Assembly: GCA_964512325.1 (NCBI GenBank) | Contig: CAZEGN010000001.1 | Location: 17,517-81,516, forward strand | Reading direction: 5' to 3' | Length of the DNA stretch: 64,000 bases | From: an uncultured Candidatus Peribacteria bacterium | Lineage (GTDB): Bacteria > Patescibacteriota > Gracilibacteria > RBG-16-42-10 | Shown: positions 1 through 64,000 of the stretch, piece after piece | Position numbering within the stretch: the first letter of the stretch is position 1 | Layout: the number at the start of each line of letters is the position of its first letter | Translations under genes and position numbers: made by a program | Notes under the pieces: model-generated | Seen by the model: only the letters and a program-made list of their open reading frames with translations | Databases searched by the model: none | What the model was told of the DNA's origin: nothing

Positions 1-128
1 CGGTCATTTGTACCAGCCGCAATGCCAGTAAGAACCCCGACCGTAGACACCAATCCATCCTGTAAACCAAAAATAATATCTCTAATCCCAGTAAGTAGCG
101 CTTCACGCCAAGTCTGTCTTTTTGCCAT
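1..128 (-). CDS. VIT1/CCC1-family metal transporter, N-terminal fragment (gene runs off the left edge)
   Basis: Reverse-strand ATG at 128-126 translates to MAKRQTWREALLTGIRDIIFGLQDGLVSTVGVLTGIAAGTND. The xxDGLVS...GxAxG pattern matches the first helix of VIT-family proteins. It is absent from the ORF track because it is truncated. Confidence 0.5.
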   Translation of the reverse strand, partial: MAKRQTWREALLTGIRDIIFGLQDGLVSTVGVLTGIAAGTND

Positions 129-192
129 GAAAGATGGTTAATACGTGCTTCATACTAATTGAATGCGGTAGCTAGTTCTATAGATCAAACCC

Positions 193-221
193 TTGACACA
201 ATCACGTTATGATTGGATAAT
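193..221 (+). promoter_or_regulatory. sigma-70-type promoter candidate for the 249..767 gene
   Basis: TTGACA (193-198), an exact 17-nt spacer, then GATAAT (216-221), lying 27 nt upstream of the ATG at 249. Confidence 0.45.
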
Positions 222-248
222 AATAGTGCATAACAACATAAACACGAC

Positions 249-767
249 ATGGCCGCTCTTCATACTGACATAACCATGGTTAGTAAAAAAGGAAAAGTTT
301 GCCCCCTATGTGGTCACACTATGACCACACGTGAGAATGCTACCACTTTCTGGGAGAATAAAAAGGGTAGATATGCTTACTATTGTGAAAATAGTAATTG
401 CTTGCATAAAATTCCACTGCTACAAGCCGAGATTGACATGCTCCGCTTAGAGCAGAGTCTTTTAAAGTGGGAAATTGACATTGATACTATTGGTCCAGAT
501 GTCTTCAATCAATATGAGCTTAATGACCTACTAAAATCCCTTAAAAAGACCATTCGCTACCTGCGGGATGAAAATGGAACACTTACTGCCAAAGAGTATT
601 TCTTACAAGAATTGAATAACCCTGGCGGCAAAAAAAGCCATCCTTGGAAATGGCGCACCTTAGTTATGCCTGTGGCTTTATTATTACTCACCCTTGGGAC
701 AATTGGCCTCTGGGGATCTGATATTGGTGATATGATGCAAGCAAGTATTTTATCAATACTACGTTAG
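249..767 (+). CDS. hypothetical zinc-ribbon protein with C-terminal transmembrane anchor
   Basis: CPLCGH...CENSNC forms a four-Cys ribbon. The middle looks coiled-coil-like, and there is a hydrophobic C-terminal segment (TLVMPVALLLLTLGTIGLWG). No recognisable family. Confidence 0.5.
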   Translation: MAALHTDITMVSKKGKVCPLCGHTMTTRENATTFWENKKGRYAYYCENSNCLHKIPLLQAEIDMLRLEQSLLKWEIDIDTIGPDVFNQYELNDLLKSLKKTIRYLRDENGTLTAKEYFLQELNNPGGKKSHPWKWRTLVMPVALLLLTLGTIGLWGSDIGDMMQASILSILR

Positions 768-776
768 TCATAATTA

Positions 777-2735
777 CTACGCACTTGCTGCGGCACCAAT
801 TAAGCCCTCAGCCGGAATAGCTTTATAAACAGATACAATATCATTCTTCTCCTCTGTGCCATCGGGACGAATGATTTTTTGTGTCCACTTCACTGTACGC
901 CCCTGATGTGCAGCTTTAGTAATTTTCACCTGACCTGGAGGCAAACTATCAGTAGCAGCCAAAATTGGTGCAGGCGGAGCTACCCAACCAGATTTATTTG
1001 GCCCCGTTAGCTCTACCTTGCGCCCATCACTTGTGCCATATATACGCACATATGCCTCCACACCCCGGGTATCAGTCTGAATGAGAATATAATTATTCGT
1101 ATCATTCACAAATACTAGGTCCTGTGACCCAGGATAAATTGTGGCATCAATACCCGACATTGGGTCATTATCCCCCACATAATAGGAAACAAGGTAACTA
1201 TGAGCACGACGTTCAAGCACATCCAGTCCACCTAAAACCAAGGCCCGATACATAGTAGTCGATACCTGACAAAGCCCCCCACCCGCTTCAGGAACAGTTT
1301 TTTTCCCACCTTCCTTAATTACCAACTCCTCTTTCCAGCCTTCACTGACCGTGACATTTCCCAGCAAGCTATTAAACGATAGTTTATCTCCCGGAGCCAA
1401 AAGCAAATTATTATAAATTGCCAGCCCCTTCTTCACATTGAAAATACGAGCACTGCTTGAGCCCGCAAAATTTGAGTGCCCCACTCCGAGCACATCTTTT
1501 AACCCCAAATCAATACCACTACTAGAAATAAAACTGGCCGGCTGATAGAGAACAGGCAAAGTCACCACTTTGTTTTCTTCGCCTTCTGATCGAAAGGCCT
1601 CCTCAACGAGGTCTCGTGCCCTAAACTGATCTACTGTATAGCCATCACGCAAAGTGCCTGAAACAACAGCGTACTTGCTATTATTAGCAGGCAATTCAAC
1701 CATAACGTCTTCTTTTGCTTGCTCTATTGCAGGCAAAATCGTGTTACCGATTAGATCTTGCCACTTGATATAATTCATTGCGACCTGCAATTTGCCATCT
1801 TTGGGGTCAAATTCTAACCATTGCCAATCCTTTGCAGGAGCAATTTCTGCCTTTACCTTTTTCGCCTGATGCTCATACGCAATAGTAACTGTCTTTTTTA
1901 GCCACTTTTCGCTTTCTTTGATGGCTGCATATGCCTCTTCATCACTAATCTCCGGCGTGCCTTCAAAAGTTTTTACAATTACAGGCAAAGCATGCCCCTG
2001 TTCGAGCATGGTAGTGACTGTAGTAACAATAGTAGCGAAGTCTGCGGTGCGGTGACTCTCGGCTGGAATAATAGCAAAATAGGGCTTATTTTGGGTATCT
2101 TGAGCAAGATATACTGAGGCATTTTTTGGTGGCTGAGCAATACTAGGAATATTTGACTGCAATGTCTCAGTCAAAATTGTGGAATTCACACGCAAGCCAG
2201 TTTCAATTCGAGTTGGCAAAAATAGGGCACCCCAAACATCGTGTCGCTTACGAAGCTTTAACTCCTGCAAAACACGATCAAAATCATAAGTAATACCAGA
2301 ACCCATAACAGGAATAGTATAGGTACTACCATCCACTATGAAGTTTAGATCCTTCTGCGTTAAGGTCGCAAAGTTTTGTCGTAAGCTTTGTTCTGCTTGT
2401 TCATAAGACAAGCCCGCCACCGGAATACTACCTACATATGTATTAGGCAATACTTTATCTTGATAAAATCTTTCAAACCCATAGTAAACGCCGGCACCTA
2501 TTAACACTAAGGCTAATGCCATTAATACGGTGGTATTGATCAGCGGCCATAGCCAAGACCACAATTGAGCGCCTTGTTTATCATCAGTCACTGGCACTTT
2601 TTCCTCTGCGGTGCTTACTGCCTGCACAACAATTTCTTTCTCCACAGTCGTACTAGCCGCCGGCTTTTTTGTTGCAATCGACTTGGCCTGATGTTTGCGT
2701 TTTTTCTTGGTCGACTTTTTTTTCTTTTCAGCCAT
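777..2735 (-). CDS. VanW-family protein with N-terminal TM anchor and C-terminal G5-like domain
   Basis: Lys-rich N-terminus followed by a TM segment. VanW-type core GGGLCQVSTTMYRALVLGGL...ERRAHSY. C-terminal QVKITKAAHQGRTVKWTQKIIRPDGTEEKNDIVSVYK resembles a G5 domain. Confidence 0.75.
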   Translation of the reverse strand: MAEKKKKSTKKKRKHQAKSIATKKPAASTTVEKEIVVQAVSTAEEKVPVTDDKQGAQLWSWLWPLINTTVLMALALVLIGAGVYYGFERFYQDKVLPNTYVGSIPVAGLSYEQAEQSLRQNFATLTQKDLNFIVDGSTYTIPVMGSGITYDFDRVLQELKLRKRHDVWGALFLPTRIETGLRVNSTILTETLQSNIPSIAQPPKNASVYLAQDTQNKPYFAIIPAESHRTADFATIVTTVTTMLEQGHALPVIVKTFEGTPEISDEEAYAAIKESEKWLKKTVTIAYEHQAKKVKAEIAPAKDWQWLEFDPKDGKLQVAMNYIKWQDLIGNTILPAIEQAKEDVMVELPANNSKYAVVSGTLRDGYTVDQFRARDLVEEAFRSEGEENKVVTLPVLYQPASFISSSGIDLGLKDVLGVGHSNFAGSSSARIFNVKKGLAIYNNLLLAPGDKLSFNSLLGNVTVSEGWKEELVIKEGGKKTVPEAGGGLCQVSTTMYRALVLGGLDVLERRAHSYLVSYYVGDNDPMSGIDATIYPGSQDLVFVNDTNNYILIQTDTRGVEAYVRIYGTSDGRKVELTGPNKSGWVAPPAPILAATDSLPPGQVKITKAAHQGRTVKWTQKIIRPDGTEEKNDIVSVYKAIPAEGLIGAAASA

Positions 2736-2748
2736 AAGAACTCGTTAA

Positions 2749-3051
2749 CTAATCTGTCTCATTCTCTCTACGTGGTAGTAGCTCTTTTGTTAATACAGTT
2801 ATTTTTACCAGAGCCTGTTTTACTTCTGGCGACTCCAATGTTTCCTCAATGACATTGCCTATTTCTTGGAGCATAGCGCTATATTCATCCTTGAGTAAAG
2901 CTAGTTGTCCTAAAGCTCCTTCTTGCTCTCCTTTCTCACTTAGCTCTTGGCGCAGTACCGACCCTTTCTTTGGTGCAAAAAACATCCCAATTACTACTCC
3001 GCCAATAAGTGCCCATAGCCAGTAAAGTGATTGTTTTTTTGCTTTAGCCAT
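2749..3051 (-). CDS. YtxH-like small membrane-anchored protein
   Basis: N-terminal TM LYWLWALIGGVVIGMFFAPKKG followed by a helical, Glu-rich tail, as is typical of the YtxH family. Confidence 0.55.
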   Translation of the reverse strand: MAKAKKQSLYWLWALIGGVVIGMFFAPKKGSVLRQELSEKGEQEGALGQLALLKDEYSAMLQEIGNVIEETLESPEVKQALVKITVLTKELLPRRENETD

Positions 3052-3055
3052 AGAA

Positions 3056-4831
3056 TTAATTAGTTGGTAAAGAGACTTTAATATTTGCCTCGCGTAGTTC
3101 TTTATCCGTTAAAGGACTAGGTGCACCTAATAATAGATCTTGTGCAGTTTGATTCTTAGGGAAAGCAATTACTTCGCGAATATTAGGCTCATTAGCAAAC
3201 AGCATAACCAAACGATCAAGGCCCCAAGCAATACCACCATGTGGTGGGGCACCATAAGTAAACGCTTCTAACATATGACCAAAGCGACGCTCAGCGTCTT
3301 CTTCGCTGATATTCATGAGTTTAAAAACCTTTGCTTGCAATTCGCGTTCATGAATTCTCATTGAGCCACCACCAATTTCAATTCCATTCAGCACCACATC
3401 ATGCGCAACAGCACGTGCTTTTTCAGGATCAGTTTCAAGTAAAGCAATATCTTCTTGCATTGGGCGAGTAAACGGATGATGCATGGCTGACAAATTTCCG
3501 GTCTCAGCATCACGTTCAAACATGGGAAACTCAGTTACCCACAGATATGCAAGTAAACTCTCATCAATTAAATTTTGCATTTTCGCTACTGCTAAACGAA
3601 CTTGCCCCAAACTTTCACAAGCAACCGTGAATTTATCAGCACTAAAGAAGGCAATATCCCCTTTTTGTAAGCCTAGTTGCGCAACTAATTCCTGTTGGCT
3701 TTTTTCATCCAAAAACTTTAAGAACGTTGATTTTATTTCACCAGATTCTTCCATCGACATATAAGCCAAGCCCTTTGCACCTTTGCTTTTGGCAATATCA
3801 GTCAAATCATCAATCTGTTTGCGACTAAAATTAGCGCCGCCCGGAACACGCATCGCCTTCACCACACCACCTCTTTGTACAGTATCGCTAAACACCTTGA
3901 AACCACTTCTACCCATAGCTTCTGAGACATCCACGAATGCCAAATCAAAGCGGATATCTGGTTTATCACTGCCATAATTGCTCATTGCATCCAACCATGT
4001 CATGCGCAAAAAAGGCTCATGAACTATTTTCTTTTCAGGCATGAACTCTTTGCTTAACTCGATCAAAATTTTCTCATTAAGTTGCAAAATATCTTCCTGG
4101 GTTACAAAAGAAAGCTCCTCATCCAACTGTGTAAATTCAGGCTGTCTATCCCCACGCTGATCTTCATCGCGGAAGCAACGTGCAATTTGAAAATATCTTT
4201 CTAGTCCAGCCACCATACACAACTGCTTCAGCTGTTGAGGACTTTGTGGCAACACATAAAAAGACCCAGGATGCAAACGACTTGGCACTAAGTATTCGCG
4301 TGATCCTTCAGGTGTGCCTTTAATCAAAATTGGCGTCTCAATTTCTAAAAAGCCATTGGCAGTAAAGTAGTCACGAATACGTTTAATGACTAAATGGCGC
4401 AGCTTCAAATTGCTCTGCATACGAGCACGCCGCAGATCTAAGTAACGATACTTAAGGCGCAGCTCTTCATTGGCAATTTGATCCTCATCAATTGAGAATG
4501 GTGGAGTTTTTGCAGCATTCAAAATTTCAAGCTTAGTTGCATGAATTTCAATGTCTCCTGTAGCAATATTGCTATTTCTCATCCCTTCAGGACGCGCAAC
4601 AATTGTACCAGTCACAGACAATACAAACTCTGATCGAATCCCTTCAGCAAGAGCATGAGCTTCACCATTCACTGATGGATTAAACACCACCTGTGTAATA
4701 CCATCGCGATCGCGCAGATCAATGAAAATAAGTTCCCCATGATCACGACGACGATGCACCCAGCCGGCGATAGTCACTTCACTACCAGCCAAATCTTTAG
4801 ATAATTGAGAAGAAAATTTATTGCGAAACAT
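3056..4831 (-). CDS. aspS: aspartate--tRNA ligase
   Basis: Class II aaRS motifs: FYVLPQSPQQLKQL, QIARCFRDEDQRGDRQPEFTQLD, GGGSMRIH and GAPPHGGIAWGLDRLVM. Full-length at 591 aa. Confidence 0.95.
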   Translation of the reverse strand: MFRNKFSSQLSKDLAGSEVTIAGWVHRRRDHGELIFIDLRDRDGITQVVFNPSVNGEAHALAEGIRSEFVLSVTGTIVARPEGMRNSNIATGDIEIHATKLEILNAAKTPPFSIDEDQIANEELRLKYRYLDLRRARMQSNLKLRHLVIKRIRDYFTANGFLEIETPILIKGTPEGSREYLVPSRLHPGSFYVLPQSPQQLKQLCMVAGLERYFQIARCFRDEDQRGDRQPEFTQLDEELSFVTQEDILQLNEKILIELSKEFMPEKKIVHEPFLRMTWLDAMSNYGSDKPDIRFDLAFVDVSEAMGRSGFKVFSDTVQRGGVVKAMRVPGGANFSRKQIDDLTDIAKSKGAKGLAYMSMEESGEIKSTFLKFLDEKSQQELVAQLGLQKGDIAFFSADKFTVACESLGQVRLAVAKMQNLIDESLLAYLWVTEFPMFERDAETGNLSAMHHPFTRPMQEDIALLETDPEKARAVAHDVVLNGIEIGGGSMRIHERELQAKVFKLMNISEEDAERRFGHMLEAFTYGAPPHGGIAWGLDRLVMLFANEPNIREVIAFPKNQTAQDLLLGAPSPLTDKELREANIKVSLPTN

Positions 4832-4942
4832 AATAATTACAAGAAATAGAGAGCAGGCACACTATACGATGGCTAAAGGCAATTCGCAATGAGCAATGAG
4901 ATGAACAGTTACCCTTTTTTACCGACACTCTACTTCCTTCAC

Positions 4943-4977
4943 AATTCCGAATCCCGACCTCCGAATTCCGAATTCTT
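4943..4977. repeat. heptanucleotide tandem array (AATTCCG type, about 5 units)
   Basis: Units are aattccg aatcccg acctccg aattccg aattctt. The array abuts and overlaps the hisS stop codon (4976-4978). Confidence 0.85.
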
Positions 4978-6280
4978 ACATCACGCTCATCTTGCTCACA
5001 ACCTCAGTCAATTTAAGTGTTTGAGACTCGCCGGTTTGCATATTTTTAAGTTGAATCTTGCCATCTTTAAATTCATCGGGGCCCAGAATAAGCACGTATG
5101 GGAATTCCAAGTCATTAGCATACTTCAGCTGCTTAGCCATTTTTTCCGCACCACCAGGATAGACCATGCTGCGCTTGCCTACTGCTCGAAGTTCAGCTGC
5201 AATCCGGTTCACCTCAGGCAACATGTCATTGTTAAAGGCTATCAACAAAATCTCTGGCGCAATTTTGGGGAAAACCAAAGGGTGCTCTTGGAAGAGCTGA
5301 AACAGAGGTTCAATACCCACACTAATGCCGACACCAGGCAAATCACGATCACTGAAAGTATTGGCCAGACGATCAAAACGTCCCCCTCCTCCCAGTGCAG
5401 TTTTACCGAATACGGGCAAGGTAGTCTCGAAAATGATGCCTGTATAATAATCTTGTCCGCGCACGAGATTTAAGTTTAGGAAAATGTTTCGTTCATTCAC
5501 ACCGGATGAAAGAGCCAATTTCACAATCTCCTGCAAATTGTTCACTGCTGCCAAGGCTTCAGGCACTGATTGCAACTTTTCAGATAACCAGTTTCCTGTC
5601 TTTTCAAAATCTGTTTCCTGCCACAATAAAAATTCTCGAATAATAGGCAAAGCGGCAGCTGAAATGCCACGCTCTAACAGTTCTTTTTCTACGCCATCAA
5701 TACCAATTTTATCAAATTTATCAATAGATCGAAGTGCTTCCACATGTTTTTCCTCTGGAACACTAGCCAAAGTTAGTATGCCCTTTAAAATTGCCCGGTG
5801 ATTGATATTGATTACAAAATCATCAAATCCCAAAGCCTTCATACCAGTGCTCATCACGGCTAACATTTCAGCATCCGCCACAGGACTGGTTGTGCCCACA
5901 ATATCAATGTCGCACTGATAAAACTCTCGTTCTCTGCCTTTTCTAGGAGCATCAGCTCGCCATGACCTAGCAATCTGATAGCGCTTAAAGGGAAATTTGA
6001 TTTCATTTTGATGCTGCACAACCACACGCGCTAAAGGCACAGTTTGATCAGCACGTAGCACGACTCTTCTACCACCATTATCTTCAAAGCGGTACATCAA
6101 CTTCTCATCATTGCCCATTTTCCCCAAAAAGATTTCTTCATATTCCAAAACAGGCGTATGTAGCTCGCCATATCCATATAGTTCAAAAGTCCTGCGCCAG
6201 GTATCCATCAAATAACGTCGCAAGTACATTTGCTTAGGCAAATAGTCCGAAAACCCCTGGAGTGTGCGTGCTTCAATCAT
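4976..6280 (-). CDS. hisS: histidine--tRNA ligase
   Basis: Contains LHTPVLEYEE, the motif-2 region YQIARSWRADAPRKGREREFYQCDIDIVG, and the GGGGRFDRL HisRS signature, plus a C-terminal anticodon-binding domain. Confidence 0.92.
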   Translation of the reverse strand: MIEARTLQGFSDYLPKQMYLRRYLMDTWRRTFELYGYGELHTPVLEYEEIFLGKMGNDEKLMYRFEDNGGRRVVLRADQTVPLARVVVQHQNEIKFPFKRYQIARSWRADAPRKGREREFYQCDIDIVGTTSPVADAEMLAVMSTGMKALGFDDFVININHRAILKGILTLASVPEEKHVEALRSIDKFDKIGIDGVEKELLERGISAAALPIIREFLLWQETDFEKTGNWLSEKLQSVPEALAAVNNLQEIVKLALSSGVNERNIFLNLNLVRGQDYYTGIIFETTLPVFGKTALGGGGRFDRLANTFSDRDLPGVGISVGIEPLFQLFQEHPLVFPKIAPEILLIAFNNDMLPEVNRIAAELRAVGKRSMVYPGGAEKMAKQLKYANDLEFPYVLILGPDEFKDGKIQLKNMQTGESQTLKLTEVVSKMSVM

Positions 6281-6320
6281 ATAAGCTAATTAGCAAGCGC
6301 AGTGTAAAGGAAAACTGTTT

Positions 6321-6369
6321 GAAATTACAAGTTACAAATTACGAATTACAAATTGCGAATTACAAATGA
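6321..6369. repeat. heptanucleotide tandem array (CAAATTA/CGAATTA type, 7 units)
   Basis: Units are gaaatta caagtta caaatta cgaatta caaattg cgaatta caaatga. The array lies upstream of the hisS start. Confidence 0.85.
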
Positions 6370-6456
6370 GGATCGTGATCAAAGCTGGATTCAACTCGGG
6401 GCTTTGATAATTTAAAAAGAGTGACGCATCTTGCCGCCACTCTCTCCCCTCCTTTA

Positions 6457-6484
6457 CATTTTGAATTTTGAATCTTGAATTCAT
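6457..6484. repeat. heptanucleotide tandem array (AATTTTG/AATCTTG type, 4 units)
   Basis: Units are cattttg aattttg aatcttg aattcat. The array lies just 3' of the stop of the SLH-protein gene (6491). Confidence 0.85.
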
Positions 6485-6490
6485 TTATTG

Positions 6491-7483
6491 TTATTGCACA
6501 ATTACACTGCCCATCATTTCAGTTTGAAAAATTGAATTATAGTTGAATGTGCCCTTATTTCTGAAAGTAAAAGAAAAGGTTTGATTTTGCGCCATTGCGC
6601 CAGAATCAAAGTAATTGGCATCACCAACACGTAAATCTTTCACGGTAACTGTATGAGTAGCAGTGTCGTTATTCTTCCACACAACAGTATCGCCTGCATT
6701 CACTGTGATCGCAGGGGGATTGAATGCAAAGTTCTGCATTGCGATATTTACTGTCTTCGGTGCCACAGAAACTGTAGCGGTTGGTTGAGCAACACCACCG
6801 AAAGGAGAATAGTTATTCTGCTTAATCACGAGCAAACGATACATCATTTCAGCTGTTTCACCACGCTTCATACCGATACCAGTTCCAAAAATATTGCCAT
6901 TAGCTGAGATCAAATTTTTCTGAATTGAGAAATAAATAAAGGGTGCCAAATCAATGGTCTGTGGAGCATCGAGAAGGTAATAATTAGTAGGAGCATCAGG
7001 CATCAAATTATTAATCTTCAGCAAAATTTTTGCAGCTTCACCACGAGTCACCGGTGCATCTGGTCTAAAAATCCCCTCGCCATATCCTTTTACAGCACCA
7101 GTGGCATATGCCCAGTTAATGTACTGCTTGAGAGCATGATTATTAGCTACATCACGAAATGCAGGGGTCTGATTAGCAAAACTATTCGTAGCAATACCAG
7201 CGCCATTAATAGCAATTTTTAGCAATTCTGCTCTTGTCACTACGCCATCAGGTCGGTAGAGACCGTCAGGGTAACCGTTGACAATATTGCGATCACGCAA
7301 GTATTGCACCGCTTGATAATTAGGGTGACTATTAGGCACATCTGGAAAATTCTGTGCAAACACTTGCCCAACTCCCATGACCAGAGAAATGGCCATGATC
7401 AGTGACGAAGCAAGCGCTCGTCGAGCAAATCCTAAAATCATGATCAAAAAGTTTAATGCAGACCAAATAGTAAGCGAAGTCAT
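6491..7483 (-). CDS. secreted SLH-domain protein with C-terminal cupredoxin-like domain
   Basis: Signal/TM LIMAISLVMGVGQVFA. SLH repeats FPDVPNSHPNYQAVQYL...GYPDGLYRPDGVVTRAE and FRDVANNHALKQYINWA...GYGEGIFRPDAPVTRGE. C-terminal FAFNPPAITVNAGDTVVWKNNDTATHTVTV. The start is moved to Met26 (7483) because the longer ORF overlaps tRNA-His. Confidence 0.75.
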   Translation of the reverse strand: MTSLTIWSALNFLIMILGFARRALASSLIMAISLVMGVGQVFAQNFPDVPNSHPNYQAVQYLRDRNIVNGYPDGLYRPDGVVTRAELLKIAINGAGIATNSFANQTPAFRDVANNHALKQYINWAYATGAVKGYGEGIFRPDAPVTRGEAAKILLKINNLMPDAPTNYYLLDAPQTIDLAPFIYFSIQKNLISANGNIFGTGIGMKRGETAEMMYRLLVIKQNNYSPFGGVAQPTATVSVAPKTVNIAMQNFAFNPPAITVNAGDTVVWKNNDTATHTVTVKDLRVGDANYFDSGAMAQNQTFSFTFRNKGTFNYNSIFQTEMMGSVIVQ

Positions 7484-7551
7484 CACTGATTGTCTAGCAA
7501 AAATCTTTACAAATCGGCACAAACATATTAATTTGCGAAAGCAGATTTTCT

Positions 7552-7629
7552 GACGCACGTAGCTCAGTTGGTTAGAGCATCAGGTTGTGGTCCTGAGGGT
7601 CGTGGGTTCAAATCCCATCGTGCGTCCCA
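7552..7629 (+). tRNA. tRNA-His (anticodon GTG) with genome-encoded G-1 and CCA
   Basis: Manual cloverleaf: G-1, acceptor ACGCACG/CGTGCGT, D arm GCTC-AGTTGGTTA-GAGC. Anticodon arm TCAGG-TTGTGGT-CCTGA, variable GGGTC, T arm GTGGG-TTCAAAT-CCCAT, discriminator C, CCA. Confidence 0.9.
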
Positions 7630-7746
7630 ACGAGCACACAGTGCGAGTCTTCGCCTCCAGCTTCGTCTTCGTCTCGCCTCACTCCTCATCACTTGAGCTT
7701 ATTGAGCATGCTCGAAGACGGAGGACAAGACGAAGACGCAGAAAAG
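7630..7746 (+). repeat. GC-rich structured element immediately 3' of tRNA-His (shares a box with the tRNA-Arg flank)
   Basis: CGAGCACACAGTGCGAGTCTTCG starts 2 nt after the CCA. It is followed by GTCTTCG/CTTCGTCTT motifs and a complementary right arm, TGCTCGAAGACGGAGGACAAGACGAAGACG. Confidence 0.7.
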
Positions 7747-7884
7747 AATGAATGAATAAGGGCTGATTTCTTTAGAGGCAACTTTTCTTCAACTTAGTCT
7801 GCTATCAGCCTCAATTCATTCACCATATTTGCATTTTTAAAATTTTTCCTTTTATACTGGCGCAGTAACTCCTCTCTTTATTTC

Positions 7885-10365
7885 ATGGCTAAAAATCTTG
7901 TCATTGTTGAGTCACCGGCTAAGGCCCAAACAATTAGTAAATTCTTAGGCAAAGACTTTATTGTCCGCGCCTCTTTTGGACATATTCGTGATTTGCCCAA
8001 ATCAAAATTAGGGGTCGACCCTGAACACAACTTCGAGCCGACCTATGTTGTATCGAAGGAAGCACGCACACAAAAAGCCGTAAAGGATTTAAAAGAGCAA
8101 TTAAAAAAAGTGGATACTGTTTGGATTGCAACAGATCCGGATCGTGAAGGTGAAGCAATTGGCTGGCACCTCACCCAAGCCCTACCCATTAAGAAGACAC
8201 AAAAAACACATCGTGTCACTTTTCATGAAATTACGAAACAAGCTATTCTCCATTCACTGGAGAATCCGCAAACAATCAATATCAACCTTGTCGACGCCCA
8301 ACAGGCTCGTCGCATTTTGGATCGTATTGTAGGTTATGAACTATCACCGCTGCTGTGGGAGAAAATTCGATATGGCTTATCTGCGGGCCGTGTCCAATCA
8401 GTGGCAGTGCGCTTAATTGTTGAACGTGAGCGTGAAATTAAAGCGTTTATTCCAGAGGAAAGCTGGAGCATTACCGGGCAATTTCATACCACAGACAAAC
8501 AGAGTTTTTCTGCTCAGCTTACTAACATCAAAAGTAAAAAGGCCCAATTACACGTCGAGGCTGATACAAAGCCTATACTAGAAGATGTGAAACCACTACC
8601 ACGCACGGGAATTGTCGAGAATGTAGAAGAGAAAGAAAAAAAACGCTATCCTGCTCCTCCATTTATTACATCCACTTTACAACAAGAAGCTTCTCGAAAA
8701 CTGGGATTCTCGGTGAAACAAACCATGATGATTGCCCAGCAACTGTATGAGGGTGTAGATTTGCCTGAGGGACGCGCAGGTTTAATTACTTACATGCGTA
8801 CTGATTCGGTCAACTTAGCGAGTGTTGCTGTGCAAGAAATGCGCCGCCTGATTGAAAAGAATTATGGCGCAGAGTATGTGCCAGCTCAAGCACGTCACTA
8901 TCGCAGTGGCAAACAAGCACAAGAAGCTCATGAAGCGATACGTCCAACCCGCATTGAGCTAACACCTGATTACTTAGCAGAAAAAGGACTATTAGATGGA
9001 CAGCAACTTGCCCTTTACCGCATCATCTGGCAACGCACTATTGCCTGCCAAATGGCCGAAGCAAAACTCAAACAAGTAAGTGCAGACATTCAAGTTAATG
9101 GCACACAATCCAACTATACTTTTCATACTACCGGCCAGGTTATTACCTTCCCTGGATTTATTAAAGTATATCGTGAGGATTTTGATAGTGTTGAGGAAGC
9201 GAGTGAAGATGAAGAGAGCATTTTACCACCAGTAAAAAATGGCGATCATGTGAACCTGCAGGAGATTATTCCCAATCAGCATTTCACCAAGCCACCAGCT
9301 CGCTACACCGAATCCAGCTTAATCAAAAAGCTGGAACATGAAGGCATAGGTCGCCCAAGTACCTATGCTCCAACTATATCCACTATTATTGCGCGTGGCT
9401 ATGTTGAAAAAGATGGCAAAACTCTTTTCCCAACTGACACTGGCGAAGTAGTAAATGATTTCTTAGTAAAATTCTTTGAGGCATATGTGAATATGCATTT
9501 CACAGCACAAATGGAACAAAAGCTAGATGATATTGCTGACGGAAAAGTAAAGTGGGTCGATATCGTAAAAGATTACTATCACCCACTTCATAAAGCGATT
9601 GCTGACAATAAAGAAAGCATTGCGAAAGCTGATGTGATTAGCGAGCAAACCGATGAAAAGTGTGACGTTTGCGGTGCTCCTATGGTTATCAAGCTCAGCC
9701 GCTTTGGCAAGTTCCTTTCATGCTCACGTTACCCTGACTGCAAAAATGCCAAAGCAATGGATGGTAAAGAAATGATGACGGATATCGCTATCGGTACCGA
9801 TCCTGAGAGCAAACTTGCTATTGTTCTTAAAAATGGTCGCTATGGTCCATATCTGCAACTCGGTGAAGATGAAGGCAAGGTTAAAGCGAAAAAAGTTTCA
9901 ACTGCATATGGTCCTAAACTCATACCGATTTCGCCCAGCATTCACAATCCGCCCACGCTTGAAGAAGCATTACAGCTACTAGCTCTACCTCGAATATTAG
10001 GCAAGGATGAAACAACGGATATTTCTGTGGGCATGGGCCGTTTTGGACCATATATCAAGAAGGGTAGCGAATACCGCTCAATCCCAAAAGAAAAAGATAT
10101 TTTGACCATCACACTAGAAGAAGCAAAGGAATTGTTAGCAGCACCAAAAACCAGTGGACGCCGTAGTGCGGAGGCACTAAAAGAGCTAGGCACTAGTCCA
10201 AAAACTAAGAAAGCAGTCAAAATCATGAAAGGTCGCTTTGGTCCGTATATCACGGATGGATCTAAGACTTTTGCCTCTATTCCTAAAGACACTGAGATTG
10301 AAGATATCACACTAGAACAAGCTTTAGAGCTGCTTGCTAAGAAAAAGCAGAAAAAAAGCAAATAG
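7885..10365 (+). CDS. topA: DNA topoisomerase I
   Basis: Toprim LVIVESPAKAQTISKFLG and DPDREGEAIGWH. Active-site region ITYMRTDS. One C4 zinc ribbon (CDVCGAPM...CSRYPDC) and three GRxGPY C-terminal repeats. Confidence 0.95.
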   Translation: MAKNLVIVESPAKAQTISKFLGKDFIVRASFGHIRDLPKSKLGVDPEHNFEPTYVVSKEARTQKAVKDLKEQLKKVDTVWIATDPDREGEAIGWHLTQALPIKKTQKTHRVTFHEITKQAILHSLENPQTININLVDAQQARRILDRIVGYELSPLLWEKIRYGLSAGRVQSVAVRLIVEREREIKAFIPEESWSITGQFHTTDKQSFSAQLTNIKSKKAQLHVEADTKPILEDVKPLPRTGIVENVEEKEKKRYPAPPFITSTLQQEASRKLGFSVKQTMMIAQQLYEGVDLPEGRAGLITYMRTDSVNLASVAVQEMRRLIEKNYGAEYVPAQARHYRSGKQAQEAHEAIRPTRIELTPDYLAEKGLLDGQQLALYRIIWQRTIACQMAEAKLKQVSADIQVNGTQSNYTFHTTGQVITFPGFIKVYREDFDSVEEASEDEESILPPVKNGDHVNLQEIIPNQHFTKPPARYTESSLIKKLEHEGIGRPSTYAPTISTIIARGYVEKDGKTLFPTDTGEVVNDFLVKFFEAYVNMHFTAQMEQKLDDIADGKVKWVDIVKDYYHPLHKAIADNKESIAKADVISEQTDEKCDVCGAPMVIKLSRFGKFLSCSRYPDCKNAKAMDGKEMMTDIAIGTDPESKLAIVLKNGRYGPYLQLGEDEGKVKAKKVSTAYGPKLIPISPSIHNPPTLEEALQLLALPRILGKDETTDISVGMGRFGPYIKKGSEYRSIPKEKDILTITLEEAKELLAAPKTSGRRSAEALKELGTSPKTKKAVKIMKGRFGPYITDGSKTFASIPKDTEIEDITLEQALELLAKKKQKKSK

Positions 10366-10478
10366 AGATTAGATCATGGGCATTACAAGCATACCAATGA
10401 TTTTGCAGTAGCAATGAATGACAAACATTCATATTTCTGCTATTAGTGCTCCGGATTTTTATTATTGAAAGACAAAAA

Positions 10479-13400
10479 ATGGGAACACTTCACCGCATTG
10501 AAGATGCAAGATCAAAAACCACTCCTTTGCTAGCTGGCGCCCCAGCGGTGATTGCAACTGCACGAGCTGACATTGTTGCTATAAAAGCAACTCCAGCTCC
10601 TGAAGTTCGAGATGATGATGAAGGTGAAGCAGCAGCCGTTTCTGGATTTTTTGCAAAAAAAACTCTTCCTATTCCTGGCAAGGTTCTGCCAATTACACCT
10701 CCGAAAATCCCCCCTACTTCAATGGTGGAATTAGCAGAAACAATTACGTTAAGAAGCCTACGGTTAGAGGAATGTGAGGATATGGCTTTCACCATATCAG
10801 ATCTAGAGCCAGATGAAATTACTGATAGTGATCGAAAAGTGATTGCTGAAGCGGGTAGCATATTTCAGCATACAGCGCCTGGTAGTACTCATGCATTTGA
10901 CCGCTTGATCACCGCAAATATTGCTCGCACTGAACGCAACTATTTGCTCAAGGCTTATCAGTTAATCCGCAACAAAAAGCTTGCACGAACTAACTCTGCT
11001 GAAAACAAAACAGTTGATGTAAGAGCATATGTCAACAAGCACCGACCTCTCGTCAGTAAGCTAGCACAAGATCTAGTTTATCAAATGTTAGAAAGACCCG
11101 ATGACAGATCTTTCTTAACGCTAGCGGCGTTTGCGGCTTTGCCTTATACAGCAAGCAGAGACGCAGCAACAGCTCTCCGCAAAGCCCTTATGGATGAGTG
11201 CACAACACTTGAGGCGAGCAATAAGCTGTACTGGAAACAAAAGAAAGCCGCCCTCATCTGTCTTGCCGAGAGAACAATTGACGGTGTAAAAGGCACGCCC
11301 CCTCCTATTCCTACTCAAAAAAGATTTTTTGAAAAAGTCTTAGCAGAAGTTTGGGAAACAAGAAAGCTGTCACCCACGATTATTGATGAGGTCACTCCCG
11401 CAAATGCAACTGTCGAAGATCGTGATGAAATGAGTTTGAATGACTTTACCCTTTCTCCGACAGACAAGGCTCTTTTTTCGGCAGTAGAGAGATTTCAACG
11501 TGCAGCAACAAGTAGTGTTAGCTCCCCGCTGCATTATTATGATGCACTTACCCATGCCGCTGCTGCTTATCCAAGACAGGCGCAGGCTTTTGTTCGATTG
11601 GCACATATAGCTCAACCCAAATCAGCTGCACATGCCAACATTGATCAAGCGACATTGGAAACACGGTATGCTAACCAGATAAAGTCTTTGGCACTAAGAG
11701 TGGTGTACCACAAAGCACAAGAGGCTCAAGATTACTATACCGATGCTGCACTAGCTAGTATTCCTGGTGAGCTTTCTGCTCAAAATAGAAAACATCTGAG
11801 GACACTACTAGTAGCAGAGATAGCTAAGCTAGAAAAAATAGGAGTAAAAAAACTATTGGAAATGGAGCGCTGTGCCAGCGATGCTGCCTTCGCCGCTGTT
11901 ACTGATCCGCTAAGACATATTCAACTATTACTTGACGCTCGCGCACAGTTTTCATCAACAGAAGAGCAGGATGTGTTCCAACATGTACTTCATATAGTAA
12001 AAGCGGACTTAGCGACTTTCGCTGAAGAAATTAAAGTGATCAAGACCAATAGTCGTGCAGAGAAAAAAAGCATGACCACTAAATTTCACGAAGACATTGC
12101 AATCAAAAAACGCAGCCACACCCTCACTAGTGCTCAAGCAGCTAACTTTCGAGCATTGTATAAACTTGCTAGTCAAGATATAGGCTCACTCTTTGCGTTC
12201 CTTGAAGGTCTCCCCACCCTTGATCAAGCAGATAAAGCTTATGTAACGGCACTCGCCCGTTATGTGGCACTCGCTTTTGACCGCGAAAATAAAGCGGCGA
12301 TAATGCAGAAAGTAGACAAATTGCTATACAATGAAAGCATGCGCAATCAGTTTGAATTAGCACTAAATATTGCTGTCACCCACCAGGAAAGGCTAACAAA
12401 TTTTGTTTTAGCGACAATTGAACAAATATCGCAAAACCCTAGTCATCATCAGGAAATTCTTTTTGAAGCGGTCAGGAATCTACAAGTAAATGATTATCGC
12501 GACTTCTATTCTTTATATGATCGTTTCAAACATTTGATCAGGCCTCGTAATAGACCTTACGCTCCTTTTCAAGCTCCGCCCGAAGAGCCCAACAGATTTG
12601 AAATGCTTACCGTACATGGCCAACAAGCTGCAAAACTCGTTGCCAAAGCAGCACCAGGTGTTACAACTGCAGCTAAATGGCTCGTCCTTGCTGGAGCACT
12701 AGCTTTTGATAGTTCCGGAATAGAGGCGTCATCAACTATGAAGTTAGCACCAGTAGAAAGCGTTGATTATTCGCGCACACCTGAAACTGCCCTACTGCGC
12801 AGTTTCACATCTTCGCCTCATAGTGTATTCATGGGCTTTAATCGAACAGGTCAAGCACGCGCCTATGTTGTAGATGGACCAGCTCCCCAAGGAGTTGAAG
12901 CCATAACTGCACATGCCGGTGAAGTTGTTTATTCACCACTGGAATTCACCATTGAGTATGAGCCGGTCAATGTTCACTCAGCCTTATATGGATTCATGCG
13001 TCGCCCAAGCTTCCTCCGCGCATATCCTCAATACCAAGCTGGACCTCGAGATCAGAGCTTATTGTTAAGCAATGCTACAGGTCGACTTCGTTATATTCAA
13101 TCACATATTGCGATGGGAGATAAAATCACCTTGGGTTTCAATGCCCAAGGCAACATCGTGATTTCTCGTTGGCGCCGTGATGCAACAGAACTCGTGTCAC
13201 AGCCTATTGTCATTGATTGTTCACGTTTGCCTAATCTTGGCAATTTTGCACTAAATGGCTCTGCACCATCACGACCAGCATTGCAAATGACACCTATTAA
13301 CATTTCTCCTACCCCTACAACTGCATATGCACAATTAGAGAAAGAAATAGCCACAACGAAGGTTGTAGCTACTTCTGTGCAGCGTGCAACTACTGGTTGG

Positions 13401-13490
13401 TGGACTGAAGTAAAACAAGCAGTGAGCAGAAATTTGCATCTTACTATTGCGTCTAGTAAGAATTTGATGCATAGAATATTTAGGTACTAG
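10479..13490 (+). CDS. large (about 1000 aa) mostly alpha-helical hypothetical protein with one late hydrophobic segment
   Basis: Uninterrupted ORF with no family motif that I recognise. Start is ATG at 10479 (the track ORF begins at GTG 10446). Hydrophobic AAKWLVLAGALAF lies near residue 740. The next gene starts 13 nt downstream. Confidence 0.6.
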   Translation: MGTLHRIEDARSKTTPLLAGAPAVIATARADIVAIKATPAPEVRDDDEGEAAAVSGFFAKKTLPIPGKVLPITPPKIPPTSMVELAETITLRSLRLEECEDMAFTISDLEPDEITDSDRKVIAEAGSIFQHTAPGSTHAFDRLITANIARTERNYLLKAYQLIRNKKLARTNSAENKTVDVRAYVNKHRPLVSKLAQDLVYQMLERPDDRSFLTLAAFAALPYTASRDAATALRKALMDECTTLEASNKLYWKQKKAALICLAERTIDGVKGTPPPIPTQKRFFEKVLAEVWETRKLSPTIIDEVTPANATVEDRDEMSLNDFTLSPTDKALFSAVERFQRAATSSVSSPLHYYDALTHAAAAYPRQAQAFVRLAHIAQPKSAAHANIDQATLETRYANQIKSLALRVVYHKAQEAQDYYTDAALASIPGELSAQNRKHLRTLLVAEIAKLEKIGVKKLLEMERCASDAAFAAVTDPLRHIQLLLDARAQFSSTEEQDVFQHVLHIVKADLATFAEEIKVIKTNSRAEKKSMTTKFHEDIAIKKRSHTLTSAQAANFRALYKLASQDIGSLFAFLEGLPTLDQADKAYVTALARYVALAFDRENKAAIMQKVDKLLYNESMRNQFELALNIAVTHQERLTNFVLATIEQISQNPSHHQEILFEAVRNLQVNDYRDFYSLYDRFKHLIRPRNRPYAPFQAPPEEPNRFEMLTVHGQQAAKLVAKAAPGVTTAAKWLVLAGALAFDSSGIEASSTMKLAPVESVDYSRTPETALLRSFTSSPHSVFMGFNRTGQARAYVVDGPAPQGVEAITAHAGEVVYSPLEFTIEYEPVNVHSALYGFMRRPSFLRAYPQYQAGPRDQSLLLSNATGRLRYIQSHIAMGDKITLGFNAQGNIVISRWRRDATELVSQPIVIDCSRLPNLGNFALNGSAPSRPALQMTPINISPTPTTAYAQLEKEIATTKVVATSVQRATTGWWTEVKQAVSRNLHLTIASSKNLMHRIFRY

Positions 13491-13503
13491 TTATACTCGT
13501 TTT

Positions 13504-14583
13504 ATGTGTCCGACACGATTGGATCACGCGCAACCTACTCCCGTAGATCGGTATGTAGAATTAGCAGAAGATGTAAGAAACGACTTGCAAGGCCTAGTTG
13601 CTCCTCAACCTTGGCAATCTGTCTTATTGAGACCTCGTTTGCCCTGGGGTAGCTTGTCACCCAGTTTTCAACGCAAAAATAAAAAGTACTTACATATCGC
13701 CTGTCCAGTCGGATCGCCAACCGCTTTCGCACCAATACCCGTTGTCCCAGAAGGAATTATCTTTGAAAACCAGCACACAAGAATTGAAAAAGTCACAGTG
13801 CTTTCAGGTGGCAGTAAGGCGCTCACGGCAGTATTAAAGACAGCCCAGCCGGGTTCAGAAATAGGAGTGGGTATGTTGCAAGTTGAGAAAACCATTGCTG
13901 CACACGTAATTGCTACCGAACTCCTACCGCCATTGGTACAACCATTAGCAATTTGCACAGAAGGCATTGTCTATGAATTTATCTCTGACAATCAAGGAAA
14001 GCCTGCACCTACCTTACAACAGAAATTAAGACAACGCGATATCGACATTTCTACCTGGAAAAACGTAATGACAATGATTGCACGCGCGATGCAATTATTA
14101 CACGCTCATGAATTGTCATATTTAGATTTAAAGGCGGATCATATATTAATTGATGGTAATGGCCAGGGCCGACTAATAGATCTTGGTAGTATCCGTCGAT
14201 ATGGCGATTTAATCGATCCCCATGAAGGGCTGATCACAAATAGCCAGACTTATAATCCTGCGGAAATCATTGAGACACAGCGACTGATTGCTGCTCAAGA
14301 TGTTCCCGACAAAAAAGCATTTGGGTTGGTTATTGCCCAAAGTTTGAACTACTTTCCCGATTCCAGACAAAAACGATGGCTATCGTTATTAGCGGAACAT
14401 CTCATAGACGCAGTAAAACATCCATTTCCCATGACAAGTGTGAGTGAATTGGGCGAGTTTCGTGATGCTTACCATTTCTCTTGGGATATGATTATTCAAG
14501 CATTAAATCACACCCCAACAACTCGTGGAGCAATCAAGGAGACTTTAATATCACCCAAACGCCCAGATCCAAGGCGAGACTAA
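13504..14583 (+). CDS. divergent eukaryotic-like (Hanks-type) protein kinase-fold protein
   Basis: Catalytic-loop-like HAHELSYLDLKADHILID (Asp at 14125-14127; His replaces the usual Asn). DFG-like IDLGS (Asp 14179-14181). APE-like NPAEII. Possible VAxK Lys in TAVLK. No TM segment. Confidence 0.6.
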   Translation: MCPTRLDHAQPTPVDRYVELAEDVRNDLQGLVAPQPWQSVLLRPRLPWGSLSPSFQRKNKKYLHIACPVGSPTAFAPIPVVPEGIIFENQHTRIEKVTVLSGGSKALTAVLKTAQPGSEIGVGMLQVEKTIAAHVIATELLPPLVQPLAICTEGIVYEFISDNQGKPAPTLQQKLRQRDIDISTWKNVMTMIARAMQLLHAHELSYLDLKADHILIDGNGQGRLIDLGSIRRYGDLIDPHEGLITNSQTYNPAEIIETQRLIAAQDVPDKKAFGLVIAQSLNYFPDSRQKRWLSLLAEHLIDAVKHPFPMTSVSELGEFRDAYHFSWDMIIQALNHTPTTRGAIKETLISPKRPDPRRD

Positions 14584-14642
14584 TTGGCTGCTTCGGATAT
14601 TTCATGCTATAACTGATTTGGTTTTTACTCTTTTAAACCTTT

Positions 14643-14921
14643 ATGCCCAAAAAACAATCTTCAACACCCAGTAATAAGTACGGCATTAGTAATTTAAACT
14701 TTGGTCGCCCTGGCTTTAGCCTCGAAGCACCAAGTGTTTCTTTGCAAAAAGAGGAAAAAAAGACCGAAACCAGCAAAAGCAAACCAAGTACCAAGAGCAA
14801 AACCAGCAAAACGACTGCAAGCAAACCCTCTACTAAAGTCAGTGCACCAAAAATGAATACAAAGAAGTCTCAGAACGCACCTAAGACTGCGATTAGAAAA
14901 GCAGCAGGAAGAGGCAAGTAG
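14643..14921 (+). CDS. small Lys/Ser/Thr-rich basic protein (hypothetical)
   Basis: 92 aa with low-complexity SKSKPSTKSKTSKTTASKPSTK and a strongly basic composition. Coding status is plausible but not proven. Confidence 0.4.
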   Translation: MPKKQSSTPSNKYGISNLNFGRPGFSLEAPSVSLQKEEKKTETSKSKPSTKSKTSKTTASKPSTKVSAPKMNTKKSQNAPKTAIRKAAGRGK

Positions 14922-14924
14922 AAA

Positions 14925-15045
14925 ACGAAGTGTGAGCGGAAGTGGGAGGTTAGCATGTGGAATGAGTACCCTCTGCTTCGACAGTGCTCAGGACGCCGTG
15001 TTCCGCTCCAATCGGATTACGAGTGCGAGCGGATTTGTCTCTGAT
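14925..15045. repeat. GC-rich intergenic element related to the 19.1-kb element
   Basis: cttcgacagtgctcaggacg...ttccgctccaatcggattacga parallels cttcgacaggctcagggcag...ttcgctccgatcaggatgacga at 19122-19174. There is an internal complement gagcggaa / ttccgctc. Confidence 0.6.
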
Positions 15046-15053
15046 TCTCCCCC

Positions 15054-15081
15054 CATTTTGAATCTTGAATTTTGAATTATT
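15054..15081. repeat. heptanucleotide tandem array (AATCTTG/AATTTTG type, 4 units)
   Basis: Units are cattttg aatcttg aattttg aattatt. The array lies 10 nt 3' of the thrS stop, between convergent genes. Confidence 0.85.
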
Positions 15082-15091
15082 CTTTGCTCTT

Positions 15092-16855
15092 TTAATTCAG
15101 TGTCTTCAACATTCTCTTTTCAATTTCTTCTGCAATCATTTCCTGGAACATGGCTACTTTCATTACTTCTTGCTTCTTGGTATGGAAATTTCGGGCTGCA
15201 ACACTGTCTTGTTCCATTTCTTTATCACCAATCACTAGCATATAAGGCACTTTTTGCATTTCAGCTTCACGAATACGCTTGCCTAAGCTTTCATTTCGAT
15301 CATCAATCGCCACTCGCACATTGGCAGTACGCAGGCTTGCTGCCACTTTATGAGCAAAGTCATGATGTGCTTCGGCAATTGGAATGATTTGAACCTGTAA
15401 TGGGGAGAGCCAGGTGGGGAAGGCACCAGCAAAGTGCTCAATCATTACCCCCATAAAGCGTTCAATTGAACCGGAAATAGCACGGTGAATCACCACGGGA
15501 CGCTCTTTTTCGCCATTTTCATTTGTAAATGAAAGGTCAAAACGCACTGGCAAATTAAAGTCACATTGAATTGTGGCTAGTTGCCACTCACGGCCAATGG
15601 CATCCTTAAACATAAAATCAAGTTTAGGCCCGTAGAAAGCAGCCTCACCCTCACCTATCTTGTAAGGCAGGTTCTCTTCTTCACATACCTGCTTCAAAGC
15701 CCCTTCAGCAGTATTCCAAACCTCGTCAGAGCCTAAATACTTTTCTTTATGAGCATTATCGCGGATAGATAATCGCACCCAATAGCCCTCAAGCATGCCC
15801 ATAGTGGTGTAAAACTCTTTGATAATACCAGCAATGGTCTTAATCTCTTGACCGATTTGGGTTACACGACAGAAGAGATGGCCATCATCTTGGGTGATAG
15901 ATCTGACGCGAGTAAGCCCACCTAACTGGCCAGACTTCTCATCACGATAAACAGTGGCAGGCTCAAAGTATCTTATTGGCAAATCACGATATGAAAACTG
16001 ATTGTCACCAAAAATCTGCATGTGATGAGGGCAATTCATTGGTTTCATAATGAAATCCTCCTCCTTGCCCTTTACCCGAAACAGCTCATCACCAAATTTT
16101 TCAGCATGACCGGAAGTCACATATAAATCTAGCTTAGCAATATGTGGTGTCCAAACCCGCATATAGCCTTTATCTTTGTGCAGTTCCCACAAGTACTCTT
16201 CTAATTCACGGCGGATCATGGCGCCACGCGGCTGCAGTAATGGTAATCCGGCTCCAACCAGCGTTGAAGAAGTAAAGAGTTTCAGTTGTTGTCCCAACAA
16301 ACGGTGATCACGTTTTCTTGCTTCTTCTTGTTGGGTTAAAAATGCATCCAGCTCTGCTTTAGTCTCAAAGCAAAGTCCATAAATTCTTTGCAACATTTTA
16401 TTATTTTCATTGCCACGCCAGTAAGCTCCAGCAATCTTAGTCAACTTAAATGCCCCCATTTCCTTAGTATTATTCAAATGAGGCCCTTCACACATATCGA
16501 CAAATACATCTCCATTTTTATAGAAAGATATCTCCTTAACATCTAAGTCCTCTGCCATTTCAACCTTGTAGTCCTGTTTTATGCTCTTTAAAAACTCAAT
16601 TGCCTTGTCTTTTGGCTCATAATATAGCTCAAATGGCAAAGCCATATTGATATACTTCTTCATCTTTTTCTCTAGCAATTCCAAATCTTCTGGAATTAAA
16701 GTTCTTGGCAAATCAACATCATAATAAAAGCCATTTTCTACAGTTGGACCGATTGCTAATTTAGCATCTGGAAACAGCTCCATTACTGCCATTGCTAGCA
16801 CATGAGCGGCACTATGACGCATGCGCTCAATTTTTGAATCATCTTTTGTAGACAT
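15092..16855 (-). CDS. thrS: threonine--tRNA ligase (lacks the N-terminal TGS domain)
   Basis: Starts at the editing-domain motif RHSAAHVLAMAV. Also contains MKPMNCPHHMQIF and RVRSITQDDGHLFC, plus a class II core and anticodon-binding domain. Confidence 0.95.
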   Translation of the reverse strand: MSTKDDSKIERMRHSAAHVLAMAVMELFPDAKLAIGPTVENGFYYDVDLPRTLIPEDLELLEKKMKKYINMALPFELYYEPKDKAIEFLKSIKQDYKVEMAEDLDVKEISFYKNGDVFVDMCEGPHLNNTKEMGAFKLTKIAGAYWRGNENNKMLQRIYGLCFETKAELDAFLTQQEEARKRDHRLLGQQLKLFTSSTLVGAGLPLLQPRGAMIRRELEEYLWELHKDKGYMRVWTPHIAKLDLYVTSGHAEKFGDELFRVKGKEEDFIMKPMNCPHHMQIFGDNQFSYRDLPIRYFEPATVYRDEKSGQLGGLTRVRSITQDDGHLFCRVTQIGQEIKTIAGIIKEFYTTMGMLEGYWVRLSIRDNAHKEKYLGSDEVWNTAEGALKQVCEEENLPYKIGEGEAAFYGPKLDFMFKDAIGREWQLATIQCDFNLPVRFDLSFTNENGEKERPVVIHRAISGSIERFMGVMIEHFAGAFPTWLSPLQVQIIPIAEAHHDFAHKVAASLRTANVRVAIDDRNESLGKRIREAEMQKVPYMLVIGDKEMEQDSVAARNFHTKKQEVMKVAMFQEMIAEEIEKRMLKTLN

Positions 16856-17009
16856 AGAGTTTAAACTTAGAGTAGTGAGATAAGGAGTTTGCGTAACAAT
16901 AGAAATTGACGAAAGCGGCGCTATACTAGCACAACCTCGAATAATTCTGAATGCAACACTTTTCTTGGCCCTCCAATCGAGACCAAATTAGTCAACCCCG
17001 CTTTGAGTG

Positions 17010-17642
17010 TTAACCTACATTCGCTCGCAGTAGTTGCAGCGCCTCTTTTCGATTTACTGCTTCAAATAAATAGTTTCCTGTGACCAAGATGTCAGCACCA
17101 GCGCTCTTCAGTAAGGCTGCATTTTCGGCGTTTATTCCACCATCCACTGCAATAGTCGCCTCAGGAAAGTGTTTCCTAAGCCAACTCACTACTTGTACAG
17201 CTGATTCATTAAACTTTTGGCCGCTAAAACCAGGCTTCACACCCATAACCAAAAATGAATGCATGAAAGCTAAGTCCGCAATATGAGCTTCTAAATCATA
17301 ATCTAAACCAATTGCCAGCCCCGGTTCGGCACCTAAAGCAGTAATCGTATCAATGAGCACTTGCATATCTGCACGATTTTGCGGATGAAAATAGACAGTA
17401 TCAGTCGCCCGAACATGGAGCCAGCGTACTACCTCAATAGGATCAGCGACCATTAAGTGAATATCACGCCGGTATATTTCGGGAATGCTTTGAATTGTAC
17501 TGACTCCTAAAGCCAAATTCGGTACAAAATGACCATCCATGACATCGAGATGTAGACGATCAACCAAAGGGGCAACATCCTCAATTTCTTTTTCTAAGCA
17601 CAAAGGGTTTGCGGCTAACAATGAAGCAGAGATTTGAGTCAT
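17010..17642 (-). CDS. rpe: ribulose-phosphate 3-epimerase
   Basis: Contains HLDVMDGHFVPN, MGVKPGFSGQKF and VDGGI. The start is placed at Met18 (ATG 17642-17640), 1 nt after the rpiB stop. Confidence 0.9.
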   Translation of the reverse strand: MTQISASLLAANPLCLEKEIEDVAPLVDRLHLDVMDGHFVPNLALGVSTIQSIPEIYRRDIHLMVADPIEVVRWLHVRATDTVYFHPQNRADMQVLIDTITALGAEPGLAIGLDYDLEAHIADLAFMHSFLVMGVKPGFSGQKFNESAVQVVSWLRKHFPEATIAVDGGINAENAALLKSAGADILVTGNYLFEAVNRKEALQLLRANVG

Positions 17643-17643
17643 A

Positions 17644-18078
17644 TTATTCCAAAGCGGCGATTTTATTAACTCGACGCTCATGACGACCAGCACTAAATGG
17701 CGTAGTTAAAAATGCTTTCACCACGCTTTTCGCTGTTTCTTCATCCATAATGCGCCCCCCCATAGTGAGAACATTGGCATCATTATCGGCACGAATCAGG
17801 CGTGCCACCTCTACATTATTAGCAAAAGCAGCTCTAATACCCTTTATCTTATTTGCTGCAATGGCCATACCAGCACCTGTGCCACAAATAAGAACTCCTA
17901 AAGCGCTCGGATCCTCAACTACCTTCTCCGCCACTACTTTAGCAAAATCCGGATAATCATCAGTAATATCTCCTTGCGAACCGAAATCTTCTACTGCAAT
18001 ATCAAGCTCAGCTGCGACCGCTTTTACTGCTTCTCGCAAGGGAGTACCTGCATGATCATAAGCGAGATAAATCTTCAT
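17644..18078 (-). CDS. rpiB: ribose-5-phosphate isomerase B
   Basis: Contains MKIYLAYDHAG and LICGTGAGMAIAANK, with the size (144 aa) typical of RpiB/LacAB. Confidence 0.9.
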   Translation of the reverse strand: MKIYLAYDHAGTPLREAVKAVAAELDIAVEDFGSQGDITDDYPDFAKVVAEKVVEDPSALGVLICGTGAGMAIAANKIKGIRAAFANNVEVARLIRADNDANVLTMGGRIMDEETAKSVVKAFLTTPFSAGRHERRVNKIAALE

Positions 18079-18148
18079 ACTAAATTAAGTGAATACTAGC
18101 CAGAGTTAAAAAGCTCTAGTAGTTTAATTATAGCAAATTTTCTCTTCT

Positions 18149-18916
18149 ATGTCACAAGATTTAGCGGCCTGGAATCGCTTTGCCAAGCAGTACCACACCT
18201 GGGTAGGATCACACAATGACCACCTAAGGACAGAACTACTTTATCCTTTGCTCAACTCAATTATAACGGACTACAATCCTAAAACTCTGCTGGACATTGG
18301 GTGCGGCAATGGGTTATTTGCCAATCTGATGGCTCAAAAAGGAATTCATGTCTCTGCCTTTGACGGGCCCGCTATGATTCTCCTAGCCAAAGAGCATTTT
18401 TCTCATGATCTCATCACCTTTGCTGAGGCTGACGCCACCAAACCATTTGCTTACGCAAACAACTCCTTTGATCTGGCAACTGCCAATTTAGTGTTGATGG
18501 ACATTGCACACATTGATATTACCTTGCAAGAAACTGCTAGAGTACTTAAAGAAAGTGGCATTTTCATCATTACCATTCTGCACCCCTGTTTTACCCCTCC
18601 AGTAGGCCGCTTTAGACGAGGAATTCTAGGCAGAATAAATCTTCGGCATGCCTACTTTCATTTAAACAACTACTTCACTCCCAAACGTAAAAACCCGAGC
18701 CAAGTATTCGGCACCCCAACTCCCGAACTGCACTACTACTACCGCACCATTAGTGAGTATAGCCAACTATTTCACCAAGCAGGCTGGCACATCAGCAAAA
18801 TGCACGAACCACAAGCTTCCACTGAATATATATCAAATCACCCCAAGCATTACTATGCTAGCAAAGTCCCACCATTTTTAGTTTTTGAGCTAACAAGAGG
18901 AGGTTCAAAGCCCTAA
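18149..18916 (+). CDS. class I SAM-dependent methyltransferase
   Basis: Motif I LLDIGCGNGLFA and post-I/II FDLATANLVLMDI. Substrate unknown. Confidence 0.75.
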   Translation: MSQDLAAWNRFAKQYHTWVGSHNDHLRTELLYPLLNSIITDYNPKTLLDIGCGNGLFANLMAQKGIHVSAFDGPAMILLAKEHFSHDLITFAEADATKPFAYANNSFDLATANLVLMDIAHIDITLQETARVLKESGIFIITILHPCFTPPVGRFRRGILGRINLRHAYFHLNNYFTPKRKNPSQVFGTPTPELHYYYRTISEYSQLFHQAGWHISKMHEPQASTEYISNHPKHYYASKVPPFLVFELTRGGSKP

Positions 18917-18942
18917 AAGCAGAACGTGATAGAGAGCAGAGA

Positions 18943-19227
18943 GCAAAGAGAACAGAGAGAATGCAATAGCGTCTCAGACCTCTTTTTCATTTTTTATCCC
19001 AACTTTCCTTTTCTTTCCTTTCTTGTTTCAGCCCGACTGCCGGGTAGGGATCTTGCAGTTCGAAGCCACATGCAACGACAGCGGTTCATGTTACGTTGGA
19101 CGGCAAACGGCAAGATCCTTCCCTTCGACAGGCTCAGGGCAGGCCACTACGCTTCGCTCCGATCAGGATGACGAAAAGAGAAAAGGTTACCACATGTTTC
19201 TGTGAACAACCTCTCTCTGTTTTTGCC
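18943..19227. repeat. about 285-nt imperfect palindromic / structured intergenic element
   Basis: Three nested complementary pairs: gcaaagagaacagagaga (18943-18960) with cctctctctgtttttgc (19211-19227); ccttttct (about 19007) with gaaaagagaaaagg (19173-19186); gggtagggatcttgc (19042-19056) with gcaagatccttccc (19110-19123). Confidence 0.55.
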
Positions 19228-19232
19228 TTTCC

Positions 19233-19274
19233 ACTCCGCATTCCGAATTGCGAATTCCTAATTGCGAATTGTTA
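19233..19274. repeat. heptanucleotide tandem array (AATTGCG type, 6 units)
   Basis: Units are cactccg cattccg aattgcg aattcct aattgcg aattgtt. Confidence 0.85.
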
Positions 19275-19617
19275 TCCTCCATCCTCTCCTCCCTTCCTTC
19301 TTCGTGACAGACATGATATAATGAGTGTGATGTGGCGAATAGAACCTTATTTTAGAGACAACAATATAAGAGCCCGAGAAAAATCAAAAAGTATCCACGT
19401 CTTCTCAATCTTAGCTTTCATTAGTACGCCAAGCGTACCATGTATTTTTTATTTCTTATTTTCTAACTTTATTTTCAAAAGCTAATCACCTTCTTCTCCA
19501 AGCAGATTAGCAAAGCAACAACACAAACATTTTTCATTTTTAATTTATTACTTTATTTCAGTTTATTTTTTTGTGCGTTAATATTTTTTATTTGTTTATT
19601 TTACAATTCTATTATCT

Positions 19618-21570
19618 ATGAATCTATTTACATCTTGGCTTAAAGACCCTCAAAAGAAGGAGACACAGCCCAATCAAAACTCAAACCAACCAAAACCGCA
19701 ACAACAGCATCACCATCATAAAGATCCTCATCAACCAACACATCAAGGACAAGCAAAACAACAGCATTCCAATCAATCATCACGTCCCCACAATCCTCAC
19801 CCAAATCGCCAACATCGCTTTAACCGACCGCATCATCATGGTGGTCAGCAAAGGCATATGCATAGTACTGAACAGCGAACTAATGAAAAAGCACCTCCCG
19901 CTCCGCATGACAAATTACGTGTCATCACTTTGGGTGGACTCGAAGAAGTGGGCAAGAATTCAATTGCATTTGAATACGGAGACCAAGCTATCATCGTCGA
20001 TATGGGCTTACAATTTCCTGATGAAAACATGCATGGCATTGACTATGCGGTGGCTGACTATAGCTATTTCAAGGGAAAAGAGCAGAATATTAAGGCTGTT
20101 ATCATTACGCATGGTCATCTAGACCATATTGGAGGCATTCCGCATGTTATGCCACAACTTGGTTTACAGATACCTCTGTACTGTACTGAAATGACTGGTG
20201 CTTTGATCAAAAAACGCCAGGAAGACATGAATCAAAGGCTCAATGTACAGATTGTTAAGTATGATGAGACCTTAAGATTTGGACATTTTACCATTGACTT
20301 CTTCCGTGTTAATCACAGCATTCCAGGTTCCATGGGCGTGGTAATTGGTACACCTGTGGGCAATATTGTCCATACAGGTGACTGGAAAATCGATCTTACC
20401 CCAGTGAATGATGAAGTCATTGATTTTGCTAAAATTGCACGCATTAGTGAGCAAGGTGTACTAGCAGCTTTCTGTGATAGTACCAATGCCTTCCAATCAG
20501 GTCTTCAAATGTCTGAGTCTGCAATCAAGGATCCACTTGATGGGTTATTTTTCAAAGCGAAAGGCCGTATTATTGTAGGTACTTTTGCTTCAAACCTAAG
20601 CCGTATCCAGCAATTAATTGGACTAGCTGAACAATATGGCAGAAAAGTAGTGCTCATGGGTAGAACGATGATAAACAATGTGGAAATCGCACGCAGTCTG
20701 AAGTACATGCAGGTAGCACCACATACCCTCATCACCATTCAAGAGGCTAACCGACTTAGACCAGAACAAGTTGTTGTTATCTTAACTGGAGCCCAAGGCG
20801 AAAAGAATGCAGCTTTACTCCGAGCAGCAATCGGTGAGCATCGTTTTATTCAAATCCAAGCCGGCGACACGGTAATTTTCTCATCATCAGTTATTCCTGG
20901 TAATGAACAAAGTGTTGGCCAACTTATGGACAAGCTTTATCGCAAGGGAGCAACTGCCGTTAACTATCGCATGATGGAAGTACATGCCGGTGGCCATGCG
21001 AAAGCTGATGATACAAAACTCCTACTTCGTATCCTTAAACCAAAGTACTTTATTCCAATTGAAGGCAATCACTACTTGCTATGCATGCATGCCAATATTG
21101 CAGAAAAAGTAGGGTATGATAAGAAACATGTTATTATTCCAGACAATGGCACTATCATTGAATTCGACTCCCAAGGGAGTGCGCAAGTATTAAAGCAGAA
21201 AGCTCCTCATAACTTGGTCGCAATTGATGGTGGAACCATGGGTACAATTAATGAAAGCGTGATTGAGGAACGTCACACCCTAGCACAGGAAGGAATGGTC
21301 ACTATAGTGCTAACTAGTAGCCGAGATAAGGCTAATCTCCATGGAGAGCCAGAAATCATTACTAAAGGATTTATTGTAACCAGAGGAGCTGAGGCATTGT
21401 TAAATGAAATCAAAACGATTGCGAAAAATACATTTAATAAGCATGGCCCCCAGCTATACCAGAATAATGTTGGTGAGCTAAAAGGCATGATTCAGAATGC
21501 CATTCGTCAGCATCTATTCAACAAGACTCAACGCGAACCAATGATTTTGCCTATTATCGTCAAGGTATAG
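19618..21570 (+). CDS. rnj: ribonuclease J with His/Gln/Pro-rich N-terminal extension
   Basis: Metallo-beta-lactamase motif ITHGHLDHIGGIP, plus GDWKID and a beta-CASP/C-terminal domain. Residues 1-80 are low complexity. The alternative start Met81 (ATG 19858) precedes the conserved LRVITLGGLEEVGKN. Confidence 0.9.
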   Translation: MNLFTSWLKDPQKKETQPNQNSNQPKPQQQHHHHKDPHQPTHQGQAKQQHSNQSSRPHNPHPNRQHRFNRPHHHGGQQRHMHSTEQRTNEKAPPAPHDKLRVITLGGLEEVGKNSIAFEYGDQAIIVDMGLQFPDENMHGIDYAVADYSYFKGKEQNIKAVIITHGHLDHIGGIPHVMPQLGLQIPLYCTEMTGALIKKRQEDMNQRLNVQIVKYDETLRFGHFTIDFFRVNHSIPGSMGVVIGTPVGNIVHTGDWKIDLTPVNDEVIDFAKIARISEQGVLAAFCDSTNAFQSGLQMSESAIKDPLDGLFFKAKGRIIVGTFASNLSRIQQLIGLAEQYGRKVVLMGRTMINNVEIARSLKYMQVAPHTLITIQEANRLRPEQVVVILTGAQGEKNAALLRAAIGEHRFIQIQAGDTVIFSSSVIPGNEQSVGQLMDKLYRKGATAVNYRMMEVHAGGHAKADDTKLLLRILKPKYFIPIEGNHYLLCMHANIAEKVGYDKKHVIIPDNGTIIEFDSQGSAQVLKQKAPHNLVAIDGGTMGTINESVIEERHTLAQEGMVTIVLTSSRDKANLHGEPEIITKGFIVTRGAEALLNEIKTIAKNTFNKHGPQLYQNNVGELKGMIQNAIRQHLFNKTQREPMILPIIVKV

Positions 21571-21612
21571 GCAAAATCTCCTTTTGGAGGTATAATAAAG
21601 AGAAATAATTTT

Positions 21613-22572
21613 ATGGATTTACGATCTTTCTTTGAGCAAAATCGCCTCCAGACCACTAGACCAATTATCAACAATCTTGGGGTTGGAACAGTAATTGTGT
21701 CTACAAGATCAGACACACAAGCCGTCTATAGTCCTAGCGCGCTAGGAAAAGCTTGGCTTGGCACAAGAAAGATCACCCGCTTCGTCATCACCACTCTGCT
21801 CATTTTTGGTGTAGTCCAAGTGGGCTTAAACTTCCAAGCATATAAGCAGCAATACGAGTTTTTTAGAGAAAAACAGCTAGCAATTAAAGATCCTCAAAAG
21901 GAAATTCTCAAATCCCTCCAGGTGGCGCCAGCTGCTAATGCTACGATTAGCACCACGCAGGTCGCTCAAGCAGACACCACAAATGTTGAGGATAGCTTCA
22001 CCCTTAGACCAGAGGTGATTAATTTTCGCAATTATGAAGTAGCACCAAGCGACAACCGCATTGTCATTGGCAAAATTGGCAAGAATGTACCAATTGTTCA
22101 GGTATCTGATGAAAAGCTGCTTACCCAAGACTATGCTGGTTTAGAGCAACAGATACAGGAGCAACTACTCAAAGGCATCGTTCATTATCCAGGCACAGCA
22201 AAACCCGGTGAAATTGGCAACTCCTTCTTTACTGGTCACAGCTCGAATTATCCTTGGATTAGTAGTGCTTATAATGCAGTGTTAGCATTACTACAAAATT
22301 TGGTTGTGGGTGATAAAGTCACTGTCTATTGGGAGGGACAAAAGTTTATTTATCAAGTATATGATATTAAAACAGTGTCACCGACCGAGACATGGGTATT
22401 GCAACAAAGTGGCAATGAATACGATTCAATTTTGACACTCATGACCTGTACACCAGTTGGCACCAGCTTAAATCGCCTTATTGTACGCGCTCAACAAATT
22501 TATCCTGATCCTCAAAAAAACACCCCTCCCACCAATAGCGTTATTGCACCTAATAGCTTAATTAGCAGCTAA
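21613..22572 (+). CDS. sortase-family transpeptidase, membrane anchored
   Basis: N-terminal TM ITRFVITTLLIFGVVQV. Catalytic His in FFTGHSSNY, TLMTCTP Cys motif and NRLIVRA Arg. Confidence 0.8.
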   Translation: MDLRSFFEQNRLQTTRPIINNLGVGTVIVSTRSDTQAVYSPSALGKAWLGTRKITRFVITTLLIFGVVQVGLNFQAYKQQYEFFREKQLAIKDPQKEILKSLQVAPAANATISTTQVAQADTTNVEDSFTLRPEVINFRNYEVAPSDNRIVIGKIGKNVPIVQVSDEKLLTQDYAGLEQQIQEQLLKGIVHYPGTAKPGEIGNSFFTGHSSNYPWISSAYNAVLALLQNLVVGDKVTVYWEGQKFIYQVYDIKTVSPTETWVLQQSGNEYDSILTLMTCTPVGTSLNRLIVRAQQIYPDPQKNTPPTNSVIAPNSLISS

Positions 22573-23873
22573 GAGGTTAGTGCTTTTAACCAAGTTCGGA
22601 CCGGGTAAGAGTGAAATTTGATTTGTTGGTTATGCCAGACAGCTATACCTTGATACGGTAACACCGCTGCTTTATTAGTATCTTCTTCGATTGTATAAAT
22701 TCCCAGCGGTGATGACATAATCATGTGTAGCTTACCATCAGCGGAATTAGCCAACCAAGCATAAGTGCTATAAATTTGTGCAAAGGTGATCTCACTAGGG
22801 GCCTGTCCCACAAATTGAACTCCATCCTCAACATCAACAATCCACACTTTAGCAGCGCTAACAATCATAATACGACCAGCCTTAAGAAAGAAACGCGCAT
22901 TGCTCCAAGTGTTTACTAATGTCAAAGACTCATTGCTTCTTCTCCACAATGTCACTTGACCAGTAAGAGTATGCACTACTACATACTCGTTACTTACGCC
23001 CACATTATCCACCGTAGTGCTAATAGTGGTGGTTGCTTGTTGCAAGCCACTAATCAGAGACTGTCGGTATAAAGTGTTATTTTGCACAAACCAAATTTCT
23101 TGCCCCGCTAAATCAAACGCATCCACATCTTGTATTTCCAACTCTTTGCTCACATTTCCGGTAGGGACAATTTTTTCTAAGGTCAATGTGGCATTTTGAT
23201 GGCTTAAAATAAAGTAATTGGCTTGGAATCGGAAAAAGCGCATATCTTCTTTACGCTCTATCACATCGAGCAACACCTTATAACTCAGTTCTACGGTATT
23301 TACTAAGATAGTTCTTTCATCACCAGCGACCACACAAGCCTCATCGTTTGCGCTACATAAAACATATTCCTTACTAGTAACGGGAATTACCAGTGCTCTT
23401 TGTAACTCGCCATTTGCTAGTGGCTTGAGCCAGGTTACATCTTTTTCTGTGCGCATCAATAAAAGACCTGTTTGCGGCAATGGATCTAAACCAATAATAG
23501 GGTCAGTTGAATCAAAACTGCCTTGCCAATTGTTTTTTTCAGGCCACAGGGGTAACTCTCTCAGCCTGGTAACCACATGCGGAGAAACAATAGTAGAGAT
23601 ATCTAGTGGTTGATAACCAGCCAGCTCAATATGGAGACTATATGTGCCTGGCATATAATGCGACATTGAAACTGGTGTACTATCTTTTAAAGTTTTGCCA
23701 TCCACTGATACCACCGCTTGAGTGGGATATGTTCCAACCTCCAAGACACCAGTAGTGATCAATTGCTGATTTTTAAAGTCGATAGTATAGCCCTGTGCGA
23801 AGCCTAAAATAAGCGCACTAGCTACAATATATAAAAGAACCACGCTTATTGTTCCCAACCATTTGCGACCCAT
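22569..23873 (-). CDS. TM-anchored PEGA-domain protein (last gene of the T4SS-like operon)
   Basis: N-terminal TM GTISVVLLYIVASALILGF. PEGA-like PTQAVVSVDGKTLKDSTPVSMSHYMPGTYSLHIELAGYQP. The C-terminal two-thirds look beta-rich. Confidence 0.65.
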   Translation of the reverse strand: MGRKWLGTISVVLLYIVASALILGFAQGYTIDFKNQQLITTGVLEVGTYPTQAVVSVDGKTLKDSTPVSMSHYMPGTYSLHIELAGYQPLDISTIVSPHVVTRLRELPLWPEKNNWQGSFDSTDPIIGLDPLPQTGLLLMRTEKDVTWLKPLANGELQRALVIPVTSKEYVLCSANDEACVVAGDERTILVNTVELSYKVLLDVIERKEDMRFFRFQANYFILSHQNATLTLEKIVPTGNVSKELEIQDVDAFDLAGQEIWFVQNNTLYRQSLISGLQQATTTISTTVDNVGVSNEYVVVHTLTGQVTLWRRSNESLTLVNTWSNARFFLKAGRIMIVSAAKVWIVDVEDGVQFVGQAPSEITFAQIYSTYAWLANSADGKLHMIMSSPLGIYTIEEDTNKAAVLPYQGIAVWHNQQIKFHSYPVRTWLKALTS

Positions 23874-23890
23874 AAGACAATAAGGTGAAA

Positions 23891-24385
23891 CTAATTAGCA
23901 GAAGGGGTAACTACAGGCAAAGTTACTTCTGTCTCAGTACTTTGATTTGCGCCTGTAGGATTAGCCACAGCACCCTTTTGGGCAATTCCTTCAGGCAATG
24001 TACAGCCAGTTTTGTCAGCTAGAAACTGTAGACTTTGCCGCCCGGTCACAGGATCTTTGCCATCAAATTTCCATGTTGGTGTAGCTGTAATACCTGCCTC
24101 CTTGCATTCATCAGACCAGGTATTATTGGGCAACTTACACTCAACATAAGTTATGTATTGCATCGATCTTCCGAAATCGGCCTTTTGGGCTAAACAGTGA
24201 GGACAATCAAACATGCCATAAAACACTGCCTTTTTCTCGGTTAAACATTTAGCGAAGTCCGCTAACACACTAGGAGTAAAAAAACGCAAATAAGTAAAAG
24301 CCACAGCTACCACAAAAATAGGTAACACAACCCATAACCAGGTAGGAATTCCTTTTGATTCTTTCTTTGAAGAAGCCATATACAA
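23891..24385 (-). CDS. membrane-anchored thioredoxin-fold thiol:disulfide oxidoreductase (CPHC)
   Basis: N-terminal TM WLWVVLPIFVVAVAF. FYGMFDCPHCLAQKADFG...YVEC...CKEAGITATPTWKF resembles the Trx-like domain that is fused to bacterial VKOR homologues. Confidence 0.7.
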   Translation of the reverse strand: MYMASSKKESKGIPTWLWVVLPIFVVAVAFTYLRFFTPSVLADFAKCLTEKKAVFYGMFDCPHCLAQKADFGRSMQYITYVECKLPNNTWSDECKEAGITATPTWKFDGKDPVTGRQSLQFLADKTGCTLPEGIAQKGAVANPTGANQSTETEVTLPVVTPSAN

Positions 24386-24420
24386 GATTTAAGTCTACGT
24401 AAAAAAGAATAACAAAGATA

Positions 24421-24448
24421 GTGCGAAATGTGAAATGTGAAGCGTGAA
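24421..24448. repeat. heptanucleotide tandem array (ATGTGAA type, 4 units)
   Basis: Units are gtgcgaa atgtgaa atgtgaa gcgtgaa. The array lies between the 724-aa gene stop and the thioredoxin gene start. Confidence 0.8.
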
Positions 24449-24486
24449 CACCAGCGCTAGAACTTATGCTGTAATTTCACACTACT

Positions 24487-26661
24487 TTATAGTATTAAAC
24501 AGCTTTTGCTCGCATCATTACTGCAAGGAAACGTCGTGAGTATACTAAGCTCAGGATTAGCGCTAATTGGATTAAATACTTGCCAAGCACCATTGGCTAA
24601 TTTGTATTCAAAGCGCATAGTTACACCTTCAAAAGTGTGACCACCAGTTTGAGCCAATGTGCCAATCTTTTCAGCCGCTGCTACCGTTTTTCCCAATGTC
24701 AATTCTGGCAGGAGGGCAATATGATAATAGGAGACACGTAGATTATTAGGATATTCAATTGTGGCATAGTCACCCAGAGTGGGATCGTCATATACTAGAC
24801 GGATAATTTTGCCAGCATGAATTGAGCGGACATCAACCCGTGCGGGGTCAATTTTGCTGCAATCAATGGTTTGATGGATCGGCAAGGTAATGATAGTGGT
24901 TGTACCATCAGGCATAGCAACGCGCTGCAAGCTAGTCTCATTGCTATAGGGCAACTCAGATAGCTGGCACTGAGCAGGACTAACATAGCCTGCCCGATTG
25001 GTTTGAGTAGCAAAGGTTGAGGGCAGTGCTGCCGGTCTTGTCAGCAAAGTATTAGCGATAAGCACCTCTTCGGTAATGGTCTCAGAATCAGCCAAGGTTG
25101 CGCCTGCGCTATTCTGACCTGAGGCAGCAGTGGCACCAGTGGTGCCGGATGAAGCAGAGCCTGTTCCACCTACACCGCCCGTCACAACATTCAGCTTGTC
25201 ACATAATTGAGCAAAATAGCCCACATCACTATGCATTACAGCCCCAATACGGCTCACTACACCCATCGGAATACCAAAAGGAATACGTGACTGTCCGATC
25301 GAACAAGTGAGCACACTCAACCCCATTACGACTGTTAAGAAGGCCATTAGCATTCCACCGCCGGCAATGAGTATAAATGGGATTAGTAAAGCTCTCACTT
25401 CTTTCCAGCGCTCCTTACGGAAAACCCAGACAATGAGACCTACTACATGGAAGATAAAAATTAGTATACCAACACCAGAGATAAGCTCTACTATTAAAGC
25501 GATCAGGTTGGCGATGAATTGATTCTGAACACCGCTCAAACCAAGCTTTTTTCCCGCGACATCAACTGCCTTACCAATGGTTTTTTGAACTGCTTGCTGT
25601 TTTAGGTTGGCACCAGAAGTGGGAGAGCCTTTATTGCCCTGACTAGTTTTAGTACTAGCACCACCACTGGGAACTTTGCTTTTATTGCTACCACCTTCCT
25701 GTGATTTTGCAACTGGACTTTCTGTAGGTTTTTTATCTGTCGTCAAGCGTTCTCTTGGCCTTTTGTTGCTGTCTGCAGCTCGATTCGAATAACCTGCATT
25801 TTTAGCACGCCGATCATTACCGTTTGCTGGAGCAGCATTAGGTCTTGCTGGTGATCCAGGTTGTGCTGCTGCTACTTGAGGACGCTGTCTCGTTGGTTGT
25901 ACTCTTGCTGGCGTACCCTGAGACCGATTTTGTTGAGTTGCAGGTGCAGGTGTACGCTCAGATGTCCGCTGTTGTTGTGGCGCTGCTGCTTGAGTTGGAG
26001 TGTTAACCGCTCCTGCCACATTCTGATTAGGCGCCGCGACATTTTCTTGATTAGCATTGCCAGGATTTCCTTCGTCCCCTGCTTGTTTAGCATCAGGGGT
26101 TCCTTGCTGTTGCTGATTATTCTCCTTACCTTGTCCTGCTTCTCCTCCCTCGTTCGCATCCTTATTCTTATCCTGATCCTTATTCTCATTCTTTTCTCCC
26201 TCTTCCCCTTCCTTTTCTCCTTCTTCTTTCTTCTTCCCCTCTTCATCTTTTTCTTTTCCTTTTTCTCCTTCTTTATCTTTCTTTTTATCTTCACCTACAC
26301 CATCATCCCCACTTGCCTCTCCCGCCTTTGCCTCACCTCTATTTTCCCCCTCCTGCGCTCTCTCCTGGCCATTATCCTTCTGCCCATTCCCATTCTGCAC
26401 GCCACTAGCACCTTTATTATCACCTGAAACATTGGTGCTCTGACCATTACTATTACCAGCATCTGCACCAGCGGCATTATCATTAGTAGCCTGTGTACCA
26501 GCACTGCCAGCTGCTGATGCATTGTTATTATCATTCGCTGCTTGGCCGGCACTATAAATTGTCTTGGTTCGCACATTTTGCTCAACCGTAGTTTCACTTA
26601 TGAGTTTTCCGTCTTCTCCCGATTCTGCCTCGGCCGGTAATTTCTGTGCTGGCTCTGCCAT
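24487..26661 (-). CDS. membrane protein with disordered N-terminal half, TM hairpin and C-terminal degenerate LytM/M23-like domain
   Basis: About 360 aa of G/N/Q/E/K-rich low complexity. TM segments FIANLIALIVELISGVGILIFIFHVVGLIVWVF and LLIPFILIAGGGMLMAFLTVVMGL. The C-terminus GKIIRLVYDDPTLGDYATIEYPNNLRVSYYHIALL...GKTVAAAEKIGTLAQTGG...TMRFEY follows the M23 pattern, but the HxH motif is replaced by TMR. Confidence 0.6.
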   Translation of the reverse strand: MAEPAQKLPAEAESGEDGKLISETTVEQNVRTKTIYSAGQAANDNNNASAAGSAGTQATNDNAAGADAGNSNGQSTNVSGDNKGASGVQNGNGQKDNGQERAQEGENRGEAKAGEASGDDGVGEDKKKDKEGEKGKEKDEEGKKKEEGEKEGEEGEKNENKDQDKNKDANEGGEAGQGKENNQQQQGTPDAKQAGDEGNPGNANQENVAAPNQNVAGAVNTPTQAAAPQQQRTSERTPAPATQQNRSQGTPARVQPTRQRPQVAAAQPGSPARPNAAPANGNDRRAKNAGYSNRAADSNKRPRERLTTDKKPTESPVAKSQEGGSNKSKVPSGGASTKTSQGNKGSPTSGANLKQQAVQKTIGKAVDVAGKKLGLSGVQNQFIANLIALIVELISGVGILIFIFHVVGLIVWVFRKERWKEVRALLIPFILIAGGGMLMAFLTVVMGLSVLTCSIGQSRIPFGIPMGVVSRIGAVMHSDVGYFAQLCDKLNVVTGGVGGTGSASSGTTGATAASGQNSAGATLADSETITEEVLIANTLLTRPAALPSTFATQTNRAGYVSPAQCQLSELPYSNETSLQRVAMPDGTTTIITLPIHQTIDCSKIDPARVDVRSIHAGKIIRLVYDDPTLGDYATIEYPNNLRVSYYHIALLPELTLGKTVAAAEKIGTLAQTGGHTFEGVTMRFEYKLANGAWQVFNPISANPELSILTTFPCSNDASKSCLIL

Positions 26662-26727
26662 AATTTCAAGTAGAAAAGATAGTTTGGGGACAGGTGATTA
26701 TAAAGCCAACTCAATAAATTTCAACTC

Positions 26728-28767
26728 TTATTTGGCTTCAAAGTCCTCCGCTTGATTACGCATTTGTAACAATTCTTCTGGGTTGGTAGTAATCACTCGG
26801 TGCTCAGCTGCTGAAGCAATAACTTGAATCGCCACATGCTTTCTACCGGCAAAGAAAATACCTTCACCCTGGACTGAGTTCAGCAAGTAATATTGCTCAC
26901 CTTCAGTAAGGTTAAATATCTTTGCTAAACCTGGTATGGCCGATGGTGCTTGTTTAAGCAAAAGCTGCATTGCGGAGTTGGTAATAATTGATTTGCCAAA
27001 ATCACGTGCAATAAAGTCTTCCACATCTTGAGTAATCGTAGTGACCCCCAGATAATACTTACGAGCTCGTTTCACCAAGCCATAGACGAATCGAGCAGCA
27101 TCATCATGCTGTACCATGGTCCAGGCTTCATCTATTACCAATAGACGGCGCTTCAGCTTACTACGCACGACATTCCAAATATAATTCAAAATGATGTACA
27201 TGGCAGTAGGGCGCAATACCTCATCCAAATCACGCATGCTGAACACCACCAAACCTGCCTTTAAGTTTACATTTGTTGGCTTATTAAAAATACCGGCAAA
27301 AATACCAGCAGTATACTGACGCAAGCGTTGAGCAATATCTTCTCCTCCCTTTGTGTCTTGCAATACATCATACAAATCTTCCATAGTAGGAGCCGGAATA
27401 TTACCAGGATTTACTGTATCCATCGTAATGCCTTTCAAGGCATACGTATCAAGCAAAGCCTGATCAACCAGGCCTTCTTCACGAGGCGTTAAATCACCAA
27501 GCATCAACTTCATTAACCCCTTCAAATTGATAATTGCTGTACGCAGAAGGTCTCCAGGCTGTTCTTCTTTCCCTTCATAAGGCAAAGGCAAATCAAACGG
27601 GTTAATGCGTCGATCAGCGTTGAGCGAAACATCCATATAAGTGCCTCCCACCATATCACAAAGCGCTTTGTACTCATTTTCAGGATCGATTACGATGACA
27701 TCTGTACCGAACATCAAACTACGGAGAATTTCCAGCTTCACAGCATATGATTTACCGGCACCAGAAGTGGCAAATACTACGGAATTAGCATTAGGCAAAC
27801 TGAAGCGGTCGAAAATAATCAGTGAGTTATTATGACGATTAATACCATACAAAATTCCTTGGTCAGAGGTGAGCTCAGATGATGTAAATGGGAAAGAGCT
27901 TGATAAAGGCTCAGTATTCATATTTCTGACTACATAGAGCTCGTCAGTCGCATATGGCAAGGTTGAATGGAAAGCTTGTTCCGTACGAGCCTGAATAGAC
28001 TTGATGACCAACAGTTTACCACCCAAAATAGCCTCTAGCTGTTTCCCAAGATTAGCGAGCTGTTTTTCTGAGGTGGTGTAAATTGTAAAATACAGTCCAA
28101 ATTGGAAAAACTTTTCAACACCAGTAGAAATTTTATCACGAAGCTCTTCGGCATCAGACAAGGCTGCCTCTAAAGCAGGGTCGCGAGCTTGCCCACGCTC
28201 TTGTTGAATACGAATAGCAGATTCCATTTGTCCCACTTTGCTTTGCAAGCTGCGTAGGATTTCTGCTGACACAATAGGATAGACAAACATCGAAATATCC
28301 ATGGTCGCCTCCAAATTAATCACTGGAGCAAGCCAGTTTGTTTCTAGGTAACGAGGATAGGCATAAACGACATAGGTGCGAGCGTAGACATCATTAATGG
28401 TCAGCTTGTCATAATCTACTTTCATGCTCGAAGGGGCAATCAGATCTTTCACCGACGCAAGTCCAGCCTCATAAAGCTTTTGTGCTTCATCAAGCCGTTT
28501 TTGTTCAGAGCTCTTCTGTTCCTCACTTTGAGCGGGCGTATTGCGGTTTAAGAAGCTAAAGCGTTTCTGCATGCTAGTGCGTCCCTGACGCTCAGTCTGC
28601 GTCATTTTCACTTGAGCAGTAGTTGCTACTACGTCCGCTTTTGCAGGAGCATTTTGAATTGCCGGTGCCGGCGACTTTTTTTTGCCTACCAGCATCCCTT
28701 TCAGATCTTGGAAAGATCCTTTTATTTGCGCCCAGAATCCTGATTTTTGAGGAGTAGGATTAGTCAT
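26728..28767 (-). CDS. virB4: VirB4/TrbE/PrgJ-family type IV secretion ATPase
   Basis: Walker A VVFATSGAGKSYAVK (about 27749-27772) and Walker B RRLLVIDEAWTMV. VirB4-type N-terminal domain LTINDVYARTYVVYAYPRYLETNWLAPVINLEATMDISMFVYP. C-terminal GVTTITQDVEDF. Confidence 0.88.
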   Translation of the reverse strand: MTNPTPQKSGFWAQIKGSFQDLKGMLVGKKKSPAPAIQNAPAKADVVATTAQVKMTQTERQGRTSMQKRFSFLNRNTPAQSEEQKSSEQKRLDEAQKLYEAGLASVKDLIAPSSMKVDYDKLTINDVYARTYVVYAYPRYLETNWLAPVINLEATMDISMFVYPIVSAEILRSLQSKVGQMESAIRIQQERGQARDPALEAALSDAEELRDKISTGVEKFFQFGLYFTIYTTSEKQLANLGKQLEAILGGKLLVIKSIQARTEQAFHSTLPYATDELYVVRNMNTEPLSSSFPFTSSELTSDQGILYGINRHNNSLIIFDRFSLPNANSVVFATSGAGKSYAVKLEILRSLMFGTDVIVIDPENEYKALCDMVGGTYMDVSLNADRRINPFDLPLPYEGKEEQPGDLLRTAIINLKGLMKLMLGDLTPREEGLVDQALLDTYALKGITMDTVNPGNIPAPTMEDLYDVLQDTKGGEDIAQRLRQYTAGIFAGIFNKPTNVNLKAGLVVFSMRDLDEVLRPTAMYIILNYIWNVVRSKLKRRLLVIDEAWTMVQHDDAARFVYGLVKRARKYYLGVTTITQDVEDFIARDFGKSIITNSAMQLLLKQAPSAIPGLAKIFNLTEGEQYYLLNSVQGEGIFFAGRKHVAIQVIASAAEHRVITTNPEELLQMRNQAEDFEAK

Positions 28768-29479
28768 TTTCAGTTTGGCCGGCTACTTTGGGAAAGTCGG
28801 TAAGATTTAATTGCAACAGATTTTCTACCTTTTGTCCTTGGGAATTAATTGGATTATGTACCTCATAAAGCATTTGAATCAGCTCATGTGTATTTAAGCG
28901 ACGCACATAGAGACCAGAATTGCCTAAAGCAGCAATAACAGAATTCGCTCTTTGATTCAGTGTTTTTCTTAATGCTGAAAACTCTTGCTGACGGATTTTA
29001 TACTCTAAGCCATTGTCTGAAGGATTGAGCTTCTGCATGAATTTTTGAAAGAAATTTGTACTTTTTACACGATCAGACTCATGTGGAATAACGACATAAA
29101 AGTCCTTTTCCATAATATCAGAGTACTCTACGAAACTAGCCACGAAATCAATGTAGTCGAAAGTCTGCTGCTTGAGACGCGTCTCGCTTTGTTTATTGGC
29201 AATTTCATTCATGCGTGTTAAGTAGCCTTCAATATCAAGGCGCTTGGAACGAATGATGATTTGGATAGGAAAGTCCAAAGCATTTAAGAAGCTCTGATAG
29301 GATAGAATAATAGAGTTTTGTTCTTGTTCTGAAAGCAGCTCAAAGTTAACGCTAGAAACAGCCAGTACCGCTCTTACACTGCCATCTTTAAGCACAATTG
29401 TATTGTCCTTAATCTCAGCGATCTTAAGATGCGTTTGTGTGCTGGCCTCGACATTTCCTTTTCTCTGATTTACTGGCAT
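28760..29479 (-). CDS. T4SS-associated protein resembling a stand-alone VirB4 N-terminal domain
   Basis: LKIAEIKDNTIVLKDGSVRAVLAVSSVNFELLSEQEQNSIILSYQSFLNALDFPIQIIIRS matches the pattern at the start of Gram-positive VirB4 homologues. It overlaps virB4 by 8 nt and has no NTPase motifs. Confidence 0.45.
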   Translation of the reverse strand: MPVNQRKGNVEASTQTHLKIAEIKDNTIVLKDGSVRAVLAVSSVNFELLSEQEQNSIILSYQSFLNALDFPIQIIIRSKRLDIEGYLTRMNEIANKQSETRLKQQTFDYIDFVASFVEYSDIMEKDFYVVIPHESDRVKSTNFFQKFMQKLNPSDNGLEYKIRQQEFSALRKTLNQRANSVIAALGNSGLYVRRLNTHELIQMLYEVHNPINSQGQKVENLLQLNLTDFPKVAGQTEND

Positions 29480-29481
29480 AG

Positions 29482-29976
29482 CTATTTCTTTTTTGAATTG
29501 ACTTTAAACGCTGTGTGTAGCATCTCATCATCGCTAGACTCATCGATATCGCTTAAGCCTTCAGTGTCTAATACAGATGTGAGTTCCTTGAGTGAAGCGA
29601 ACTTCTTTGTGGGCTGTTCTATAGGCTTTTCTACCTGTTTAGCTGGCACTTTAGCCGCAGCCAGATCAAAACGCTCAAAAATCGGCACTTCTCCACTGCC
29701 CTTTTCCCAAACACGCAACCGAGGTTTTAGCATATAAAGGGTCATGGCGACAAGAAACTGCGCAAAGCTCATATCATGAATACGCACCAAGGCAAAAGCG
29801 GCAGTAATAGCGACAACAATTGTCCCGAACACAGGTCCAACTGGCGACTCCAAGTAGGCATACATCATATAAGCAAGCCCTCCACCGACAACAGCAATAA
29901 TCAAGCCTGACATAGTCAGAGGCCCGATAATTGTATCGGCTCGCTGTACATTTTGTGGTACTTTGAACTGTGCCAT
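29482..29976 (-). CDS. PrgI-family (VirB3-like) small T4SS membrane protein
   Basis: From Met30: MAQFKVPQNVQRADTIIGPLTMSGLIIAVVGGGLAYMMY, then a second TM GPVFGTIVVAITAAFALV. This is the typical PrgI/VirB3 architecture, and the gene sits directly upstream of the virB4 module. Confidence 0.65.
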   Translation of the reverse strand: MAQFKVPQNVQRADTIIGPLTMSGLIIAVVGGGLAYMMYAYLESPVGPVFGTIVVAITAAFALVRIHDMSFAQFLVAMTLYMLKPRLRVWEKGSGEVPIFERFDLAAAKVPAKQVEKPIEQPTKKFASLKELTSVLDTEGLSDIDESSDDEMLHTAFKVNSKKK

Positions 29977-30049
29977 GGGGGATTTATATATTTGTATCAA
30001 GCAATTATACCACACAATAAGAGCAAAGTTCAAAGAGCAAAACGGAAAC

Positions 30050-30106
30050 AATTCAAGATTCAAGATTCAAAATGCAAAGAGGAATCATTAATTATAGATG
30101 TATCGA
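30050..30106. repeat. composite heptamer-periodic element (homologous to 47366-47435)
   Basis: aattcaagattcaagattcaaaatgcaaagaggaatcattaattatagatgtatc compared with gaattcaagattcaaaatgaaaaatgcaaagaggatacggaggattataaattatagattatc. Confidence 0.8.
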
Positions 30107-30178
30107 AGCATAGAGATCAGAGCTCAGAGCACATGCATCTCGCCTGCAATTAGGATATTTCCTTATTCCTATTCCCTC

Positions 30179-30213
30179 AATTCCGAGCTCAGAACTCCGA
30201 ATTGCGAATTCTT
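30179..30213. repeat. heptanucleotide tandem array (AATTGCG/AACTCCG type, 5 units)
   Basis: Units are aattccg agctcag aactccg aattgcg aattctt. Confidence 0.8.
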
Positions 30214-30366
30214 TTGCATTTCTTTATAAGCTTCCCAATACTGCTACCAGCCTCTCCCAGGCAACTTGTATCGCCCACCACATATCCAGCAACAAGTTCC
30301 ACAAAAAAGTAAGAATTGTATAAAGAATCTCCATAGGATGAAAATTATACTAGTTGCAGTATAGCA

Positions 30367-33300
30367 CTAGGGAGTTCCTCCGGTATTGCCCGCATTGTTA
30401 TTGCCTCCCTGTTGAGCTTGTTGACGTGCCCGCTCTTTTTCGATTTCAAGCTGCTGTCTATTTTGTCTAGCTCTCTCAACGATACCATCTCTAAACATGT
30501 TTAGGGCAGCAGTACCTTCCGGCAATAACTCAGCCTTACCTTCAGCATTAATTGAACCATATTTGCGATTAGCAGCAACCAAGGCCGCGGCAAAGTCTTC
30601 TTCCAAAATCGCATTCATACGGTCAATTTGTGCTTGCGTAGTGGTAATCGCAGCCACATTCTCCAGCACATCATTCAAATGAGTTCGATTAAAGGTATCT
30701 CCTGCAGTTCTATCCTGCGTTGCGTCCACTGCTGGCAAATTGTTGATTAAACTGGCAAATGTTTTGGCAATCATTTGTGGCGCACTTTCAGTGCTTGCAT
30801 TGACCGCACGAGCAAGTTCAGCAGGATCCATTTGCTTAACGTAGTTGCCAATCTTATCATCATCACCATTAGTAAGAGTAATACTACCAACCTTAGCTAC
30901 ATGAGTATTTCTATTAGAAGCAATTAACTTGCGACCGATATCAGACTCTTCCAGCTTAAACTCTGCCCCCTGAGCATCTCTATATACACCTTCTGTGGCA
31001 AGACTACCAATAATTTGAGCAATCTCAGCGCGTTCTTCATCACTGCCATTTTGCATTGCATCACGTAATGAAGAATGCTGTCTTAATAAGCCGAGTTCCT
31101 GTGCCGCCTGGAACACGCCTCCTCTACCACTTGCCGCGTCTCCGTTTAAGTAGCTATCAAAAATGCCTTTATTCTTTAGATTTACACCCCAGATACCAAT
31201 CGAGCTACCAACCTTTTTGTTTAGAGCACGGAAATCATCTTCGCTAAAGTTCACTGCCTCACTAGGATCACGCGCATATTCGCTCATTGCAAGCAACATT
31301 TCGCGCAAAGCCAATCCGGCACCTTCCGGACCATTACTTATCCAACCACCTTTGCCGTCACGAACTCTATCCGCAATACGCCCTGAGGCAAGCACATTTC
31401 CTAACAAACCAACCATTTCGGCAGCTTGCTGATTTTCACGCAGACTTTTTAAGCGCTCAAAGTTAAATGCTGTTTGGCCAGTTCTGGATGCACGAGATTC
31501 CTCTTTTGCTGCTTTATTATTAATAGCGCTATAGTTAGCATCTTCCAAATTATCCAGCACATTATCAATTTCTTCTGGCCTTGTGCCACTACTCATCAAG
31601 AGTTGTTGCAAATTGTCACGCAGTGATTTTTTATTCTTCATAATTTGCTCCAAGTTCAAATCACCACGAGATGCCAAAATGCGTGCACGTGCTAGCAGTG
31701 CCTGCACATCTCCAGATGAAATCGATTCATCCAAACGCTCACGCAAAAGCTGTTTACTGCTAAAGCGTAATGAATCCAGCTTTTCAATTTCAGACACTTG
31801 AGCCTCACGATGCTGTGTCAACAACGCACGCATTTTTTCTTGTCTAGTGCCAGGCAATACACGAGACATGCTATGAGCACGCTCTAGACCAAAACGGGTA
31901 GCACGCTCTTTAGCATCTTTCTGGAATGACTCATACACAGTTTTCGCTCCGGCAGCTGTGTTTGAAGGTGCTGACATAATCCAACCCAAGCCACGCAAAG
32001 GTGCTCCCAGAGGTCCCTTGATATCTCTTAATCTATTACCGGCAGCTTGGCTCAGTCCATAGCTTAAACCTAGACCCTTTTTAGCATAACCAAATGCAGC
32101 GGAAGGACTGCCCCAGCCGGCGACCTTATCAATAAACCCTTGCGCATAATCCCCTTTAGCAGCGGTAAATACACCAGCATAAATCATGGCAACGATGAAG
32201 ATTAACTTCAAATAATCTGCTAACGATTGGAAACCGGATGGACCAAGTTGTGAACCGGCAATCAGACCTGGTTGTTGCAACGCAGGGCTAAAAATCTGCG
32301 GCACGACACTATCAGCAGCCAAAACAGCCAAAGTCATAAAGAAAGCTACACCAACGTGCATCGTGGCATATTTGAAGAATTTGCTCTGCCACTGACCACC
32401 AATACTTGAGGTTAAAGGAGACAGTTTGCTAACCACATATAATGGCGATGTAATTGCTAAAGCCCAAAGCACAATAATACGAATAGTAAAGGTAATCGCT
32501 AAAGCTAAGAAACCAAAAAGCAACATGAATACCATTAGGAAAAGCGCCATATTGGCAAAGAAAAAGTCAATTTGTCGACCGGGCTGATTGGCATTATTTG
32601 AAATCGAATAACGTTGCATCTCCTCAAATTTCAAACCACGTGCCAATCGACAGAGCACACTACCTTCTTTTACATCATCAGGAATAGTGGAAATTCTCCA
32701 GCCTCCGGCGGCTACCTGGCTTGCAGTCAGCTGCGAACAACGAGCTTCAGTACCTGCACCATGAGGTCCCATGCCACCGACTTGATATACCCCAGCCTCA
32801 ACCACATTTGCAGCATCAATAACCAGACCAACGAACAAGCGTGAAAAGTTCACCGCAATGACAATCACAATTAGCTTAGGCAGAATAGTTTTAATTGCAT
32901 AATTATTGATTTCGTATTGGACAATATTTGCAATTGCAATACCTAGCAATGCAAGAATGAAGAACAAATTCACAAAGTCACGGATAGCCATCCACATCGT
33001 CACTACAAATGATGACGTGGTAAATCCGGTGTAGCTAAGAACGGACTGAAATAAACTCATTACCAATGCGGCCAACCAAAAACAGAATTTGATTAAGAGG
33101 GCAAGAATGACATTAATGAAACTCAATATTGCGTTGAGCAATTGATTACCGACATCGACGCCATCCACATCATGTCCAGCCTCTCGATTAGTAATCGTAG
33201 CCTGATCTTCTTCATCTAAGCTCAAACAAGTAGGATTGCTGATACAAGCATCAATACGTCCAATGAGGCTTTGTAAAGCTTGCACTGTCGCTGGTGAACG

Positions 33301-35301
33301 AGCCATGCTGAGTGTTGCTCCTCCTGAAACTGTAACCTCAAATGAGAAGTTGCGTGAAAGAATGAGCGTGAACTCGTTATTAGTATTTGACCCATCAACG
33401 AAGTTAGCTTCATGTTGCAAACACGCTTTCCAACTTGGCAAATTATCTTTGTTGATAGTGTCAGAAAAGAGATTAGGCGAACAAGCATTGAGCAACTTGG
33501 CTAAGAAAGGATCTGTAAACCATGTACTTATGCCTGTAGCGTCACGTTCATCAATTAATAATTCCAAATCACCGGTCGTATGAATAATCGCTCCGACGTA
33601 ATTGGGTTGGTGATCATTGGTAGCTAATGCGTACCACAAACCAATAGCAGCATCTTTAGGTGAACTAGCAAGAGCAGTGCGATCAATATAACTATTTAAC
33701 TGCTCTAAGGCGCTTCTGCGCGTATCAGACTGACCACGGACCACATTTCCTAATGATTGCTGGAAAACCTGAGTATTTTGCTGCGCCGTACTTCCTCCGG
33801 CTGCAGGTGGATTTGCCGCAGGGGGTGCAGGTAGAGGTCGATCTAAATAGGTGGAAGCCTGACTAATGAGCCTTTCATTAATTGCTTTTAGATGTCTTAC
33901 TAATGGTGCACGAACCGCATTATTTAATGTAGTAATGAACACGGCGCTCTCTGTTGGCGCGGTAGCTGCTTGAGCAGAACTAAATTGCACTTGGCTAGAA
34001 TCAAAAACACCAGCGCCAAATTCTAAATAGCCTTCGTATATTGTTTCTTTCAAGAAATCTTCCAAGCTGTATTCAAACTTTTGCACCGCTAAAGCATCAT
34101 AACCATCAGCTAAATCAAGATAATTATCATTACGCAAAAAGTTAACCAACAGCGCACGATCAGCCGCAGGAACAGAAGTAGCTAAACTATTGGTAGCCTC
34201 AATAAGAATACTGGTGGCAAAAGATCTACCATCAGCGGACATGTTCACGCCATTAGTACCACCTGTGTCAGTCAGATGAACTTGATAGCATTGACCTAAG
34301 CGAGTGACATATGTGTCGTTAGGATTAGCTGCAACCTCTCTCTGACAAAGGGCCATTAAGCGTCCAATTGGCCCACGCGTGCCAAATATGCTTTCTTCGG
34401 TGTAATGCTCAGAATAAAAGTTACGGAAATTAACATAGGATGTTCCATTTGAAGCACGAAAAATCGTACCATTACCTTGATTTACGGTCTCAATAAACTG
34501 CTTGAGCGCTCGCATCTTAGCGTTAATTCCACTAGCTCTGGCACGAGCAACATCTGTAGGCTCAGCAGGAGGAGGCATATCAGATCGGCTACCAATATCA
34601 GCGATCATGTACACCATTGCAGCAGCTAAACCACGAGCTCCAAAACTACCCGCACCTAAAACATTCTCTCGAGAAGAACAAAATGGCACATCACCATCTC
34701 CGTTCTCTCCATACCAAGCTAGCCCACGGTAACTGCCTGGCAAATCATCGGTGTTTCTAGAAGGACCTCCTGGCGGAATATCCAAAATCTGACACAATAC
34801 ATCATTAGCGTTACCATCCATCATGGTATCAAACACTTCCCCAATTTCTTCAAAACCGCCCATACCGTCTAACCCCACTAAACTATTCTCACGAAGATAC
34901 AGATCAATAGTTTGAGATTGCGATGATGCGGTTGGCACTGCAGAGCCATAGATACGTTCCATAACGCTATTTGGCAAACCTGCAGCTGTTCCTAGTGCAT
35001 TATTATCAAAAAAGCTAAACAATGGCACCTTGATTACATTTTGCCAAATAGTTCTAGCAGGCTCATCCAAGTCATCACGGTTTAAACATTCACGTATTTG
35101 TACCCAAGTTGTAAGATCATTTTCATCGCTACAGTCATTAAAAAAGCCCGCAAACGTAGAAGAAGAGGCTCTAGCTTGAGGAGTATTTAAGGACACAGTT
35201 GGTAAGCCACTTGAAATGGAGATAACTAACAAAGCGACTAGCACCATCAACTTTTGTAGTGCTTTGAAAAAGATCGAGAATTGCTTGGGGGAGGGAGCCA
35301 T
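30367..35301 (-). CDS. giant VirB6/TrbL-like polytopic T4SS membrane protein with large N- and C-terminal extensions
   Basis: Signal/TM LMVLVALLVISISSGLP. An extracytoplasmic region of about 700 aa. Multi-TM core (about 32270-33160) with LNAILSFINVILALLIKFCFWLAALVMSLF. A hydrophilic tail of about 630 aa ends in QQAQQGGNNNAGNTGGTP. Confidence 0.6.
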   Translation of the reverse strand: MAPSPKQFSIFFKALQKLMVLVALLVISISSGLPTVSLNTPQARASSSTFAGFFNDCSDENDLTTWVQIRECLNRDDLDEPARTIWQNVIKVPLFSFFDNNALGTAAGLPNSVMERIYGSAVPTASSQSQTIDLYLRENSLVGLDGMGGFEEIGEVFDTMMDGNANDVLCQILDIPPGGPSRNTDDLPGSYRGLAWYGENGDGDVPFCSSRENVLGAGSFGARGLAAAMVYMIADIGSRSDMPPPAEPTDVARARASGINAKMRALKQFIETVNQGNGTIFRASNGTSYVNFRNFYSEHYTEESIFGTRGPIGRLMALCQREVAANPNDTYVTRLGQCYQVHLTDTGGTNGVNMSADGRSFATSILIEATNSLATSVPAADRALLVNFLRNDNYLDLADGYDALAVQKFEYSLEDFLKETIYEGYLEFGAGVFDSSQVQFSSAQAATAPTESAVFITTLNNAVRAPLVRHLKAINERLISQASTYLDRPLPAPPAANPPAAGGSTAQQNTQVFQQSLGNVVRGQSDTRRSALEQLNSYIDRTALASSPKDAAIGLWYALATNDHQPNYVGAIIHTTGDLELLIDERDATGISTWFTDPFLAKLLNACSPNLFSDTINKDNLPSWKACLQHEANFVDGSNTNNEFTLILSRNFSFEVTVSGGATLSMARSPATVQALQSLIGRIDACISNPTCLSLDEEDQATITNREAGHDVDGVDVGNQLLNAILSFINVILALLIKFCFWLAALVMSLFQSVLSYTGFTTSSFVVTMWMAIRDFVNLFFILALLGIAIANIVQYEINNYAIKTILPKLIVIVIAVNFSRLFVGLVIDAANVVEAGVYQVGGMGPHGAGTEARCSQLTASQVAAGGWRISTIPDDVKEGSVLCRLARGLKFEEMQRYSISNNANQPGRQIDFFFANMALFLMVFMLLFGFLALAITFTIRIIVLWALAITSPLYVVSKLSPLTSSIGGQWQSKFFKYATMHVGVAFFMTLAVLAADSVVPQIFSPALQQPGLIAGSQLGPSGFQSLADYLKLIFIVAMIYAGVFTAAKGDYAQGFIDKVAGWGSPSAAFGYAKKGLGLSYGLSQAAGNRLRDIKGPLGAPLRGLGWIMSAPSNTAAGAKTVYESFQKDAKERATRFGLERAHSMSRVLPGTRQEKMRALLTQHREAQVSEIEKLDSLRFSSKQLLRERLDESISSGDVQALLARARILASRGDLNLEQIMKNKKSLRDNLQQLLMSSGTRPEEIDNVLDNLEDANYSAINNKAAKEESRASRTGQTAFNFERLKSLRENQQAAEMVGLLGNVLASGRIADRVRDGKGGWISNGPEGAGLALREMLLAMSEYARDPSEAVNFSEDDFRALNKKVGSSIGIWGVNLKNKGIFDSYLNGDAASGRGGVFQAAQELGLLRQHSSLRDAMQNGSDEERAEIAQIIGSLATEGVYRDAQGAEFKLEESDIGRKLIASNRNTHVAKVGSITLTNGDDDKIGNYVKQMDPAELARAVNASTESAPQMIAKTFASLINNLPAVDATQDRTAGDTFNRTHLNDVLENVAAITTTQAQIDRMNAILEEDFAAALVAANRKYGSINAEGKAELLPEGTAALNMFRDGIVERARQNRQQLEIEKERARQQAQQGGNNNAGNTGGTP

Positions 35302-35349
35302 AGATTTTTGAACTTCATATCATTTTAAAACATTTCAAGCCGACAAGCA

Positions 35350-38148
35350 ATGGACTTAGACAAGTTTCTTGCTAAATCCATTTTCGAGACAGCAACTAGT
35401 AAAGTACGATACAGTGAAAATATATTCATAAACTCTATGGCTTCTTTCTCCCAACTGAGCCCAGATGAAGCCTTGCTAACGCTTCACAGTTCCTTACATG
35501 GCCTAGACACCAAAGAAGCAAGAAAGCGCCTAGCTGAATTTGGACCGAACACACTAAAAAAAACAAACGAGAAACCGTTATGGTTAAGGTTTCTCAACCA
35601 ATTTGTGGACCCAATGATTGTTTTGATGCTAGGAGCTAGCATGCTCGCTTTTTATCTGGGTAGCACTAGAGACATGATCATTCTCATTACGATTGTCATT
35701 CTCAATGCAATTATTGGCTTTTTTCAAGAATATAAAGCTGAGAATATCATCGCCTCTCTGCAATCATTCTTAAGCCCCAAGGCCAAGGTCTTAAGAGCAG
35801 GCAAGCTGATTGAATTGGACGCGCGCGAGTTAGTTCCTGGAGATATTGTGAATTTGGTAGAAGGTGATTCTGTACCAGCAGATATTCGACTCCTAAGTCT
35901 TAATAATTTAGCTACCAATGACTTTTCACTGACCGGTGAATCAAATCCCAAATCTAAGTTTTTGCATCCCCTACCTAAGCTACAAATGTTGCAATATCGT
36001 GACAATCAAATTTATTTAGGCACCACGGTCGCTCGCGGCAACGGTACTGGTGTCGTCTATGCTACCGGCATGAAAACGGAAATTGGAAAGATAGCTCAGA
36101 TCACAGCTGTCGTTGGCAATGATACTTCACCACTGCAGAAAGAAATTGGACATATTGCAGTAAGAATCACCTATGTTGCGCTCTTGCTCGCTGCCATCAT
36201 ATTTGTGATTAACTACTTTCAGGGCAATGCGATTCAAGCAAGCCTACTCGCAGGCTTAGGCATTGCGGCAGCCATGGTGCCCCAAGGTTTACCCGCACAG
36301 CTATCAGTCACATTTTCGCTGGGAGCTGGGCGTTTAGCTCAAAAAAAGGCAATTATTAAGCAGCTTTATGCAATTGAAACCTTAGGTGCCACCACTATTA
36401 TTTGTTCGGATAAAACGGGTACAATCACTACCAATGAAATGACGGTACAAACAATTTGGCATGACAACCAAGTTTTTTCTGTCTCGGGGAGTGGCTATGA
36501 GCCCAAAGGCGCTATTACTAATGAAGCAACTCTCTCTCAGGATTTATTATTAGCAGGTGTCTTAGCAGCCACAGGTGACATTGCCGCCCCGGATGAAGGG
36601 CATAGAACCTGGTATGCAATTGGCGACCCTACTGAAGCAGCGTTAGTAACGCTAGCACAAAAAGGGCATATAGAAGCAAAGTCTGCTCGCATTGATTGGC
36701 AAGAAGTAAAACAATATCCCTTCGACTCAGTACGCAAAATGATGAGCTCAATTCGAATTGTTCCTGCTGATCAGCCCCAGGCTGGGAACCACAAATTATT
36801 CTTAAAAGGATCGTTAATTAGCGTTTTAGAAAGATCGACGCTCTCTCCAGCAGAACAACAGGAAGTGCTCACAATCAGCAAACAGTATACCTCTCAAAGT
36901 CTGCGTTTACTGGGGATGGCAACGAGAATGGTGGATGCGTCAGAGTTGGAAAGCATAAGCATGGAAAAAGCAGAGCAAGGGCTCACCTTCTTGGGATTTG
37001 TAGCGATGCAAGACCCTCCCCGAGTTGGCGTTGCTGAAGCGATCAGCATTGCTCGTCAGGCCCATATTCGCACCTTCATTGTCACTGGTGATCAAGCGGA
37101 AACAGCAAAAGCCGTGGCCGAGAAGATTGGCTTAGGCAAAGGTGAAGCAGTCACGATTATTCAGGGTGATGAGCTGAGTGAGTTGAATGATTTTGAGCTA
37201 CATCAAAGACTTACTGCCCCTGCAGTTATCTTTGCGCGCACCAGTCCTGAAGACAAGCTAAGAATAGTAAAATTGCTTCAAGAGCAAGGGAATGTGGTAG
37301 CGGTGACTGGTGACGGAGTGAATGATGCTCCCGCGCTGAAGCAAGCAGATATTGGTGTTGCTATGGGCAAAATTGGTACTGATGTGGCAAAAGAAGCGGC
37401 GGAGATTGTATTGACTGATGATAGTTATGTCACGCTGGTGGAAGCAGTAAAAGAAGGCCGGACTATTTTTACCAATTTAAAGAAGACATTCTACTCCACG
37501 CTTTCCAGCAACTTTGGTGAACTAACAGCTGTGCTTGCCAGTGCAGCCTTGCTTTTATGGGGCTTTCCGCCAGCTATTTATGCTATTCATATTTTGCTGG
37601 TTGATTTGGTAGGCGAAATGCTGCCGTTAATGGCTTTGACTTTTGATCCAGCTCCAACTGACTTGCTGAAACAGAAACCACGAGCACTTAAAGACCACTT
37701 TTTAAGCATTCGTGCTTTACTAGATGTTTCTTATGCTGGAGTAGTGATGGGAGGCGTAGCGGTGTTTAACTTTATCTGGTTCTTAGAGAGACACAATGAC
37801 GCAAATATCACAGGCTGGACACTAGAAAACCCATTATATCTGCGAGCACTGACACTGACCTATGTGACACTCATGTTTGGTCAATTTGCGAATATTTTAT
37901 CTCGTCGCAGTGAGCACGAAACACTATTTCGATGCTACTTTTGGTCAAACCCTCGCCTTTTAGCTGCTATCATAGCCTCAGTCGGCCTGATGTGTATTGT
38001 CATTTACACACCCTGGTTACAACCTTATTTAAAAACAGCCAACCTGCAGCTTACAGATTGGCTATTTGCTTGTTTAGGATTTGTGGTGATGGTAATTGCA
38101 CATGAGCTCAGAAAAGCCTGGCGCAGGAAAGTATCGAGATTGATATAG
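35350..38148 (+). CDS. P-type cation-transporting ATPase (type II-like)
   Basis: Contains TGES, phosphorylation site CSDKTGTITTNEM, TGDQAETA and VTGDGVNDAPALKQADIGVAMG. N-terminal GLDTKEARKRLAEFGPN. Possible alternative start Met30 (35437). Confidence 0.9.
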   Translation: MDLDKFLAKSIFETATSKVRYSENIFINSMASFSQLSPDEALLTLHSSLHGLDTKEARKRLAEFGPNTLKKTNEKPLWLRFLNQFVDPMIVLMLGASMLAFYLGSTRDMIILITIVILNAIIGFFQEYKAENIIASLQSFLSPKAKVLRAGKLIELDARELVPGDIVNLVEGDSVPADIRLLSLNNLATNDFSLTGESNPKSKFLHPLPKLQMLQYRDNQIYLGTTVARGNGTGVVYATGMKTEIGKIAQITAVVGNDTSPLQKEIGHIAVRITYVALLLAAIIFVINYFQGNAIQASLLAGLGIAAAMVPQGLPAQLSVTFSLGAGRLAQKKAIIKQLYAIETLGATTIICSDKTGTITTNEMTVQTIWHDNQVFSVSGSGYEPKGAITNEATLSQDLLLAGVLAATGDIAAPDEGHRTWYAIGDPTEAALVTLAQKGHIEAKSARIDWQEVKQYPFDSVRKMMSSIRIVPADQPQAGNHKLFLKGSLISVLERSTLSPAEQQEVLTISKQYTSQSLRLLGMATRMVDASELESISMEKAEQGLTFLGFVAMQDPPRVGVAEAISIARQAHIRTFIVTGDQAETAKAVAEKIGLGKGEAVTIIQGDELSELNDFELHQRLTAPAVIFARTSPEDKLRIVKLLQEQGNVVAVTGDGVNDAPALKQADIGVAMGKIGTDVAKEAAEIVLTDDSYVTLVEAVKEGRTIFTNLKKTFYSTLSSNFGELTAVLASAALLLWGFPPAIYAIHILLVDLVGEMLPLMALTFDPAPTDLLKQKPRALKDHFLSIRALLDVSYAGVVMGGVAVFNFIWFLERHNDANITGWTLENPLYLRALTLTYVTLMFGQFANILSRRSEHETLFRCYFWSNPRLLAAIIASVGLMCIVIYTPWLQPYLKTANLQLTDWLFACLGFVVMVIAHELRKAWRRKVSRLI

Positions 38149-39126
38149 CTAACGATCCGGATGTGTACCACTGTCTGTTGCAACAGTTGCTGCATCTGTC
38201 ACCGTACTTCCTCCATCTGTTATGGCAGCCATACCAGCATCAGCGTTTGCTTGCGTAGGAAGATGAGCGCACGCTCCTTGCAATCGATCTAAGTCCCCTT
38301 GAGGCACGGGATTAGTTAACAATCCCTGCTCAGTACAGTTTTGGATCACCATTTGTGCTTCACAAGGATGATCGCGCATATAACTTTGCCATGATGGCAA
38401 TTCAAAAATCTTGGCAGCTACGGCTCGCGCAGGATCAACTAGCCCCATACGCCACAAACAAACGACAACGTTCGCCAAATGTCCAGGCTCAGAAATATGA
38501 TGGGTTGGGTGTGTATTTACAAACTGTACCCAGTCTACGTTCACCGTAGGATCACCAACTGCATCTTCTTTAAAATCTCTTAAAGCCACTTGTGCAATCA
38601 TTGCTCTTGCCACACGCACAGCGCGCCAGATTTTATCCATATTTTGAGTCGTCAAATCTGCAGGCTCTACACGAAGTGTAGGCCAAGATTGACGCATTAT
38701 ATCTCGCGCTCGTGCATCAAGCAAAGGTGAATTAAAGAGGTCATTAATTGCACCTATTTCACCTGCTGGCAAGGTATTTGGTGAATCGGTATGAGCACTA
38801 ATAACGCGCATCAACCGATCGGCCTCATCCGATGAGTGCATTCTTTCTTTTCCTCGCACCCATGAGTTAATAGTCATAGCCTCCAGCGTAGGCCTATCCA
38901 CAACGCTATGGTAAGCGCGTCTACCTCTACGCAAGTAATCTCCGCCCAAAAGTCCCGTCGTCACAGCGCCAAGCGCTAAAATTCCAAATATCTTGCCACG
39001 ATGTTTTTTTGCCGTCTCACTGACCGAACGTCTCAAACGTGCAGCAGCACTTGGTCCGCTCGGAGCAGCAGCAGGACGAGGTGAGGTAGATGGACCAGTT
39101 GAATATCCTAATGGACTTGTAGGCAT
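38149..39126 (-). CDS. hypothetical single-pass membrane protein with Pro/Ser/Ala-rich N-terminus
   Basis: PSTSPRPAAAPSGPSAAA, then TM IFGILALGAVTTGLLGG, then a Cys-containing domain of about 250 aa with no family I recognise. Its stop abuts the ATPase stop with 0 nt spacing. Confidence 0.5.
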   Translation of the reverse strand: MPTSPLGYSTGPSTSPRPAAAPSGPSAAARLRRSVSETAKKHRGKIFGILALGAVTTGLLGGDYLRRGRRAYHSVVDRPTLEAMTINSWVRGKERMHSSDEADRLMRVISAHTDSPNTLPAGEIGAINDLFNSPLLDARARDIMRQSWPTLRVEPADLTTQNMDKIWRAVRVARAMIAQVALRDFKEDAVGDPTVNVDWVQFVNTHPTHHISEPGHLANVVVCLWRMGLVDPARAVAAKIFELPSWQSYMRDHPCEAQMVIQNCTEQGLLTNPVPQGDLDRLQGACAHLPTQANADAGMAAITDGGSTVTDAATVATDSGTHPDR

Positions 39127-39162
39127 AGAAAAAGATTAATTAGCGCAATTATAAATTGTTAA

Positions 39163-40581
39163 TTAAGGCATGCGGATATTAGGATTTGTATCAGCATCGT
39201 CGTCCACGAATGACGGAGACTGAACTGGTGGCGGTGGTACAGCTGGACCTTGTGGGCTTGGTCGCCTTGGAGCAGGTTGTATTGGTGGTAATGGTGGCAC
39301 TTGTTGTGCCCGTCCTGCACCGGATTGTGGAGCTTGACGAAATGCCGCAACCGCTCCGCTCACCACTTCACCGAATCCTCTGCCAAAACCTTGCCCGGCC
39401 ATTCCATAGCCGTAAGCAGTTGCCAGTGGACCGGCAACAGCAGGATCAACTGACGCGATATACGCCATTGCTGCACCATCAGGACCCAATCTCGCACCTA
39501 CAGTAGCAGCTGCATCAGCTTGAATCACTGCGGCCTCAGCTCTACCTTGAGCCTCGACAACTCTTGCTTGCGCAGCATTTTGTGCTCTCAGTACATCGGC
39601 AGAGGTCGCTCTAGCTTCATCCCAGCGACGTTGTACAGCGGGGTCATTTTCGAATGCCGCCAACTGAATTCTCAATCTCCATCCGTATTGGTCCTCAAAC
39701 TGTACTAGTTCTGGAGCAAATGCTGCCGGATCAGCCAAGTCCTCGTTGATTTGACGAATATGAGTGTTTAATTGTTCAATTGTCCAACCCGTATACCTAG
39801 TAGCAATAAGGTTAGTAATTGCTTTTAAAGTTGCATCACGTGCAAGACTAGAAAAACGCTGCTCAATTGTTGCCGCATTGTTGTTTCTACCCATATTCAC
39901 ATATGACCGGCGCAGATCAGTAAGCTCACGCGTAACAGACCAAGTCAGTTTTGCACTGATACCATTTATCGGCTGAATTTCTTCAAAATCTTTGTCTGGT
40001 GGTAGAGTATCAATTTCAGGTTTTACTATTTGTTCTTCAGCGCTAGCACCTGGTCGGATTTGAGTAAGACCATATCGAATAAACCAAAACCATCCTGGTC
40101 CCTCCATTAAATCAAGATTGTTTAATTGATCAGCAGTATCACGACCAAAACGTCTTTCTCTTAGTGCTAGATGTCCAGGAGGCACATACATCCCTCCTGT
40201 GGCTCGAAGCATAGCCTCAACCGCTGGTCGTCCATATCTAGCAACAAGTACCGCAACACCTAACATTACAGCAATTCCCGTAATTCCAATGCAACTATAG
40301 CTACCAACCTGCTCCCATGAACACCCCTGAGCCGTAGCTCCAAGGGCAACTAATAACGCCATTGCCTGCTGAGAACTCATAGGGTTCTTCAACTTTTCTA
40401 TCGGATTTTCAGCCATAACAGCAACACTACCAGCAATTCTGTCCTTAATCACCGCCAGTCCCTGCTCTTGTTCCAATGCTGTACGCAGCTCTTCTCTCCC
40501 CTGAACAACAGCATTTCTTTCTGGGGCAAGTTCTAAGGATGTATGATCTGGACTACCAACATTTGGAGACAACTTTTCCAT
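39163..40581 (-). CDS. divergent SPFH/band-7-like membrane protein with Pro-rich C-terminal tail
   Basis: TM IGITGIAVMLGVAVLVA. IQLAAFENDPAVQRRWDEARATSADVLRAQNAAQARVVEAQGRAEAAVIQADAAA resembles the SPFH C-terminal Ala/Glu-rich helix pattern. The tail is PPLPPIQPAPRRPSPQGPAVPPPPVQSP. Confidence 0.4.
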   Translation of the reverse strand: MEKLSPNVGSPDHTSLELAPERNAVVQGREELRTALEQEQGLAVIKDRIAGSVAVMAENPIEKLKNPMSSQQAMALLVALGATAQGCSWEQVGSYSCIGITGIAVMLGVAVLVARYGRPAVEAMLRATGGMYVPPGHLALRERRFGRDTADQLNNLDLMEGPGWFWFIRYGLTQIRPGASAEEQIVKPEIDTLPPDKDFEEIQPINGISAKLTWSVTRELTDLRRSYVNMGRNNNAATIEQRFSSLARDATLKAITNLIATRYTGWTIEQLNTHIRQINEDLADPAAFAPELVQFEDQYGWRLRIQLAAFENDPAVQRRWDEARATSADVLRAQNAAQARVVEAQGRAEAAVIQADAAATVGARLGPDGAAMAYIASVDPAVAGPLATAYGYGMAGQGFGRGFGEVVSGAVAAFRQAPQSGAGRAQQVPPLPPIQPAPRRPSPQGPAVPPPPVQSPSFVDDDADTNPNIRMP

Positions 40582-40683
40582 AATTTTTTTATTGCTTCAT
40601 TTAATTCTAAAACATTTGGCAGAATTGTCAATATTCGAGCCAAGGTGAGATATTAGCACAGGTAACAAATTTACGCTAAGGTA

Positions 40684-40725
40684 GAGGACGAATTTTGAAT
40701 TCGGCGATCGGAATTCGGAATTTAT
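40684..40725. repeat. heptanucleotide tandem array (AATTCGG type, 6 units)
   Basis: Units are gaggacg aattttg aattcgg cgatcgg aattcgg aatttat. The array lies in the divergent intergenic region between 40581 and 40748. Confidence 0.85.
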
Positions 40726-40747
40726 CTACTAAGCCCATCGCTCAAGT

Positions 40748-43054
40748 ATGAGAAGAAAATATCACTGGCTAGCATTATTATTGACTATCTCTAGCAGTAT
40801 AGCAGGACTTTTTTTGAATACCGCCACCACTGTTTCAGCTCAAAGCACGGGAACTCGTTGTACTACTTCCGGCGAAACGCTTTTTTTGAGATTTAATTAT
40901 GTGCCAACGCCGGGGCAGGGATATTTGGAGAATAAAGCAATTATTTACGTACCAAAAGAAGCGCAATGTGCAGGTACTTTTCCCATGTATGTCCACCTGC
41001 ATGGTGATAATAAATATACTGATAATATTAGCCCCTATTACCTTCCCTCTACCGTAAACGGTCAAAGAGAAACAGCACACTATAATGATCATGGCACGAT
41101 TCGAGAGGATGTAGGTAGCAATCAGTTTAAGAGTGCGATTGAAGCAGCAATGCGTAATAGTCGTGTGCCCGGCATGATCTTTGTGCTTCCCGTGAACACC
41201 AGCAATCCTTCACATTGGGTAAATCTCAATGGTGCTACCCTGAAATCAGCAGTACAAAGTGCGCTCGATAGCAATCCACTTACGCAAGGCAAAGGCATTC
41301 GTATTGGTAACGACACTTTGTTATCAGGACACTCTGGAGCGGCATGCCATGCCAATGAAGGCTTAATGAACTTTCCAGGATTGAATCCGAAAGCAGTCGC
41401 AGTGGTTGATGCTTGTGTTAGCTTGCGCGATGGCACCTCAGTATACCAAACCATTGCTAACGCCCACCCCAACGCCACATTGCTATTTTATGCAGCCAAT
41501 ATGGCCTATGATAATGCCACGTATACAAACAATGTAGAAACGGGCGGATATCACAATATTTTGCAAGCGCTCCGTTTTCAGCAGCAAAGTTCCTGTGATG
41601 CTAATGTCTTTCTTCATCCTCATAATCCTACCCAAAGCAAATCGTATGGCAGACCAGCAGGATCGCATTTTCGGCAATATTGGGACAATCCTCAACTATG
41701 GTGTTCAAAAAGCCCTGACCATCCTTGGTACGGACTATTTGCCACCAGTGTAGATCACCGTAGCGCTGCGGGGCTTGGAGTCAGAACATTGATTAATCTT
41801 TACTTCGCGCAAAATACTCCAACTGCACCTGCTACTAATAATACCAATGCGGCAGCGCAAACGAATCCAAACACTGGTAGCACTACTAATACTACGACAA
41901 TTAGTAGCAATAATGCTCCGTCAGTCTCAGGGACTGTGCCTTTAGAAATCAGCATCAATGGCATTCGTAGCATTTCAGGTAATGATCAAGGCTACATTAT
42001 TAATTACGCCCGTACAGTATTTCTCTACGCCGCGGGTCTCACCGGTACCTTAGCCTTACTTGTACTGATCGTTGCAGGCTTACAAATTATCTTTTCCAGT
42101 GAAGCTGAGCAAAATAAGCAGGCAAAACAGCTTATTATTGGAAGTCTTAGCGGCTTAGCTTTATTAGCAACCAGCGGCTGGATTTTATATTTGATTAATC
42201 CCTGTTTCTTTAGTTTCGGTAGCAGCTCTACTTGTACACCACGTGGTACGCAACCAGCGCAATATACTTTTACGCAGCCGGTGAATAATTCCACGATTAA
42301 CCGAACTGGTACACCACCTCCTCCTCCCAGTCCCAATTGCAATAACAGCACTCAGACCTGTGATGTGGTTTTACCAGTACCTTATGTGTCCCAAGTGGCA
42401 GCACCAGATGAATGTAGTTATGACAATATCTGTGCCACCAATAGACGGGCGGGGAGTGAAAATGACGGCTCAAATCCCAAATGGGGCCAGGTCAGCTGTG
42501 GCGCCGCGGCATTTAGCATTGCTTACTTATATGTAAGTGGAAATAGCACTCCCACCAATGATTTCCTAAGATCGTTTATTAATGATTACTTCCGTTGTGG
42601 GATCCACGGACTTCCACCAGAGCAAAGTGCTCGTATTGGCGGCTACGATGCTCGCTCTGCACCTCGCACCTATAATGATGATCTCTGTGCTTATACTCTA
42701 GGCTCAGGGGGGGAAGTAGATACACTGACTCGTATTCTCAAGACACAACTGGGAGCTCAAGGCACGCGCACTATTTCCGATTTAACCCCACAAGCAATGT
42801 ACCAAGCACTTTCTGCTGGTCACCCCATTGTAATTGGCGGTGTTATTAGGGACCGCAGTACCGGGAACTTTGTTCCATCAGGGCATTATACGGTCATTAT
42901 TGGCATACGTGGCTATAATCAAAGCAATGGGCAATTTACTGACTTGGTTATCCATGACGTAGGACGGCAAGCAAATAGCCCCCTCACTATGGCCAATTAC
43001 ACTTCTCTTCGTAGCAGCAATGAGCTGCAAAGAGGCATAGCAGTAGCGATGTAA
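40748..43054 (+). CDS. secreted tripartite protein: serine-hydrolase-like domain, VirB2/T4SS-pilin-like TM hairpin, C39-like cysteine peptidase domain
   Basis: Signal peptide ...TATTVSAQS. Nucleophile elbow GHSGA (Ser codon 41333-41335). N/T-rich linker. Hairpin VFLYAAGLTGTLALLVLIVAGLQIIFSSEAEQNKQAKQLIIGSLSGLALLATSGWILYLIN (about 42020-42200). C-terminal VPYVSQ...VSCGAAA (Cys 42497-42499)...SGHYTVIIG...VIHDVG. Confidence 0.65.
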   Translation: MRRKYHWLALLLTISSSIAGLFLNTATTVSAQSTGTRCTTSGETLFLRFNYVPTPGQGYLENKAIIYVPKEAQCAGTFPMYVHLHGDNKYTDNISPYYLPSTVNGQRETAHYNDHGTIREDVGSNQFKSAIEAAMRNSRVPGMIFVLPVNTSNPSHWVNLNGATLKSAVQSALDSNPLTQGKGIRIGNDTLLSGHSGAACHANEGLMNFPGLNPKAVAVVDACVSLRDGTSVYQTIANAHPNATLLFYAANMAYDNATYTNNVETGGYHNILQALRFQQQSSCDANVFLHPHNPTQSKSYGRPAGSHFRQYWDNPQLWCSKSPDHPWYGLFATSVDHRSAAGLGVRTLINLYFAQNTPTAPATNNTNAAAQTNPNTGSTTNTTTISSNNAPSVSGTVPLEISINGIRSISGNDQGYIINYARTVFLYAAGLTGTLALLVLIVAGLQIIFSSEAEQNKQAKQLIIGSLSGLALLATSGWILYLINPCFFSFGSSSTCTPRGTQPAQYTFTQPVNNSTINRTGTPPPPPSPNCNNSTQTCDVVLPVPYVSQVAAPDECSYDNICATNRRAGSENDGSNPKWGQVSCGAAAFSIAYLYVSGNSTPTNDFLRSFINDYFRCGIHGLPPEQSARIGGYDARSAPRTYNDDLCAYTLGSGGEVDTLTRILKTQLGAQGTRTISDLTPQAMYQALSAGHPIVIGGVIRDRSTGNFVPSGHYTVIIGIRGYNQSNGQFTDLVIHDVGRQANSPLTMANYTSLRSSNELQRGIAVAM

Positions 43055-43057
43055 AAT

Positions 43058-44056
43058 ATGACCAAAAAACTTCTTTTTCTGGGCGTCTTCGTTGTCCTCA
43101 TCATCACTGCAGCAATCATTTTGATCATGCCAGGTGATCAGCAAAATATATCTCAACCTGTAACAAATACGAGCACAACTCCCCTGACCACACCGCAGTC
43201 ATCTCCAGTTGCCGAGCAACTCGAAGTTACTATCCTTTCCACACCGCAAACAGCAACCATTGTGGTTGATGGTTTGAGCATTGGTCAAACGCCACTGCAA
43301 TACACCTTCAATCACAACCAAAGCTATCAGTTAAAGGCACTGAAAGAGGGTTATATTCCGTTGATAATAACTTACACTCCAAACGAATCCACCCTGCGCT
43401 TACAGCTTCAGCCAATAAATACTCCCAGCACGACAGCTGATATTGTAATATCAAATACCACAGCTCCTGCACTTGCAACACCCCAGGCAACTAATACCCC
43501 CCAAGCAACATTATCTCCCCTCCCTTTTCCAAGTGCTCCTGACTTGCACGTTATTACTCGTACCAACAATACATTCACCTACACTCCTGCAGCTTCAACA
43601 CCGAGCACTACTTCCACTCCCACCCCGAGCACATCTAGTCCTATACCAACAACACAAACTACTACATTACCACCGCCAGCACCTGCGCAAACTCCTTCCC
43701 CAGCACAAATCAGTAGCTATAATCAGTTAATTGCTCAATATTCTGGCGTACAAGATTTTCCAGCTGATGACACTGTGCAGGAAGGAACAAGCAATGAAAA
43801 AGGCGTGATTGTTAGCATGAATTGGTTTTATACTGAAAATGCATATGCCCTAGCAGGCTTTCCGATTCGTTTTATTAGTGACGGCAATACACAATGCACT
43901 TTGCGTGCATTAAGTGTACAGGGTGATTTAGCGATAGGAACTTTACGGGGCAATGACAGCCTTCTTTTTACTGCAACTCCAGGTACGGATGAAACTTTAC
44001 GCTTTAGATGCCAAGAACGTCCGACGATCACACTCGATCTCAACATTTTTTCTTAA
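43058..44056 (+). CDS. TM-anchored PEGA-domain protein with Thr/Pro/Ser-rich linker
   Basis: N-terminal TM LLFLGVFVVLIITAAIILIM. PEGA-like QTATIVVDGLSIGQTPLQYTFNHNQSYQLKALKEGYIP. Low-complexity linker TPSTTSTPTPSTSSPIPTTQTT. C-terminal domain has two Cys. Confidence 0.65.
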   Translation: MTKKLLFLGVFVVLIITAAIILIMPGDQQNISQPVTNTSTTPLTTPQSSPVAEQLEVTILSTPQTATIVVDGLSIGQTPLQYTFNHNQSYQLKALKEGYIPLIITYTPNESTLRLQLQPINTPSTTADIVISNTTAPALATPQATNTPQATLSPLPFPSAPDLHVITRTNNTFTYTPAASTPSTTSTPTPSTSSPIPTTQTTTLPPPAPAQTPSPAQISSYNQLIAQYSGVQDFPADDTVQEGTSNEKGVIVSMNWFYTENAYALAGFPIRFISDGNTQCTLRALSVQGDLAIGTLRGNDSLLFTATPGTDETLRFRCQERPTITLDLNIFS

Positions 44057-44059
44057 ACC

Positions 44060-44950
44060 ATGAAGAAAGTCTTATTACTTCTTTTTCTTATTGTGCTCAT
44101 CGGAGCAGCAGTAATGACCAGCAAAGACATTTTCTTCCCCACAACATCTCTTACAAATGAACTTGGTCCCCAAGGCCGTGTCACTGTACTTGCACCGATC
44201 ACTATTATTTCAACTCCAACTGAAGCCACAGTACGCTTGAATGGTAACGTAATGGGCACAACTCCTCTTTCTCTCGCCAATCTTCGCCAGCATAACAATG
44301 TAATTACTCTCGAAAAGAGTGGCTTTAGCAAAATTACTATAGCGCTAGCTCCCCCTGATAGCGCAACCACCATAGCTTTTGATTTGCAAAAACAAACCTA
44401 CCAAACTAGCTCTATACCAGAAAAGAGTTTTCAAGAAACACTGGATTATCTGAATAATAATGACGCCAATATCCCATTTGAGCTGACTGGCAAGATAGTT
44501 GTGCCTGAAGGATTTCGCTTTCCTGACAATGCAGATATAAATCAGCCTCTTAATCTAGAACCTATCCCGCTTGCGCTCCTCCGAGATTCCACCACGCAAC
44601 AAATGCCGCTTGATCAACGCAGCACTCTTTTTAATCGATTGAATACCAATTATCGCTATGATCCAAACACACAGACAATGTTTACAGAAGCCTTTCGCTT
44701 TGCAGTCAGCATTATCAATTTTGAAACATTCGATCCACAGACACTGAATATACGCAGTGGCAGTGAATTGCTTTGGTACAATCAAAGCACTGAAGATTGT
44801 GAATTACGAACAGACCCAAAGTCACCCATGCGCATCAATCAAAAAGTGGCAGTACAGAAAAGCACAGTACTTAGCTTAATTAATCCTGGCATTTACATCT
44901 TTTTTTGTCAGGGTAATCCTGGACCTACTCAGACCATTACCGTTTACTAA
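44060..44950 (+). CDS. TM-anchored PEGA-domain protein with cupredoxin-like C-terminal domain
   Basis: TM LLLLFLIVLIGAAVM. PEGA-like TEATVRLNGNVMGTTPLSLANLRQHNNVITLEKSGFS. C-terminal LNIRSGSELLWYNQSTEDCELRTDP...GIYIFFCQGNPGPTQTITV. Confidence 0.6.
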   Translation: MKKVLLLLFLIVLIGAAVMTSKDIFFPTTSLTNELGPQGRVTVLAPITIISTPTEATVRLNGNVMGTTPLSLANLRQHNNVITLEKSGFSKITIALAPPDSATTIAFDLQKQTYQTSSIPEKSFQETLDYLNNNDANIPFELTGKIVVPEGFRFPDNADINQPLNLEPIPLALLRDSTTQQMPLDQRSTLFNRLNTNYRYDPNTQTMFTEAFRFAVSIINFETFDPQTLNIRSGSELLWYNQSTEDCELRTDPKSPMRINQKVAVQKSTVLSLINPGIYIFFCQGNPGPTQTITVY

Positions 44951-44952
44951 TT

Positions 44953-46128
44953 ATGGCTATTAATAAAAGAAAAAGCGTTCTTGCTCTTATTCCATTTTTT
45001 GCAACCACAATCGGTGTCGCGATATTTATTATTTTCTTTAATTATGGGGAGCTCACCTTTACAGCAGAATCCCCCTTTAGTGTGACCACTGGAAAAGAAA
45101 CAGTGAATGATACGAATGGTGTTGTTCATCTACGACTGGCTGCTGGCGAACAGACAATAGTAGCTAAAAAAGCAGGCTATTTCGATCAAACATTTCAAGA
45201 AACAGTTGCTGTAAATGCACAGAAAGAAATCGCAGTGGATTTTAGCTTTATTCCAGTCAGCGCCAGTATCAAATTTATTCCACCAATCAGCTACAGCAGT
45301 AGTCAACAAATAAACGACAATCAAGTCATGGACTTACTGTTCACAGCGCCAATTACTCAAGCCGTAACGCCTCCTAGTGGCTATACGAGAGCAGTCTGGG
45401 CACAAAATGGCACTAGCGCCTGCTTCTTTAATCCCACCAATCCTTTACTTGAACCTAAGCTATGGCAAAAAAATAAAAACTTGCAATCACTACCAACTAA
45501 TACTTTCAACTGCTTTTCAGCACCGCAAACAATTATTTCAGCACAGCTCAACAATCAAAACTTGCTTATCAATAGCAAGCTTGTAAAACGGAATGTGCAA
45601 CTTAATACCATTCTCAACATTGATCCATCAGGTACATGGGGATTATTAGCCGAAACCTATCCCAATAGTTCAAACACACTAGTTTCAGTATTTAACTTAA
45701 ACACCAATCAGCTCATTGAAATTGGTACATTTACACTCATCGAGCCAGCCAGATTTATCAGCATAGACAGATTTGCGCTGCGTACCAGCACAGGAACTGC
45801 AATATACGTACTATCTGCCCCTCAAACAGCAATATTATTATCGTTCAATGTACCATTAACACAGCTCGCTTATAGCACGAGCACTCAAAGTTACTATTAC
45901 CTCACACCAACTCCTGCTAGCGGCCTGCCTTCATTTTCAGAACTGTTAGAAAATAACAGTGTAAGAACGCTGTCTTTAGTAAGCAATAAAAGTGGCAAAG
46001 AAATGCTATTACAAACCTTCAAACCTGAGCAAAATTTTTCCGGCCTAAGCATAAGCCAAGATGGGAAGAAACTGTTTGCAGTCAATAAAGACACGCTTGA
46101 ATTGCAAAGTTATCAACTACAACCTTAG
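44953..46128 (+). CDS. TM-anchored PEGA-like protein with beta-rich C-terminal domain
   Basis: TM LALIPFFATTIGVAIFIIFF. PEGA-like VHLRLAAGEQTIVAKKAGYFDQTFQETV. The long C-terminal Ser/Thr/Asn-rich region looks beta-strand-like. Starts 2 nt after the previous gene. Confidence 0.55.
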   Translation: MAINKRKSVLALIPFFATTIGVAIFIIFFNYGELTFTAESPFSVTTGKETVNDTNGVVHLRLAAGEQTIVAKKAGYFDQTFQETVAVNAQKEIAVDFSFIPVSASIKFIPPISYSSSQQINDNQVMDLLFTAPITQAVTPPSGYTRAVWAQNGTSACFFNPTNPLLEPKLWQKNKNLQSLPTNTFNCFSAPQTIISAQLNNQNLLINSKLVKRNVQLNTILNIDPSGTWGLLAETYPNSSNTLVSVFNLNTNQLIEIGTFTLIEPARFISIDRFALRTSTGTAIYVLSAPQTAILLSFNVPLTQLAYSTSTQSYYYLTPTPASGLPSFSELLENNSVRTLSLVSNKSGKEMLLQTFKPEQNFSGLSISQDGKKLFAVNKDTLELQSYQLQP

Positions 46129-46177
46129 CAAGTGAGCGCTAATATGCTACCATTTTAGTGTTATTAACTTTTAGTTT

Positions 46178-46684
46178 ATAAAAAACGTTCGCATTAATGG
46201 CGCCATTACTGGCTTTGCCGAAGTGAGATTGGTAGATAGTGAAAATCAGCCTATAGGAATTGTACCCCTTGCTAAAGCTTTAACGATGGCGCAAGAGGCA
46301 GGGCTCGACCTGGTTGAAATTGCACCAAAGGCAATGCCACCAGTATGTCGCATTATGGATTTTGGTAAATTTATCTACCGACAACAAAAGCTTGAGAAAA
46401 AGCAGAAAAGCAAAAGTCCCAAGAATGAGATTAAAGGTGTTCGCTTAGGCCTAACCACTTCAGTCCATGACCTTGAGACCAAAGCCAATCAGACCAAACG
46501 CTTCTTAGAAAAGAGCGCCAAAGTTAAAATAACGTTGATGTTTCATGGCCGCCAAGCGACAAGAAAAGACCTCGGTGAGGCTAAGATAAAGGAATTCCTC
46601 ACGCTCCTAGAAGGACTCTACGCTGTCGAGCAGGCTATCAACACACAAGGCAAATTAATGTCCATGACAATTAAGCCTCTGTAG
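46178..46684 (+). CDS. infC: translation initiation factor IF-3, probably with a non-canonical (AUA/AUU) start
   Basis: Conserved IF-3 N-terminus (I)KNVRINGAITGFAEVRLVD is in frame upstream of the track start GTG 46223. An in-frame TAG lies at 46172-46174. No ATG/GTG/TTG occurs between that stop and RIN; only ATA (46178) and ATT (46193) do. Confidence 0.8.
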   Translation: MKNVRINGAITGFAEVRLVDSENQPIGIVPLAKALTMAQEAGLDLVEIAPKAMPPVCRIMDFGKFIYRQQKLEKKQKSKSPKNEIKGVRLGLTTSVHDLETKANQTKRFLEKSAKVKITLMFHGRQATRKDLGEAKIKEFLTLLEGLYAVEQAINTQGKLMSMTIKPL

Positions 46685-46750
46685 AGGAATTCGCAATTTC
46701 ATTGACACTCTGCCATAAGACCATTACTATACCAGCGCTTATTTTTTGAT

Positions 46751-46954
46751 ATGAAGCTAAAGTCATCGTCCACCGCGAAAAAACGTATTGCACGTACGGG
46801 CAGCAAAAAAAAGAAAACGTACATGCGCGAAAAGGCGGGCAAAAATCACCTTTTGAAGAACAAATCTAAACGTCAAAAGAATTTAGATAATGGTGGCGCT
46901 TTGGTGAGTGCTGCTGATTCAACAAAAATGCATCGTTTATTACCTTATAGTTAA
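46751..46954 (+). CDS. rpmI: 50S ribosomal protein L35
   Basis: 67 aa and basic, with KLKSSSTAKKRIARTGSKK...HLLKNKSKRQKN...LLPY. Sits in the canonical infC-rpmI-rplT order. Confidence 0.9.
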   Translation: MKLKSSSTAKKRIARTGSKKKKTYMREKAGKNHLLKNKSKRQKNLDNGGALVSAADSTKMHRLLPYS

Positions 46955-46957
46955 TTT

Positions 46958-47299
46958 ATGCGTGTCAAACGTGGTGTTGCGGCACATCGCCGTCACAAGA
47001 AAATTCTTAAAAGTACAAAAGGCTATCGCGGCTTAAGTAGCAAGACTTTCAAGATGGCTCGCCAAGCATTCTTCAAAGCTGGCCAACACTCATACTTAGA
47101 TCGTCGCAAGAAGCGTCGTACTTTCCGTAGCTTATGGATTCAGCGTATTAATGCTGCATGTCGTGAACAAGGGATGAGCTACTCACAGTTTATGTCTAAG
47201 CTACGCGTGAAAGGCATTGTTTTAAACCGAAAAATGCTTTCTGAAATGGCATTTACCGATGACGCATCTTTCAAGCAACTGATAGCTTCAGTAAAGTAG
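46958..47299 (+). CDS. rplT: 50S ribosomal protein L20
   Basis: MRVKRGVAAHRRHKKILKSTKGYRG...YLDRRKKRRTFRSLWIQRINAA is the typical L20 sequence. Confidence 0.95.
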   Translation: MRVKRGVAAHRRHKKILKSTKGYRGLSSKTFKMARQAFFKAGQHSYLDRRKKRRTFRSLWIQRINAACREQGMSYSQFMSKLRVKGIVLNRKMLSEMAFTDDASFKQLIASVK

Positions 47300-47326
47300 A
47301 CTAACGTTTCTGCGAACAAACAAACT

Positions 47327-47352
47327 AAAGAGGCCACAGGGCCTCTTTTTTG
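47327..47352 (+). terminator. rho-independent terminator of the infC-rpmI-rplT operon
   Basis: Perfect 7-bp stem AGAGGCC/GGCCTCT (47329-47335 and 47340-47346), loop ACAG, followed by TTTTT. Confidence 0.8.
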
Positions 47353-47365
47353 TAGTCACAAAAAA

Positions 47366-47435
47366 GAGGAATTCAAGATTCAAAATGAAAAATGCAAAGA
47401 GGATACGGAGGATTATAAATTATAGATTATCAATT
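47366..47435. repeat. composite heptamer-periodic element (10 consecutive 7-nt units)
   Basis: Units are gaggaat tcaagat tcaaaat gaaaaat gcaaaga ggatacg gaggatt ataaatt atagatt atcaatt. Homologous to 30050-30106, and its 3' part to 54419-54444. Confidence 0.85.
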
Positions 47436-47496
47436 GCTGGAGCTTTTTAATCTGCTCATTTGTCACACTCCTAAAAAAGAGCGCTGGCGCTATTTT

Positions 47497-47531
47497 TTAT
47501 TTTGAATTTTGAATCTTGAATTTTGAATTCT
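47497..47531. repeat. heptanucleotide tandem array (GAATTTT/GAATCTT type, 5 units)
   Basis: Units are ttatttt gaatttt gaatctt gaatttt gaattct. The array ends 4 nt before the stop of the 47535..48077 gene. Confidence 0.85.
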
Positions 47532-47534
47532 CCC

Positions 47535-48077
47535 CTACATCTTATAAATAAAGACTGGACCAAAGTTTTTCTTGGGGACTGCGGGAATTATCTCGCTTTC
47601 TTGCCAGCCGGGAATCTTAAAAGCATAGGAGATAATTTTCGCGCCTTTTTTTAATTCCCGTTTGTACTTAGGTGCATTGCGTTTGAAAGGGCCGTATAAC
47701 ATATAGCAAAACATTACATCGACATCAGTTAAATCAGCATGATCGCTATTACGAAAGAGAATTTTGATCTGCTGCCGATATTTTCTTGTCCGCCAAAGAG
47801 CTAACAAGTAGGGCAAAAAAAACAATTCATAGCCCTCCCCTTTTACCCCTGGTACTGCACGACAGGCAGTGAGCAGCATTCTGCCATCACCACAGCCAGG
47901 ATCTAGTACTTTCATGCCAGGCTTAAGCTTTGCGGCTTTAATCATATGCTCTACCACTGGTTGAGGCGTTGGGATGAAGGGGGCGCCAATAAAACAGACA
48001 TAGGCCGTAATTAAAAAGAGCACTCCGCCGATGATATAGAGTGTCGGCATGAGGATAAGCGCTATTGTTTCAATCAT
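47535..48077 (-). CDS. class I SAM-dependent methyltransferase with N-terminal TM segment
   Basis: TM LILMPTLYIIGGVLFLITAYVCF and motif I VLDPGCGDGRMLL. Confidence 0.65.
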   Translation of the reverse strand: MIETIALILMPTLYIIGGVLFLITAYVCFIGAPFIPTPQPVVEHMIKAAKLKPGMKVLDPGCGDGRMLLTACRAVPGVKGEGYELFFLPYLLALWRTRKYRQQIKILFRNSDHADLTDVDVMFCYMLYGPFKRNAPKYKRELKKGAKIISYAFKIPGWQESEIIPAVPKKNFGPVFIYKM

Positions 48078-48086
48078 GAGAACAAG

Positions 48087-51000
48087 TTATTTGGATATCA
48101 CCAAAGCATCATCAAAGGCTGCTGCAAAGGCACGAATATCTTCGCATAAGCGCTTAAACCAATCCACTCCTAATTCCTCTTTTTTAATCTTTAACACTTG
48201 ACCAGATATCATCCAGCGTGGGTTTTGTGCTAATAGCTTCATAATCTCACGTGGTGTTACCTTTGGACCGAGCACAAGCTCAATTCTTTTCTGACGTTCG
48301 ATATATGTCTCTTTAATTGCTAATAAGTTAGCCTTAGTAGCATATATTTTGAGACTCAGAATTTGAAGCAAGTTTTTCGTTTCAGTAGGCAATTCACCGA
48401 ACTTTTCTTCAAGCTCTTTGGTAAGCTCGGTCAATGTATCCAAACTGTCGCAGCTCGCTAGCTGTTGGTAATGTTTGATTTTATCAATATGGTCATCAAT
48501 ATATGTGCCAGGAATGTATGCTGTAACGGGCAGTTCAATCAGCGTTTCTTCTTTGGGTTTATTGATAAAGTCAACCTGGCTCTTCCCTGCTTTGATGTTT
48601 TCGATCGCTTGTTTCAGCAAACGAGTAAAGTGAGTTACACCGATAGCATTAATGCTGCCATGCTGTTTGGCACCAAGAATATCACCAGCACCTCGAATCT
48701 CTAAGTCACGCATTGCGATTTGGAAGCCACTACCCAACTCTGAAGCTTCAACAATTGCCCTAAGGCGTTTCTTGGCAACATCTTCAAGCTTTTGGCTGTG
48801 ATACAGGAAGTAGGCATATGCTTGACTCGCACTTCTACCTACTCGCCCACGCAACTGATATGCCTGAGCCAATCCTAAGCGCTCCGCATTGTCGACAATT
48901 AATGTATTGGCATTCGGCAAATCAATACCGTTTTCAATAATAGTAGAACTAATCAATACATCAAATTCATGAGCTTTAAAGCTCATAATACGGTTCTCCA
49001 GCTCTTCGTTTGCTAATTGGCCATGAGCCACAATAAAGCGTGCCTCAGGTACTAATGACTGTAGCTTGGTCTTCATGCTCTCAATAGTCTGTACTCTGTT
49101 ATGTAAGAAATACACCTGTCCTTTTCTTTGCAGTTCACGCAAAATAGCCTCACGGATAAATGACATACTGAAGCGACGAACTTCAGTGACCACCGGCAAG
49201 CGTCCAGGTGGTGGTGTGGTAATAGTCGAAATATCGCGCAGACCTGACAAGCTCATGTTTAGCGTGCGCGGAATTGGGGTGGCGGTAAGCGTCAAAATAT
49301 CAACACTGTGACGCAAAGCCTTTAGCTTTTCTTTTTGCTTCACACCAAAACGCTGCTCTTCATCTACCACAACTAATCCTAAGTCTTTAAATTTAATATC
49401 TTCCTGTAATAAACGATGCGTGCCAATGATTATATCTAATTCGCCTTTTGCCAACTTTGCTAATGTTTTTTTCTGGTCTGTTGCTGAGTTAAAACGAGAT
49501 ATCATACCCACTCTTACCCCAAAAGGCTTCATACGTTTCTCAAAAGAGCGAAAGTGTTGATCTACCAGAATGGTAATTGGCGCCAGCACTGCCACTTGCT
49601 TGCCACTTAAAAAGGCTTTGAATGCGGCTCGCATAGCTACTTCCGTTTTACCAAATCCAACATCACCACAAAGCAAACGATCCATTGGTTTTTCTTTCTC
49701 CATATCACGACAAATTTCCTCAATTGCCTTGAGCTGACCGGGTGTAGCTACATAGCCAAAGCTAGCATCAAACTGTGACATGGTGATATCATCTGATGAA
49801 TGAGCGAAGCCTTTTGCGGTTTCACGCAATGCGTACAGTTCCAAAAGTTCCTTTGCAATGACAAGACTCTCTTTACGAGCTTCAGACGTCACTCTATTCC
49901 AGTCCCCAGAGCCTAAACGCGTTAAAGGAGGCGCATGATCTCCAGTTGCACCAATGTATTTATTTACTTTATCTGCCTGCTCTACTGGCACAAAAAGCTT
50001 GTCCCCCTTAGCATAATCGAGTTGTAGATATTCCCGTGTTGTTTGATCCACTGTTTTTTGAATGGTCCCTTGGAACAAAGCCAAGCCGTGATCAATGTGT
50101 ACAACCAAGTCACCGGGATTAAGGCTAGCTAAAAAAGCCGCGTCTACTTGAGATTGTGTATATTTCTTAGGTTTTTGAAATTGCCCAAATATTTCTTGAT
50201 CAGTAATCACTAACAGCTTCAGTGAAGCATTTTGGAACGCTTCAGGGAACTGCAAAGACTGTGAACTAAAGCTATCACGGGCCTGTCGGTTTGCTCTCTT
50301 TTCAATAAGATGAACTCGAGTTAGCTCTTCGTTGGTATAGCCCTGATCAACCAGCAATTGCCACACCTTTTCAGCATCTGCAGTGAACAAAATAACTTGC
50401 CACTGTTCATCCACTTTTGTTTTCAAATCCTTAGTGAACTCCAATGGATTGTGAAAACGAAGCACAGACGTAAAGTGCATATCAATCACTCCAGAGGCAT
50501 CATTTACATCTTCTGCGAACGGCAAGAAATTAATGACCTTAGCATCTTTAGGCAACTCTGGCGTAACAGACAACTCATCCAATACAACCAAGCTTCCAGC
50601 AAAGTAATCCTTCAAAAAAGCATTATAGCCGCGAGTGTCTACTGGAAAAATGCTGGTACTTTTGTACTCCTCCCCCTTTTCCTGAGTGGCTGGGTTAAAG
50701 GCATGGAGTGACTCTACCACATCATCAAACAACTCAATACGCAATGGCGTTTCACGATTCACCGGGAAAATATCAATTATTCCTCCTCTTTTCACGTAAA
50801 AACCAGGATCAACAATTAAACCATTAGCTAGTTGATAGCCGCTATCAATGAGTTTATTGAAAAACTTCACAAATTGTAGTTTTTCACCAGACTTCAAAGT
50901 TAGCTTAGCCTGATCAATATCATATGCAGTTGGCAGTTTTAATTCAGACCACACCTTAGGCGATGTAATAACAAAAGGCTTCTTATTTTGATGAATTAAA

Positions 51001-51329
51001 GCCACTAAGCGCATTACCAACAAATGATGATTGCCTAACAATACATCCTCATTCAAAACAAAACAGTCAGGAATCTCCCATAATTGTTCATCTGACGCTA
51101 AGCGCTCTAACATAGCGCTATCATCTACGAGCCATAAGACTGGGCACTGCAATTGTTCACGTATATGAAATACCGTAAGCATTTTGCTTGCTGAACTAGC
51201 TGCGCCGGTGAAATGTAAAACTTTTCCAGATGACAACGTCGCTGCATATTTTTCTGCAGGCAGTGTTGCCAAAGCACAAACTGGCAATGACATGAATACT
51301 ATAAAATACAGGGGCGAAATCAAGCCCAC
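48087..51329 (-). CDS. mfd: transcription-repair coupling factor
   Basis: RNAP-interaction (CarD/TRCF) domain GDLVVHIDHGLALFQG. Helicase motifs LLCGDVGFGKTEVAMRAAF, VVDEEQRFGV, LTLTATPIPRTL and QLRGRVGRS. The true start may be Met13 (51293). Confidence 0.93.
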   Translation of the reverse strand: MGLISPLYFIVFMSLPVCALATLPAEKYAATLSSGKVLHFTGAASSASKMLTVFHIREQLQCPVLWLVDDSAMLERLASDEQLWEIPDCFVLNEDVLLGNHHLLVMRLVALIHQNKKPFVITSPKVWSELKLPTAYDIDQAKLTLKSGEKLQFVKFFNKLIDSGYQLANGLIVDPGFYVKRGGIIDIFPVNRETPLRIELFDDVVESLHAFNPATQEKGEEYKSTSIFPVDTRGYNAFLKDYFAGSLVVLDELSVTPELPKDAKVINFLPFAEDVNDASGVIDMHFTSVLRFHNPLEFTKDLKTKVDEQWQVILFTADAEKVWQLLVDQGYTNEELTRVHLIEKRANRQARDSFSSQSLQFPEAFQNASLKLLVITDQEIFGQFQKPKKYTQSQVDAAFLASLNPGDLVVHIDHGLALFQGTIQKTVDQTTREYLQLDYAKGDKLFVPVEQADKVNKYIGATGDHAPPLTRLGSGDWNRVTSEARKESLVIAKELLELYALRETAKGFAHSSDDITMSQFDASFGYVATPGQLKAIEEICRDMEKEKPMDRLLCGDVGFGKTEVAMRAAFKAFLSGKQVAVLAPITILVDQHFRSFEKRMKPFGVRVGMISRFNSATDQKKTLAKLAKGELDIIIGTHRLLQEDIKFKDLGLVVVDEEQRFGVKQKEKLKALRHSVDILTLTATPIPRTLNMSLSGLRDISTITTPPPGRLPVVTEVRRFSMSFIREAILRELQRKGQVYFLHNRVQTIESMKTKLQSLVPEARFIVAHGQLANEELENRIMSFKAHEFDVLISSTIIENGIDLPNANTLIVDNAERLGLAQAYQLRGRVGRSASQAYAYFLYHSQKLEDVAKKRLRAIVEASELGSGFQIAMRDLEIRGAGDILGAKQHGSINAIGVTHFTRLLKQAIENIKAGKSQVDFINKPKEETLIELPVTAYIPGTYIDDHIDKIKHYQQLASCDSLDTLTELTKELEEKFGELPTETKNLLQILSLKIYATKANLLAIKETYIERQKRIELVLGPKVTPREIMKLLAQNPRWMISGQVLKIKKEELGVDWFKRLCEDIRAFAAAFDDALVISK

Positions 51330-51438
51330 ACAGTAAGTATAGTAATGTTCTATATTTACTGCAAGCTAAAAATGCCATATTCTTAGCGAGCAGTAAGAGA
51401 ACTCTCTTTTTTGTATCCCAAACTTAGCACCTTTTTCT

Positions 51439-52452
51439 ATGATATTTAGTAAGAAAATTGCAATCGACTTAGGAACCACGAATACCCGTGTGCATGTGGA
51501 GGGACGAGGTATTATTGCCCAAGATCCATCCATTGTGGCTGTATCTGACCAAAAAAGAATCCTGGCCATTGGCGAAGAGGCTAAAATCATGTTAGGGCGC
51601 ACACCAGAAATGATTAATGCTCACCAGCCATTACAAGATGGAGCCATCGCTGACTATCGTGTCACAGAGGCATTGTTACGTCATTTCATTAATAAAGCCG
51701 CAGGCAGATTCCGTGTTTTTAATCCGGAAGTAATGATTTCTGTTTCAGCCGGCATAACTAGTACAGAAAGAAGAGCCGTGATTGATGCGGCAATATCAGC
51801 AGGCGCTCATGAAGCTTATCTGATTAAGCACCCCCTTGCTGCGGCCATAGGTGCAAATATTCCCATTGCCGAACCAGTAGGCAATTTTATAGTTGATATT
51901 GGTGGTGGAACCACAGAAGTAGCCGTCATTTCTTTGGGAGGCATTGTAGTGTCGGAATCAGTTCGTGTGGGCGGCAATAAACTCGACCAAAGCATTTCAG
52001 AACATATTCGTAAGCAATATGGTCTATCGATTGGGCCTCGCACAGCGGAAGAAGTAAAAATCGCAGTGGGTAGTGCGATTCCTCTTAAGGAGGCGCTTCG
52101 CATTAACATTCGTGGACGAGATCTCATGACTGGCCTACCTCGCGTAATAGAAGTACACACAGGTGATGTGGTAAAAGCAATTACCGATGAGTTAGAAAAA
52201 ATCATCCTTGCTGTAAAAAAGGTATTGGAACAAACACCGCCTGAATTAAGTGCTGATATTATTGATCATGGCATTGTCCTCACTGGTGGTGGCGCGCAAT
52301 TACGGAATCTCGCAGAATTGATTAGCCATCATACTGGAGTGCCAACAGTAGTAGTAGACGAGCCAGCGCTTTGTGTGGTAAGAGGAGTTGCCGTGGCCTT
52401 AGAAAACCTAGAAGCTTATAAAAGAAGCCTTATTGGCAGTAAAAATCGTTAA
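51439..52452 (+). CDS. mreB: rod-shape-determining actin homologue MreB
   Basis: Contains IAIDLGTTNTRV, DIGGGTTEVAVISLGG and VLTGGGAQLRNL. Confidence 0.95.
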   Translation: MIFSKKIAIDLGTTNTRVHVEGRGIIAQDPSIVAVSDQKRILAIGEEAKIMLGRTPEMINAHQPLQDGAIADYRVTEALLRHFINKAAGRFRVFNPEVMISVSAGITSTERRAVIDAAISAGAHEAYLIKHPLAAAIGANIPIAEPVGNFIVDIGGGTTEVAVISLGGIVVSESVRVGGNKLDQSISEHIRKQYGLSIGPRTAEEVKIAVGSAIPLKEALRINIRGRDLMTGLPRVIEVHTGDVVKAITDELEKIILAVKKVLEQTPPELSADIIDHGIVLTGGGAQLRNLAELISHHTGVPTVVVDEPALCVVRGVAVALENLEAYKRSLIGSKNR

Positions 52453-52454
52453 TC

Positions 52455-53702
52455 ATGAAAAAGCTTTTATTTTTTCTGACTGGATTATGGTTAGCGCTAT
52501 TACCCTGGCATGCTTTTCTAAAGACCTGGCTATCAAAACTATTCCTGGGCAGTCATGCTGATTTTTTGCCATTAAGCAGCAATATCTTCTCTTTGTGGAA
52601 AGAGATTGTATTATTTACACTACTAGGCTTATTGCTTTGGCTACGAAGGCAAGAAATATGGAACTTCAATTATAGAAACAAGTTATTTCTAACATTAACT
52701 GCCTTTGTAACCAGCTTAATTGTTTTTGGTGGCTCACAAGCTAACTCAGTAGCGGCTCTCATCCTTGGTCTCCGCACTGACCTATTATTTGTCCCCAGTC
52801 TACTAGTCGGTTTATTATTGGCTCTTAGTTTCAAAAAAAGCGTGCTAGATCGCCTCCTACGCCTAACATTACTCTCTCTCACAATTGCGTTTGGCATTTT
52901 TTTGTGTTTCTGGATAATCAAACCTGATATTGGACTTTACTTTGGCTATAGCCCTTATCAAAGTTCCTATGTCGAAGAAAAACCATTACCGGTTTACCAC
53001 TGTTTATTCATCAATGATTCATGCCTACCTCGCTTGCAGGCAAGCTTCTCTGGCCCCAATCAAGCAGGAAGCTTAAGCCTACTATGGGCGGCACTGCTCT
53101 TTTACTTTAGTAATAATGTCTGGTTACTCTTACTCCCGCTCATTGCTGTCAGCCTTACCTTTTCGCGATCGGCACTTTTAGGAGGATTGGTTGCCATCCT
53201 TTGTAATTTGCCTAAAAAAGCATTACTACTAACGACTGGTGTTATCAGTCTTATAGTAATAGGAATATTTAGCGTTAGCCCTGACGTTGTCACCCATGGA
53301 CTTTCAACTTCTGAGCATTGGCACAAGACTGTTGATGGCATACAGCGGCTTATCACTGCTCCTTTCGGTACAGGCCTAGGCTCAGCAGGCCCCGTTTCTC
53401 GACGCTTGCTCGGTGAAGAACACGCTCTCATCAGCGAAAATTGGTATTTACAACTGGGCGAAGAGGCTGGCATTCTGACTATGCTTCTTTTTGTTCTATT
53501 CATAGGACTGCTAAGTTGGTCCCTGCTTAAAAGCAACAACCAACTTCAAAAACTCATGGGCATGGTCCTTTTGGGCACCTCCTTTCAGGGACTATTTTTG
53601 CATCTGTGGGAAGACAGCACCTTAACCATGCTTATTTGGTTCTTCATTGGCGTCAGTTTATGTTACAATAGTAATGAATCTACCCAACATTATGGAAAAT
53701 AA
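52455..53702 (+). CDS. O-antigen ligase/polymerase-like (Wzy_C-type) polytopic membrane protein
   Basis: About 10 TM segments, SRSALLGGLVAIL followed by a loop with HWHKTVDGIQRLITAPFGTGLGSAG. Starts 2 nt after mreB. Confidence 0.6.
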   Translation: MKKLLFFLTGLWLALLPWHAFLKTWLSKLFLGSHADFLPLSSNIFSLWKEIVLFTLLGLLLWLRRQEIWNFNYRNKLFLTLTAFVTSLIVFGGSQANSVAALILGLRTDLLFVPSLLVGLLLALSFKKSVLDRLLRLTLLSLTIAFGIFLCFWIIKPDIGLYFGYSPYQSSYVEEKPLPVYHCLFINDSCLPRLQASFSGPNQAGSLSLLWAALLFYFSNNVWLLLLPLIAVSLTFSRSALLGGLVAILCNLPKKALLLTTGVISLIVIGIFSVSPDVVTHGLSTSEHWHKTVDGIQRLITAPFGTGLGSAGPVSRRLLGEEHALISENWYLQLGEEAGILTMLLFVLFIGLLSWSLLKSNNQLQKLMGMVLLGTSFQGLFLHLWEDSTLTMLIWFFIGVSLCYNSNESTQHYGK

Positions 53703-54426
53703 CGAATTAGGGTTTGGCCCTCGTAAATTTGAAGGCGTAATTGTTTTTTATCGCATGATTGCCGGTATAGTCGGCGGAGTTGCCGGAGGACTTGTGATTT
53801 TGATTGGTATTATCTTTGCCGGCTCCCTAATTCAGACCCTTGCCGACCCCACGGCTGCAGTGTCGCCTTTTGCCATATTTATGGGCATTAGTGTCTTATT
53901 TTTAGCCACTCTCATTAGCAACGGGCTAAGTGTCTTTTTAATGAGTCTTTGCGACCAAGATAAATACCAAAATCCTTATAGTGGTTTATTACAAGTAGCC
54001 ATTATCAACATTTTCGTCTTTGTACTTGCCATTCCAGCTTATTTTATTGGTAGAAATGTTGATCCAAGCTATATGCTAATCGTGGCACTCGTGCAGATTA
54101 TCACTGCCGCATTAGCATCCACACTTGTATTCAGTGCGGTCACTGTACGTGCCAGTGAATTTGTCATTGATGTTTATAGCAGCTTTATCAGTTTGCTGTT
54201 TGGTTTAGCAATTACCGGCATTGTTACACTCATGGGCAGTAATACCGCTCCCCTATTTTTTGGCTTACCGATTATTATCTGGTTTAGCATCGGCTTTTTC
54301 GGTGGACTCACCGAGTTCTTCTACTATCAACTGTACCGTCACACTGGTGTCGATCTGTTAGAAGCAGGCATTGAAGAAGAAGATGTCGGTTTTGATGAGC
54401 CAAGCAAGAGGGGGGAGAAATTATAG
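53692..54426 (+). CDS. polytopic membrane protein, unknown function
   Basis: At least 6 hydrophobic segments and an acidic C-terminus EEEDVGFDEPSKRGEKL. The start is placed at Met16 (MENNELGF), overlapping the previous gene by 11 nt. Confidence 0.55.
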   Translation: MENNELGFGPRKFEGVIVFYRMIAGIVGGVAGGLVILIGIIFAGSLIQTLADPTAAVSPFAIFMGISVLFLATLISNGLSVFLMSLCDQDKYQNPYSGLLQVAIINIFVFVLAIPAYFIGRNVDPSYMLIVALVQIITAALASTLVFSAVTVRASEFVIDVYSSFISLLFGLAITGIVTLMGSNTAPLFFGLPIIIWFSIGFFGGLTEFFYYQLYRHTGVDLLEAGIEEEDVGFDEPSKRGEKL

Positions 54427-54476
54427 ATTATGGATTATCAATTGTGTGGGAAATCTATAATTTATAATCTATAATC
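54422..54476. repeat. two heptanucleotide arrays (TATNGAT x3 and TATAATN x3)
   Basis: tatagat tatggat tatcaat (54422-54442) and tataatt tataatc tataatc (54456-54476). The second array supplies three TATAAT hexamers 21-35 nt upstream of tRNA-Arg. Confidence 0.8.
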
Positions 54477-54496
54477 GATCCTTCACCACTCCCTAC

Positions 54497-54571
54497 GACC
54501 CCATAGTTCAATGGATAGAACAAGGCACTCCTAAGGCTTAGATAGAAGTTCGATTCTTCTTGGGGTCACCA
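54497..54571 (+). tRNA. tRNA-Arg (anticodon CCT) with encoded CCA
   Basis: Acceptor GACCCCA/TGGGGTC, D arm GTTC-AATGGATA-GAAC, anticodon loop CTCCTAA. The anticodon stem AGGCA/GGCTT has one loop-proximal mismatch. T arm AGAAG-TTCGATT-CTTCT, discriminator A, CCA. Confidence 0.8.
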
Positions 54572-54701
54572 CGAGCACGCAGTGCGAGTCTTCGTCTAAT
54601 CCTTCGTCTTACCTACTGCCTTCTTCTAATAAAGGCTTCTTTTGCGTGCTCAAAGACGAAGACTAAGACGTAGACGAAGAAAAGGAAGAAGTGATGAGAG
54701 G
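54572..54701 (+). repeat. GC-rich structured element immediately 3' of tRNA-Arg
   Basis: CGAGCACGCAGTGCGAGTCTTCG starts directly after the CCA and matches 7631-7653 at 22 of 23 positions. There is a 9-bp stem GAGCACGCA (54573-54581) / TGCGTGCTC (54643-54651). The right arm is AAAGACGAAGACTAAGACGTAGACGAAG. Confidence 0.7.
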
Positions 54702-54786
54702 AAATCCGGCCTCAATATGAAAAACCAGGAGAATGGAGGACATTACCCATTCTCTGGTTTCTAGCTTTCGTTGCTATCACATTCAC

Positions 54787-56247
54787 TTATCCACGCCAGC
54801 TTGGGAACCATAATACTTTGGGGATGTAATCCGTAGGTACGGGTAGTGCGGCAATCACAGGATAGGCAGCTAGAAACCAGAGCGCAGCTAAAACTAGCAA
54901 GGTTATGACCATATATTTGCCTACGGGCGCATTCTTTGGGCGCCATTGTACTAACTGCCACAAGTTTAGGGCCAATAGAAGCTGCCATACTGTAGCCACA
55001 CCCATAAAGTAGTAGAGAAATGAAACACGACTGATAAGCATCCATGGCAGGTACATACAAATACTGCTCAGAAGCAATGCCCACTGCCAGGACTTCTTAG
55101 GCCAGACGAAGAGAAAAGTGAGTATGAAGGATAAAAAGCCGGCCCACCAAAGGAACGGATTGCCAATTGCTGCAATTACACGAACCAAACAATTATTAAC
55201 CTGGATATCAGTACAAGTGCTCAGTGGTGCTTGAGTAACAATATCTCTAGCCGGTAACCATGTATATGGATCTACTTGCTCATAATAATAAAGCATAGGT
55301 CGCAACATTAAAGGCCACGACCACCAGCTTGAACCATAGGGATGAGAGTCCTTGAGATTTTTATTAAAGGAAAACGCTTGCTGATGCCAGTGATCCAAGC
55401 TATCCCAGAAAGAGGTTGTTTGATGATTGGTATCAATATCCAATTGTTTCCAATTCACTGCTTCCCCCCAAAAACTTGCCAAATACACACTTGCTGTAAG
55501 TACCAATGCCAATCCTACAGCCACAAAACCATGAGGACGAATAATTTTTTTAAAATTGGCCGCTAACCAAAAAAAACACAGAATTAAGGTCGCCATGCCT
55601 AACCATTTTACTGAAATAGCACAGCCTGCCAAAATGCCAGCTGCCAGTAAATAGAAAAACTGCATCCATGGCTTCCTGTATCTCAGCGCAATAATACAGG
55701 CCAGGAATGAAGCAAAGACAAAGAAATACATAATACCATCCATCAAACCTGTTCTGCCATACACAAATAATAAGCTATCAACTGACACAATGAGCAAAGC
55801 AATAAAGGCAGCTTTCCATGAGCGAGTGATCTGCCAGGCAATTTGCCAAATGATAAGCAACAAGCCCATACCAAATATATAGGGCATAAAACGCCAACTG
55901 AAAGAGAACCCACCCAGAATGGTAGGAATAATGCGAGTGAAATAATCGCTAGCGCCTGCTCCTGCTGAAGCTAGAGAGTAATCAGCACCGATATTGTAGC
56001 CAAACAACCATTCGGCAAGCGCAATCAGCCATTTTGCCAGAGGAGGATGAATATCAAAAAAAGGTTGCCCGGCTAAATAACGCTGTGCAAAGTATGGAAA
56101 ATGGACCTCATCAAAGACTGGAAAATTTGGTGTAGACAGAAACAATGCTCGCACCATGGCCGTTACTACCAACAACACGTTTCCTGCTAAGTACCAAGCA
56201 TCTTGAGCCTGTAATTTGGTACGCATACGAAGCAAAAAACGTGTCAT
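54787..56247 (-). CDS. PMT/GT39-family (dolichyl-phosphate-mannose-type) protein O-glycosyltransferase
   Basis: The first loop, FPVFDEVHFPYFAQRYLAGQPFFDIHPPLAKWLIAL, carries the DE motif. There are about 11 TM segments. Confidence 0.75.
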   Translation of the reverse strand: MTRFLLRMRTKLQAQDAWYLAGNVLLVVTAMVRALFLSTPNFPVFDEVHFPYFAQRYLAGQPFFDIHPPLAKWLIALAEWLFGYNIGADYSLASAGAGASDYFTRIIPTILGGFSFSWRFMPYIFGMGLLLIIWQIAWQITRSWKAAFIALLIVSVDSLLFVYGRTGLMDGIMYFFVFASFLACIIALRYRKPWMQFFYLLAAGILAGCAISVKWLGMATLILCFFWLAANFKKIIRPHGFVAVGLALVLTASVYLASFWGEAVNWKQLDIDTNHQTTSFWDSLDHWHQQAFSFNKNLKDSHPYGSSWWSWPLMLRPMLYYYEQVDPYTWLPARDIVTQAPLSTCTDIQVNNCLVRVIAAIGNPFLWWAGFLSFILTFLFVWPKKSWQWALLLSSICMYLPWMLISRVSFLYYFMGVATVWQLLLALNLWQLVQWRPKNAPVGKYMVITLLVLAALWFLAAYPVIAALPVPTDYIPKVLWFPSWRG

Positions 56248-56262
56248 GATGGATTTTTTAGA

Positions 56263-56644
56263 GAAGCTTTTATGGTAAGCCGGATTCTGTAATGTCTTTA
56301 GACATGATTATTATCTATCTAGTTCCACCTTCGCAGGTGAAATCAAGCAGCGGGCGAAAAAAGACTTGTTAAACGAAGTGATTCTTTTCTCTCCATTCCG
56401 CCTTGCAGCCCATAGGGTTTACCAACGCTCTTATTCACATAAGAGTTTCCTCATAGATGAGGACTTTTCACCTTTCCCCTATACCGTAATGGTATAGGGT
56501 AGTATTGTCTCTGTGGCACTATCCCTAGCTAGTATTTTAGATATTTTACTAACTGGTTCCCGTTAGGAACTATGGCGTTTAACTGCTGTCCGGACTTTCC
56601 TCTCGCCTTAAAAAGCGAGCAATAATCTGTCCAATAAAAGCATG
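56263..56644 (-). ncRNA. rnpB: RNase P RNA (bacterial type)
   Basis: The reverse strand contains the universally conserved GAGGAAAGTCCGGAC (plus-strand 56590-56602) and ACAGAATCCGGCTTACC (56274-56290). P1 pairing is GCTTTTAT (56641-56634) with ATAAAAGC (56273-56266). Ends are approximate to a few nt. Confidence 0.88.
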
Positions 56645-56744
56645 CTGATTGTACGAAGAGAGACAGACATTGTCTATAGGGACTATCCAACCATTCATTT
56701 TCTCTTGCTTATGCGTTATAATAGATAGACACAAACAAAAACAA

Positions 56745-57809
56745 ATGGCCGCAGCGGGAGACATTTTACGTGATTTAGGACAATGGACCAGCAATATATG
56801 GCTTTGGATAGCAGCGCATCCTAGCCTGCTTTTATTACTAGCTACAGGAGCACTAATTCCAGCGTTATTTTGGGCCTGGCTCTATTATCGTCAGGTATAC
56901 ATGGAAAAAGATGATACCAAGTATATGGTTATCACCTTCTTTTTTGGCATGTTTACGGTGCTCCCCGTCTTGGCAATTAATTACTTGCTGCGCTTGTTTT
57001 TTGGTTTTGATTTAACGCAATTTGTTGATCATGCCACACTCAGTCAGCGCATACCATTAATTGCGCTTGGATTTATTTTTATGGGAGGACTCGAAGAGTA
57101 TGCTAAGTTTTTTGTGATTAAAAGTGTAAACAACAAACATATTGCGTTTAATAGAGTGGTGGATGGAATCGAGTATGCTGTAGCAGGTGCATTAGGCTTT
57201 GCCTATATTGAAAACATCGCCTACTTTGCGGTTGCTGCTGAGACATATGCTCCAGGTGGAGCTAGCAACATTGTAATGCTGTTTAATAATTTTAGTTTTG
57301 TGCAAATAGTCATCGCCAGAAACTTTGGTACAATGCTTGTACATACTCTTTTTTCAGGTTTTTTGGGCTATTACTATGGCCGAGCTAAAATAGTTGGTCT
57401 CGAAGCGGAGATTAGTGAAAAGAAAAAGTTACGCCAATACCTATTGTTTAGTGGTGTCAAAAATAGAGTTAACCGGGTAAAAGCACTGTGGCAAAAAAGA
57501 AACTTCCCATTGCCACGCAGTATACATATTCGCCAAGAAGAACTCATTGCAGAAGGCTTATTGGTAGCGGTAGTGCTACACGCGGCTTATAACCTCTTTC
57601 TTCATCTCAATGTCAGCTGGCTGATTGCGCCAATGATTATCGCTGAGTTCGTGACCATTATGTATGAGCTACATTCGGATAAAAATCTTGTAACCTATGA
57701 TCTTGAGCAAGAAGCTAGAAGTGAAATACGTAAAGAAATGGGCGCAAAGATTGGCAATCTAATCTTAGCTGATAGACGATCAAAAGGGACACTAAAAAAG
57801 AGTAACTAA
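56745..57809 (+). CDS. PrsW-family intramembrane metalloprotease
   Basis: Contains GGLEEYAKFFV (the EExxK motif), FAYIENIAYF and VVLHAAYNLFLH. The start is moved to Met33 because the upstream part of the ORF overlaps rnpB. Confidence 0.7.
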   Translation: MAAAGDILRDLGQWTSNIWLWIAAHPSLLLLLATGALIPALFWAWLYYRQVYMEKDDTKYMVITFFFGMFTVLPVLAINYLLRLFFGFDLTQFVDHATLSQRIPLIALGFIFMGGLEEYAKFFVIKSVNNKHIAFNRVVDGIEYAVAGALGFAYIENIAYFAVAAETYAPGGASNIVMLFNNFSFVQIVIARNFGTMLVHTLFSGFLGYYYGRAKIVGLEAEISEKKKLRQYLLFSGVKNRVNRVKALWQKRNFPLPRSIHIRQEELIAEGLLVAVVLHAAYNLFLHLNVSWLIAPMIIAEFVTIMYELHSDKNLVTYDLEQEARSEIRKEMGAKIGNLILADRRSKGTLKKSN

Positions 57810-58933
57810 TTACCACTTCCCATATATCTATACTGAGCAGTGAATTCTGCTTTTTTTTGTAAAAACGTGCCCTCTTTGATTGCTGCACGAATTACTCGAA
57901 TTTGTTCGAACAGGAAGTGAATGTTATGCAAACTACATAGGTGTGCACCAAGCATTTCATTTTCGACAATTAAATGCCGTAAATAACTCACAGTGAAGTT
58001 TTTACAGGTATAACAATTACATGTTTCATCAATCGGTTTTTCACTGGTACGATAGACAGTACGTTTTAAATCTACTCGACCAAGTGGAGTAAAAACTCCG
58101 CCATGTCTTCCCACCCTAGTGGGCAATACGCAATCAAACATATCAATGCCACGATGAATACATTCCCAAAGATCTTCAGGTGATCCAACGCCCATCAGAT
58201 AATGCGGCTTTTGCGCTGGCAAATAGGGCGCTAAAGTATCAAGCACGCGAAAAGTGGTCTCTTTTGGCTCACCGACAGCTAAACCACCGACAGCAATACC
58301 AGGCAGGTCAAATTGACTGACAAACTCGCACGATTCTCTGCGCAAATCGTCATAAGTGACACCTTGAACAATCGGAAACAAGGCTTGTTCCCCTACTCTT
58401 TTTTGTGACTTAACACAACGTTCTAGCCAACGATGCGTTCTTTCCATGGCAGCGCGCGCATAATTATAATCAGCCTTACCTGGAGCGCACTCATCGAAAG
58501 CCATAATAATGTCAGCTCCAATATTGGCCTCAATTTCCATTACTCTCTCTGGTGAAAAGTAATGTTTAGAGCCATCATGAATCGATTGGAATTCCACTCC
58601 ATCTTCATCAATTTTTCTTATCTGTTTAAGACTAAAGACCTGGAATCCGCCAGAATCAGTGAGTATAGGTTTATTCCAATGAATCCATTTATGCAAACCA
58701 CCTCTTTCTGCCAAAAACTGATCGCCGGGACGTAAAAAAAGATGATACGTGTTGCCTAAAATGATTTCCGTTCCTAAATTAAGCAAATCGTCTGGCGTAA
58801 AAGATTTCACAGTCCCTTTAGTACCAACAGGCATAAAAACAGGTGTTGCAATTTCACCATGGGGGGTCGTAAAACGACCGGTGCGCGCGTAAGAGCCGGT
58901 TAAGGGAGTACTTGTTACTTCAAAATCAAACAT
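57806..58933 (-). CDS. tgt: tRNA-guanine transglycosylase (queuine tRNA-ribosyltransferase)
   Basis: Contains LGNTYHLFLRPG and TDSGGFQVFSL, plus the zinc site CNCYTCKNFTVSYLRHL. Confidence 0.95.
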   Translation of the reverse strand: MFDFEVTSTPLTGSYARTGRFTTPHGEIATPVFMPVGTKGTVKSFTPDDLLNLGTEIILGNTYHLFLRPGDQFLAERGGLHKWIHWNKPILTDSGGFQVFSLKQIRKIDEDGVEFQSIHDGSKHYFSPERVMEIEANIGADIIMAFDECAPGKADYNYARAAMERTHRWLERCVKSQKRVGEQALFPIVQGVTYDDLRRESCEFVSQFDLPGIAVGGLAVGEPKETTFRVLDTLAPYLPAQKPHYLMGVGSPEDLWECIHRGIDMFDCVLPTRVGRHGGVFTPLGRVDLKRTVYRTSEKPIDETCNCYTCKNFTVSYLRHLIVENEMLGAHLCSLHNIHFLFEQIRVIRAAIKEGTFLQKKAEFTAQYRYMGSGN

Positions 58934-59486
58934 AATTGGTTGCTGGTACGGTTAGAGAAGCTGGCGCCTGCACTACATCCTCTTTGTCTAGGTCGTCAAC
59001 AAAGACAGTCTTATCTGCCACACGCCTAATGATAGTAATTGGCAATACTAATTCATTAGCGATTGGTCTAATAAGATAATTTTTTATCATAAATTGCGAA
59101 ATCTGTCCTGTGACAGCATCAAAAGTAAAATCACTAACTCTACCTAATATTTTGCCGTCTAAAGTCTTACAGTGAGCCCCTTTCAGATCAAAGTCGTTGG
59201 CGAGCACTTTTTCAATTCTCACTAAATCCTCCTCTTCACTGAATGCCGCCTCTGATTGTATGTACCAGGCATTGCTGATTTCTTGAATATCTTGCCATAA
59301 AATAATCTTTTTCTGCACCAGACTTGTCCTCGCCCACAAACCCACAATATGAAAATCATTCCAATCGATTATAAATTGCTTTGGTGTAGCTACAACTGCT
59401 TCGTTAGCAACACTTATAATCGGCAAGTGAAATGTAGTGGAATAATTTTTCTTCATACCAAAGTATTCACTCATAAAATAACACAC
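58926..59486 (-). CDS. PRC-barrel-domain protein
   Basis: DGKILGRVSDFTFDAVTGQISQFMIKN is typical of a PRC barrel. A second weaker copy lies near the N-terminus. Start uncertain (Met1, Met5 or Met11). This is the only gene in the window that ends in TGA. Confidence 0.55.
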   Translation of the reverse strand: MCYFMSEYFGMKKNYSTTFHLPIISVANEAVVATPKQFIIDWNDFHIVGLWARTSLVQKKIILWQDIQEISNAWYIQSEAAFSEEEDLVRIEKVLANDFDLKGAHCKTLDGKILGRVSDFTFDAVTGQISQFMIKNYLIRPIANELVLPITIIRRVADKTVFVDDLDKEDVVQAPASLTVPATNYV

Positions 59487-59531
59487 TCTTGTTCACTTCG
59501 TCATCGCGCTTTGCTATAGAGATGGTCGGTA

Positions 59532-60179
59532 CTATTTGGTTCCTTGGTGCAATACCAAGGCATCAACATGACTGAAACCAACTTTACGCAGCAACAAAGC
59601 ACACTCTTGCAAGGTGCTACCCGAAGTAAGAATATCATCTACTAAGACTATTCTGGTATTAAAAGGTATCTGTCGCGAAAGAAGCGGATTGATCATAAAA
59701 GCAGACTTGATGTTTTGACAACGTTCTTGCTTTGAAAGTCCGACTTGAGAACGGGTGTTTCTGGTGCGAAGCAACAACTCTAATACCTGCAAATTGCTCA
59801 GTAACTCTAATTGCTGAGTAAGAAGTCTAGCTTGATTAAAACCGCGTTTGTAAAGTTTTTTCTTATGCACGGGTACAGGCACACAAATAATATTCTCCGT
59901 GGTAGCAAATATCGCACAAAAAGCATTCGCAAATATATTTTGCAAAATTTTGCCCGGCTCAGACCATAATTTATACTTCCAGCCATAAAGAATGCGTGCC
60001 AAAATGAGTGTATGATCGTGATTGGCAATATAAACGTGGTCAAGACCGGTAACCATGCCCAGATAGGGCTGCAACTTTAGGCTGTAATTAAACTTCGCCT
60101 GACACGCTATACACAGCCAGTGCCCCACTAAATTACAATTTAAGCAGCGCGCAGGAAAAAGCCAATCAACAAAAAACAT
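59532..60179 (-). CDS. comFC: ComF-family phosphoribosyltransferase-like competence protein
   Basis: N-terminal Cys4 motif CLNCNLVGHWLCIACQ and PRTase loop IVLVDDILTSGSTL. Confidence 0.8.
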   Translation of the reverse strand: MFFVDWLFPARCLNCNLVGHWLCIACQAKFNYSLKLQPYLGMVTGLDHVYIANHDHTLILARILYGWKYKLWSEPGKILQNIFANAFCAIFATTENIICVPVPVHKKKLYKRGFNQARLLTQQLELLSNLQVLELLLRTRNTRSQVGLSKQERCQNIKSAFMINPLLSRQIPFNTRIVLVDDILTSGSTLQECALLLRKVGFSHVDALVLHQGTK

Positions 60180-60225
60180 ATTGGATATGCTAACTGCGTT
60201 TTATTAAATCCGAAAATTTATGAAT

Positions 60226-61908
60226 TTATAAATGCTTGACCATATAGGTCCCTTCTAGCTCATATCCTAATTTACGGTAGTAACCGCGCACTCCGATACC
60301 ACTAATAACCGCAATTTTTCTTAACTTCTCTGCTGCCAATATTTCTTCAACTTTTGTCATCATAATTCTGCCAAAACCCAAATGTTGTGCTGCACCTTGT
60401 TTACGCTCTTCGAGAGGGACAGCTTCACCATACGTGTGTACCTCTCGAATAATAGCGCTATCAGTTAATTCTTTAATAAAATGTTTTTTCCCCGCTAAGG
60501 TATGATAGGGAATTCGCAGGCGCAAATGAGAATATAAAATCGAGCGATCTGGAGATTCAATGCTAATAAAATATTCCTTTCCTTGCGAAGCTTCATAACA
60601 CTCTACGAAGACCTGAGCAGCTTGAGGATCATGAGGACGATCACGAACTTCACGACAGCGAATACACTTACAGGTATAACCTTTCTTTTTCATCGCTGCA
60701 TGTACCAATTCGCGAAAATTGGTGTAGTGACTGCCATCCAAGACATTAGGTTGAGGGATATCACGACCCAAACGAACAATTCGCACCCAATATGGTATGT
60801 CTTTTTTTACCTCGGTAAGCATCTCGATTAGCTCTTCATCAGAATATGTGTGGTACTCACCACGATCAAACCAGTCTTTTAATTCAGCATCAATCGTCAC
60901 CACACAAGGGTAAATTTTGATTTGATCAGGTCTAAAATCAGAGTCATTCCATAAAATCCGGTACATTTCTTGATCCCGCGCCAAACTACTCCCAGGCAAA
61001 TTAGGCATGGTGTGATAATGCAATTTAAAGCCTGCCTCCTTAAGCAGAAACGTTGCCTCTTTCGCCTCTTTATTTCCATGGCCTCTTTTTGTTAATTGAT
61101 TCACATCATCATAGACACTTTGCACCCCAATTTCTATTCTAGTTCCACCAAGCTTTCTCATGTGGATGACCTCATTTTCATTAATATAATCCGGACGTGT
61201 TTCAAACGTGATCCCCACACAGCGAATGTCAGCTGTTTCATTTATCGCCATTTCTTTTTGCAGTGAAGTAGGACTTTTATTAGTAGACTCAAACTTCTTC
61301 ACAAATTGCGTAGGGTTTTCTTTCATGCGCGAAAATTCATTCATCGCTTTGAGAGCCTTACGAACAACGCTACTTTGATAGGCTCTCGGCAGAAAAGAAA
61401 AAGTCCCGCCCATGACAATCAAGTCCACTTTATCCACTGTATGACCACCTGTTGATAGCGCATATAATCGCTTCGCAACTTGGCGGTAGGCATCCCAGTT
61501 TACAGTAATTGCACGCATTACAGCAGGCTCATTAGAGTTATAGCTCTTTGGCACTCCCGCTTCAGTAGGACAATAAACACATTTGCCAGGACAGGGATAT
61601 GGTTTGGTAAGAATAGGGATAGGAGCAACGCCGGACAGTGTCCGAATTGCACTCTTTTTGAGTACCCTTGGGATCCACTCTTGCTTGGACAGCGTTTTTG
61701 CTGAAACCATTTCATGATAGACAGCCAATAAAATGGTTTGGGCTGGACAGGGAACTTTGAATTTGCGTGCTGCCTCTCGCTTCAACTTGTCGATTAAAAT
61801 ACGATCATCAATTTTGCTTGCTGTCATCTTCTGGAGAATATATACAGCCGCCTGATGGAGTGCCGGAGTCATTTTCTGGTATTCTTTCTGTGGAACAGTT
61901 GCTGACAT
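60226..61908 (-). CDS. elp3: Elp3-family radical-SAM/GNAT tRNA wobble-uridine modification enzyme
   Basis: RTLSGVAPIPILTKPYPCPGKCVYCP (Cys cluster about 61567-61596), TRPDYI and GGTRIEIGVQSVYDDVNQLTKRGH. C-terminal GNAT AQHLGFGRIMMTKVEEI. Confidence 0.85.
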   Translation of the reverse strand: MSATVPQKEYQKMTPALHQAAVYILQKMTASKIDDRILIDKLKREAARKFKVPCPAQTILLAVYHEMVSAKTLSKQEWIPRVLKKSAIRTLSGVAPIPILTKPYPCPGKCVYCPTEAGVPKSYNSNEPAVMRAITVNWDAYRQVAKRLYALSTGGHTVDKVDLIVMGGTFSFLPRAYQSSVVRKALKAMNEFSRMKENPTQFVKKFESTNKSPTSLQKEMAINETADIRCVGITFETRPDYINENEVIHMRKLGGTRIEIGVQSVYDDVNQLTKRGHGNKEAKEATFLLKEAGFKLHYHTMPNLPGSSLARDQEMYRILWNDSDFRPDQIKIYPCVVTIDAELKDWFDRGEYHTYSDEELIEMLTEVKKDIPYWVRIVRLGRDIPQPNVLDGSHYTNFRELVHAAMKKKGYTCKCIRCREVRDRPHDPQAAQVFVECYEASQGKEYFISIESPDRSILYSHLRLRIPYHTLAGKKHFIKELTDSAIIREVHTYGEAVPLEERKQGAAQHLGFGRIMMTKVEEILAAEKLRKIAVISGIGVRGYYRKLGYELEGTYMVKHL

Positions 61909-61911
61909 ACT

Positions 61912-62598
61912 ATGAATAAAGCTAATTACAAAACAGATCTACGCAATGTCTACAATACTATAGCCGATCACTTCTCAAAAACAAGAAGCTTTTTGTGGCC
62001 TGAGTTTGCAGCCTTTTCACCATACATTAAAAGGAATGATCATGTTATTGATATTGGTTGCGGCAATGGTCGTTTAATTGAATTCCTGCAGGATAAAGAC
62101 TGTACATACTTAGGCATTGACCAATCCGAAGAGTTACTTCATCAGGCACGAATGCGCTGGCCCCATTCCAGCTTTGACTGTGGAGACATGAGTGTGTATC
62201 ACTATGGACGCGAACGCTTTGATGCAGCTTTTTTTATCGCTAGTATCCACCATTTAGCCAGTAGCGATGAGCAACTCAAAGTGCTGCAACGCGTATTTAC
62301 TGCATTAAAACCCGGTGGGCACGTATTTATTACTGTATGGAACCTTTGGCAACCTAAGTACCGCAAGTTTGTTCTTAAAACGCCATATCATCACAGTTAC
62401 ATCCCCTACACAAAAGGCAACAATGTCCAGCACCGTTTTTACTATGCTTTTACCAAAAGTGAGCTTAAGCAGCTCTGTGAACAGGCAGGCTTTCAGACAT
62501 GTGAAATTTGGTATAGCAATAAAGACCAGGTCAGCACTAGATTGCAAGCGAGAAACATTTGTTTTATTGGTAAAAAGCTCGCTACTTCCTTGCGGTAG
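61912..62598 (+). CDS. Trm9/ALKBH8-like class I SAM methyltransferase
   Basis: VYNTIADHFSKTRSFLWPEF, VIDIGCGNGRL and DAAFFIASIHHLASSDEQLKVLQRVFTALKPGGHVFITVWNLWQ follow the Trm9 pattern (VYxxIAxHFSxTRxxxWP ... IHHL ... VWAxEQ). Confidence 0.65.
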   Translation: MNKANYKTDLRNVYNTIADHFSKTRSFLWPEFAAFSPYIKRNDHVIDIGCGNGRLIEFLQDKDCTYLGIDQSEELLHQARMRWPHSSFDCGDMSVYHYGRERFDAAFFIASIHHLASSDEQLKVLQRVFTALKPGGHVFITVWNLWQPKYRKFVLKTPYHHSYIPYTKGNNVQHRFYYAFTKSELKQLCEQAGFQTCEIWYSNKDQVSTRLQARNICFIGKKLATSLR

Positions 62599-64000
62599 AA
62601 ATCTGATAAGCATTTATCACACCGGGAATTAAAGATATTGCATCCAGCACGGAAGTTATTTGATCCACACCAATCACCTCTAACTTTAGTTCATCTTTTA
62701 CAATACCCAAATCATCACGCGGACTGGTTTGTAGGGTAAGTATATTTACATTAAAGCGGGTCAACTCATGAAGAAGGTCACGCAATAATGCGACTCGATC
62801 CTCTGCCTCAACCACCACATGCACCTGATATTTATTAACAGTACTGGGATGTAGCCAACTGGCGTGGACTAAACGGTCGGGCGCTAAATGTTGAGCGCTC
62901 TGACAATCGGCGCAATGCACAGTTACACCTCTACCACGAGTAATGTAGCCAATAATGCTCTCTGGCTGCTCAGGCTGGCAGCATTTTGCAAAACTAACCA
63001 TCACATCTTTTTCCCCCTGAATATATACATGTGAGTTCGCTTTTATGTTGCTCTTATTTGGCAAGGAAATAACTTTGTCAGCTAGTAACTCTTCATCAGT
63101 AAATAAGCGTTTAAGAATAGTCCTCTGGGAAATTTCCCCCTCACCAATCGCAATCAAAACGTCCTCAAATGATTGATAAGAAGGATACATTTCCATAACC
63201 TGAGATTTCTTTTCTGCAGCAATTTCATTCACAGTCCCCTTGCCAAAAAAAGCTAATTCTCGATTGAGCAACTCAGTACCTGAATGGAGATTGGCATCTT
63301 TATCTTGTTTTCTAAACCATGCCTTAATCCTATTCTTAGCTCTAGTAGTAGCAACAATTCTTAGCCAGTCTCGCTTTGGGCCAATAAGACTTTTTGTGGT
63401 CAAAATTTCCACCACATCACCGGTCTGCAAAGGAGTCTCAAGTCTAACTATTTTGCCATTGACCTTTGCACCATTACATCGATAGCCCACATTGCTATGG
63501 ACAGCAAAAGCATAATCTATTGCATTTGCGCCTTCCGGTAAGTCCTTCACCTCTCCTTTTGGTGTAAACACAAAGATCCTTTGCCTAAAAAGATCAACCT
63601 TAACTCCCTCAATAAACTCTTTGCTATCTTGAATGCTCTCTTGCAAATCATTGAGCCGTGCTAACCAGGTTAAGTTTTTTTCATTGATGCCTTTACTTCC
63701 GCCTTGATCTTTATAAACCCAATGAGCAGCAAAACCATGTTCAGCTTGCTCATGCATGGCCAAAGTCCGAATTTGAAATTCAATTAAATTGCCCCCTGGA
63801 CCAAAAACGGTTGTATGCAGACTCTGATAGCCATTCTCTTTGGGCGCGGCAATATAGTCTTTAAATCGGCCCGCTTTCGGTCTCCACATTTCGTGAATCA
63901 AGCCCAAAACGGCATAACAGTCACTCACTTTATTTACCAACACGCGCATGGCGAACAAATCAAATATTTCGGCTAATGACTTTTGCTTGCGCTCCATTTT
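62582..64000 (-). CDS. relA: RelA/SpoT-homologue (p)ppGpp synthetase, C-terminal part (N-terminus beyond the right edge)
   Basis: Synthetase domain FDLFAMRVLV...GLIHEMWRPKAGRFKDYIAAPKENGYQSLHTTV. TGS domain VFTPKGEVKDLPEGANAIDYAFAVHSNVG...VNGKIVRLETPLQTGDVVEI. C-terminal ACT-like domain. The reading frame is open to position 64000. Confidence 0.85.
   Translation of the reverse strand, partial: KMERKQKSLAEIFDLFAMRVLVNKVSDCYAVLGLIHEMWRPKAGRFKDYIAAPKENGYQSLHTTVFGPGGNLIEFQIRTLAMHEQAEHGFAAHWVYKDQGGSKGINEKNLTWLARLNDLQESIQDSKEFIEGVKVDLFRQRIFVFTPKGEVKDLPEGANAIDYAFAVHSNVGYRCNGAKVNGKIVRLETPLQTGDVVEILTTKSLIGPKRDWLRIVATTRAKNRIKAWFRKQDKDANLHSGTELLNRELAFFGKGTVNEIAAEKKSQVMEMYPSYQSFEDVLIAIGEGEISQRTILKRLFTDEELLADKVISLPNKSNIKANSHVYIQGEKDVMVSFAKCCQPEQPESIIGYITRGRGVTVHCADCQSAQHLAPDRLVHASWLHPSTVNKYQVHVVVEAEDRVALLRDLLHELTRFNVNILTLQTSPRDDLGIVKDELKLEVIGVDQITSVLDAISLIPGVINAYQISTARK

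What the first reader, a model, noticed from the sequence alone, without database searches (positions are those of the whole stretch)
22569..35301. Chromosomal, relaxase-less Gram-positive-type T4SS-like operon
Seven co-oriented minus-strand genes run in this order: VirB6-like giant membrane protein (1644 aa), PrgI/VirB3-like protein, a 239-aa protein, and VirB4 ATPase (Walker A GAGKS, Walker B LLVIDEAW). These are followed by a membrane protein with a degenerate LytM domain, a CPHC thioredoxin and a TM-PEGA protein. The first five slots match the VirB6/VirB3/VirB4/cell-wall-enzyme/VirB8-slot order that I recall for the prgH-prgL region of enterococcal pCF10. Nothing in 64 kb looks like a coupling protein (VirD4/FtsK-like), relaxase, integrase, replication gene or oriT. 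The flanks are core genes (sortase and RNase J on one side, a P-type ATPase on the other). This argues for a domesticated secretion, uptake or contact apparatus rather than a conjugative element. T4SS-like genes have been noted in Patescibacteria, but their function and most partners are unresolved.
Basis: partly seen in the sequence, partly recalled or inferred. Interest (0 to 1): 0.8.

Follow-up and report, generated by a model that had tools for sequence, protein, structure and literature searches.

The report
Chromosomal Patescibacteria-type type IV secretion locus
This is a real chromosomal, relaxase-less type IV secretion gene cluster of an ultrasmall CPR (Patescibacteria) bacterium, but the kind is already published, so it is a new member with some lineage-specific extras rather than a discovery.

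Summary
All seven minus-strand genes are present at the stated coordinates. Five can be assigned:
- an extended VirB6 (1644 aa);
- a PrgI/VirB3 protein;
- a VirB4 ATPase of the Gram-positive CD1110/MPF_FATA type;
- a membrane protein with a degenerate LytM domain.

They are followed by a membrane-anchored VKOR-type thioredoxin-like protein (CPHC) and a membrane-anchored PEGA protein.

No coupling protein, relaxase, integrase or replication gene occurs in the 64-kb window or in the 10 kb to its left. A Candidatus Abawacabacteria genome has the same 15-gene order, core-gene flanks included, although its surface proteins are only 41-46% identical. This is therefore an inherited chromosomal locus, not an ICE.

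Points added here:
- a roughly 680-aa Cys-rich N-terminal ectodomain on VirB6;
- the dLytM-Trx-PEGA tail, seen only in this small clade;
- a 768-aa protein 5.4 kb away that carries a VirB2-like pilin hairpin.

Cargo and direction of transport remain unknown.

The parts
30367..35301 (-). Extended VirB6-like protein, 1644 aa. Layout: signal/TM 8-39; Cys-rich helical ectodomain about 41-716; polytopic VirB6 core about 717-1050 (window 32152-33153); Cys-free C-terminal domain 1051-1644.
   Evidence: TM segments and Cys distribution. The core lies upstream of PrgI-TrsD-VirB4 in 35 of 80 Patescibacteria loci. Nine of 35 homologs hit Pfam TrbL/VirB6 PF04610, best E=2.8e-7; the window protein itself does not. 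A profile search of PDB gives TrwI/VirB6 as the only hit, E=0.42. The AF2 core model has pLDDT 82.8, and its top four Foldseek PDB hits are TrwI/VirB6 of R388, probability 0.99-1.00, TM 0.45-0.53. The ectodomain model is poor (pLDDT 64.8) and has no structural match.
29482..29976 (-). PrgI/VirB3-like two-TM protein. Likely 164 aa from the ATG at 29976; the mechanical ORF extends to a TTG at 30063.
   Evidence: PF12666 PrgI, E=3.4e-11, 44 bits against a cutoff of 27. JGI calls a 164-aa gene. Two TM segments. A promoter-like site sits just upstream.
30004..30033 (-). Promoter-like site TTGAAC-18-(TG)TATAAT, 28 nt upstream of the PrgI ATG. A possible internal promoter for prgI-trsD-virB4.
   Evidence: This is a consensus match only. 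Promoter-like sites in the region are not more frequent than in shuffled sequence (28 found, 29.1 expected).
28760..29479 (-). TrsD-like soluble protein, 239 aa: a stand-alone homolog of the VirB4 N-terminal domain. It overlaps virB4 by 8 bp.
   Evidence: NCBIfam NF041427 TrsD/TraD, E=1.3e-9. It matches only the N-terminal part of VirB4 models: NF045975 positions 99-252 of 894, TIGR00929 positions 18-169 of 792. JGI annotates it PF26593 TraC-like. It is adjacent to virB4 in most (about 65) of the 80 Patescibacteria loci and is 89% identical in the Abawacabacteria ortholog.
26728..28767 (-). VirB4 ATPase, 679 aa. It lacks the canonical N-terminal domain, which TrsD appears to supply.
   Evidence: NF045971 conju_CD1110, 363.8 bits (cutoff 325), aligned to profile positions 177-734 of 752. 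PF19044 P-loop_TraG, E=1.5e-26. 29% identical to pCF10 PrgJ, E=2e-49, with Walker A and B motifs visible. Nearest relatives are all CPR MAGs, 50-85% identical.
24487..26661 (-). Membrane protein, 724 aa. Layout: about 380 aa of low-complexity N-terminus; TM hairpin 381-457; C-terminal degenerate LytM (M23-like) domain 608-687. It occupies the slot that the cell-wall enzyme PrgK holds in pCF10.
   Evidence: Peptidase_M23: 23.8 bits, below threshold. The ortholog in L083 scores 36.1 bits, above threshold. TM segments.
23891..24385 (-). Membrane-anchored extracytoplasmic thioredoxin-like protein of the VKOR-partner type, with a CPHC active site.
   Evidence: phmmer against PDB: 3kp8 (Trx-like domain of Synechococcus VKOR), E=1.7e-15. 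N-terminal TM 10-42. CPHC and all six Cys are conserved in the ortholog. That it belongs to the T4SS is inferred only from co-orientation and spacing.
22569..23873 (-). N-terminally anchored PEGA-domain surface protein, 434 aa, with about 330 uncharacterised C-terminal residues.
   Evidence: PF08308 PEGA, E=5e-7. TM 4-31. Ortholog 41% identical. The internal LPQTG is not conserved, so it is not a sortase signal. Membership in the system is inferred only.
40748..43054 (+). Candidate additional component, 768 aa. A VirB2-like pilin hairpin (residues about 400-500, window 41945-42247) sits between two Cys-rich extracellular domains.
   Evidence: phmmer finds homologs 2-6 kb from virB4 in other Patescibacteria loci. 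Those homologs hit PF18895 T4SS_pilin: L080 E=1.8e-11, L056 E=1.6e-9. The window protein itself scores only E=0.0031, below threshold. A jackhmmer family model scores it E=2e-38, and the family lies near virB4 in 20 of 80 loci. The ortholog is syntenic in L083.

Best explanation
This is the chromosomal, vertically inherited type IV secretion system typical of Patescibacteria (CPR), in an Abawacabacteria/Peregrinibacteria-like organism that uses the standard genetic code. It derives from the conjugation machinery of monoderm bacteria (MPF_FATA).

Shown here:
- The cluster encodes the membrane translocon set. This is a VirB6 core inside a giant protein, PrgI/VirB3, and a VirB4 motor whose N-terminal domain is supplied by a separate, probably translationally coupled TrsD-like protein.
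- Next comes a membrane protein with a catalytically degenerate LytM domain, in the position of the cell-wall enzyme PrgK.

Inferred:
- VirB4/TrsD hexamers dock on PrgI and the VirB6 core and power assembly and transport.
- The Cys-rich VirB6 ectodomain, and probably the VirB2-hairpin protein at 40748-43054, form the extracellular stalk that crosses the wall and touches the host cell.
- The dLytM protein positions or regulates wall remodelling rather than cutting peptidoglycan itself.
- The membrane-anchored CPHC thioredoxin-like protein forms or shuffles disulfides in these ectodomains.

The locus has no relaxase and no coupling protein, and the homologous system in Southlakia epibionticum is essential for epibiotic growth independently of ComEC. 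The most likely job is therefore contact-dependent exchange with the host bacterium, not conjugation. I favour export of proteins or enzymes onto or into the host. Direction and cargo are not established.
For: - Component identities.
- No T4CP, relaxase, integrase or replication gene in 64 kb plus 10 kb, and no flanking direct repeats.
- GC is uniform, 0.41-0.46 across the operon against 0.40-0.48 for the whole window.
- The same 15-gene order, with the same core-gene flanks, is found in GCA_016207805.1.
- In that comparison the motor proteins are more conserved than the housekeeping neighbours, and the surface proteins much less. VirB4 88%, TrsD 89%; RNase J 76%, P-type ATPase 70%; giant protein 46%, dLytM 43%, PEGA 41%. 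Within the giant protein the TM core is 78% identical, against 39% and 41% for the flanking domains.
- The core module VirB6...PrgI-TrsD-VirB4 recurs in most (about 65) of 80 Patescibacteria loci.
- Cys counts fit extracytoplasmic domains next to a Trx-like oxidoreductase: 10 in the VirB6 ectodomain and none in its C-terminal domain, 15 in the 768-aa pilin-hairpin protein.
- Literature: the system is essential in S. epibionticum and lacks a recognisable relaxase or T4CP (PMC10633639). It is present in 2,417 of 3,035 Patescibacteria genomes as a monophyletic VirB4 clade nested in MPF_FATA (PMC12102498).
Against: - Function, cargo and direction are untested in any member. Reviews say the role is 'completely unknown' (PMC11665869).
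- Only 74 kb of a 317-kb contig was seen, so a distant T4CP cannot be excluded. T4CP homologs are common elsewhere in Patescibacteria genomes.
- The window's giant protein does not itself hit the VirB6 Pfam model. The structural match to TrwI is modest (E=0.025, TM about 0.5), and hhalign against PrgH was not significant.
- No VirB8-like protein was found.
- Trx, PEGA and the 768-aa protein are linked to the system only by position. The relatives that keep them also keep the unrelated flanking genes, so synteny does not discriminate.
- Promoter and terminator scans are at chance level, so the operon structure is not shown.
Confidence: 0.75

Rival explanations
1. The machine is an import conduit. 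It takes up host-derived molecules (nucleotides or DNA, lipids, other building blocks) through the T4SS channel, by analogy with the H. pylori ComB and archaeal Ced DNA importers.
For: - Patescibacteria lack de novo nucleotide, lipid and amino-acid synthesis, and reviews propose T4SS-mediated uptake (PMC11665869; PMC12857230).
- The VirB4 has a weak partial match to the CedB DNA-import ATPase (NF041017, E=1e-11, far below cutoff).
- A ComFC-like gene lies in the window at 59532-60179.
- The absence of a T4CP and relaxase fits a non-export role.
Against: - There is no direct evidence in any Patescibacterium.
- comEC deletion abolishes competence without affecting viability in S. epibionticum, while the T4SS is essential, so at least classical DNA uptake is not the essential role.
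- The ComFC-like gene is 24 kb away and not linked to the operon.
- The CedB match is a generic P-loop similarity.
Confidence: 0.2
2. The locus is an integrated conjugative element, or the decayed remnant of one. Its relaxase, T4CP and integrase lie outside the window or have been lost recently.
For: - The components are homologous to those of conjugative plasmids and ICEs of Firmicutes.
- Only 74 kb of a 317-kb contig was examined.
- A minority of Patescibacteria do carry relaxases (109 in 103 genomes).
Against: - Gene order including both core-gene flanks is identical in a genome whose housekeeping proteins are only 68-76% identical.
- GC is uniform.
- There are no bounding repeats, tRNA gene, integrase or other mobile-element genes.
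- The motor proteins are under stronger conservation than the neighbouring housekeeping genes, which does not fit decay.
- The published phylogeny shows one monophyletic, class-congruent Patescibacteria clade.
Confidence: 0.04
3. Only the four or five upstream genes (VirB6, PrgI, TrsD, VirB4, perhaps dLytM) form the T4SS. The Trx-like and PEGA genes and the 768-aa pilin-hairpin gene are unrelated envelope genes that happen to be neighbours.
For: - Trx and PEGA homologs are not found near virB4 in any of the other 80 loci.
- Possible internal promoters lie before prgI and before the 724-aa gene.
- In the only genomes that keep these genes, the unrelated flanks are kept as well.
Against: - The genes are co-oriented with 17-101 bp gaps.
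- The Cys-rich ectodomains of the T4SS proteins give the Trx-like protein an obvious substrate.
- The pilin-hairpin family is demonstrably virB4-linked in 20 of 80 loci.
- PEGA proteins also flank the pilin-hairpin gene.
Confidence: 0.35

Closest known systems
Patescibacteria-clade T4SS (Southlakia epibionticum ML1 SEML1_0006-0019, Wang et al. 2023; survey by Quinonero-Coronel et al. 2025)
   Same: - Chromosomal, with no relaxase or T4CP nearby.
- VirB4 of MPF_FATA ancestry with an adjacent TrsD.
- PrgI/VirB3 and VirB6 upstream.
- A cell-wall-enzyme-like protein after virB4.
- A VirB2-like pilin family nearby.
- Nearest VirB4 relatives are all CPR.
   Different: - VirB6 carries an extra N-terminal ectodomain of about 680 aa, seen in only about 9 representative clusters.
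- There is one pilin-hairpin gene, embedded in a 768-aa protein and separated from the operon by a P-type ATPase gene, rather than an array of small pilins.
- The wall-enzyme slot holds a degenerate LytM domain.
- A VKOR-type Trx-like gene and a PEGA gene follow, and the survey mentions neither.
- The survey reported VirB6 as absent, and TrsD and VirB3 as not virB4-linked, in class Gracilibacteria. NCBI labels some of this window's nearest relatives Gracilibacteria, but here all three genes are adjacent to virB4.
Enterococcus faecalis pCF10 Prg/Pcf conjugative T4SS (prgH-prgI-prgJ-prgK-prgL)
   Same: Same order: VirB6-like, PrgI, VirB4, then a large membrane-anchored wall-enzyme-like protein. 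VirB4 is 29% identical to PrgJ, E=2e-49. The PrgI family matches.
   Different: - pCF10 has the T4CP PcfC, the relaxase PcfG, the VirB8-like PrgL and the LPXTG adhesins PrgA/B/C. None of these was found here.
- PrgH is 266 aa against 1644 aa, and the profile comparison was not significant.
- PrgJ has its own N-terminal domain, whereas here that domain is the separate TrsD.
- PrgK has lysozyme and CHAP domains, whereas here there is a dLytM domain.
Staphylococcal pGO1/pSK41 Trs system (TrsD-TrsE)
   Same: A stand-alone TrsD-like protein is encoded next to the VirB4 ATPase (NF041427, E=1.3e-9).
   Different: The score (38 bits) is far below the family cutoff (200). According to the survey, the pGO1 subclass lacks a recognisable VirB6, which is present here. 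The Trs system is conjugative and has a relaxase and a T4CP.
Extended VirB6 proteins (e.g. the Rickettsiales Rvh system), as described in PMC12857230
   Same: A VirB6 polytopic core is combined with very large hydrophilic domains.
   Different: The review describes central or C-proximal extensions. Here there is also a secreted, Cys-rich N-terminal extension of about 680 aa. The organism is a monoderm CPR bacterium. No sequence similarity outside the core was detected.
T4CP-less effector T4SSs (Bordetella Ptl, Brucella VirB)
   Same: These work without a VirD4-type coupling protein, which shows that a T4SS can secrete protein without one.
   Different: They are diderm MPF_T systems with VirB7/9/10 core complexes. 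Their cargo is known, whereas here it is unknown.

Membership tests
Type IV secretion system (any class) | A VirB4-family ATPase with intact Walker A and B motifs | tested here: met
   NF045971, 363.8 bits against a cutoff of 325. PF19044, E=1.5e-26. Motifs SGAGKS and LLVIDEAW are visible in the alignment to PrgJ.
MPF_FATA (monoderm) class T4SS | VirB4 closest to the Firmicutes/Actinobacteria/Tenericutes/Archaea type, PrgI-type VirB3, and no outer-membrane core (VirB7/9/10) | tested here: met
   The best NCBIfam models are CD1110 and the Mycoplasma ICE VirB4. PrgI PF12666. No VirB9/VirB10 family hit in any window ORF. No formal phylogeny was made here; the published tree is in PMC12102498.
Patescibacteria-clade chromosomal T4SS | VirB4 groups with CPR homologs, with TrsD and VirB3 adjacent | tested here: met
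   All 80 best genome hits are CPR MAGs or mislabelled bins, 50-85% identical, against 29% to PrgJ. PrgI-TrsD-VirB4 are contiguous.
Patescibacteria-clade chromosomal T4SS | Chromosomal location, without an associated relaxase or coupling protein | tested here: met
   None was found in 64 kb plus 10 kb. Core-gene flanks are conserved in GCA_016207805.1. The rest of the genome could not be tested.
Conjugative element (ICE or plasmid) | A relaxase and a T4CP linked to the mating-pair genes | tested here: not met
   No relaxase or VirD4/TcpA/FtsK-like family hit among all ORFs of 100 aa or more in the window or in the left 10 kb.
Conjugative element (ICE or plasmid) | An integrase or replication module, bounding repeats, and atypical composition | tested here: not met
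   No integrase or replication genes. No flanking direct repeats. No tRNA gene at the borders. GC is uniform.
VirB6/TrbL | A polytopic membrane core (5 or more TM helices) with family-level sequence similarity | tested here: inconclusive
   Six TM segments. The window protein has no PF04610 hit, but 9 of 35 homologs do, best E=2.8e-7. The only PDB profile hit is TrwI, E=0.42. hhalign against PrgH was not significant.
VirB6/TrbL | VirB6 fold | tested here: met
   AF2 model with pLDDT 82.8 and pTM 0.76. The top four Foldseek PDB hits are TrwI/VirB6 chains of R388, probability 0.99-1.00, E=0.025-0.06, target-normalised TM 0.45-0.53.
Active M23/LytM metallopeptidase | Zn-binding HxxxD together with the HxH motif | tested here: not met
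The domain fold is supported by PF01551, 36.1 bits, in the ortholog.
Thioredoxin-like oxidoreductase (VKOR-partner type) | Trx-like domain with a CxxC motif, outside the membrane | tested here: met
   E=1.7e-15 to PDB 3kp8, with CPHC aligned to CPHC. N-terminal TM anchor. Conserved in the ortholog. No VKOR or DsbB partner was found in the window.
VirB8-like (PrgL/TraM/TcpC, NTF2-like fold) | A bitopic protein with an NTF2-like ectodomain encoded in the cluster | not tested
   No Pfam or NCBIfam hit was found, but detecting this family needs structure models of the unassigned proteins and none were left to run. The slot after the wall-enzyme gene holds a Trx-like protein instead.
VirB2-like T4SS pilin (PF18895/PF04956) | A two-helix hydrophobic hairpin matching the pilin profile, encoded near virB4 | tested here: inconclusive
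   The 768-aa protein scores only 18 bits (cutoff 26.6). Its hairpin is homologous to virB4-linked proteins that pass the threshold (L080 44.4 bits, L056 38.1 bits). It lies 5.4 kb from the operon and is far larger than a pilin.

The most novel reading that the evidence does not exclude
In this Abawacabacteria-like lineage the T4SS may have been rebuilt around disulfide-stabilised giant ectodomains. In this reading, three parts assemble into an extracellular stalk. They are the 680-aa N-terminal extension of VirB6, a VirB2-type hairpin fused to two putative enzyme domains (motifs resembling an alpha/beta-hydrolase and a papain-like peptidase), and PEGA proteins. A dedicated membrane-bound Trx-like oxidase would mature the stalk. 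The stalk would breach the host envelope, either to extract nutrients or to deliver the fused enzymes. That would be a pilin-anchored effector mechanism not described for any T4SS.
Probability: 0.12. Interest if true: 0.7.

Novelty: new member of a known kind. Interest (0 to 1): 0.3.

Why it matters
The Patescibacteria T4SS is one of the few machines known to be essential for the epibiotic lifestyle of a very large, mostly uncultured part of bacterial diversity, and its cargo and direction are unknown.

This locus does not open that question. It adds a compact, well-resolved example from a lineage close to those for which the 2025 survey reported VirB6 missing and the components scattered.

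It also points to concrete candidates for the extracellular part of the machine: the Cys-rich VirB6 ectodomain, the pilin-hairpin fusion protein, the dLytM protein, the Trx-like oxidase and the PEGA proteins. These could guide structural and interaction studies.

Tried and rejected
- Direct Pfam and NCBIfam searches of the 1644-aa protein found nothing.
- Three word-indexed homolog searches with it returned only 2, 1 and 4 hits: whole protein, core, and core profile. The exhaustive representative search was needed instead and gave 9,582 hits.
- hhalign of the core profile against pCF10 PrgH was not significant: probability 0.3%, E=0.21.
- BLASTP of TrsD against PrgJ found nothing. The link to the VirB4 N-terminal domain rests on NCBIfam profiles only.
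- phmmer of the dLytM domain against PDB gave only low-complexity noise.
- The AF2 model of the VirB6 N-terminal ectodomain was of low confidence (pLDDT 64.8) and its Foldseek matches were meaningless.
- phmmer of the 768-aa protein against PDB gave nothing. Its alpha/beta-hydrolase-like and papain-like motifs are by-eye observations, plus one weak Peptidase_C70 hit (E=0.017).
- I looked for small two-TM pilin ORFs in the intergenic gaps and found none.
- I looked for C-terminal LPXTG sortase substrates and found none. The internal LPQTG in the PEGA protein is not conserved.
- Promoter and terminator scans were at chance level.
- The look-up meant to extend the window to the right returned a different, short contig.
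- HMM searches for TrsD, PrgI and VirB6 next to virB4 in 12 of the nearest Peribacteria/Gracilibacteria loci (L003-L012, L014, L015) were negative under both code 11 and code 25. The compact arrangement is therefore not universal among the nearest relatives.

Full report
**Observation**

| Window coordinates | Length | Assignment |
|---|---|---|
| 30367-35301 | 1644 aa | extended VirB6-like |
| 29482-30063 | 193 aa | PrgI/VirB3-like |
| 28760-29479 | 239 aa | TrsD-like |
| 26728-28767 | 679 aa | VirB4 |
| 24487-26661 | 724 aa | degenerate LytM membrane protein |
| 23891-24385 | 164 aa | thioredoxin-like |
| 22569-23873 | 434 aa | PEGA |

- PrgI and TrsD are 2 bp apart. TrsD and virB4 overlap by 8 bp. 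Trx and PEGA are 17 bp apart.
- The one large gap (390 bp) follows the giant gene. It contains a promoter-like TTGAAC-18-TGgTATAAT 28 nt before an in-frame ATG at 29976.
- The JGI gene call also starts PrgI at that ATG, giving 164 aa.

**Source**

The window is part of a 316,862-bp metagenome contig, JGI 3300013121, Ga0172278_1472.

**Component identities**

*VirB4.* It passes the curated cutoff of NCBIfam NF045971, 'VirB4-like conjugal transfer ATPase, CD1110 family' (363.8 bits against 325). It aligns to pCF10 PrgJ at 29% identity, E=2e-49, and Walker A (SGAGKS) and Walker B (LLVIDEAW) are visible in the alignment. Only profile positions 177-734 are covered, so the usual N-terminal domain is absent.

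It matches NCBIfam TrsD/TraD (E=1.3e-9) and only the N-terminal parts of VirB4 models. It is a stand-alone VirB4 N-terminal-domain homolog, so the pair behaves as a split VirB4.

*PrgI.* It is a clear PF12666 member, E=3.4e-11.

*The giant protein.* It has no direct family hit, so I assigned it indirectly.
- It has a signal/TM segment, a 676-residue region with 10 Cys, six hydrophobic segments between residues 717 and 1049, and a Cys-free C-terminal region of 594 residues.
- Its hydrophobic core is conserved upstream of PrgI-TrsD-VirB4 in 35 of 80 Patescibacteria loci.
- The core has 9,582 representative homologs at E<=0.001.
- Nine of 35 homologs hit Pfam TrbL/VirB6, best E=2.8e-7.
- A profile of the core finds TrwI (the VirB6 of R388) as its only PDB hit, E=0.42.
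- An AF2 model of the core (pLDDT 82.8) has TrwI/VirB6 chains as its four best Foldseek matches, probability 0.99-1.00 and target-normalised TM 0.45-0.53.

Together these support 'extended VirB6'. The comparison with pCF10 PrgH itself was not significant.

*The 724-aa protein.* It has a long low-complexity N-terminus, a TM hairpin and a C-terminal M23-like domain. The domain is below threshold here (23.8 bits) but above threshold in the ortholog (36.1 bits). Aligned with lysostaphin, both orthologs keep HxxxD but lack the HxH segment.

*The 164-aa protein.* It gave no Pfam hit, but it matches the thioredoxin-like domain of Synechococcus VKOR (PDB 3kp8, E=1.7e-15) with CPHC aligned on CPHC. It has an N-terminal membrane anchor.

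*The last gene.* It encodes an anchored PEGA protein.

**Context**

- Pfam scans of every ORF of 100 aa or more in the window show housekeeping genes and unassigned surface proteins. The housekeeping genes include tRNA synthetases, TopA, Mfd, MreB, IF3, L20, Tgt and RelA. RNase P RNA and two tRNA genes are also present.
- There is no coupling protein, relaxase, integrase or replication gene. The 10 kb to the left on the same contig is also housekeeping.
- GC is flat across the operon, and no repeats bound it.
- A Candidatus Abawacabacteria MAG (GCA_016207805.1) has the same 15 genes in the same order, including both flanks.

Protein identity between the window and that MAG:

| Group | Protein | Identity |
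|---|---|---|
| Motor and membrane parts | VirB4 | 88% |
| | TrsD | 89% |
| | PrgI | 71% |
| | VirB6 core | 78% |
| Housekeeping neighbours | RNase J, P-type ATPase, sortase | 68-76% |
| Exposed parts | VirB6 ectodomain | 39% |
| | dLytM protein | 43% |
| | PEGA protein | 41% |

The motor is as conserved as the housekeeping genes or more so, while the exposed parts diverge fast. This pattern fits an inherited, selected chromosomal machine with rapidly evolving surfaces. It does not fit a mobile element or a decaying remnant.

The 768-aa ORF at 40748-43054 lies on the other side of the P-type ATPase gene. It contains a two-helix hairpin (residues about 400-500).
- The hairpin is homologous to proteins encoded 2-6 kb from virB4 in other Patescibacteria.
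- Those proteins match Pfam T4SS_pilin above threshold (L080 E=1.8e-11, L056 E=1.6e-9). The window protein itself scores only E=0.0031.
- A family model built by jackhmmer finds the family near virB4 in 20 of 80 loci, sometimes in tandem arrays, and only in this one ORF of the window.

This is the VirB2-like pilin family already reported for Patescibacteria. Here it is embedded between two large Cys-rich domains (15 Cys). PEGA proteins follow it, and the whole block is syntenic in the Abawacabacteria genome. I list it as a candidate component, not a proven one.

**Comparison with what is known**

There it is followed by a T4CP and a relaxase.
Wang et al. 2023 (PMC10633639) showed by Tn-seq that an unusual, Gram-positive-like T4SS without recognisable coupling or relaxase proteins is essential for epibiotic growth of Southlakia epibionticum.
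- Quinonero-Coronel et al. 2025 (PMC12102498) found VirB4 in 2,417 of 3,035 Patescibacteria genomes. These form a monophyletic clade nested in MPF_FATA, with TrsD, PrgI, VirB6, M23/LysM-type wall enzymes and VirB2-like pilins nearby and almost no relaxases.
- A 2025 review treats these systems as established newcomers to the T4SS superfamily (PMC12857230).
- A 2024 perspective states that their function is completely unknown, with effector delivery and nutrient or DNA uptake as the current speculations. I found no later mechanistic paper.

**What is particular to this locus**

1. The N-terminal VirB6 ectodomain of about 680 aa is shared by only about nine representative clusters.
2. The dLytM-Trx-PEGA tail is absent from the other 78 loci examined. 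The survey mentions neither thioredoxin nor PEGA.
3. There is a single pilin-hairpin fusion protein rather than an array of small pilins.
4. The arrangement is compact, in a lineage whose nearest relatives are labelled Gracilibacteria, Peregrinibacteria, Peribacteria or Abawacabacteria. The survey reported that in class Gracilibacteria VirB6 is absent and TrsD and VirB3 are not virB4-linked. Twelve of the nearest loci do lack these neighbours under either genetic code. I did not establish the GTDB class of this organism, so this contrast is tentative.

**Mechanism**

Shown: the gene set for a VirB6/VirB3/VirB4(+TrsD) membrane translocon, with a non-catalytic LytM protein in the wall-enzyme slot and no conjugative DNA-processing genes nearby.

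Inferred, from the R388 and Gram-positive T4SS literature and from topology and Cys patterns:
- TrsD and VirB4 dock on PrgI and the VirB6 core.
- The Cys-rich ectodomains form the wall-crossing, host-touching part.
- The Trx-like protein oxidises or isomerises their disulfides.
- The dLytM protein scaffolds or regulates wall opening.

I favour contact-dependent protein export to the host over import, but this is weakly supported. Nothing here tests cargo or direction.

**Verdict**

This is a new member with lineage-specific accessories and is of modest interest.

Noticed in passing
window 40748-43054 (+): A 768-aa secreted protein with a VirB2-like T4SS-pilin hairpin (residues about 400-500) between two Cys-rich domains. 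By eye, the N-terminal domain has alpha/beta-hydrolase-like motifs (MYVHLHG, GHSGA). The C-terminal domain has papain/C39-like motifs (SCGAAAF, GHYTVIIG) and one weak Peptidase_C70 hit (E=0.017). It may be a pilin-anchored enzyme.
   Followed up: partly
window 38149-46128: A block of unassigned envelope genes next to the P-type ATPase gene: 325 aa, 472 aa, the 768-aa protein, a 332-aa PEGA protein, a 296-aa PEGA protein with a cupredoxin-like C-terminus, and 391 aa. The block is fully syntenic in the Abawacabacteria MAG (L083). It may extend the T4SS locus.
   Followed up: partly
window 4960-4975, 6347-6362, 19235-19271 (three overlapping copies), 30196-30211, 63766-63781: A 16-nt motif, TCCGAATTGCGAATTC, occurs 7 times with up to 3 mismatches, against 0.44 expected by chance. 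All copies are on the + strand. At least five lie in intergenic gaps, including the gap between the VirB6 and PrgI genes. It could be a regulatory or REP-like element.
   Followed up: partly
loci L003-L012, L014, L015 (Peribacteria/Gracilibacteria MAGs): These carry some of the closest VirB4 homologs (56-66% identity), yet none has TrsD, PrgI or VirB6 within 10 kb under code 11 or code 25. Some (L009, L012, L014) do have pilin-hairpin genes nearby. The T4SS genes appear scattered in these lineages but compact in the window's lineage.
   Followed up: partly
window 6491-7558 (-) and 44060-44950 (+): Two surface proteins carry cupredoxin/plastocyanin-like domains, one with SLH domains and one with PEGA. 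This is unexpected for an organism that presumably lacks a respiratory chain.
   Followed up: no
window 59532-60179 (-): A ComFC-like competence protein (double zinc ribbon plus phosphoribosyltransferase domain) lies 24 kb from the T4SS operon and is not linked to it.
   Followed up: no
window 10446-13490 (+): A 1014-aa protein with no Pfam hit lies between topA and a Ser/Thr protein kinase-like gene (13504-14583). Its function is unknown.
   Followed up: no
locus L053 12637-13980 and similar loci: In several other Patescibacteria, the second or third gene after virB4 (about 450 aa) is RadA/Sms-like, as shown for L053. This agrees with the published note that DNA-recombination and competence genes sit near the T4SS in class ABY1.
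   Followed up: no

Follow-up and report, generated by a model that had tools for sequence, protein, structure and literature searches.

A VirB2-like pilin module between two predicted hydrolase domains in an exported protein of Peribacteria

Patescibacteria possess T4SSs without relaxase and coupling proteins, and both the cargo of these systems and the way in which they gain access to the host are an open question (PMC10633639, PMC11665869, PMC12857230). One species has been tested, and there epibiotic growth requires both the T4SS and its VirB2-like pilins (PMC10633639, PMC11665869, PMC12857230); in Saccharibacteria such pilins are encoded within the T4SS and are essential, Ca. Southlakia epibionticum having a pilin array (PMC10633639). 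VirB2-like pilins are widespread near virB4 in Patescibacteria, and homologues of VirB1 are mostly missing (PMC12102498). The window considered here, the whole 64-kb stretch of Candidatus Peribacteria DNA that was analysed, contains a T4SS gene cluster and, at some distance from it, a gene for a 768-aa protein in which a pilin-like hairpin lies between two apparent enzymes. What does a pilin hairpin do in such a protein, and does it have anything to do with the T4SS? We confirm that the features reported for positions 40748-43054 in a preliminary description are present in the sequence (Table 1), and the interpretation offered there, an enzyme-decorated pilin or anchor, is supported.

The gene and its two enzyme-like domains

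The ORF is a real conserved gene and not a chance reading frame, since 12 homologues share 35-64% identity with it (they are the cluster representatives recovered at E<=1e-30) and 10 loci besides these carry a syntenic copy; two large collections hold 14 loci of the family. The protein begins with a signal peptide, carries an Asn/Thr-rich linker after its first domain and is rich in cysteine (15 residues), all as previously described. Mean identity in this linker is 30% versus 54-60% in the domains of the family alignment.

Table 1. Features of the 768-aa protein gene and of its surroundings in the window (aa numbering refers to the 768-aa protein)
Feature	Position	Strand	Basis
Whole gene, 768 aa	40748..43054	+	ORF call, ATG start
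Sec-type signal peptide, aa 1-31 (MRRKYH, hydrophobic core, VSA↓QS)	40748..40840	+	hydropathy and sequence; cleavage site inferred from AxA-like motif
N-terminal alpha/beta-hydrolase fold domain, aa 33-356 (predicted)	40844..41815	+	AF2, Foldseek, invariant residues
Proposed triad S196 (in GHSGA); D221; H337	41333-41335; 41408-41410; 41756-41758	+	invariance
Linker 1, aa 357-396, Asn/Thr/Pro-rich, predicted disordered	41816..41935	+	pLDDT <50; mean identity 30%
Complete CPR-type T4SS (VirB2-like) pilin module, aa 397-500	41936..42247	+	PF18895, module profile, pilin alignment
Pilin helix 1, aa 423-446	42014-42085	+	hydropathy
Pilin helix 2, aa 462-483	42131-42196	+	hydropathy
INPCFF motif after helix 2	42194-42211	+	alignment to canonical pilins
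Linker 2, aa 501-535, Pro/Thr-rich	42248..42352	+	pLDDT <50; identity 26-32%
C-terminal papain-like (C39-like/C70-like) cysteine peptidase domain, aa 536-768 (predicted)	42353..43051	+	Pfam, AF2, Foldseek, invariant C/H/D
Proposed triad C584; H713; D737	42497-42499; 42884-42886; 42956-42958	+	invariance
T4SS gene cluster	22569..35301	-	Pfam, sequences
1644-aa polytopic protein	30367-35301	-	T4SS cluster
PrgI/VirB3-like	29482-30063	-	T4SS cluster
TraC-like N-part	28760-29479	-	T4SS cluster
VirB4 P-loop part	26728-28767	-	T4SS cluster
724-aa TM + M23-like protein	24487-26661	-	T4SS cluster
CPHC protein	23891-24385	-	T4SS cluster
PEGA protein	22569-23873	-	T4SS cluster
Two divergent fast-evolving Pro/Ala-rich ORFs, 325 and 472 aa	38149..40581	-	between target and rest of locus
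Downstream PEGA protein	43058-44056	+	Pfam
Downstream PEGA + cupredoxin-like protein	44060-44950	+	Pfam
Downstream 391-aa membrane-anchored protein	44953-46128	+	third of three tightly spaced genes

The N-terminal domain of about 325 aa, described as serine-hydrolase-like on account of its GHSGA motif (aa 194-198), gave no sequence match in searches of Pfam, NCBIfam, PHROGs and PDB sequences, those with family profiles included. Its AF2 model (pLDDT about 80-94 over the domain) places a strand at 184-196 followed by a helix, the nucleophile-elbow arrangement around GHSGA, and a whole-protein Foldseek query matched it with feruloyl esterase 1gkl, esterase D and PETases/cutinases at a probability of 0.99-1.0 and modest E-values of 6e-4 at best to 1e-2. 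The matches include 1gkl, 3fcx, 4rot and many cutinases/PETases, with target-normalised TM scores <=0.53. The GHSGA elbow is invariant in 13/13 proteins (the window protein and its 12 homologues), as are six cysteines of the domain across all 13. The residues of the proposed triad, S196, D221 and H337, are invariant across the family and occupy the expected loop positions of the model, H269 being an alternative for the histidine; P0161, a distant homologue of 22% identity, retains the serine and the histidine and, by eye, also the aspartate. The predicted structure has the alpha/beta-hydrolase fold, and its Ser-Asp-His set does not vary within the family.

The C-terminal domain had been called C39-like or papain-like from its motifs, and its predicted fold supports this assignment. 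VPYVSQ, VSCGAAA (C584), GHYTVII (H713) and IHDVG (D737) are all present; C584, H713 and D737 are invariant in 9/9 orthologues, and the oxyanion-type glutamine of VPYVSQ is replaced by methionine in two of the nine. Scanned alone, the domain scores 19.5 bits against Peptidase_C70 (cut-off 19) and 19.9 bits against Peptidase_C39_2 (cut-off 24), the latter over profile positions 2-141 of 143; six of nine orthologues match Peptidase_C39_2, the best with an E-value of 3.9e-4. In the AF2 model (pTM 0.73, with low confidence at aa 550-582) C584 starts helix 57-70, H713 stands just ahead of strand 187-197 and strand 205-210 ends in D737 (domain numbering). In the AlphaFold models of both domains the invariant Ser/Asp/His and Cys/His/Asp residues lie at canonical secondary-structure positions. 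Foldseek returned the C39-like peptidase 3erv (E 9.3e-5, probability 1.0) together with staphopain, cathepsins and AvrRpt2, and also the peptidase domains of phage lysozyme, endolysin, Lysin A, phi29 gp13-like and tape-measure proteins (E 8e-5 to 6e-3); a PHROGs search gave no sequence-level homology to phage proteins. C39-like folds comprise processing proteases as well as wall hydrolases. Pfam and NCBIfam scans of the window protein found no SLT, CHAP, NlpC/P60 or LytM domain. The modelled domain is shown to be papain-like in fold, its Cys-His-Asp set is invariant, and it resembles the peptidase domains of phage lysins.

The pilin module, its topology and its relatives

The central module consists of VPLE, a beta-hairpin, GYIINY, helix 1, the loop SSEAEQNKQAKQ, helix 2, INPCFF and C496-x-P-R. 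The two-helix hairpin with a short loop is thus as first described, its hydrophobic helices spanning approximately aa 423-446 and 462-483 and its loop carrying K458; a pair of cysteines directly behind helix 2 is invariant in the 13 family members. Its assignment to the T4SS pilins stands at the level of the family and is sub-threshold for the window protein taken alone, which scores 18.0 bits (E 0.0031) against PF18895 (T4SS_pilin, the VirB2-like pilins of CPR and monoderms; Pfam gathering cut-off 26.6 bits) and reaches an E-value of 0.04 with the NCBIfam Mbov_0395 pilin-like profile. PF18895 is matched by 12 of the 13 family members (best E 1.8e-08). A profile of the module retrieved 5,540 cluster representatives at E<=1e-3 and 341 at E<=1e-10 from a library of 1.84 billion proteins, ordinary pilins having E-values of 1e-13 to 1e-16; all 20 matches that were sampled carry PF18895, and three of these also match TrbC/VirB2 (PF04956), one above its cut-off. 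The homology extends from the pre-helix GYIxNY through INPxFF, which is the usual C-terminus of canonical pilins (INPTFF), and the motifs GYIxNY, AK(E/Q)RI and INPxFF are common to both.

Any two hydrophobic helices may look pilin-like and catalytic motifs may be fortuitous, and the window protein's own PF18895 and C39_2 scores, which stay under the curated thresholds, would fit a compositional resemblance, as would the N-terminal domain without a sequence-family match. Such a coincidence is disfavoured by the module-profile search, by the alignment of non-hydrophobic motifs with those of pilins, by catalytic residues that stay invariant over 35-64% identity at canonical structural positions, and by fold matches with probabilities of 0.99-1.0; we consider it extremely improbable.

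The size of the protein is not that of a plain pilin: 268 aa follow the module, which ends at aa 500, and about 365 aa separate it from the signal peptide. Extensions of this kind are found among the 160 best pilin-profile matches, 82 of which have N-extensions of at least 120 aa and only 22 at least 120 aa on both sides. In the wider pilin family, P0017 combines an SLT lytic transglycosylase with pilin hairpins, so wall hydrolases have been joined to the pilin family elsewhere. Hairpins of the CPR pilin family occur in many odd contexts, poly-hairpin proteins among them.

The proposal that both enzyme domains face outward is supported by sequence features. Both flanking domains are placed outside the cytoplasm by the Sec signal peptide and by homology to pilins that consist of a signal peptide and a hairpin, and likewise by the conserved cysteine pairs in both flanking regions and the short loop with its conserved lysine. 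These features imply an N-terminal domain outside, helix 1 running inward, a short cytoplasmic lysine loop, helix 2 running outward and a C-terminal domain again outside.

Comparison of related loci shows a pilin unit that behaves as a cassette, bare in one genome and with exchanged flanks in paralogues. Paralogues within the same genome, including adjacent genes on one contig, have only the pilin module in common (50-63% identity); in these NAGPA-pilin-X and GDSL-pilin-X proteins, which score 25-35 bits against PF18895, NAGPA and GDSL/SGNH domains flank the module, next to other domains that match no assigned family. Alternative C-terminal domains of homologues are at best weakly assigned (CHAP at E 0.005 in two homologues; M15 at 25.3 bits against a cut-off of 27), and the rest have no assignment. 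In the related genome L010 the syntenic slot is occupied by a plain 132-aa pilin made up of a signal peptide and VPLEAP...NPCFF..C.PRS-stop.

The stand-alone pilin also lends itself to a reading in which the fusion is a pro-protein whose linkers are cut after export. Cleavage would set free the esterase and/or the peptidase in soluble form and leave a mature pilin of canonical type (VPLE...C.PR) capable of normal assembly, and the C39-like domain might be the protease responsible for maturation, either of its own protein or of the N-extended pilins common in CPR. The mature N-terminus of the stand-alone pilin (AQ↓VPLEAP) is the exact start of the module in the fusions, where small residues (GG-T, SG-T, GT-A) precede it, and the stand-alone protein stops at the C.PRS position, where linker 2 starts. 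Both linkers are disordered and poorly conserved, enzymes of the C39 family are classically leader-peptide processing proteases, and the N-extensions in those 82 of the 160 best pilin matches might need removal. On the other hand, the interchangeable N-terminal domains (alpha/beta-hydrolase, GDSL, NAGPA) are not proteases and would be senseless as maturation factors, the nearest viral folds of the C-terminal domain are wall lysins, and a conserved double-glycine site of the leader type ahead of a cleavable segment is missing from the window protein, whose loop reads SSEAEQ and not GG. We regard processing of this kind as distinctly unlikely.

The locus and the role of the fusion

The distance between the start codon and the T4SS cluster with its virB4, virB3 and virB6-like genes, counted to the first gene (30367-35301, minus strand), is 5,447 nt, in agreement with the 5.4 kb given earlier as the distance to the VirB4 operon. 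Within the cluster, the CPHC protein, the putative oxidoreductase to which the cysteine content of the 768-aa protein was related earlier, carries FDCPHC after an N-terminal TM segment; a Pfam scan gave it no family, down to matches at E<=1. The ORFs of 325 and 472 aa next to the target gene have no Pfam match; for the longer, L002 (E 9e-9) and L010 (E 7e-5) contain weakly matching syntenic homologues. Downstream, the target and three genes separated by gaps of 2-3 nt probably form an operon (43058..46128 for the latter). The downstream gene order is kept in L001-L004, L009, L011-L013, L015 and L016, and the same T4SS cluster is found upstream of the orthologue also in L002, L003, L004, L006 and L016, so that this synteny covers six genomes; in Peribacteria-like genomes the target gene stays in place, with the T4SS cluster on one side and infC-rplT on the other. 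The distance from the orthologue to the giant gene of the T4SS is only about 2.8-2.9 kb in L002 and L016.

Does this neighbourhood bind the protein to the T4SS? The hairpin may instead be an exapted two-helix membrane anchor without a T4SS or pilus role, holding a hydrolase at the surface for turnover of the cell's own wall or for nutrient scavenging, its proximity to the T4SS being a by-product of the conservation around infC-rplT. A P-type ATPase gene and the two divergent, unrelated ORFs stand between the target gene and the cluster, the gene is apparently co-transcribed with PEGA-domain envelope proteins and not with virB4, the large cargo speaks against assembly into a filament, and the odd contexts of CPR pilin-family hairpins fit a general-purpose anchor. 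A generic anchor is, however, unlikely to be the most conserved part of its protein, and the pilin module is just that, with 60-65% identity versus 54-55% for the catalytic domains. Nor would it be expected to stay so similar between paralogues with otherwise unrelated domains, or to keep all of the pilin-specific non-membrane motifs (GYIxNY, the loop lysine, INPxFF). The bare pilin in the same slot of L010 and the short distance to the giant gene in L002 and L016 argue in the same direction, as does the fact that this is the only pilin module in the 64 kb, T4SS cluster included. On this evidence an anchor unconnected with the T4SS seems unlikely.

We consider it probable that the protein is a modular VirB2-like pilin that displays envelope hydrolases outside the cell. 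A complete pilin unit would sit in the middle of the polypeptide with one hydrolase at each terminus, and the protein would thereby place two envelope-degrading activities at the cell surface, next to the T4SS, presumably an esterase and a peptidase of peptidoglycan or envelope proteins. The protein may be a minor subunit co-assembled into a VirB2-type pilus, in which both pilin termini would point outward, or a pilin-like membrane anchor docked at the base of the T4SS. About 65 kDa of cargo per hairpin would be sterically hard to accommodate in a homopolymeric VirB2-type filament, and sparse incorporation at most seems plausible by our own estimate from the published geometry of the F- and T-pilus. 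Its role would be that of a wall-breaching component (the VirB1 role) and/or an attack on the host envelope at the contact site, the organism itself presumably being epibiotic or parasitic.

A pilin unit hard-wired to hydrolases offers a concrete hypothesis, namely that a pilus or T4SS platform presents envelope-degrading enzymes, and makes the protein a candidate for the VirB1 wall-breaching function missing from most CPR genomes (PMC12102498). It suggests that these presumably parasitic bacteria mount envelope-cutting enzymes on a secretion pilus or on its membrane base. VirB2-type pilins would then accept large domains at each terminus, or would have become adapted to carrying them, which is relevant to the engineering of display on conjugative pili; carriage of large domains has been described for type IV pili and, as far as could be found, not for T4SS pilins. 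The family is small (12 representatives, 14 loci) and restricted to Peribacteria-, Gracilibacteria- and Abawacabacteria-like organisms, and its direct reach is therefore limited to those lineages. A bolder extension, which we put forward as doubtful, is that in Peribacteria and related CPR bacteria the T4SS pilus or its membrane-proximal stalk consists partly of modular VirB2-like pilins with lytic enzymes at both outward-facing ends. It would be an armed, conjugative-type filament that digests the host envelope where the cells are in contact, its enzyme set being swapped by cassette shuffling around the pilin core; the cargo domains known are an esterase, a GDSL hydrolase, a phosphodiester glycosidase and a cysteine peptidase.

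Comparison with known systems

The literature searched gave no description of the whole 768-aa arrangement of a pilin module between two hydrolase domains, and its closest counterparts resemble it in part. With the VirB2-like pilins of CPR/Patescibacteria (PF18895) it shares homology of the whole pilin unit, export via a signal peptide, two helices, the pre-helix GYIxNY, a short loop with a conserved lysine, INPxFF and a site near virB4/virB3. Canonical CPR pilins measure approximately 100-300 aa and end at INPxFF, whereas the unit of the window protein is internal: INPCFF is followed by a second cysteine 10 residues on and then by the 233-aa peptidase domain, and the N-terminal extension is a recognisable enzyme.

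The VirB1-type hydrolases of monoderm T4SSs, PrgK (pCF10), TraG (pIP501), TrsG and CD419, carry SLT, CHAP, NlpC/P60 or LytM domains on a membrane anchor. Like them, the window protein would be a membrane-anchored extracytoplasmic multi-domain envelope hydrolase accompanying a monoderm-type T4SS, its Cys-peptidase module being analogous to CHAP. It differs in having a pilin hairpin as its anchor in place of a single N-terminal TM helix, and an esterase-type domain that is absent from known VirB1 proteins. The likeness, drawn by analogy, would be one of function and not of family.

In PilB and PilC of Streptococcus sanguinis a type IV pilin module is fused to a functional domain that is displayed on the filament, and the window protein would similarly be a polymerisable pilin module with grafted functional domains. 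Fold and machinery are unrelated, type IVa pilins and T4P on the one hand and a VirB2-like hairpin and T4SS on the other, and the adhesive cargo of PilB and PilC is found at one end, whereas the window protein has enzymes at both termini.

The C-terminal domain shares its fold and Cys-His-Asp order with C39_2 (3erv of Bacillus anthracis) and C70 (AvrRpt2) enzymes and aligns with C39_2 over nearly its full length. Its scores are marginal, with approximately 14% identity to 3erv. It differs from the C39_2/C70 enzymes in an additional Cys-rich insertion (aa 550-582, modelled with low confidence), and it would be extracytoplasmic and tethered to a pilin. Mycobacteriophages breach a complex envelope with a pair of enzymes, the peptidase Lysin A and the alpha/beta-hydrolase esterase Lysin B. 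The window protein likewise pairs a peptidase with a serine esterase, as predicted from the two folds, and its C-terminal domain matches papain-like/C39-like peptidase folds of phage lysins; unlike the phage enzymes, it would unite both on one membrane-anchored cellular protein.

Architecture and flanking domains of the target protein

The target is a real gene: the 768-aa ORF proposed in the preliminary description is present and has 12 homologues at 35–64% identity, eight of which keep its architecture from end to end. It belongs to a small, lineage-specific family with 12 representatives at E<=1e-30; the two large collections scanned contain 14 loci. Related genomes bear the names Candidatus Peribacteria, Gracilibacteria and Abawacabacteria, the class Peribacteria being placed by NCBI in Ca. 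Peregrinibacteriota. An alternative genetic code, with UGA read as Gly as in Gracilibacteria, was rejected for this genome, since ORFs read with table 11 are long and uninterrupted and Peribacteria provide the best matches. The protein opens with a Sec-type signal peptide (MRRKYH, a hydrophobic core and VSA|QS), after which only two stretches are strongly hydrophobic (approximately aa 423–446 and 462–483, with SSEAEQNKQAKQ between them), and it contains 15 cysteines. All the motifs picked out earlier (GHSGA, VPYVSQ, VSCGAAA, GHYTVII and IHDVG) were found; the initial observation is thus confirmed, and the interpretation placed upon it is supported wherever it is testable.

The N-terminal domain (aa 33–356) had been called serine-hydrolase-like, and structural modelling agrees. 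AlphaFold2 predicts it with a pLDDT of ~80–94, and Foldseek searches against the PDB return the feruloyl esterase 1gkl, esterase D 3fcx, the Streptococcus esterase 4rot and many cutinases and PETases (probabilities 0.99–1.0, E 6e-4 to 1e-2). S196 resides in the GHSGA strand–turn–helix elbow, D221 at the end of the next strand and H337 after the last strand, and all three are invariant among the homologues. As this alpha/beta-hydrolase fold comes with no sequence-family match in Pfam, NCBIfam, PHROGs or the PDB, the domain is a sequence-novel branch of the fold. The sole relative outside the pilin fusions that a homologue search with the N-domain profile retrieved is P0161, a non-CPR lipoprotein of 463 aa that is 22% identical to the domain and keeps SGHSGAGC, VDxC and IDH; the alternative His269 is not kept. 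It is a secreted protein of lipoprotein type whose source organism has a high G+C; its N-terminal region is Cys-rich, and it has no Pfam match. A fragment homologue search with the C-terminal domain alone yielded zero matches and missed the known orthologues too, and consequently neither this search nor the one returning P0161 only says much about distribution.

The C-terminal domain (aa 536–768), described as C39-like or papain-like, scores 19.5 bits against Peptidase_C70 (cut-off 19) and 19.9 bits against Peptidase_C39_2 (cut-off 24, almost the whole profile aligned) when scanned alone, and six of nine orthologues match C39_2. Nothing meaningful came from PDB sequence searches, whether the query was the whole protein, a profile of the entire family or the C-domain profile, and PHROGs has no match for the whole protein or either domain. 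The top Foldseek match of the domain model (pTM 0.73) is the C39-like peptidase 3erv (E 9.3e-5, probability 1.0); staphopains, cathepsins and AvrRpt2 come next. C584 stands at the start of a long helix, H713 ahead of a strand and D737 at the end of the following strand; this arrangement is papain-like, and all three residues are invariant. Compared with predicted viral structures, the domain comes closest to peptidase modules (E 8e-5 to 6e-3) of phage lysozymes, endolysins, mycobacteriophage Lysin A, phi29 gp13-like morphogenesis hydrolases and tape-measure proteins, which point to a probable cell-wall peptidase rather than a leader-peptide protease.

The pilin module and its relatives

The hairpin between the two domains had been likened to T4SS pilins. 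Taken alone, the target scores below the Pfam cut-off for T4SS_pilin (PF18895; E 0.0031, 18 bits, cut-off 26.6) and weakly matches the NCBIfam Mbov_0395 pilin-like conjugal transfer family; 12 of 13 homologues match PF18895, with a best E of 1.8e-08. When 1.84 billion cluster representatives were searched with A2, a profile built on the 103-residue module, 5,540 proteins matched at E<=1e-3 and, of these, 341 also at E<=1e-10; PF18895 is carried by all 20 matches sampled, three of which also match TrbC/VirB2 (PF04956), one of them above cut-off. A merely fortuitous resemblance to pilins is highly improbable, being countered both by these profile statistics and by the invariant residues. The alignment with pilins includes non-hydrophobic elements, namely a pre-helix GYIxNY, a loop Lys (AK-E/Q-RI) and INPxFF. 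Ordinary CPR pilins terminate at INPTFF; the equivalent element in the target is INPCFF, followed ten residues on by a second invariant Cys, Pro-Arg, a Pro-rich linker and a further domain. An alignment running from GYIxNY through INPxFF, the usual pilin C-terminus, indicates that the target hairpin is a full pilin unit with extra domains joined to both natural ends. A full-text literature search, of incomplete coverage, returned no report of enzyme-flanked pilin units or of extension past the C-terminal motif.

Canonical family members consist of a signal peptide and a hairpin, which places both termini outside the cytoplasm and the loop within it. In the target a signal peptide of its own precedes the N-domain, and the cysteines comprise six invariant residues in the N-domain, an invariant pair directly after helix 2 and seven in the C-domain. 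Judged from homology and sequence features, this fits the earlier suggestion that both flanking domains would lie outside the cell.

The closest A2 matches (20 of the best 160) form a small subfamily with the signature NPCFF...C..R, in which the N-terminal partner varies: an alpha/beta-hydrolase in the target family, an NAGPA phosphodiester glycosidase in five proteins from the searches (P0014, P0015, P0019, P0020 and P0022) and in related locus L007 (9038–11350), and a GDSL/SGNH hydrolase in P0016 and in related locus L001 (494–2272). The C-terminal partners in this subfamily are the C39-like domain, another domain weakly similar to CHAP, one that matches M15 below threshold (neither similarity is relied upon) and two further domains; the alternative C-terminal domains of the paralogues of NAGPA-, GDSL- and CHAP-like type have no informative PDB sequence match. 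Paralogues of one genome, including neighbouring genes on one contig (L001, L011 and L016), have only the pilin unit in common, at 50–63% identity over 105–150 aa. Among the orthologues, conservation is highest in the module, with a mean pairwise identity of 60–65% as against 54–55% for the catalytic domains and 26–32% for the linkers. By its sequence behaviour, the pilin unit is a cassette.

Related locus L010 carries a bare pilin of the NPCFF subfamily (132–140 aa; 2351–2773, +) in the syntenic slot of the target, with a divergent homologue of orf472 (the 472-aa ORF divergent from the target) upstream and a cupredoxin-like gene downstream; it comprises a signal peptide, VPLEAP...INPCFF...C.PRS and a stop codon. 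The module boundaries of the target coincide with the mature ends of this bare pilin and its linkers are predicted to be disordered, as would be expected of a precursor cleaved to release a pilin; such processing poorly explains partner domains that are not proteases and is, in our estimation, distinctly unlikely.

Among the best 160 pilin matches, 82 (within P0040–P0160) are 200–370 aa long, with an unassigned N-terminal extension of at least 120 aa and the hairpin at the extreme C-terminus; on these sequences, N-terminally decorated pilins seem to be the common CPR form.

Genomic setting

Features of the window around the target gene
Feature	Coordinates	Strand	Remarks
Sortase gene adjoining the T4SS cluster	21613-22572	+	PF04203, E 1e-23
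T4SS cluster, monoderm type	22569-35301	-	
PEGA protein (cluster)	22569-23873	-	
Small membrane-anchored protein (cluster)	23891-24385	-	FDCPHC motif
TM + M23-like protein (cluster)	24487-26661	-	724 aa
VirB4 P-loop ORF (cluster)	26728-28767	-	678 aa
VirB4 TraC-like N-terminal ORF (cluster)	28760-29479	-	238 aa
PrgI/VirB3 (cluster)		-	
Polytopic protein (cluster)		-	1644 aa
Two Pro/Ala-rich ORFs, divergent from target	38149-40581	-	325 and 472 aa
GAATTCGG, first copy	40697-40704	+	
GAATTCGG, second copy	40711-40718	+	
Target	40748-43054	+	
PEGA-domain proteins downstream of target	43058-44950	+	

The target lies 5,447 nt from the first gene of the T4SS cluster, in keeping with the 5.4 kb noted at the outset. 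The two VirB4 ORFs overlap by 8 nt, and the split is probably genuine rather than a frameshift error, since related locus L002 is called with the same two genes. The 724-aa protein comprises ~380 aa of highly charged low-complexity sequence (Gly/Asn/Glu/Lys/Gln-rich), a TM block and then the M23 region; it scores 23.8 bits for Peptidase_M23 (cut-off 28.7) and may be the cluster's own wall hydrolase. A Pfam scan at E<=1 of the CPHC protein, the two upstream ORFs, orf391 and the 1644-aa protein found nothing credible, and the link to an oxidoreductase made in the preliminary description therefore stays at the level of the motif.

A P-type ATPase gene and the two fast-evolving Pro/Ala-rich ORFs separate the cluster from the target. 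These ORFs have no family match, their segment has a G+C of 0.478 versus ~0.42 elsewhere, and orf472 is only 22–25% identical to its syntenic counterparts. L002 is without the ATPase gene, and in L002 and L016 the orthologue lies ~2.8–2.9 kb from the giant T4SS gene. Downstream of the target follow, tightly spaced, a PEGA gene, a PEGA plus cupredoxin-like gene and one for a 391-aa anchored protein, and then infC–rplT; this order recurs wherever a locus has sufficient flank, and all related loci conserve the PEGA genes downstream of the target. The T4SS and pilin loci are flanked by three PEGA-domain membrane proteins, of which one has a cupredoxin-like C-terminus. A search of the window with narrow and broad pilin HMMs over six-frame ORFs of at least 40 aa detected no second, stand-alone pilin; its sole pilin module is that of the target.

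The two copies of GAATTCGG start 14 nt from each other in the 166-nt divergent intergenic region, 30–50 nt upstream of the target ATG, and could represent an operator or promoter element. No Shine–Dalgarno sequence is evident upstream of the target, and promoter and terminator scans around the operon gave fewer sites than shuffled sequence and are thus uninformative.

Proposed mode of action and known systems

We regard the target as a modular T4SS pilin decorated with enzymes at both ends, a well-supported architectural inference and, as yet, no more. Starting from the observed architecture, homologies, conservation pattern and synteny, the esterase and the peptidase would be displayed at the membrane's outer face, each connected through a flexible linker of 35–40 residues to a pilin unit that would still dock to the T4SS, co-assemble with other pilins, or both. 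That the hairpin serves solely as an anchor is unlikely; the genes intervening between target and T4SS cluster and the bulky cargo speak for it, but the conservation pattern is at odds with it. The retained non-membrane pilin motifs, the conserved paralogue cassette and the bare pilin in the syntenic slot argue for pilin function and against a generic anchor. In VirB2-family pili of solved structure the loop faces the lumen and the two termini the outside of the filament; topologically, cargo at both ends is thus compatible with display on the exterior. A homopolymeric pilus of the target alone was rejected on steric grounds, as the estimated ~65 kDa of cargo per subunit makes it implausible; sparse incorporation of the decorated pilin, or its residence at the T4SS base, is favoured.

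The repertoire of partner domains (serine esterases, a GDSL hydrolase, a phosphodiester glycosidase, a cysteine peptidase and SLT) and the likeness to phage lysins suggest a role in envelope degradation. The substrate might be the cell's own wall, letting the T4SS through in the role of VirB1, or, where the two cells meet, the host envelope; in CPR, VirB1 homologues have mostly gone undetected (PMC12102498). The finding gives a concrete starting point for working out the function of CPR T4SSs.

Multiple hairpins occur in other relatives, with at least three in 21 of the best 160 hairpin matches. P0017 (612 aa) and P0021 (618 aa) contain four each, and P0017, which was the member of the pair scanned against Pfam, terminates in an SLT lytic transglycosylase domain (E 6.5e-19), a physical union of a VirB1-type enzyme with VirB2-type modules. 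P0043 (1775 aa) has 14–16 tandem T4SS_pilin hairpins (PF18895, E 6e-92; TrbC PF04956, E 1e-23). VirB2-like pilins and pilin arrays have been described for Patescibacteria (PMC10633639, PMC12102498, PMC12857230), and poly-pilin proteins such as P0043 correspond, in fused form, to the pilin gene arrays reported in CPR.
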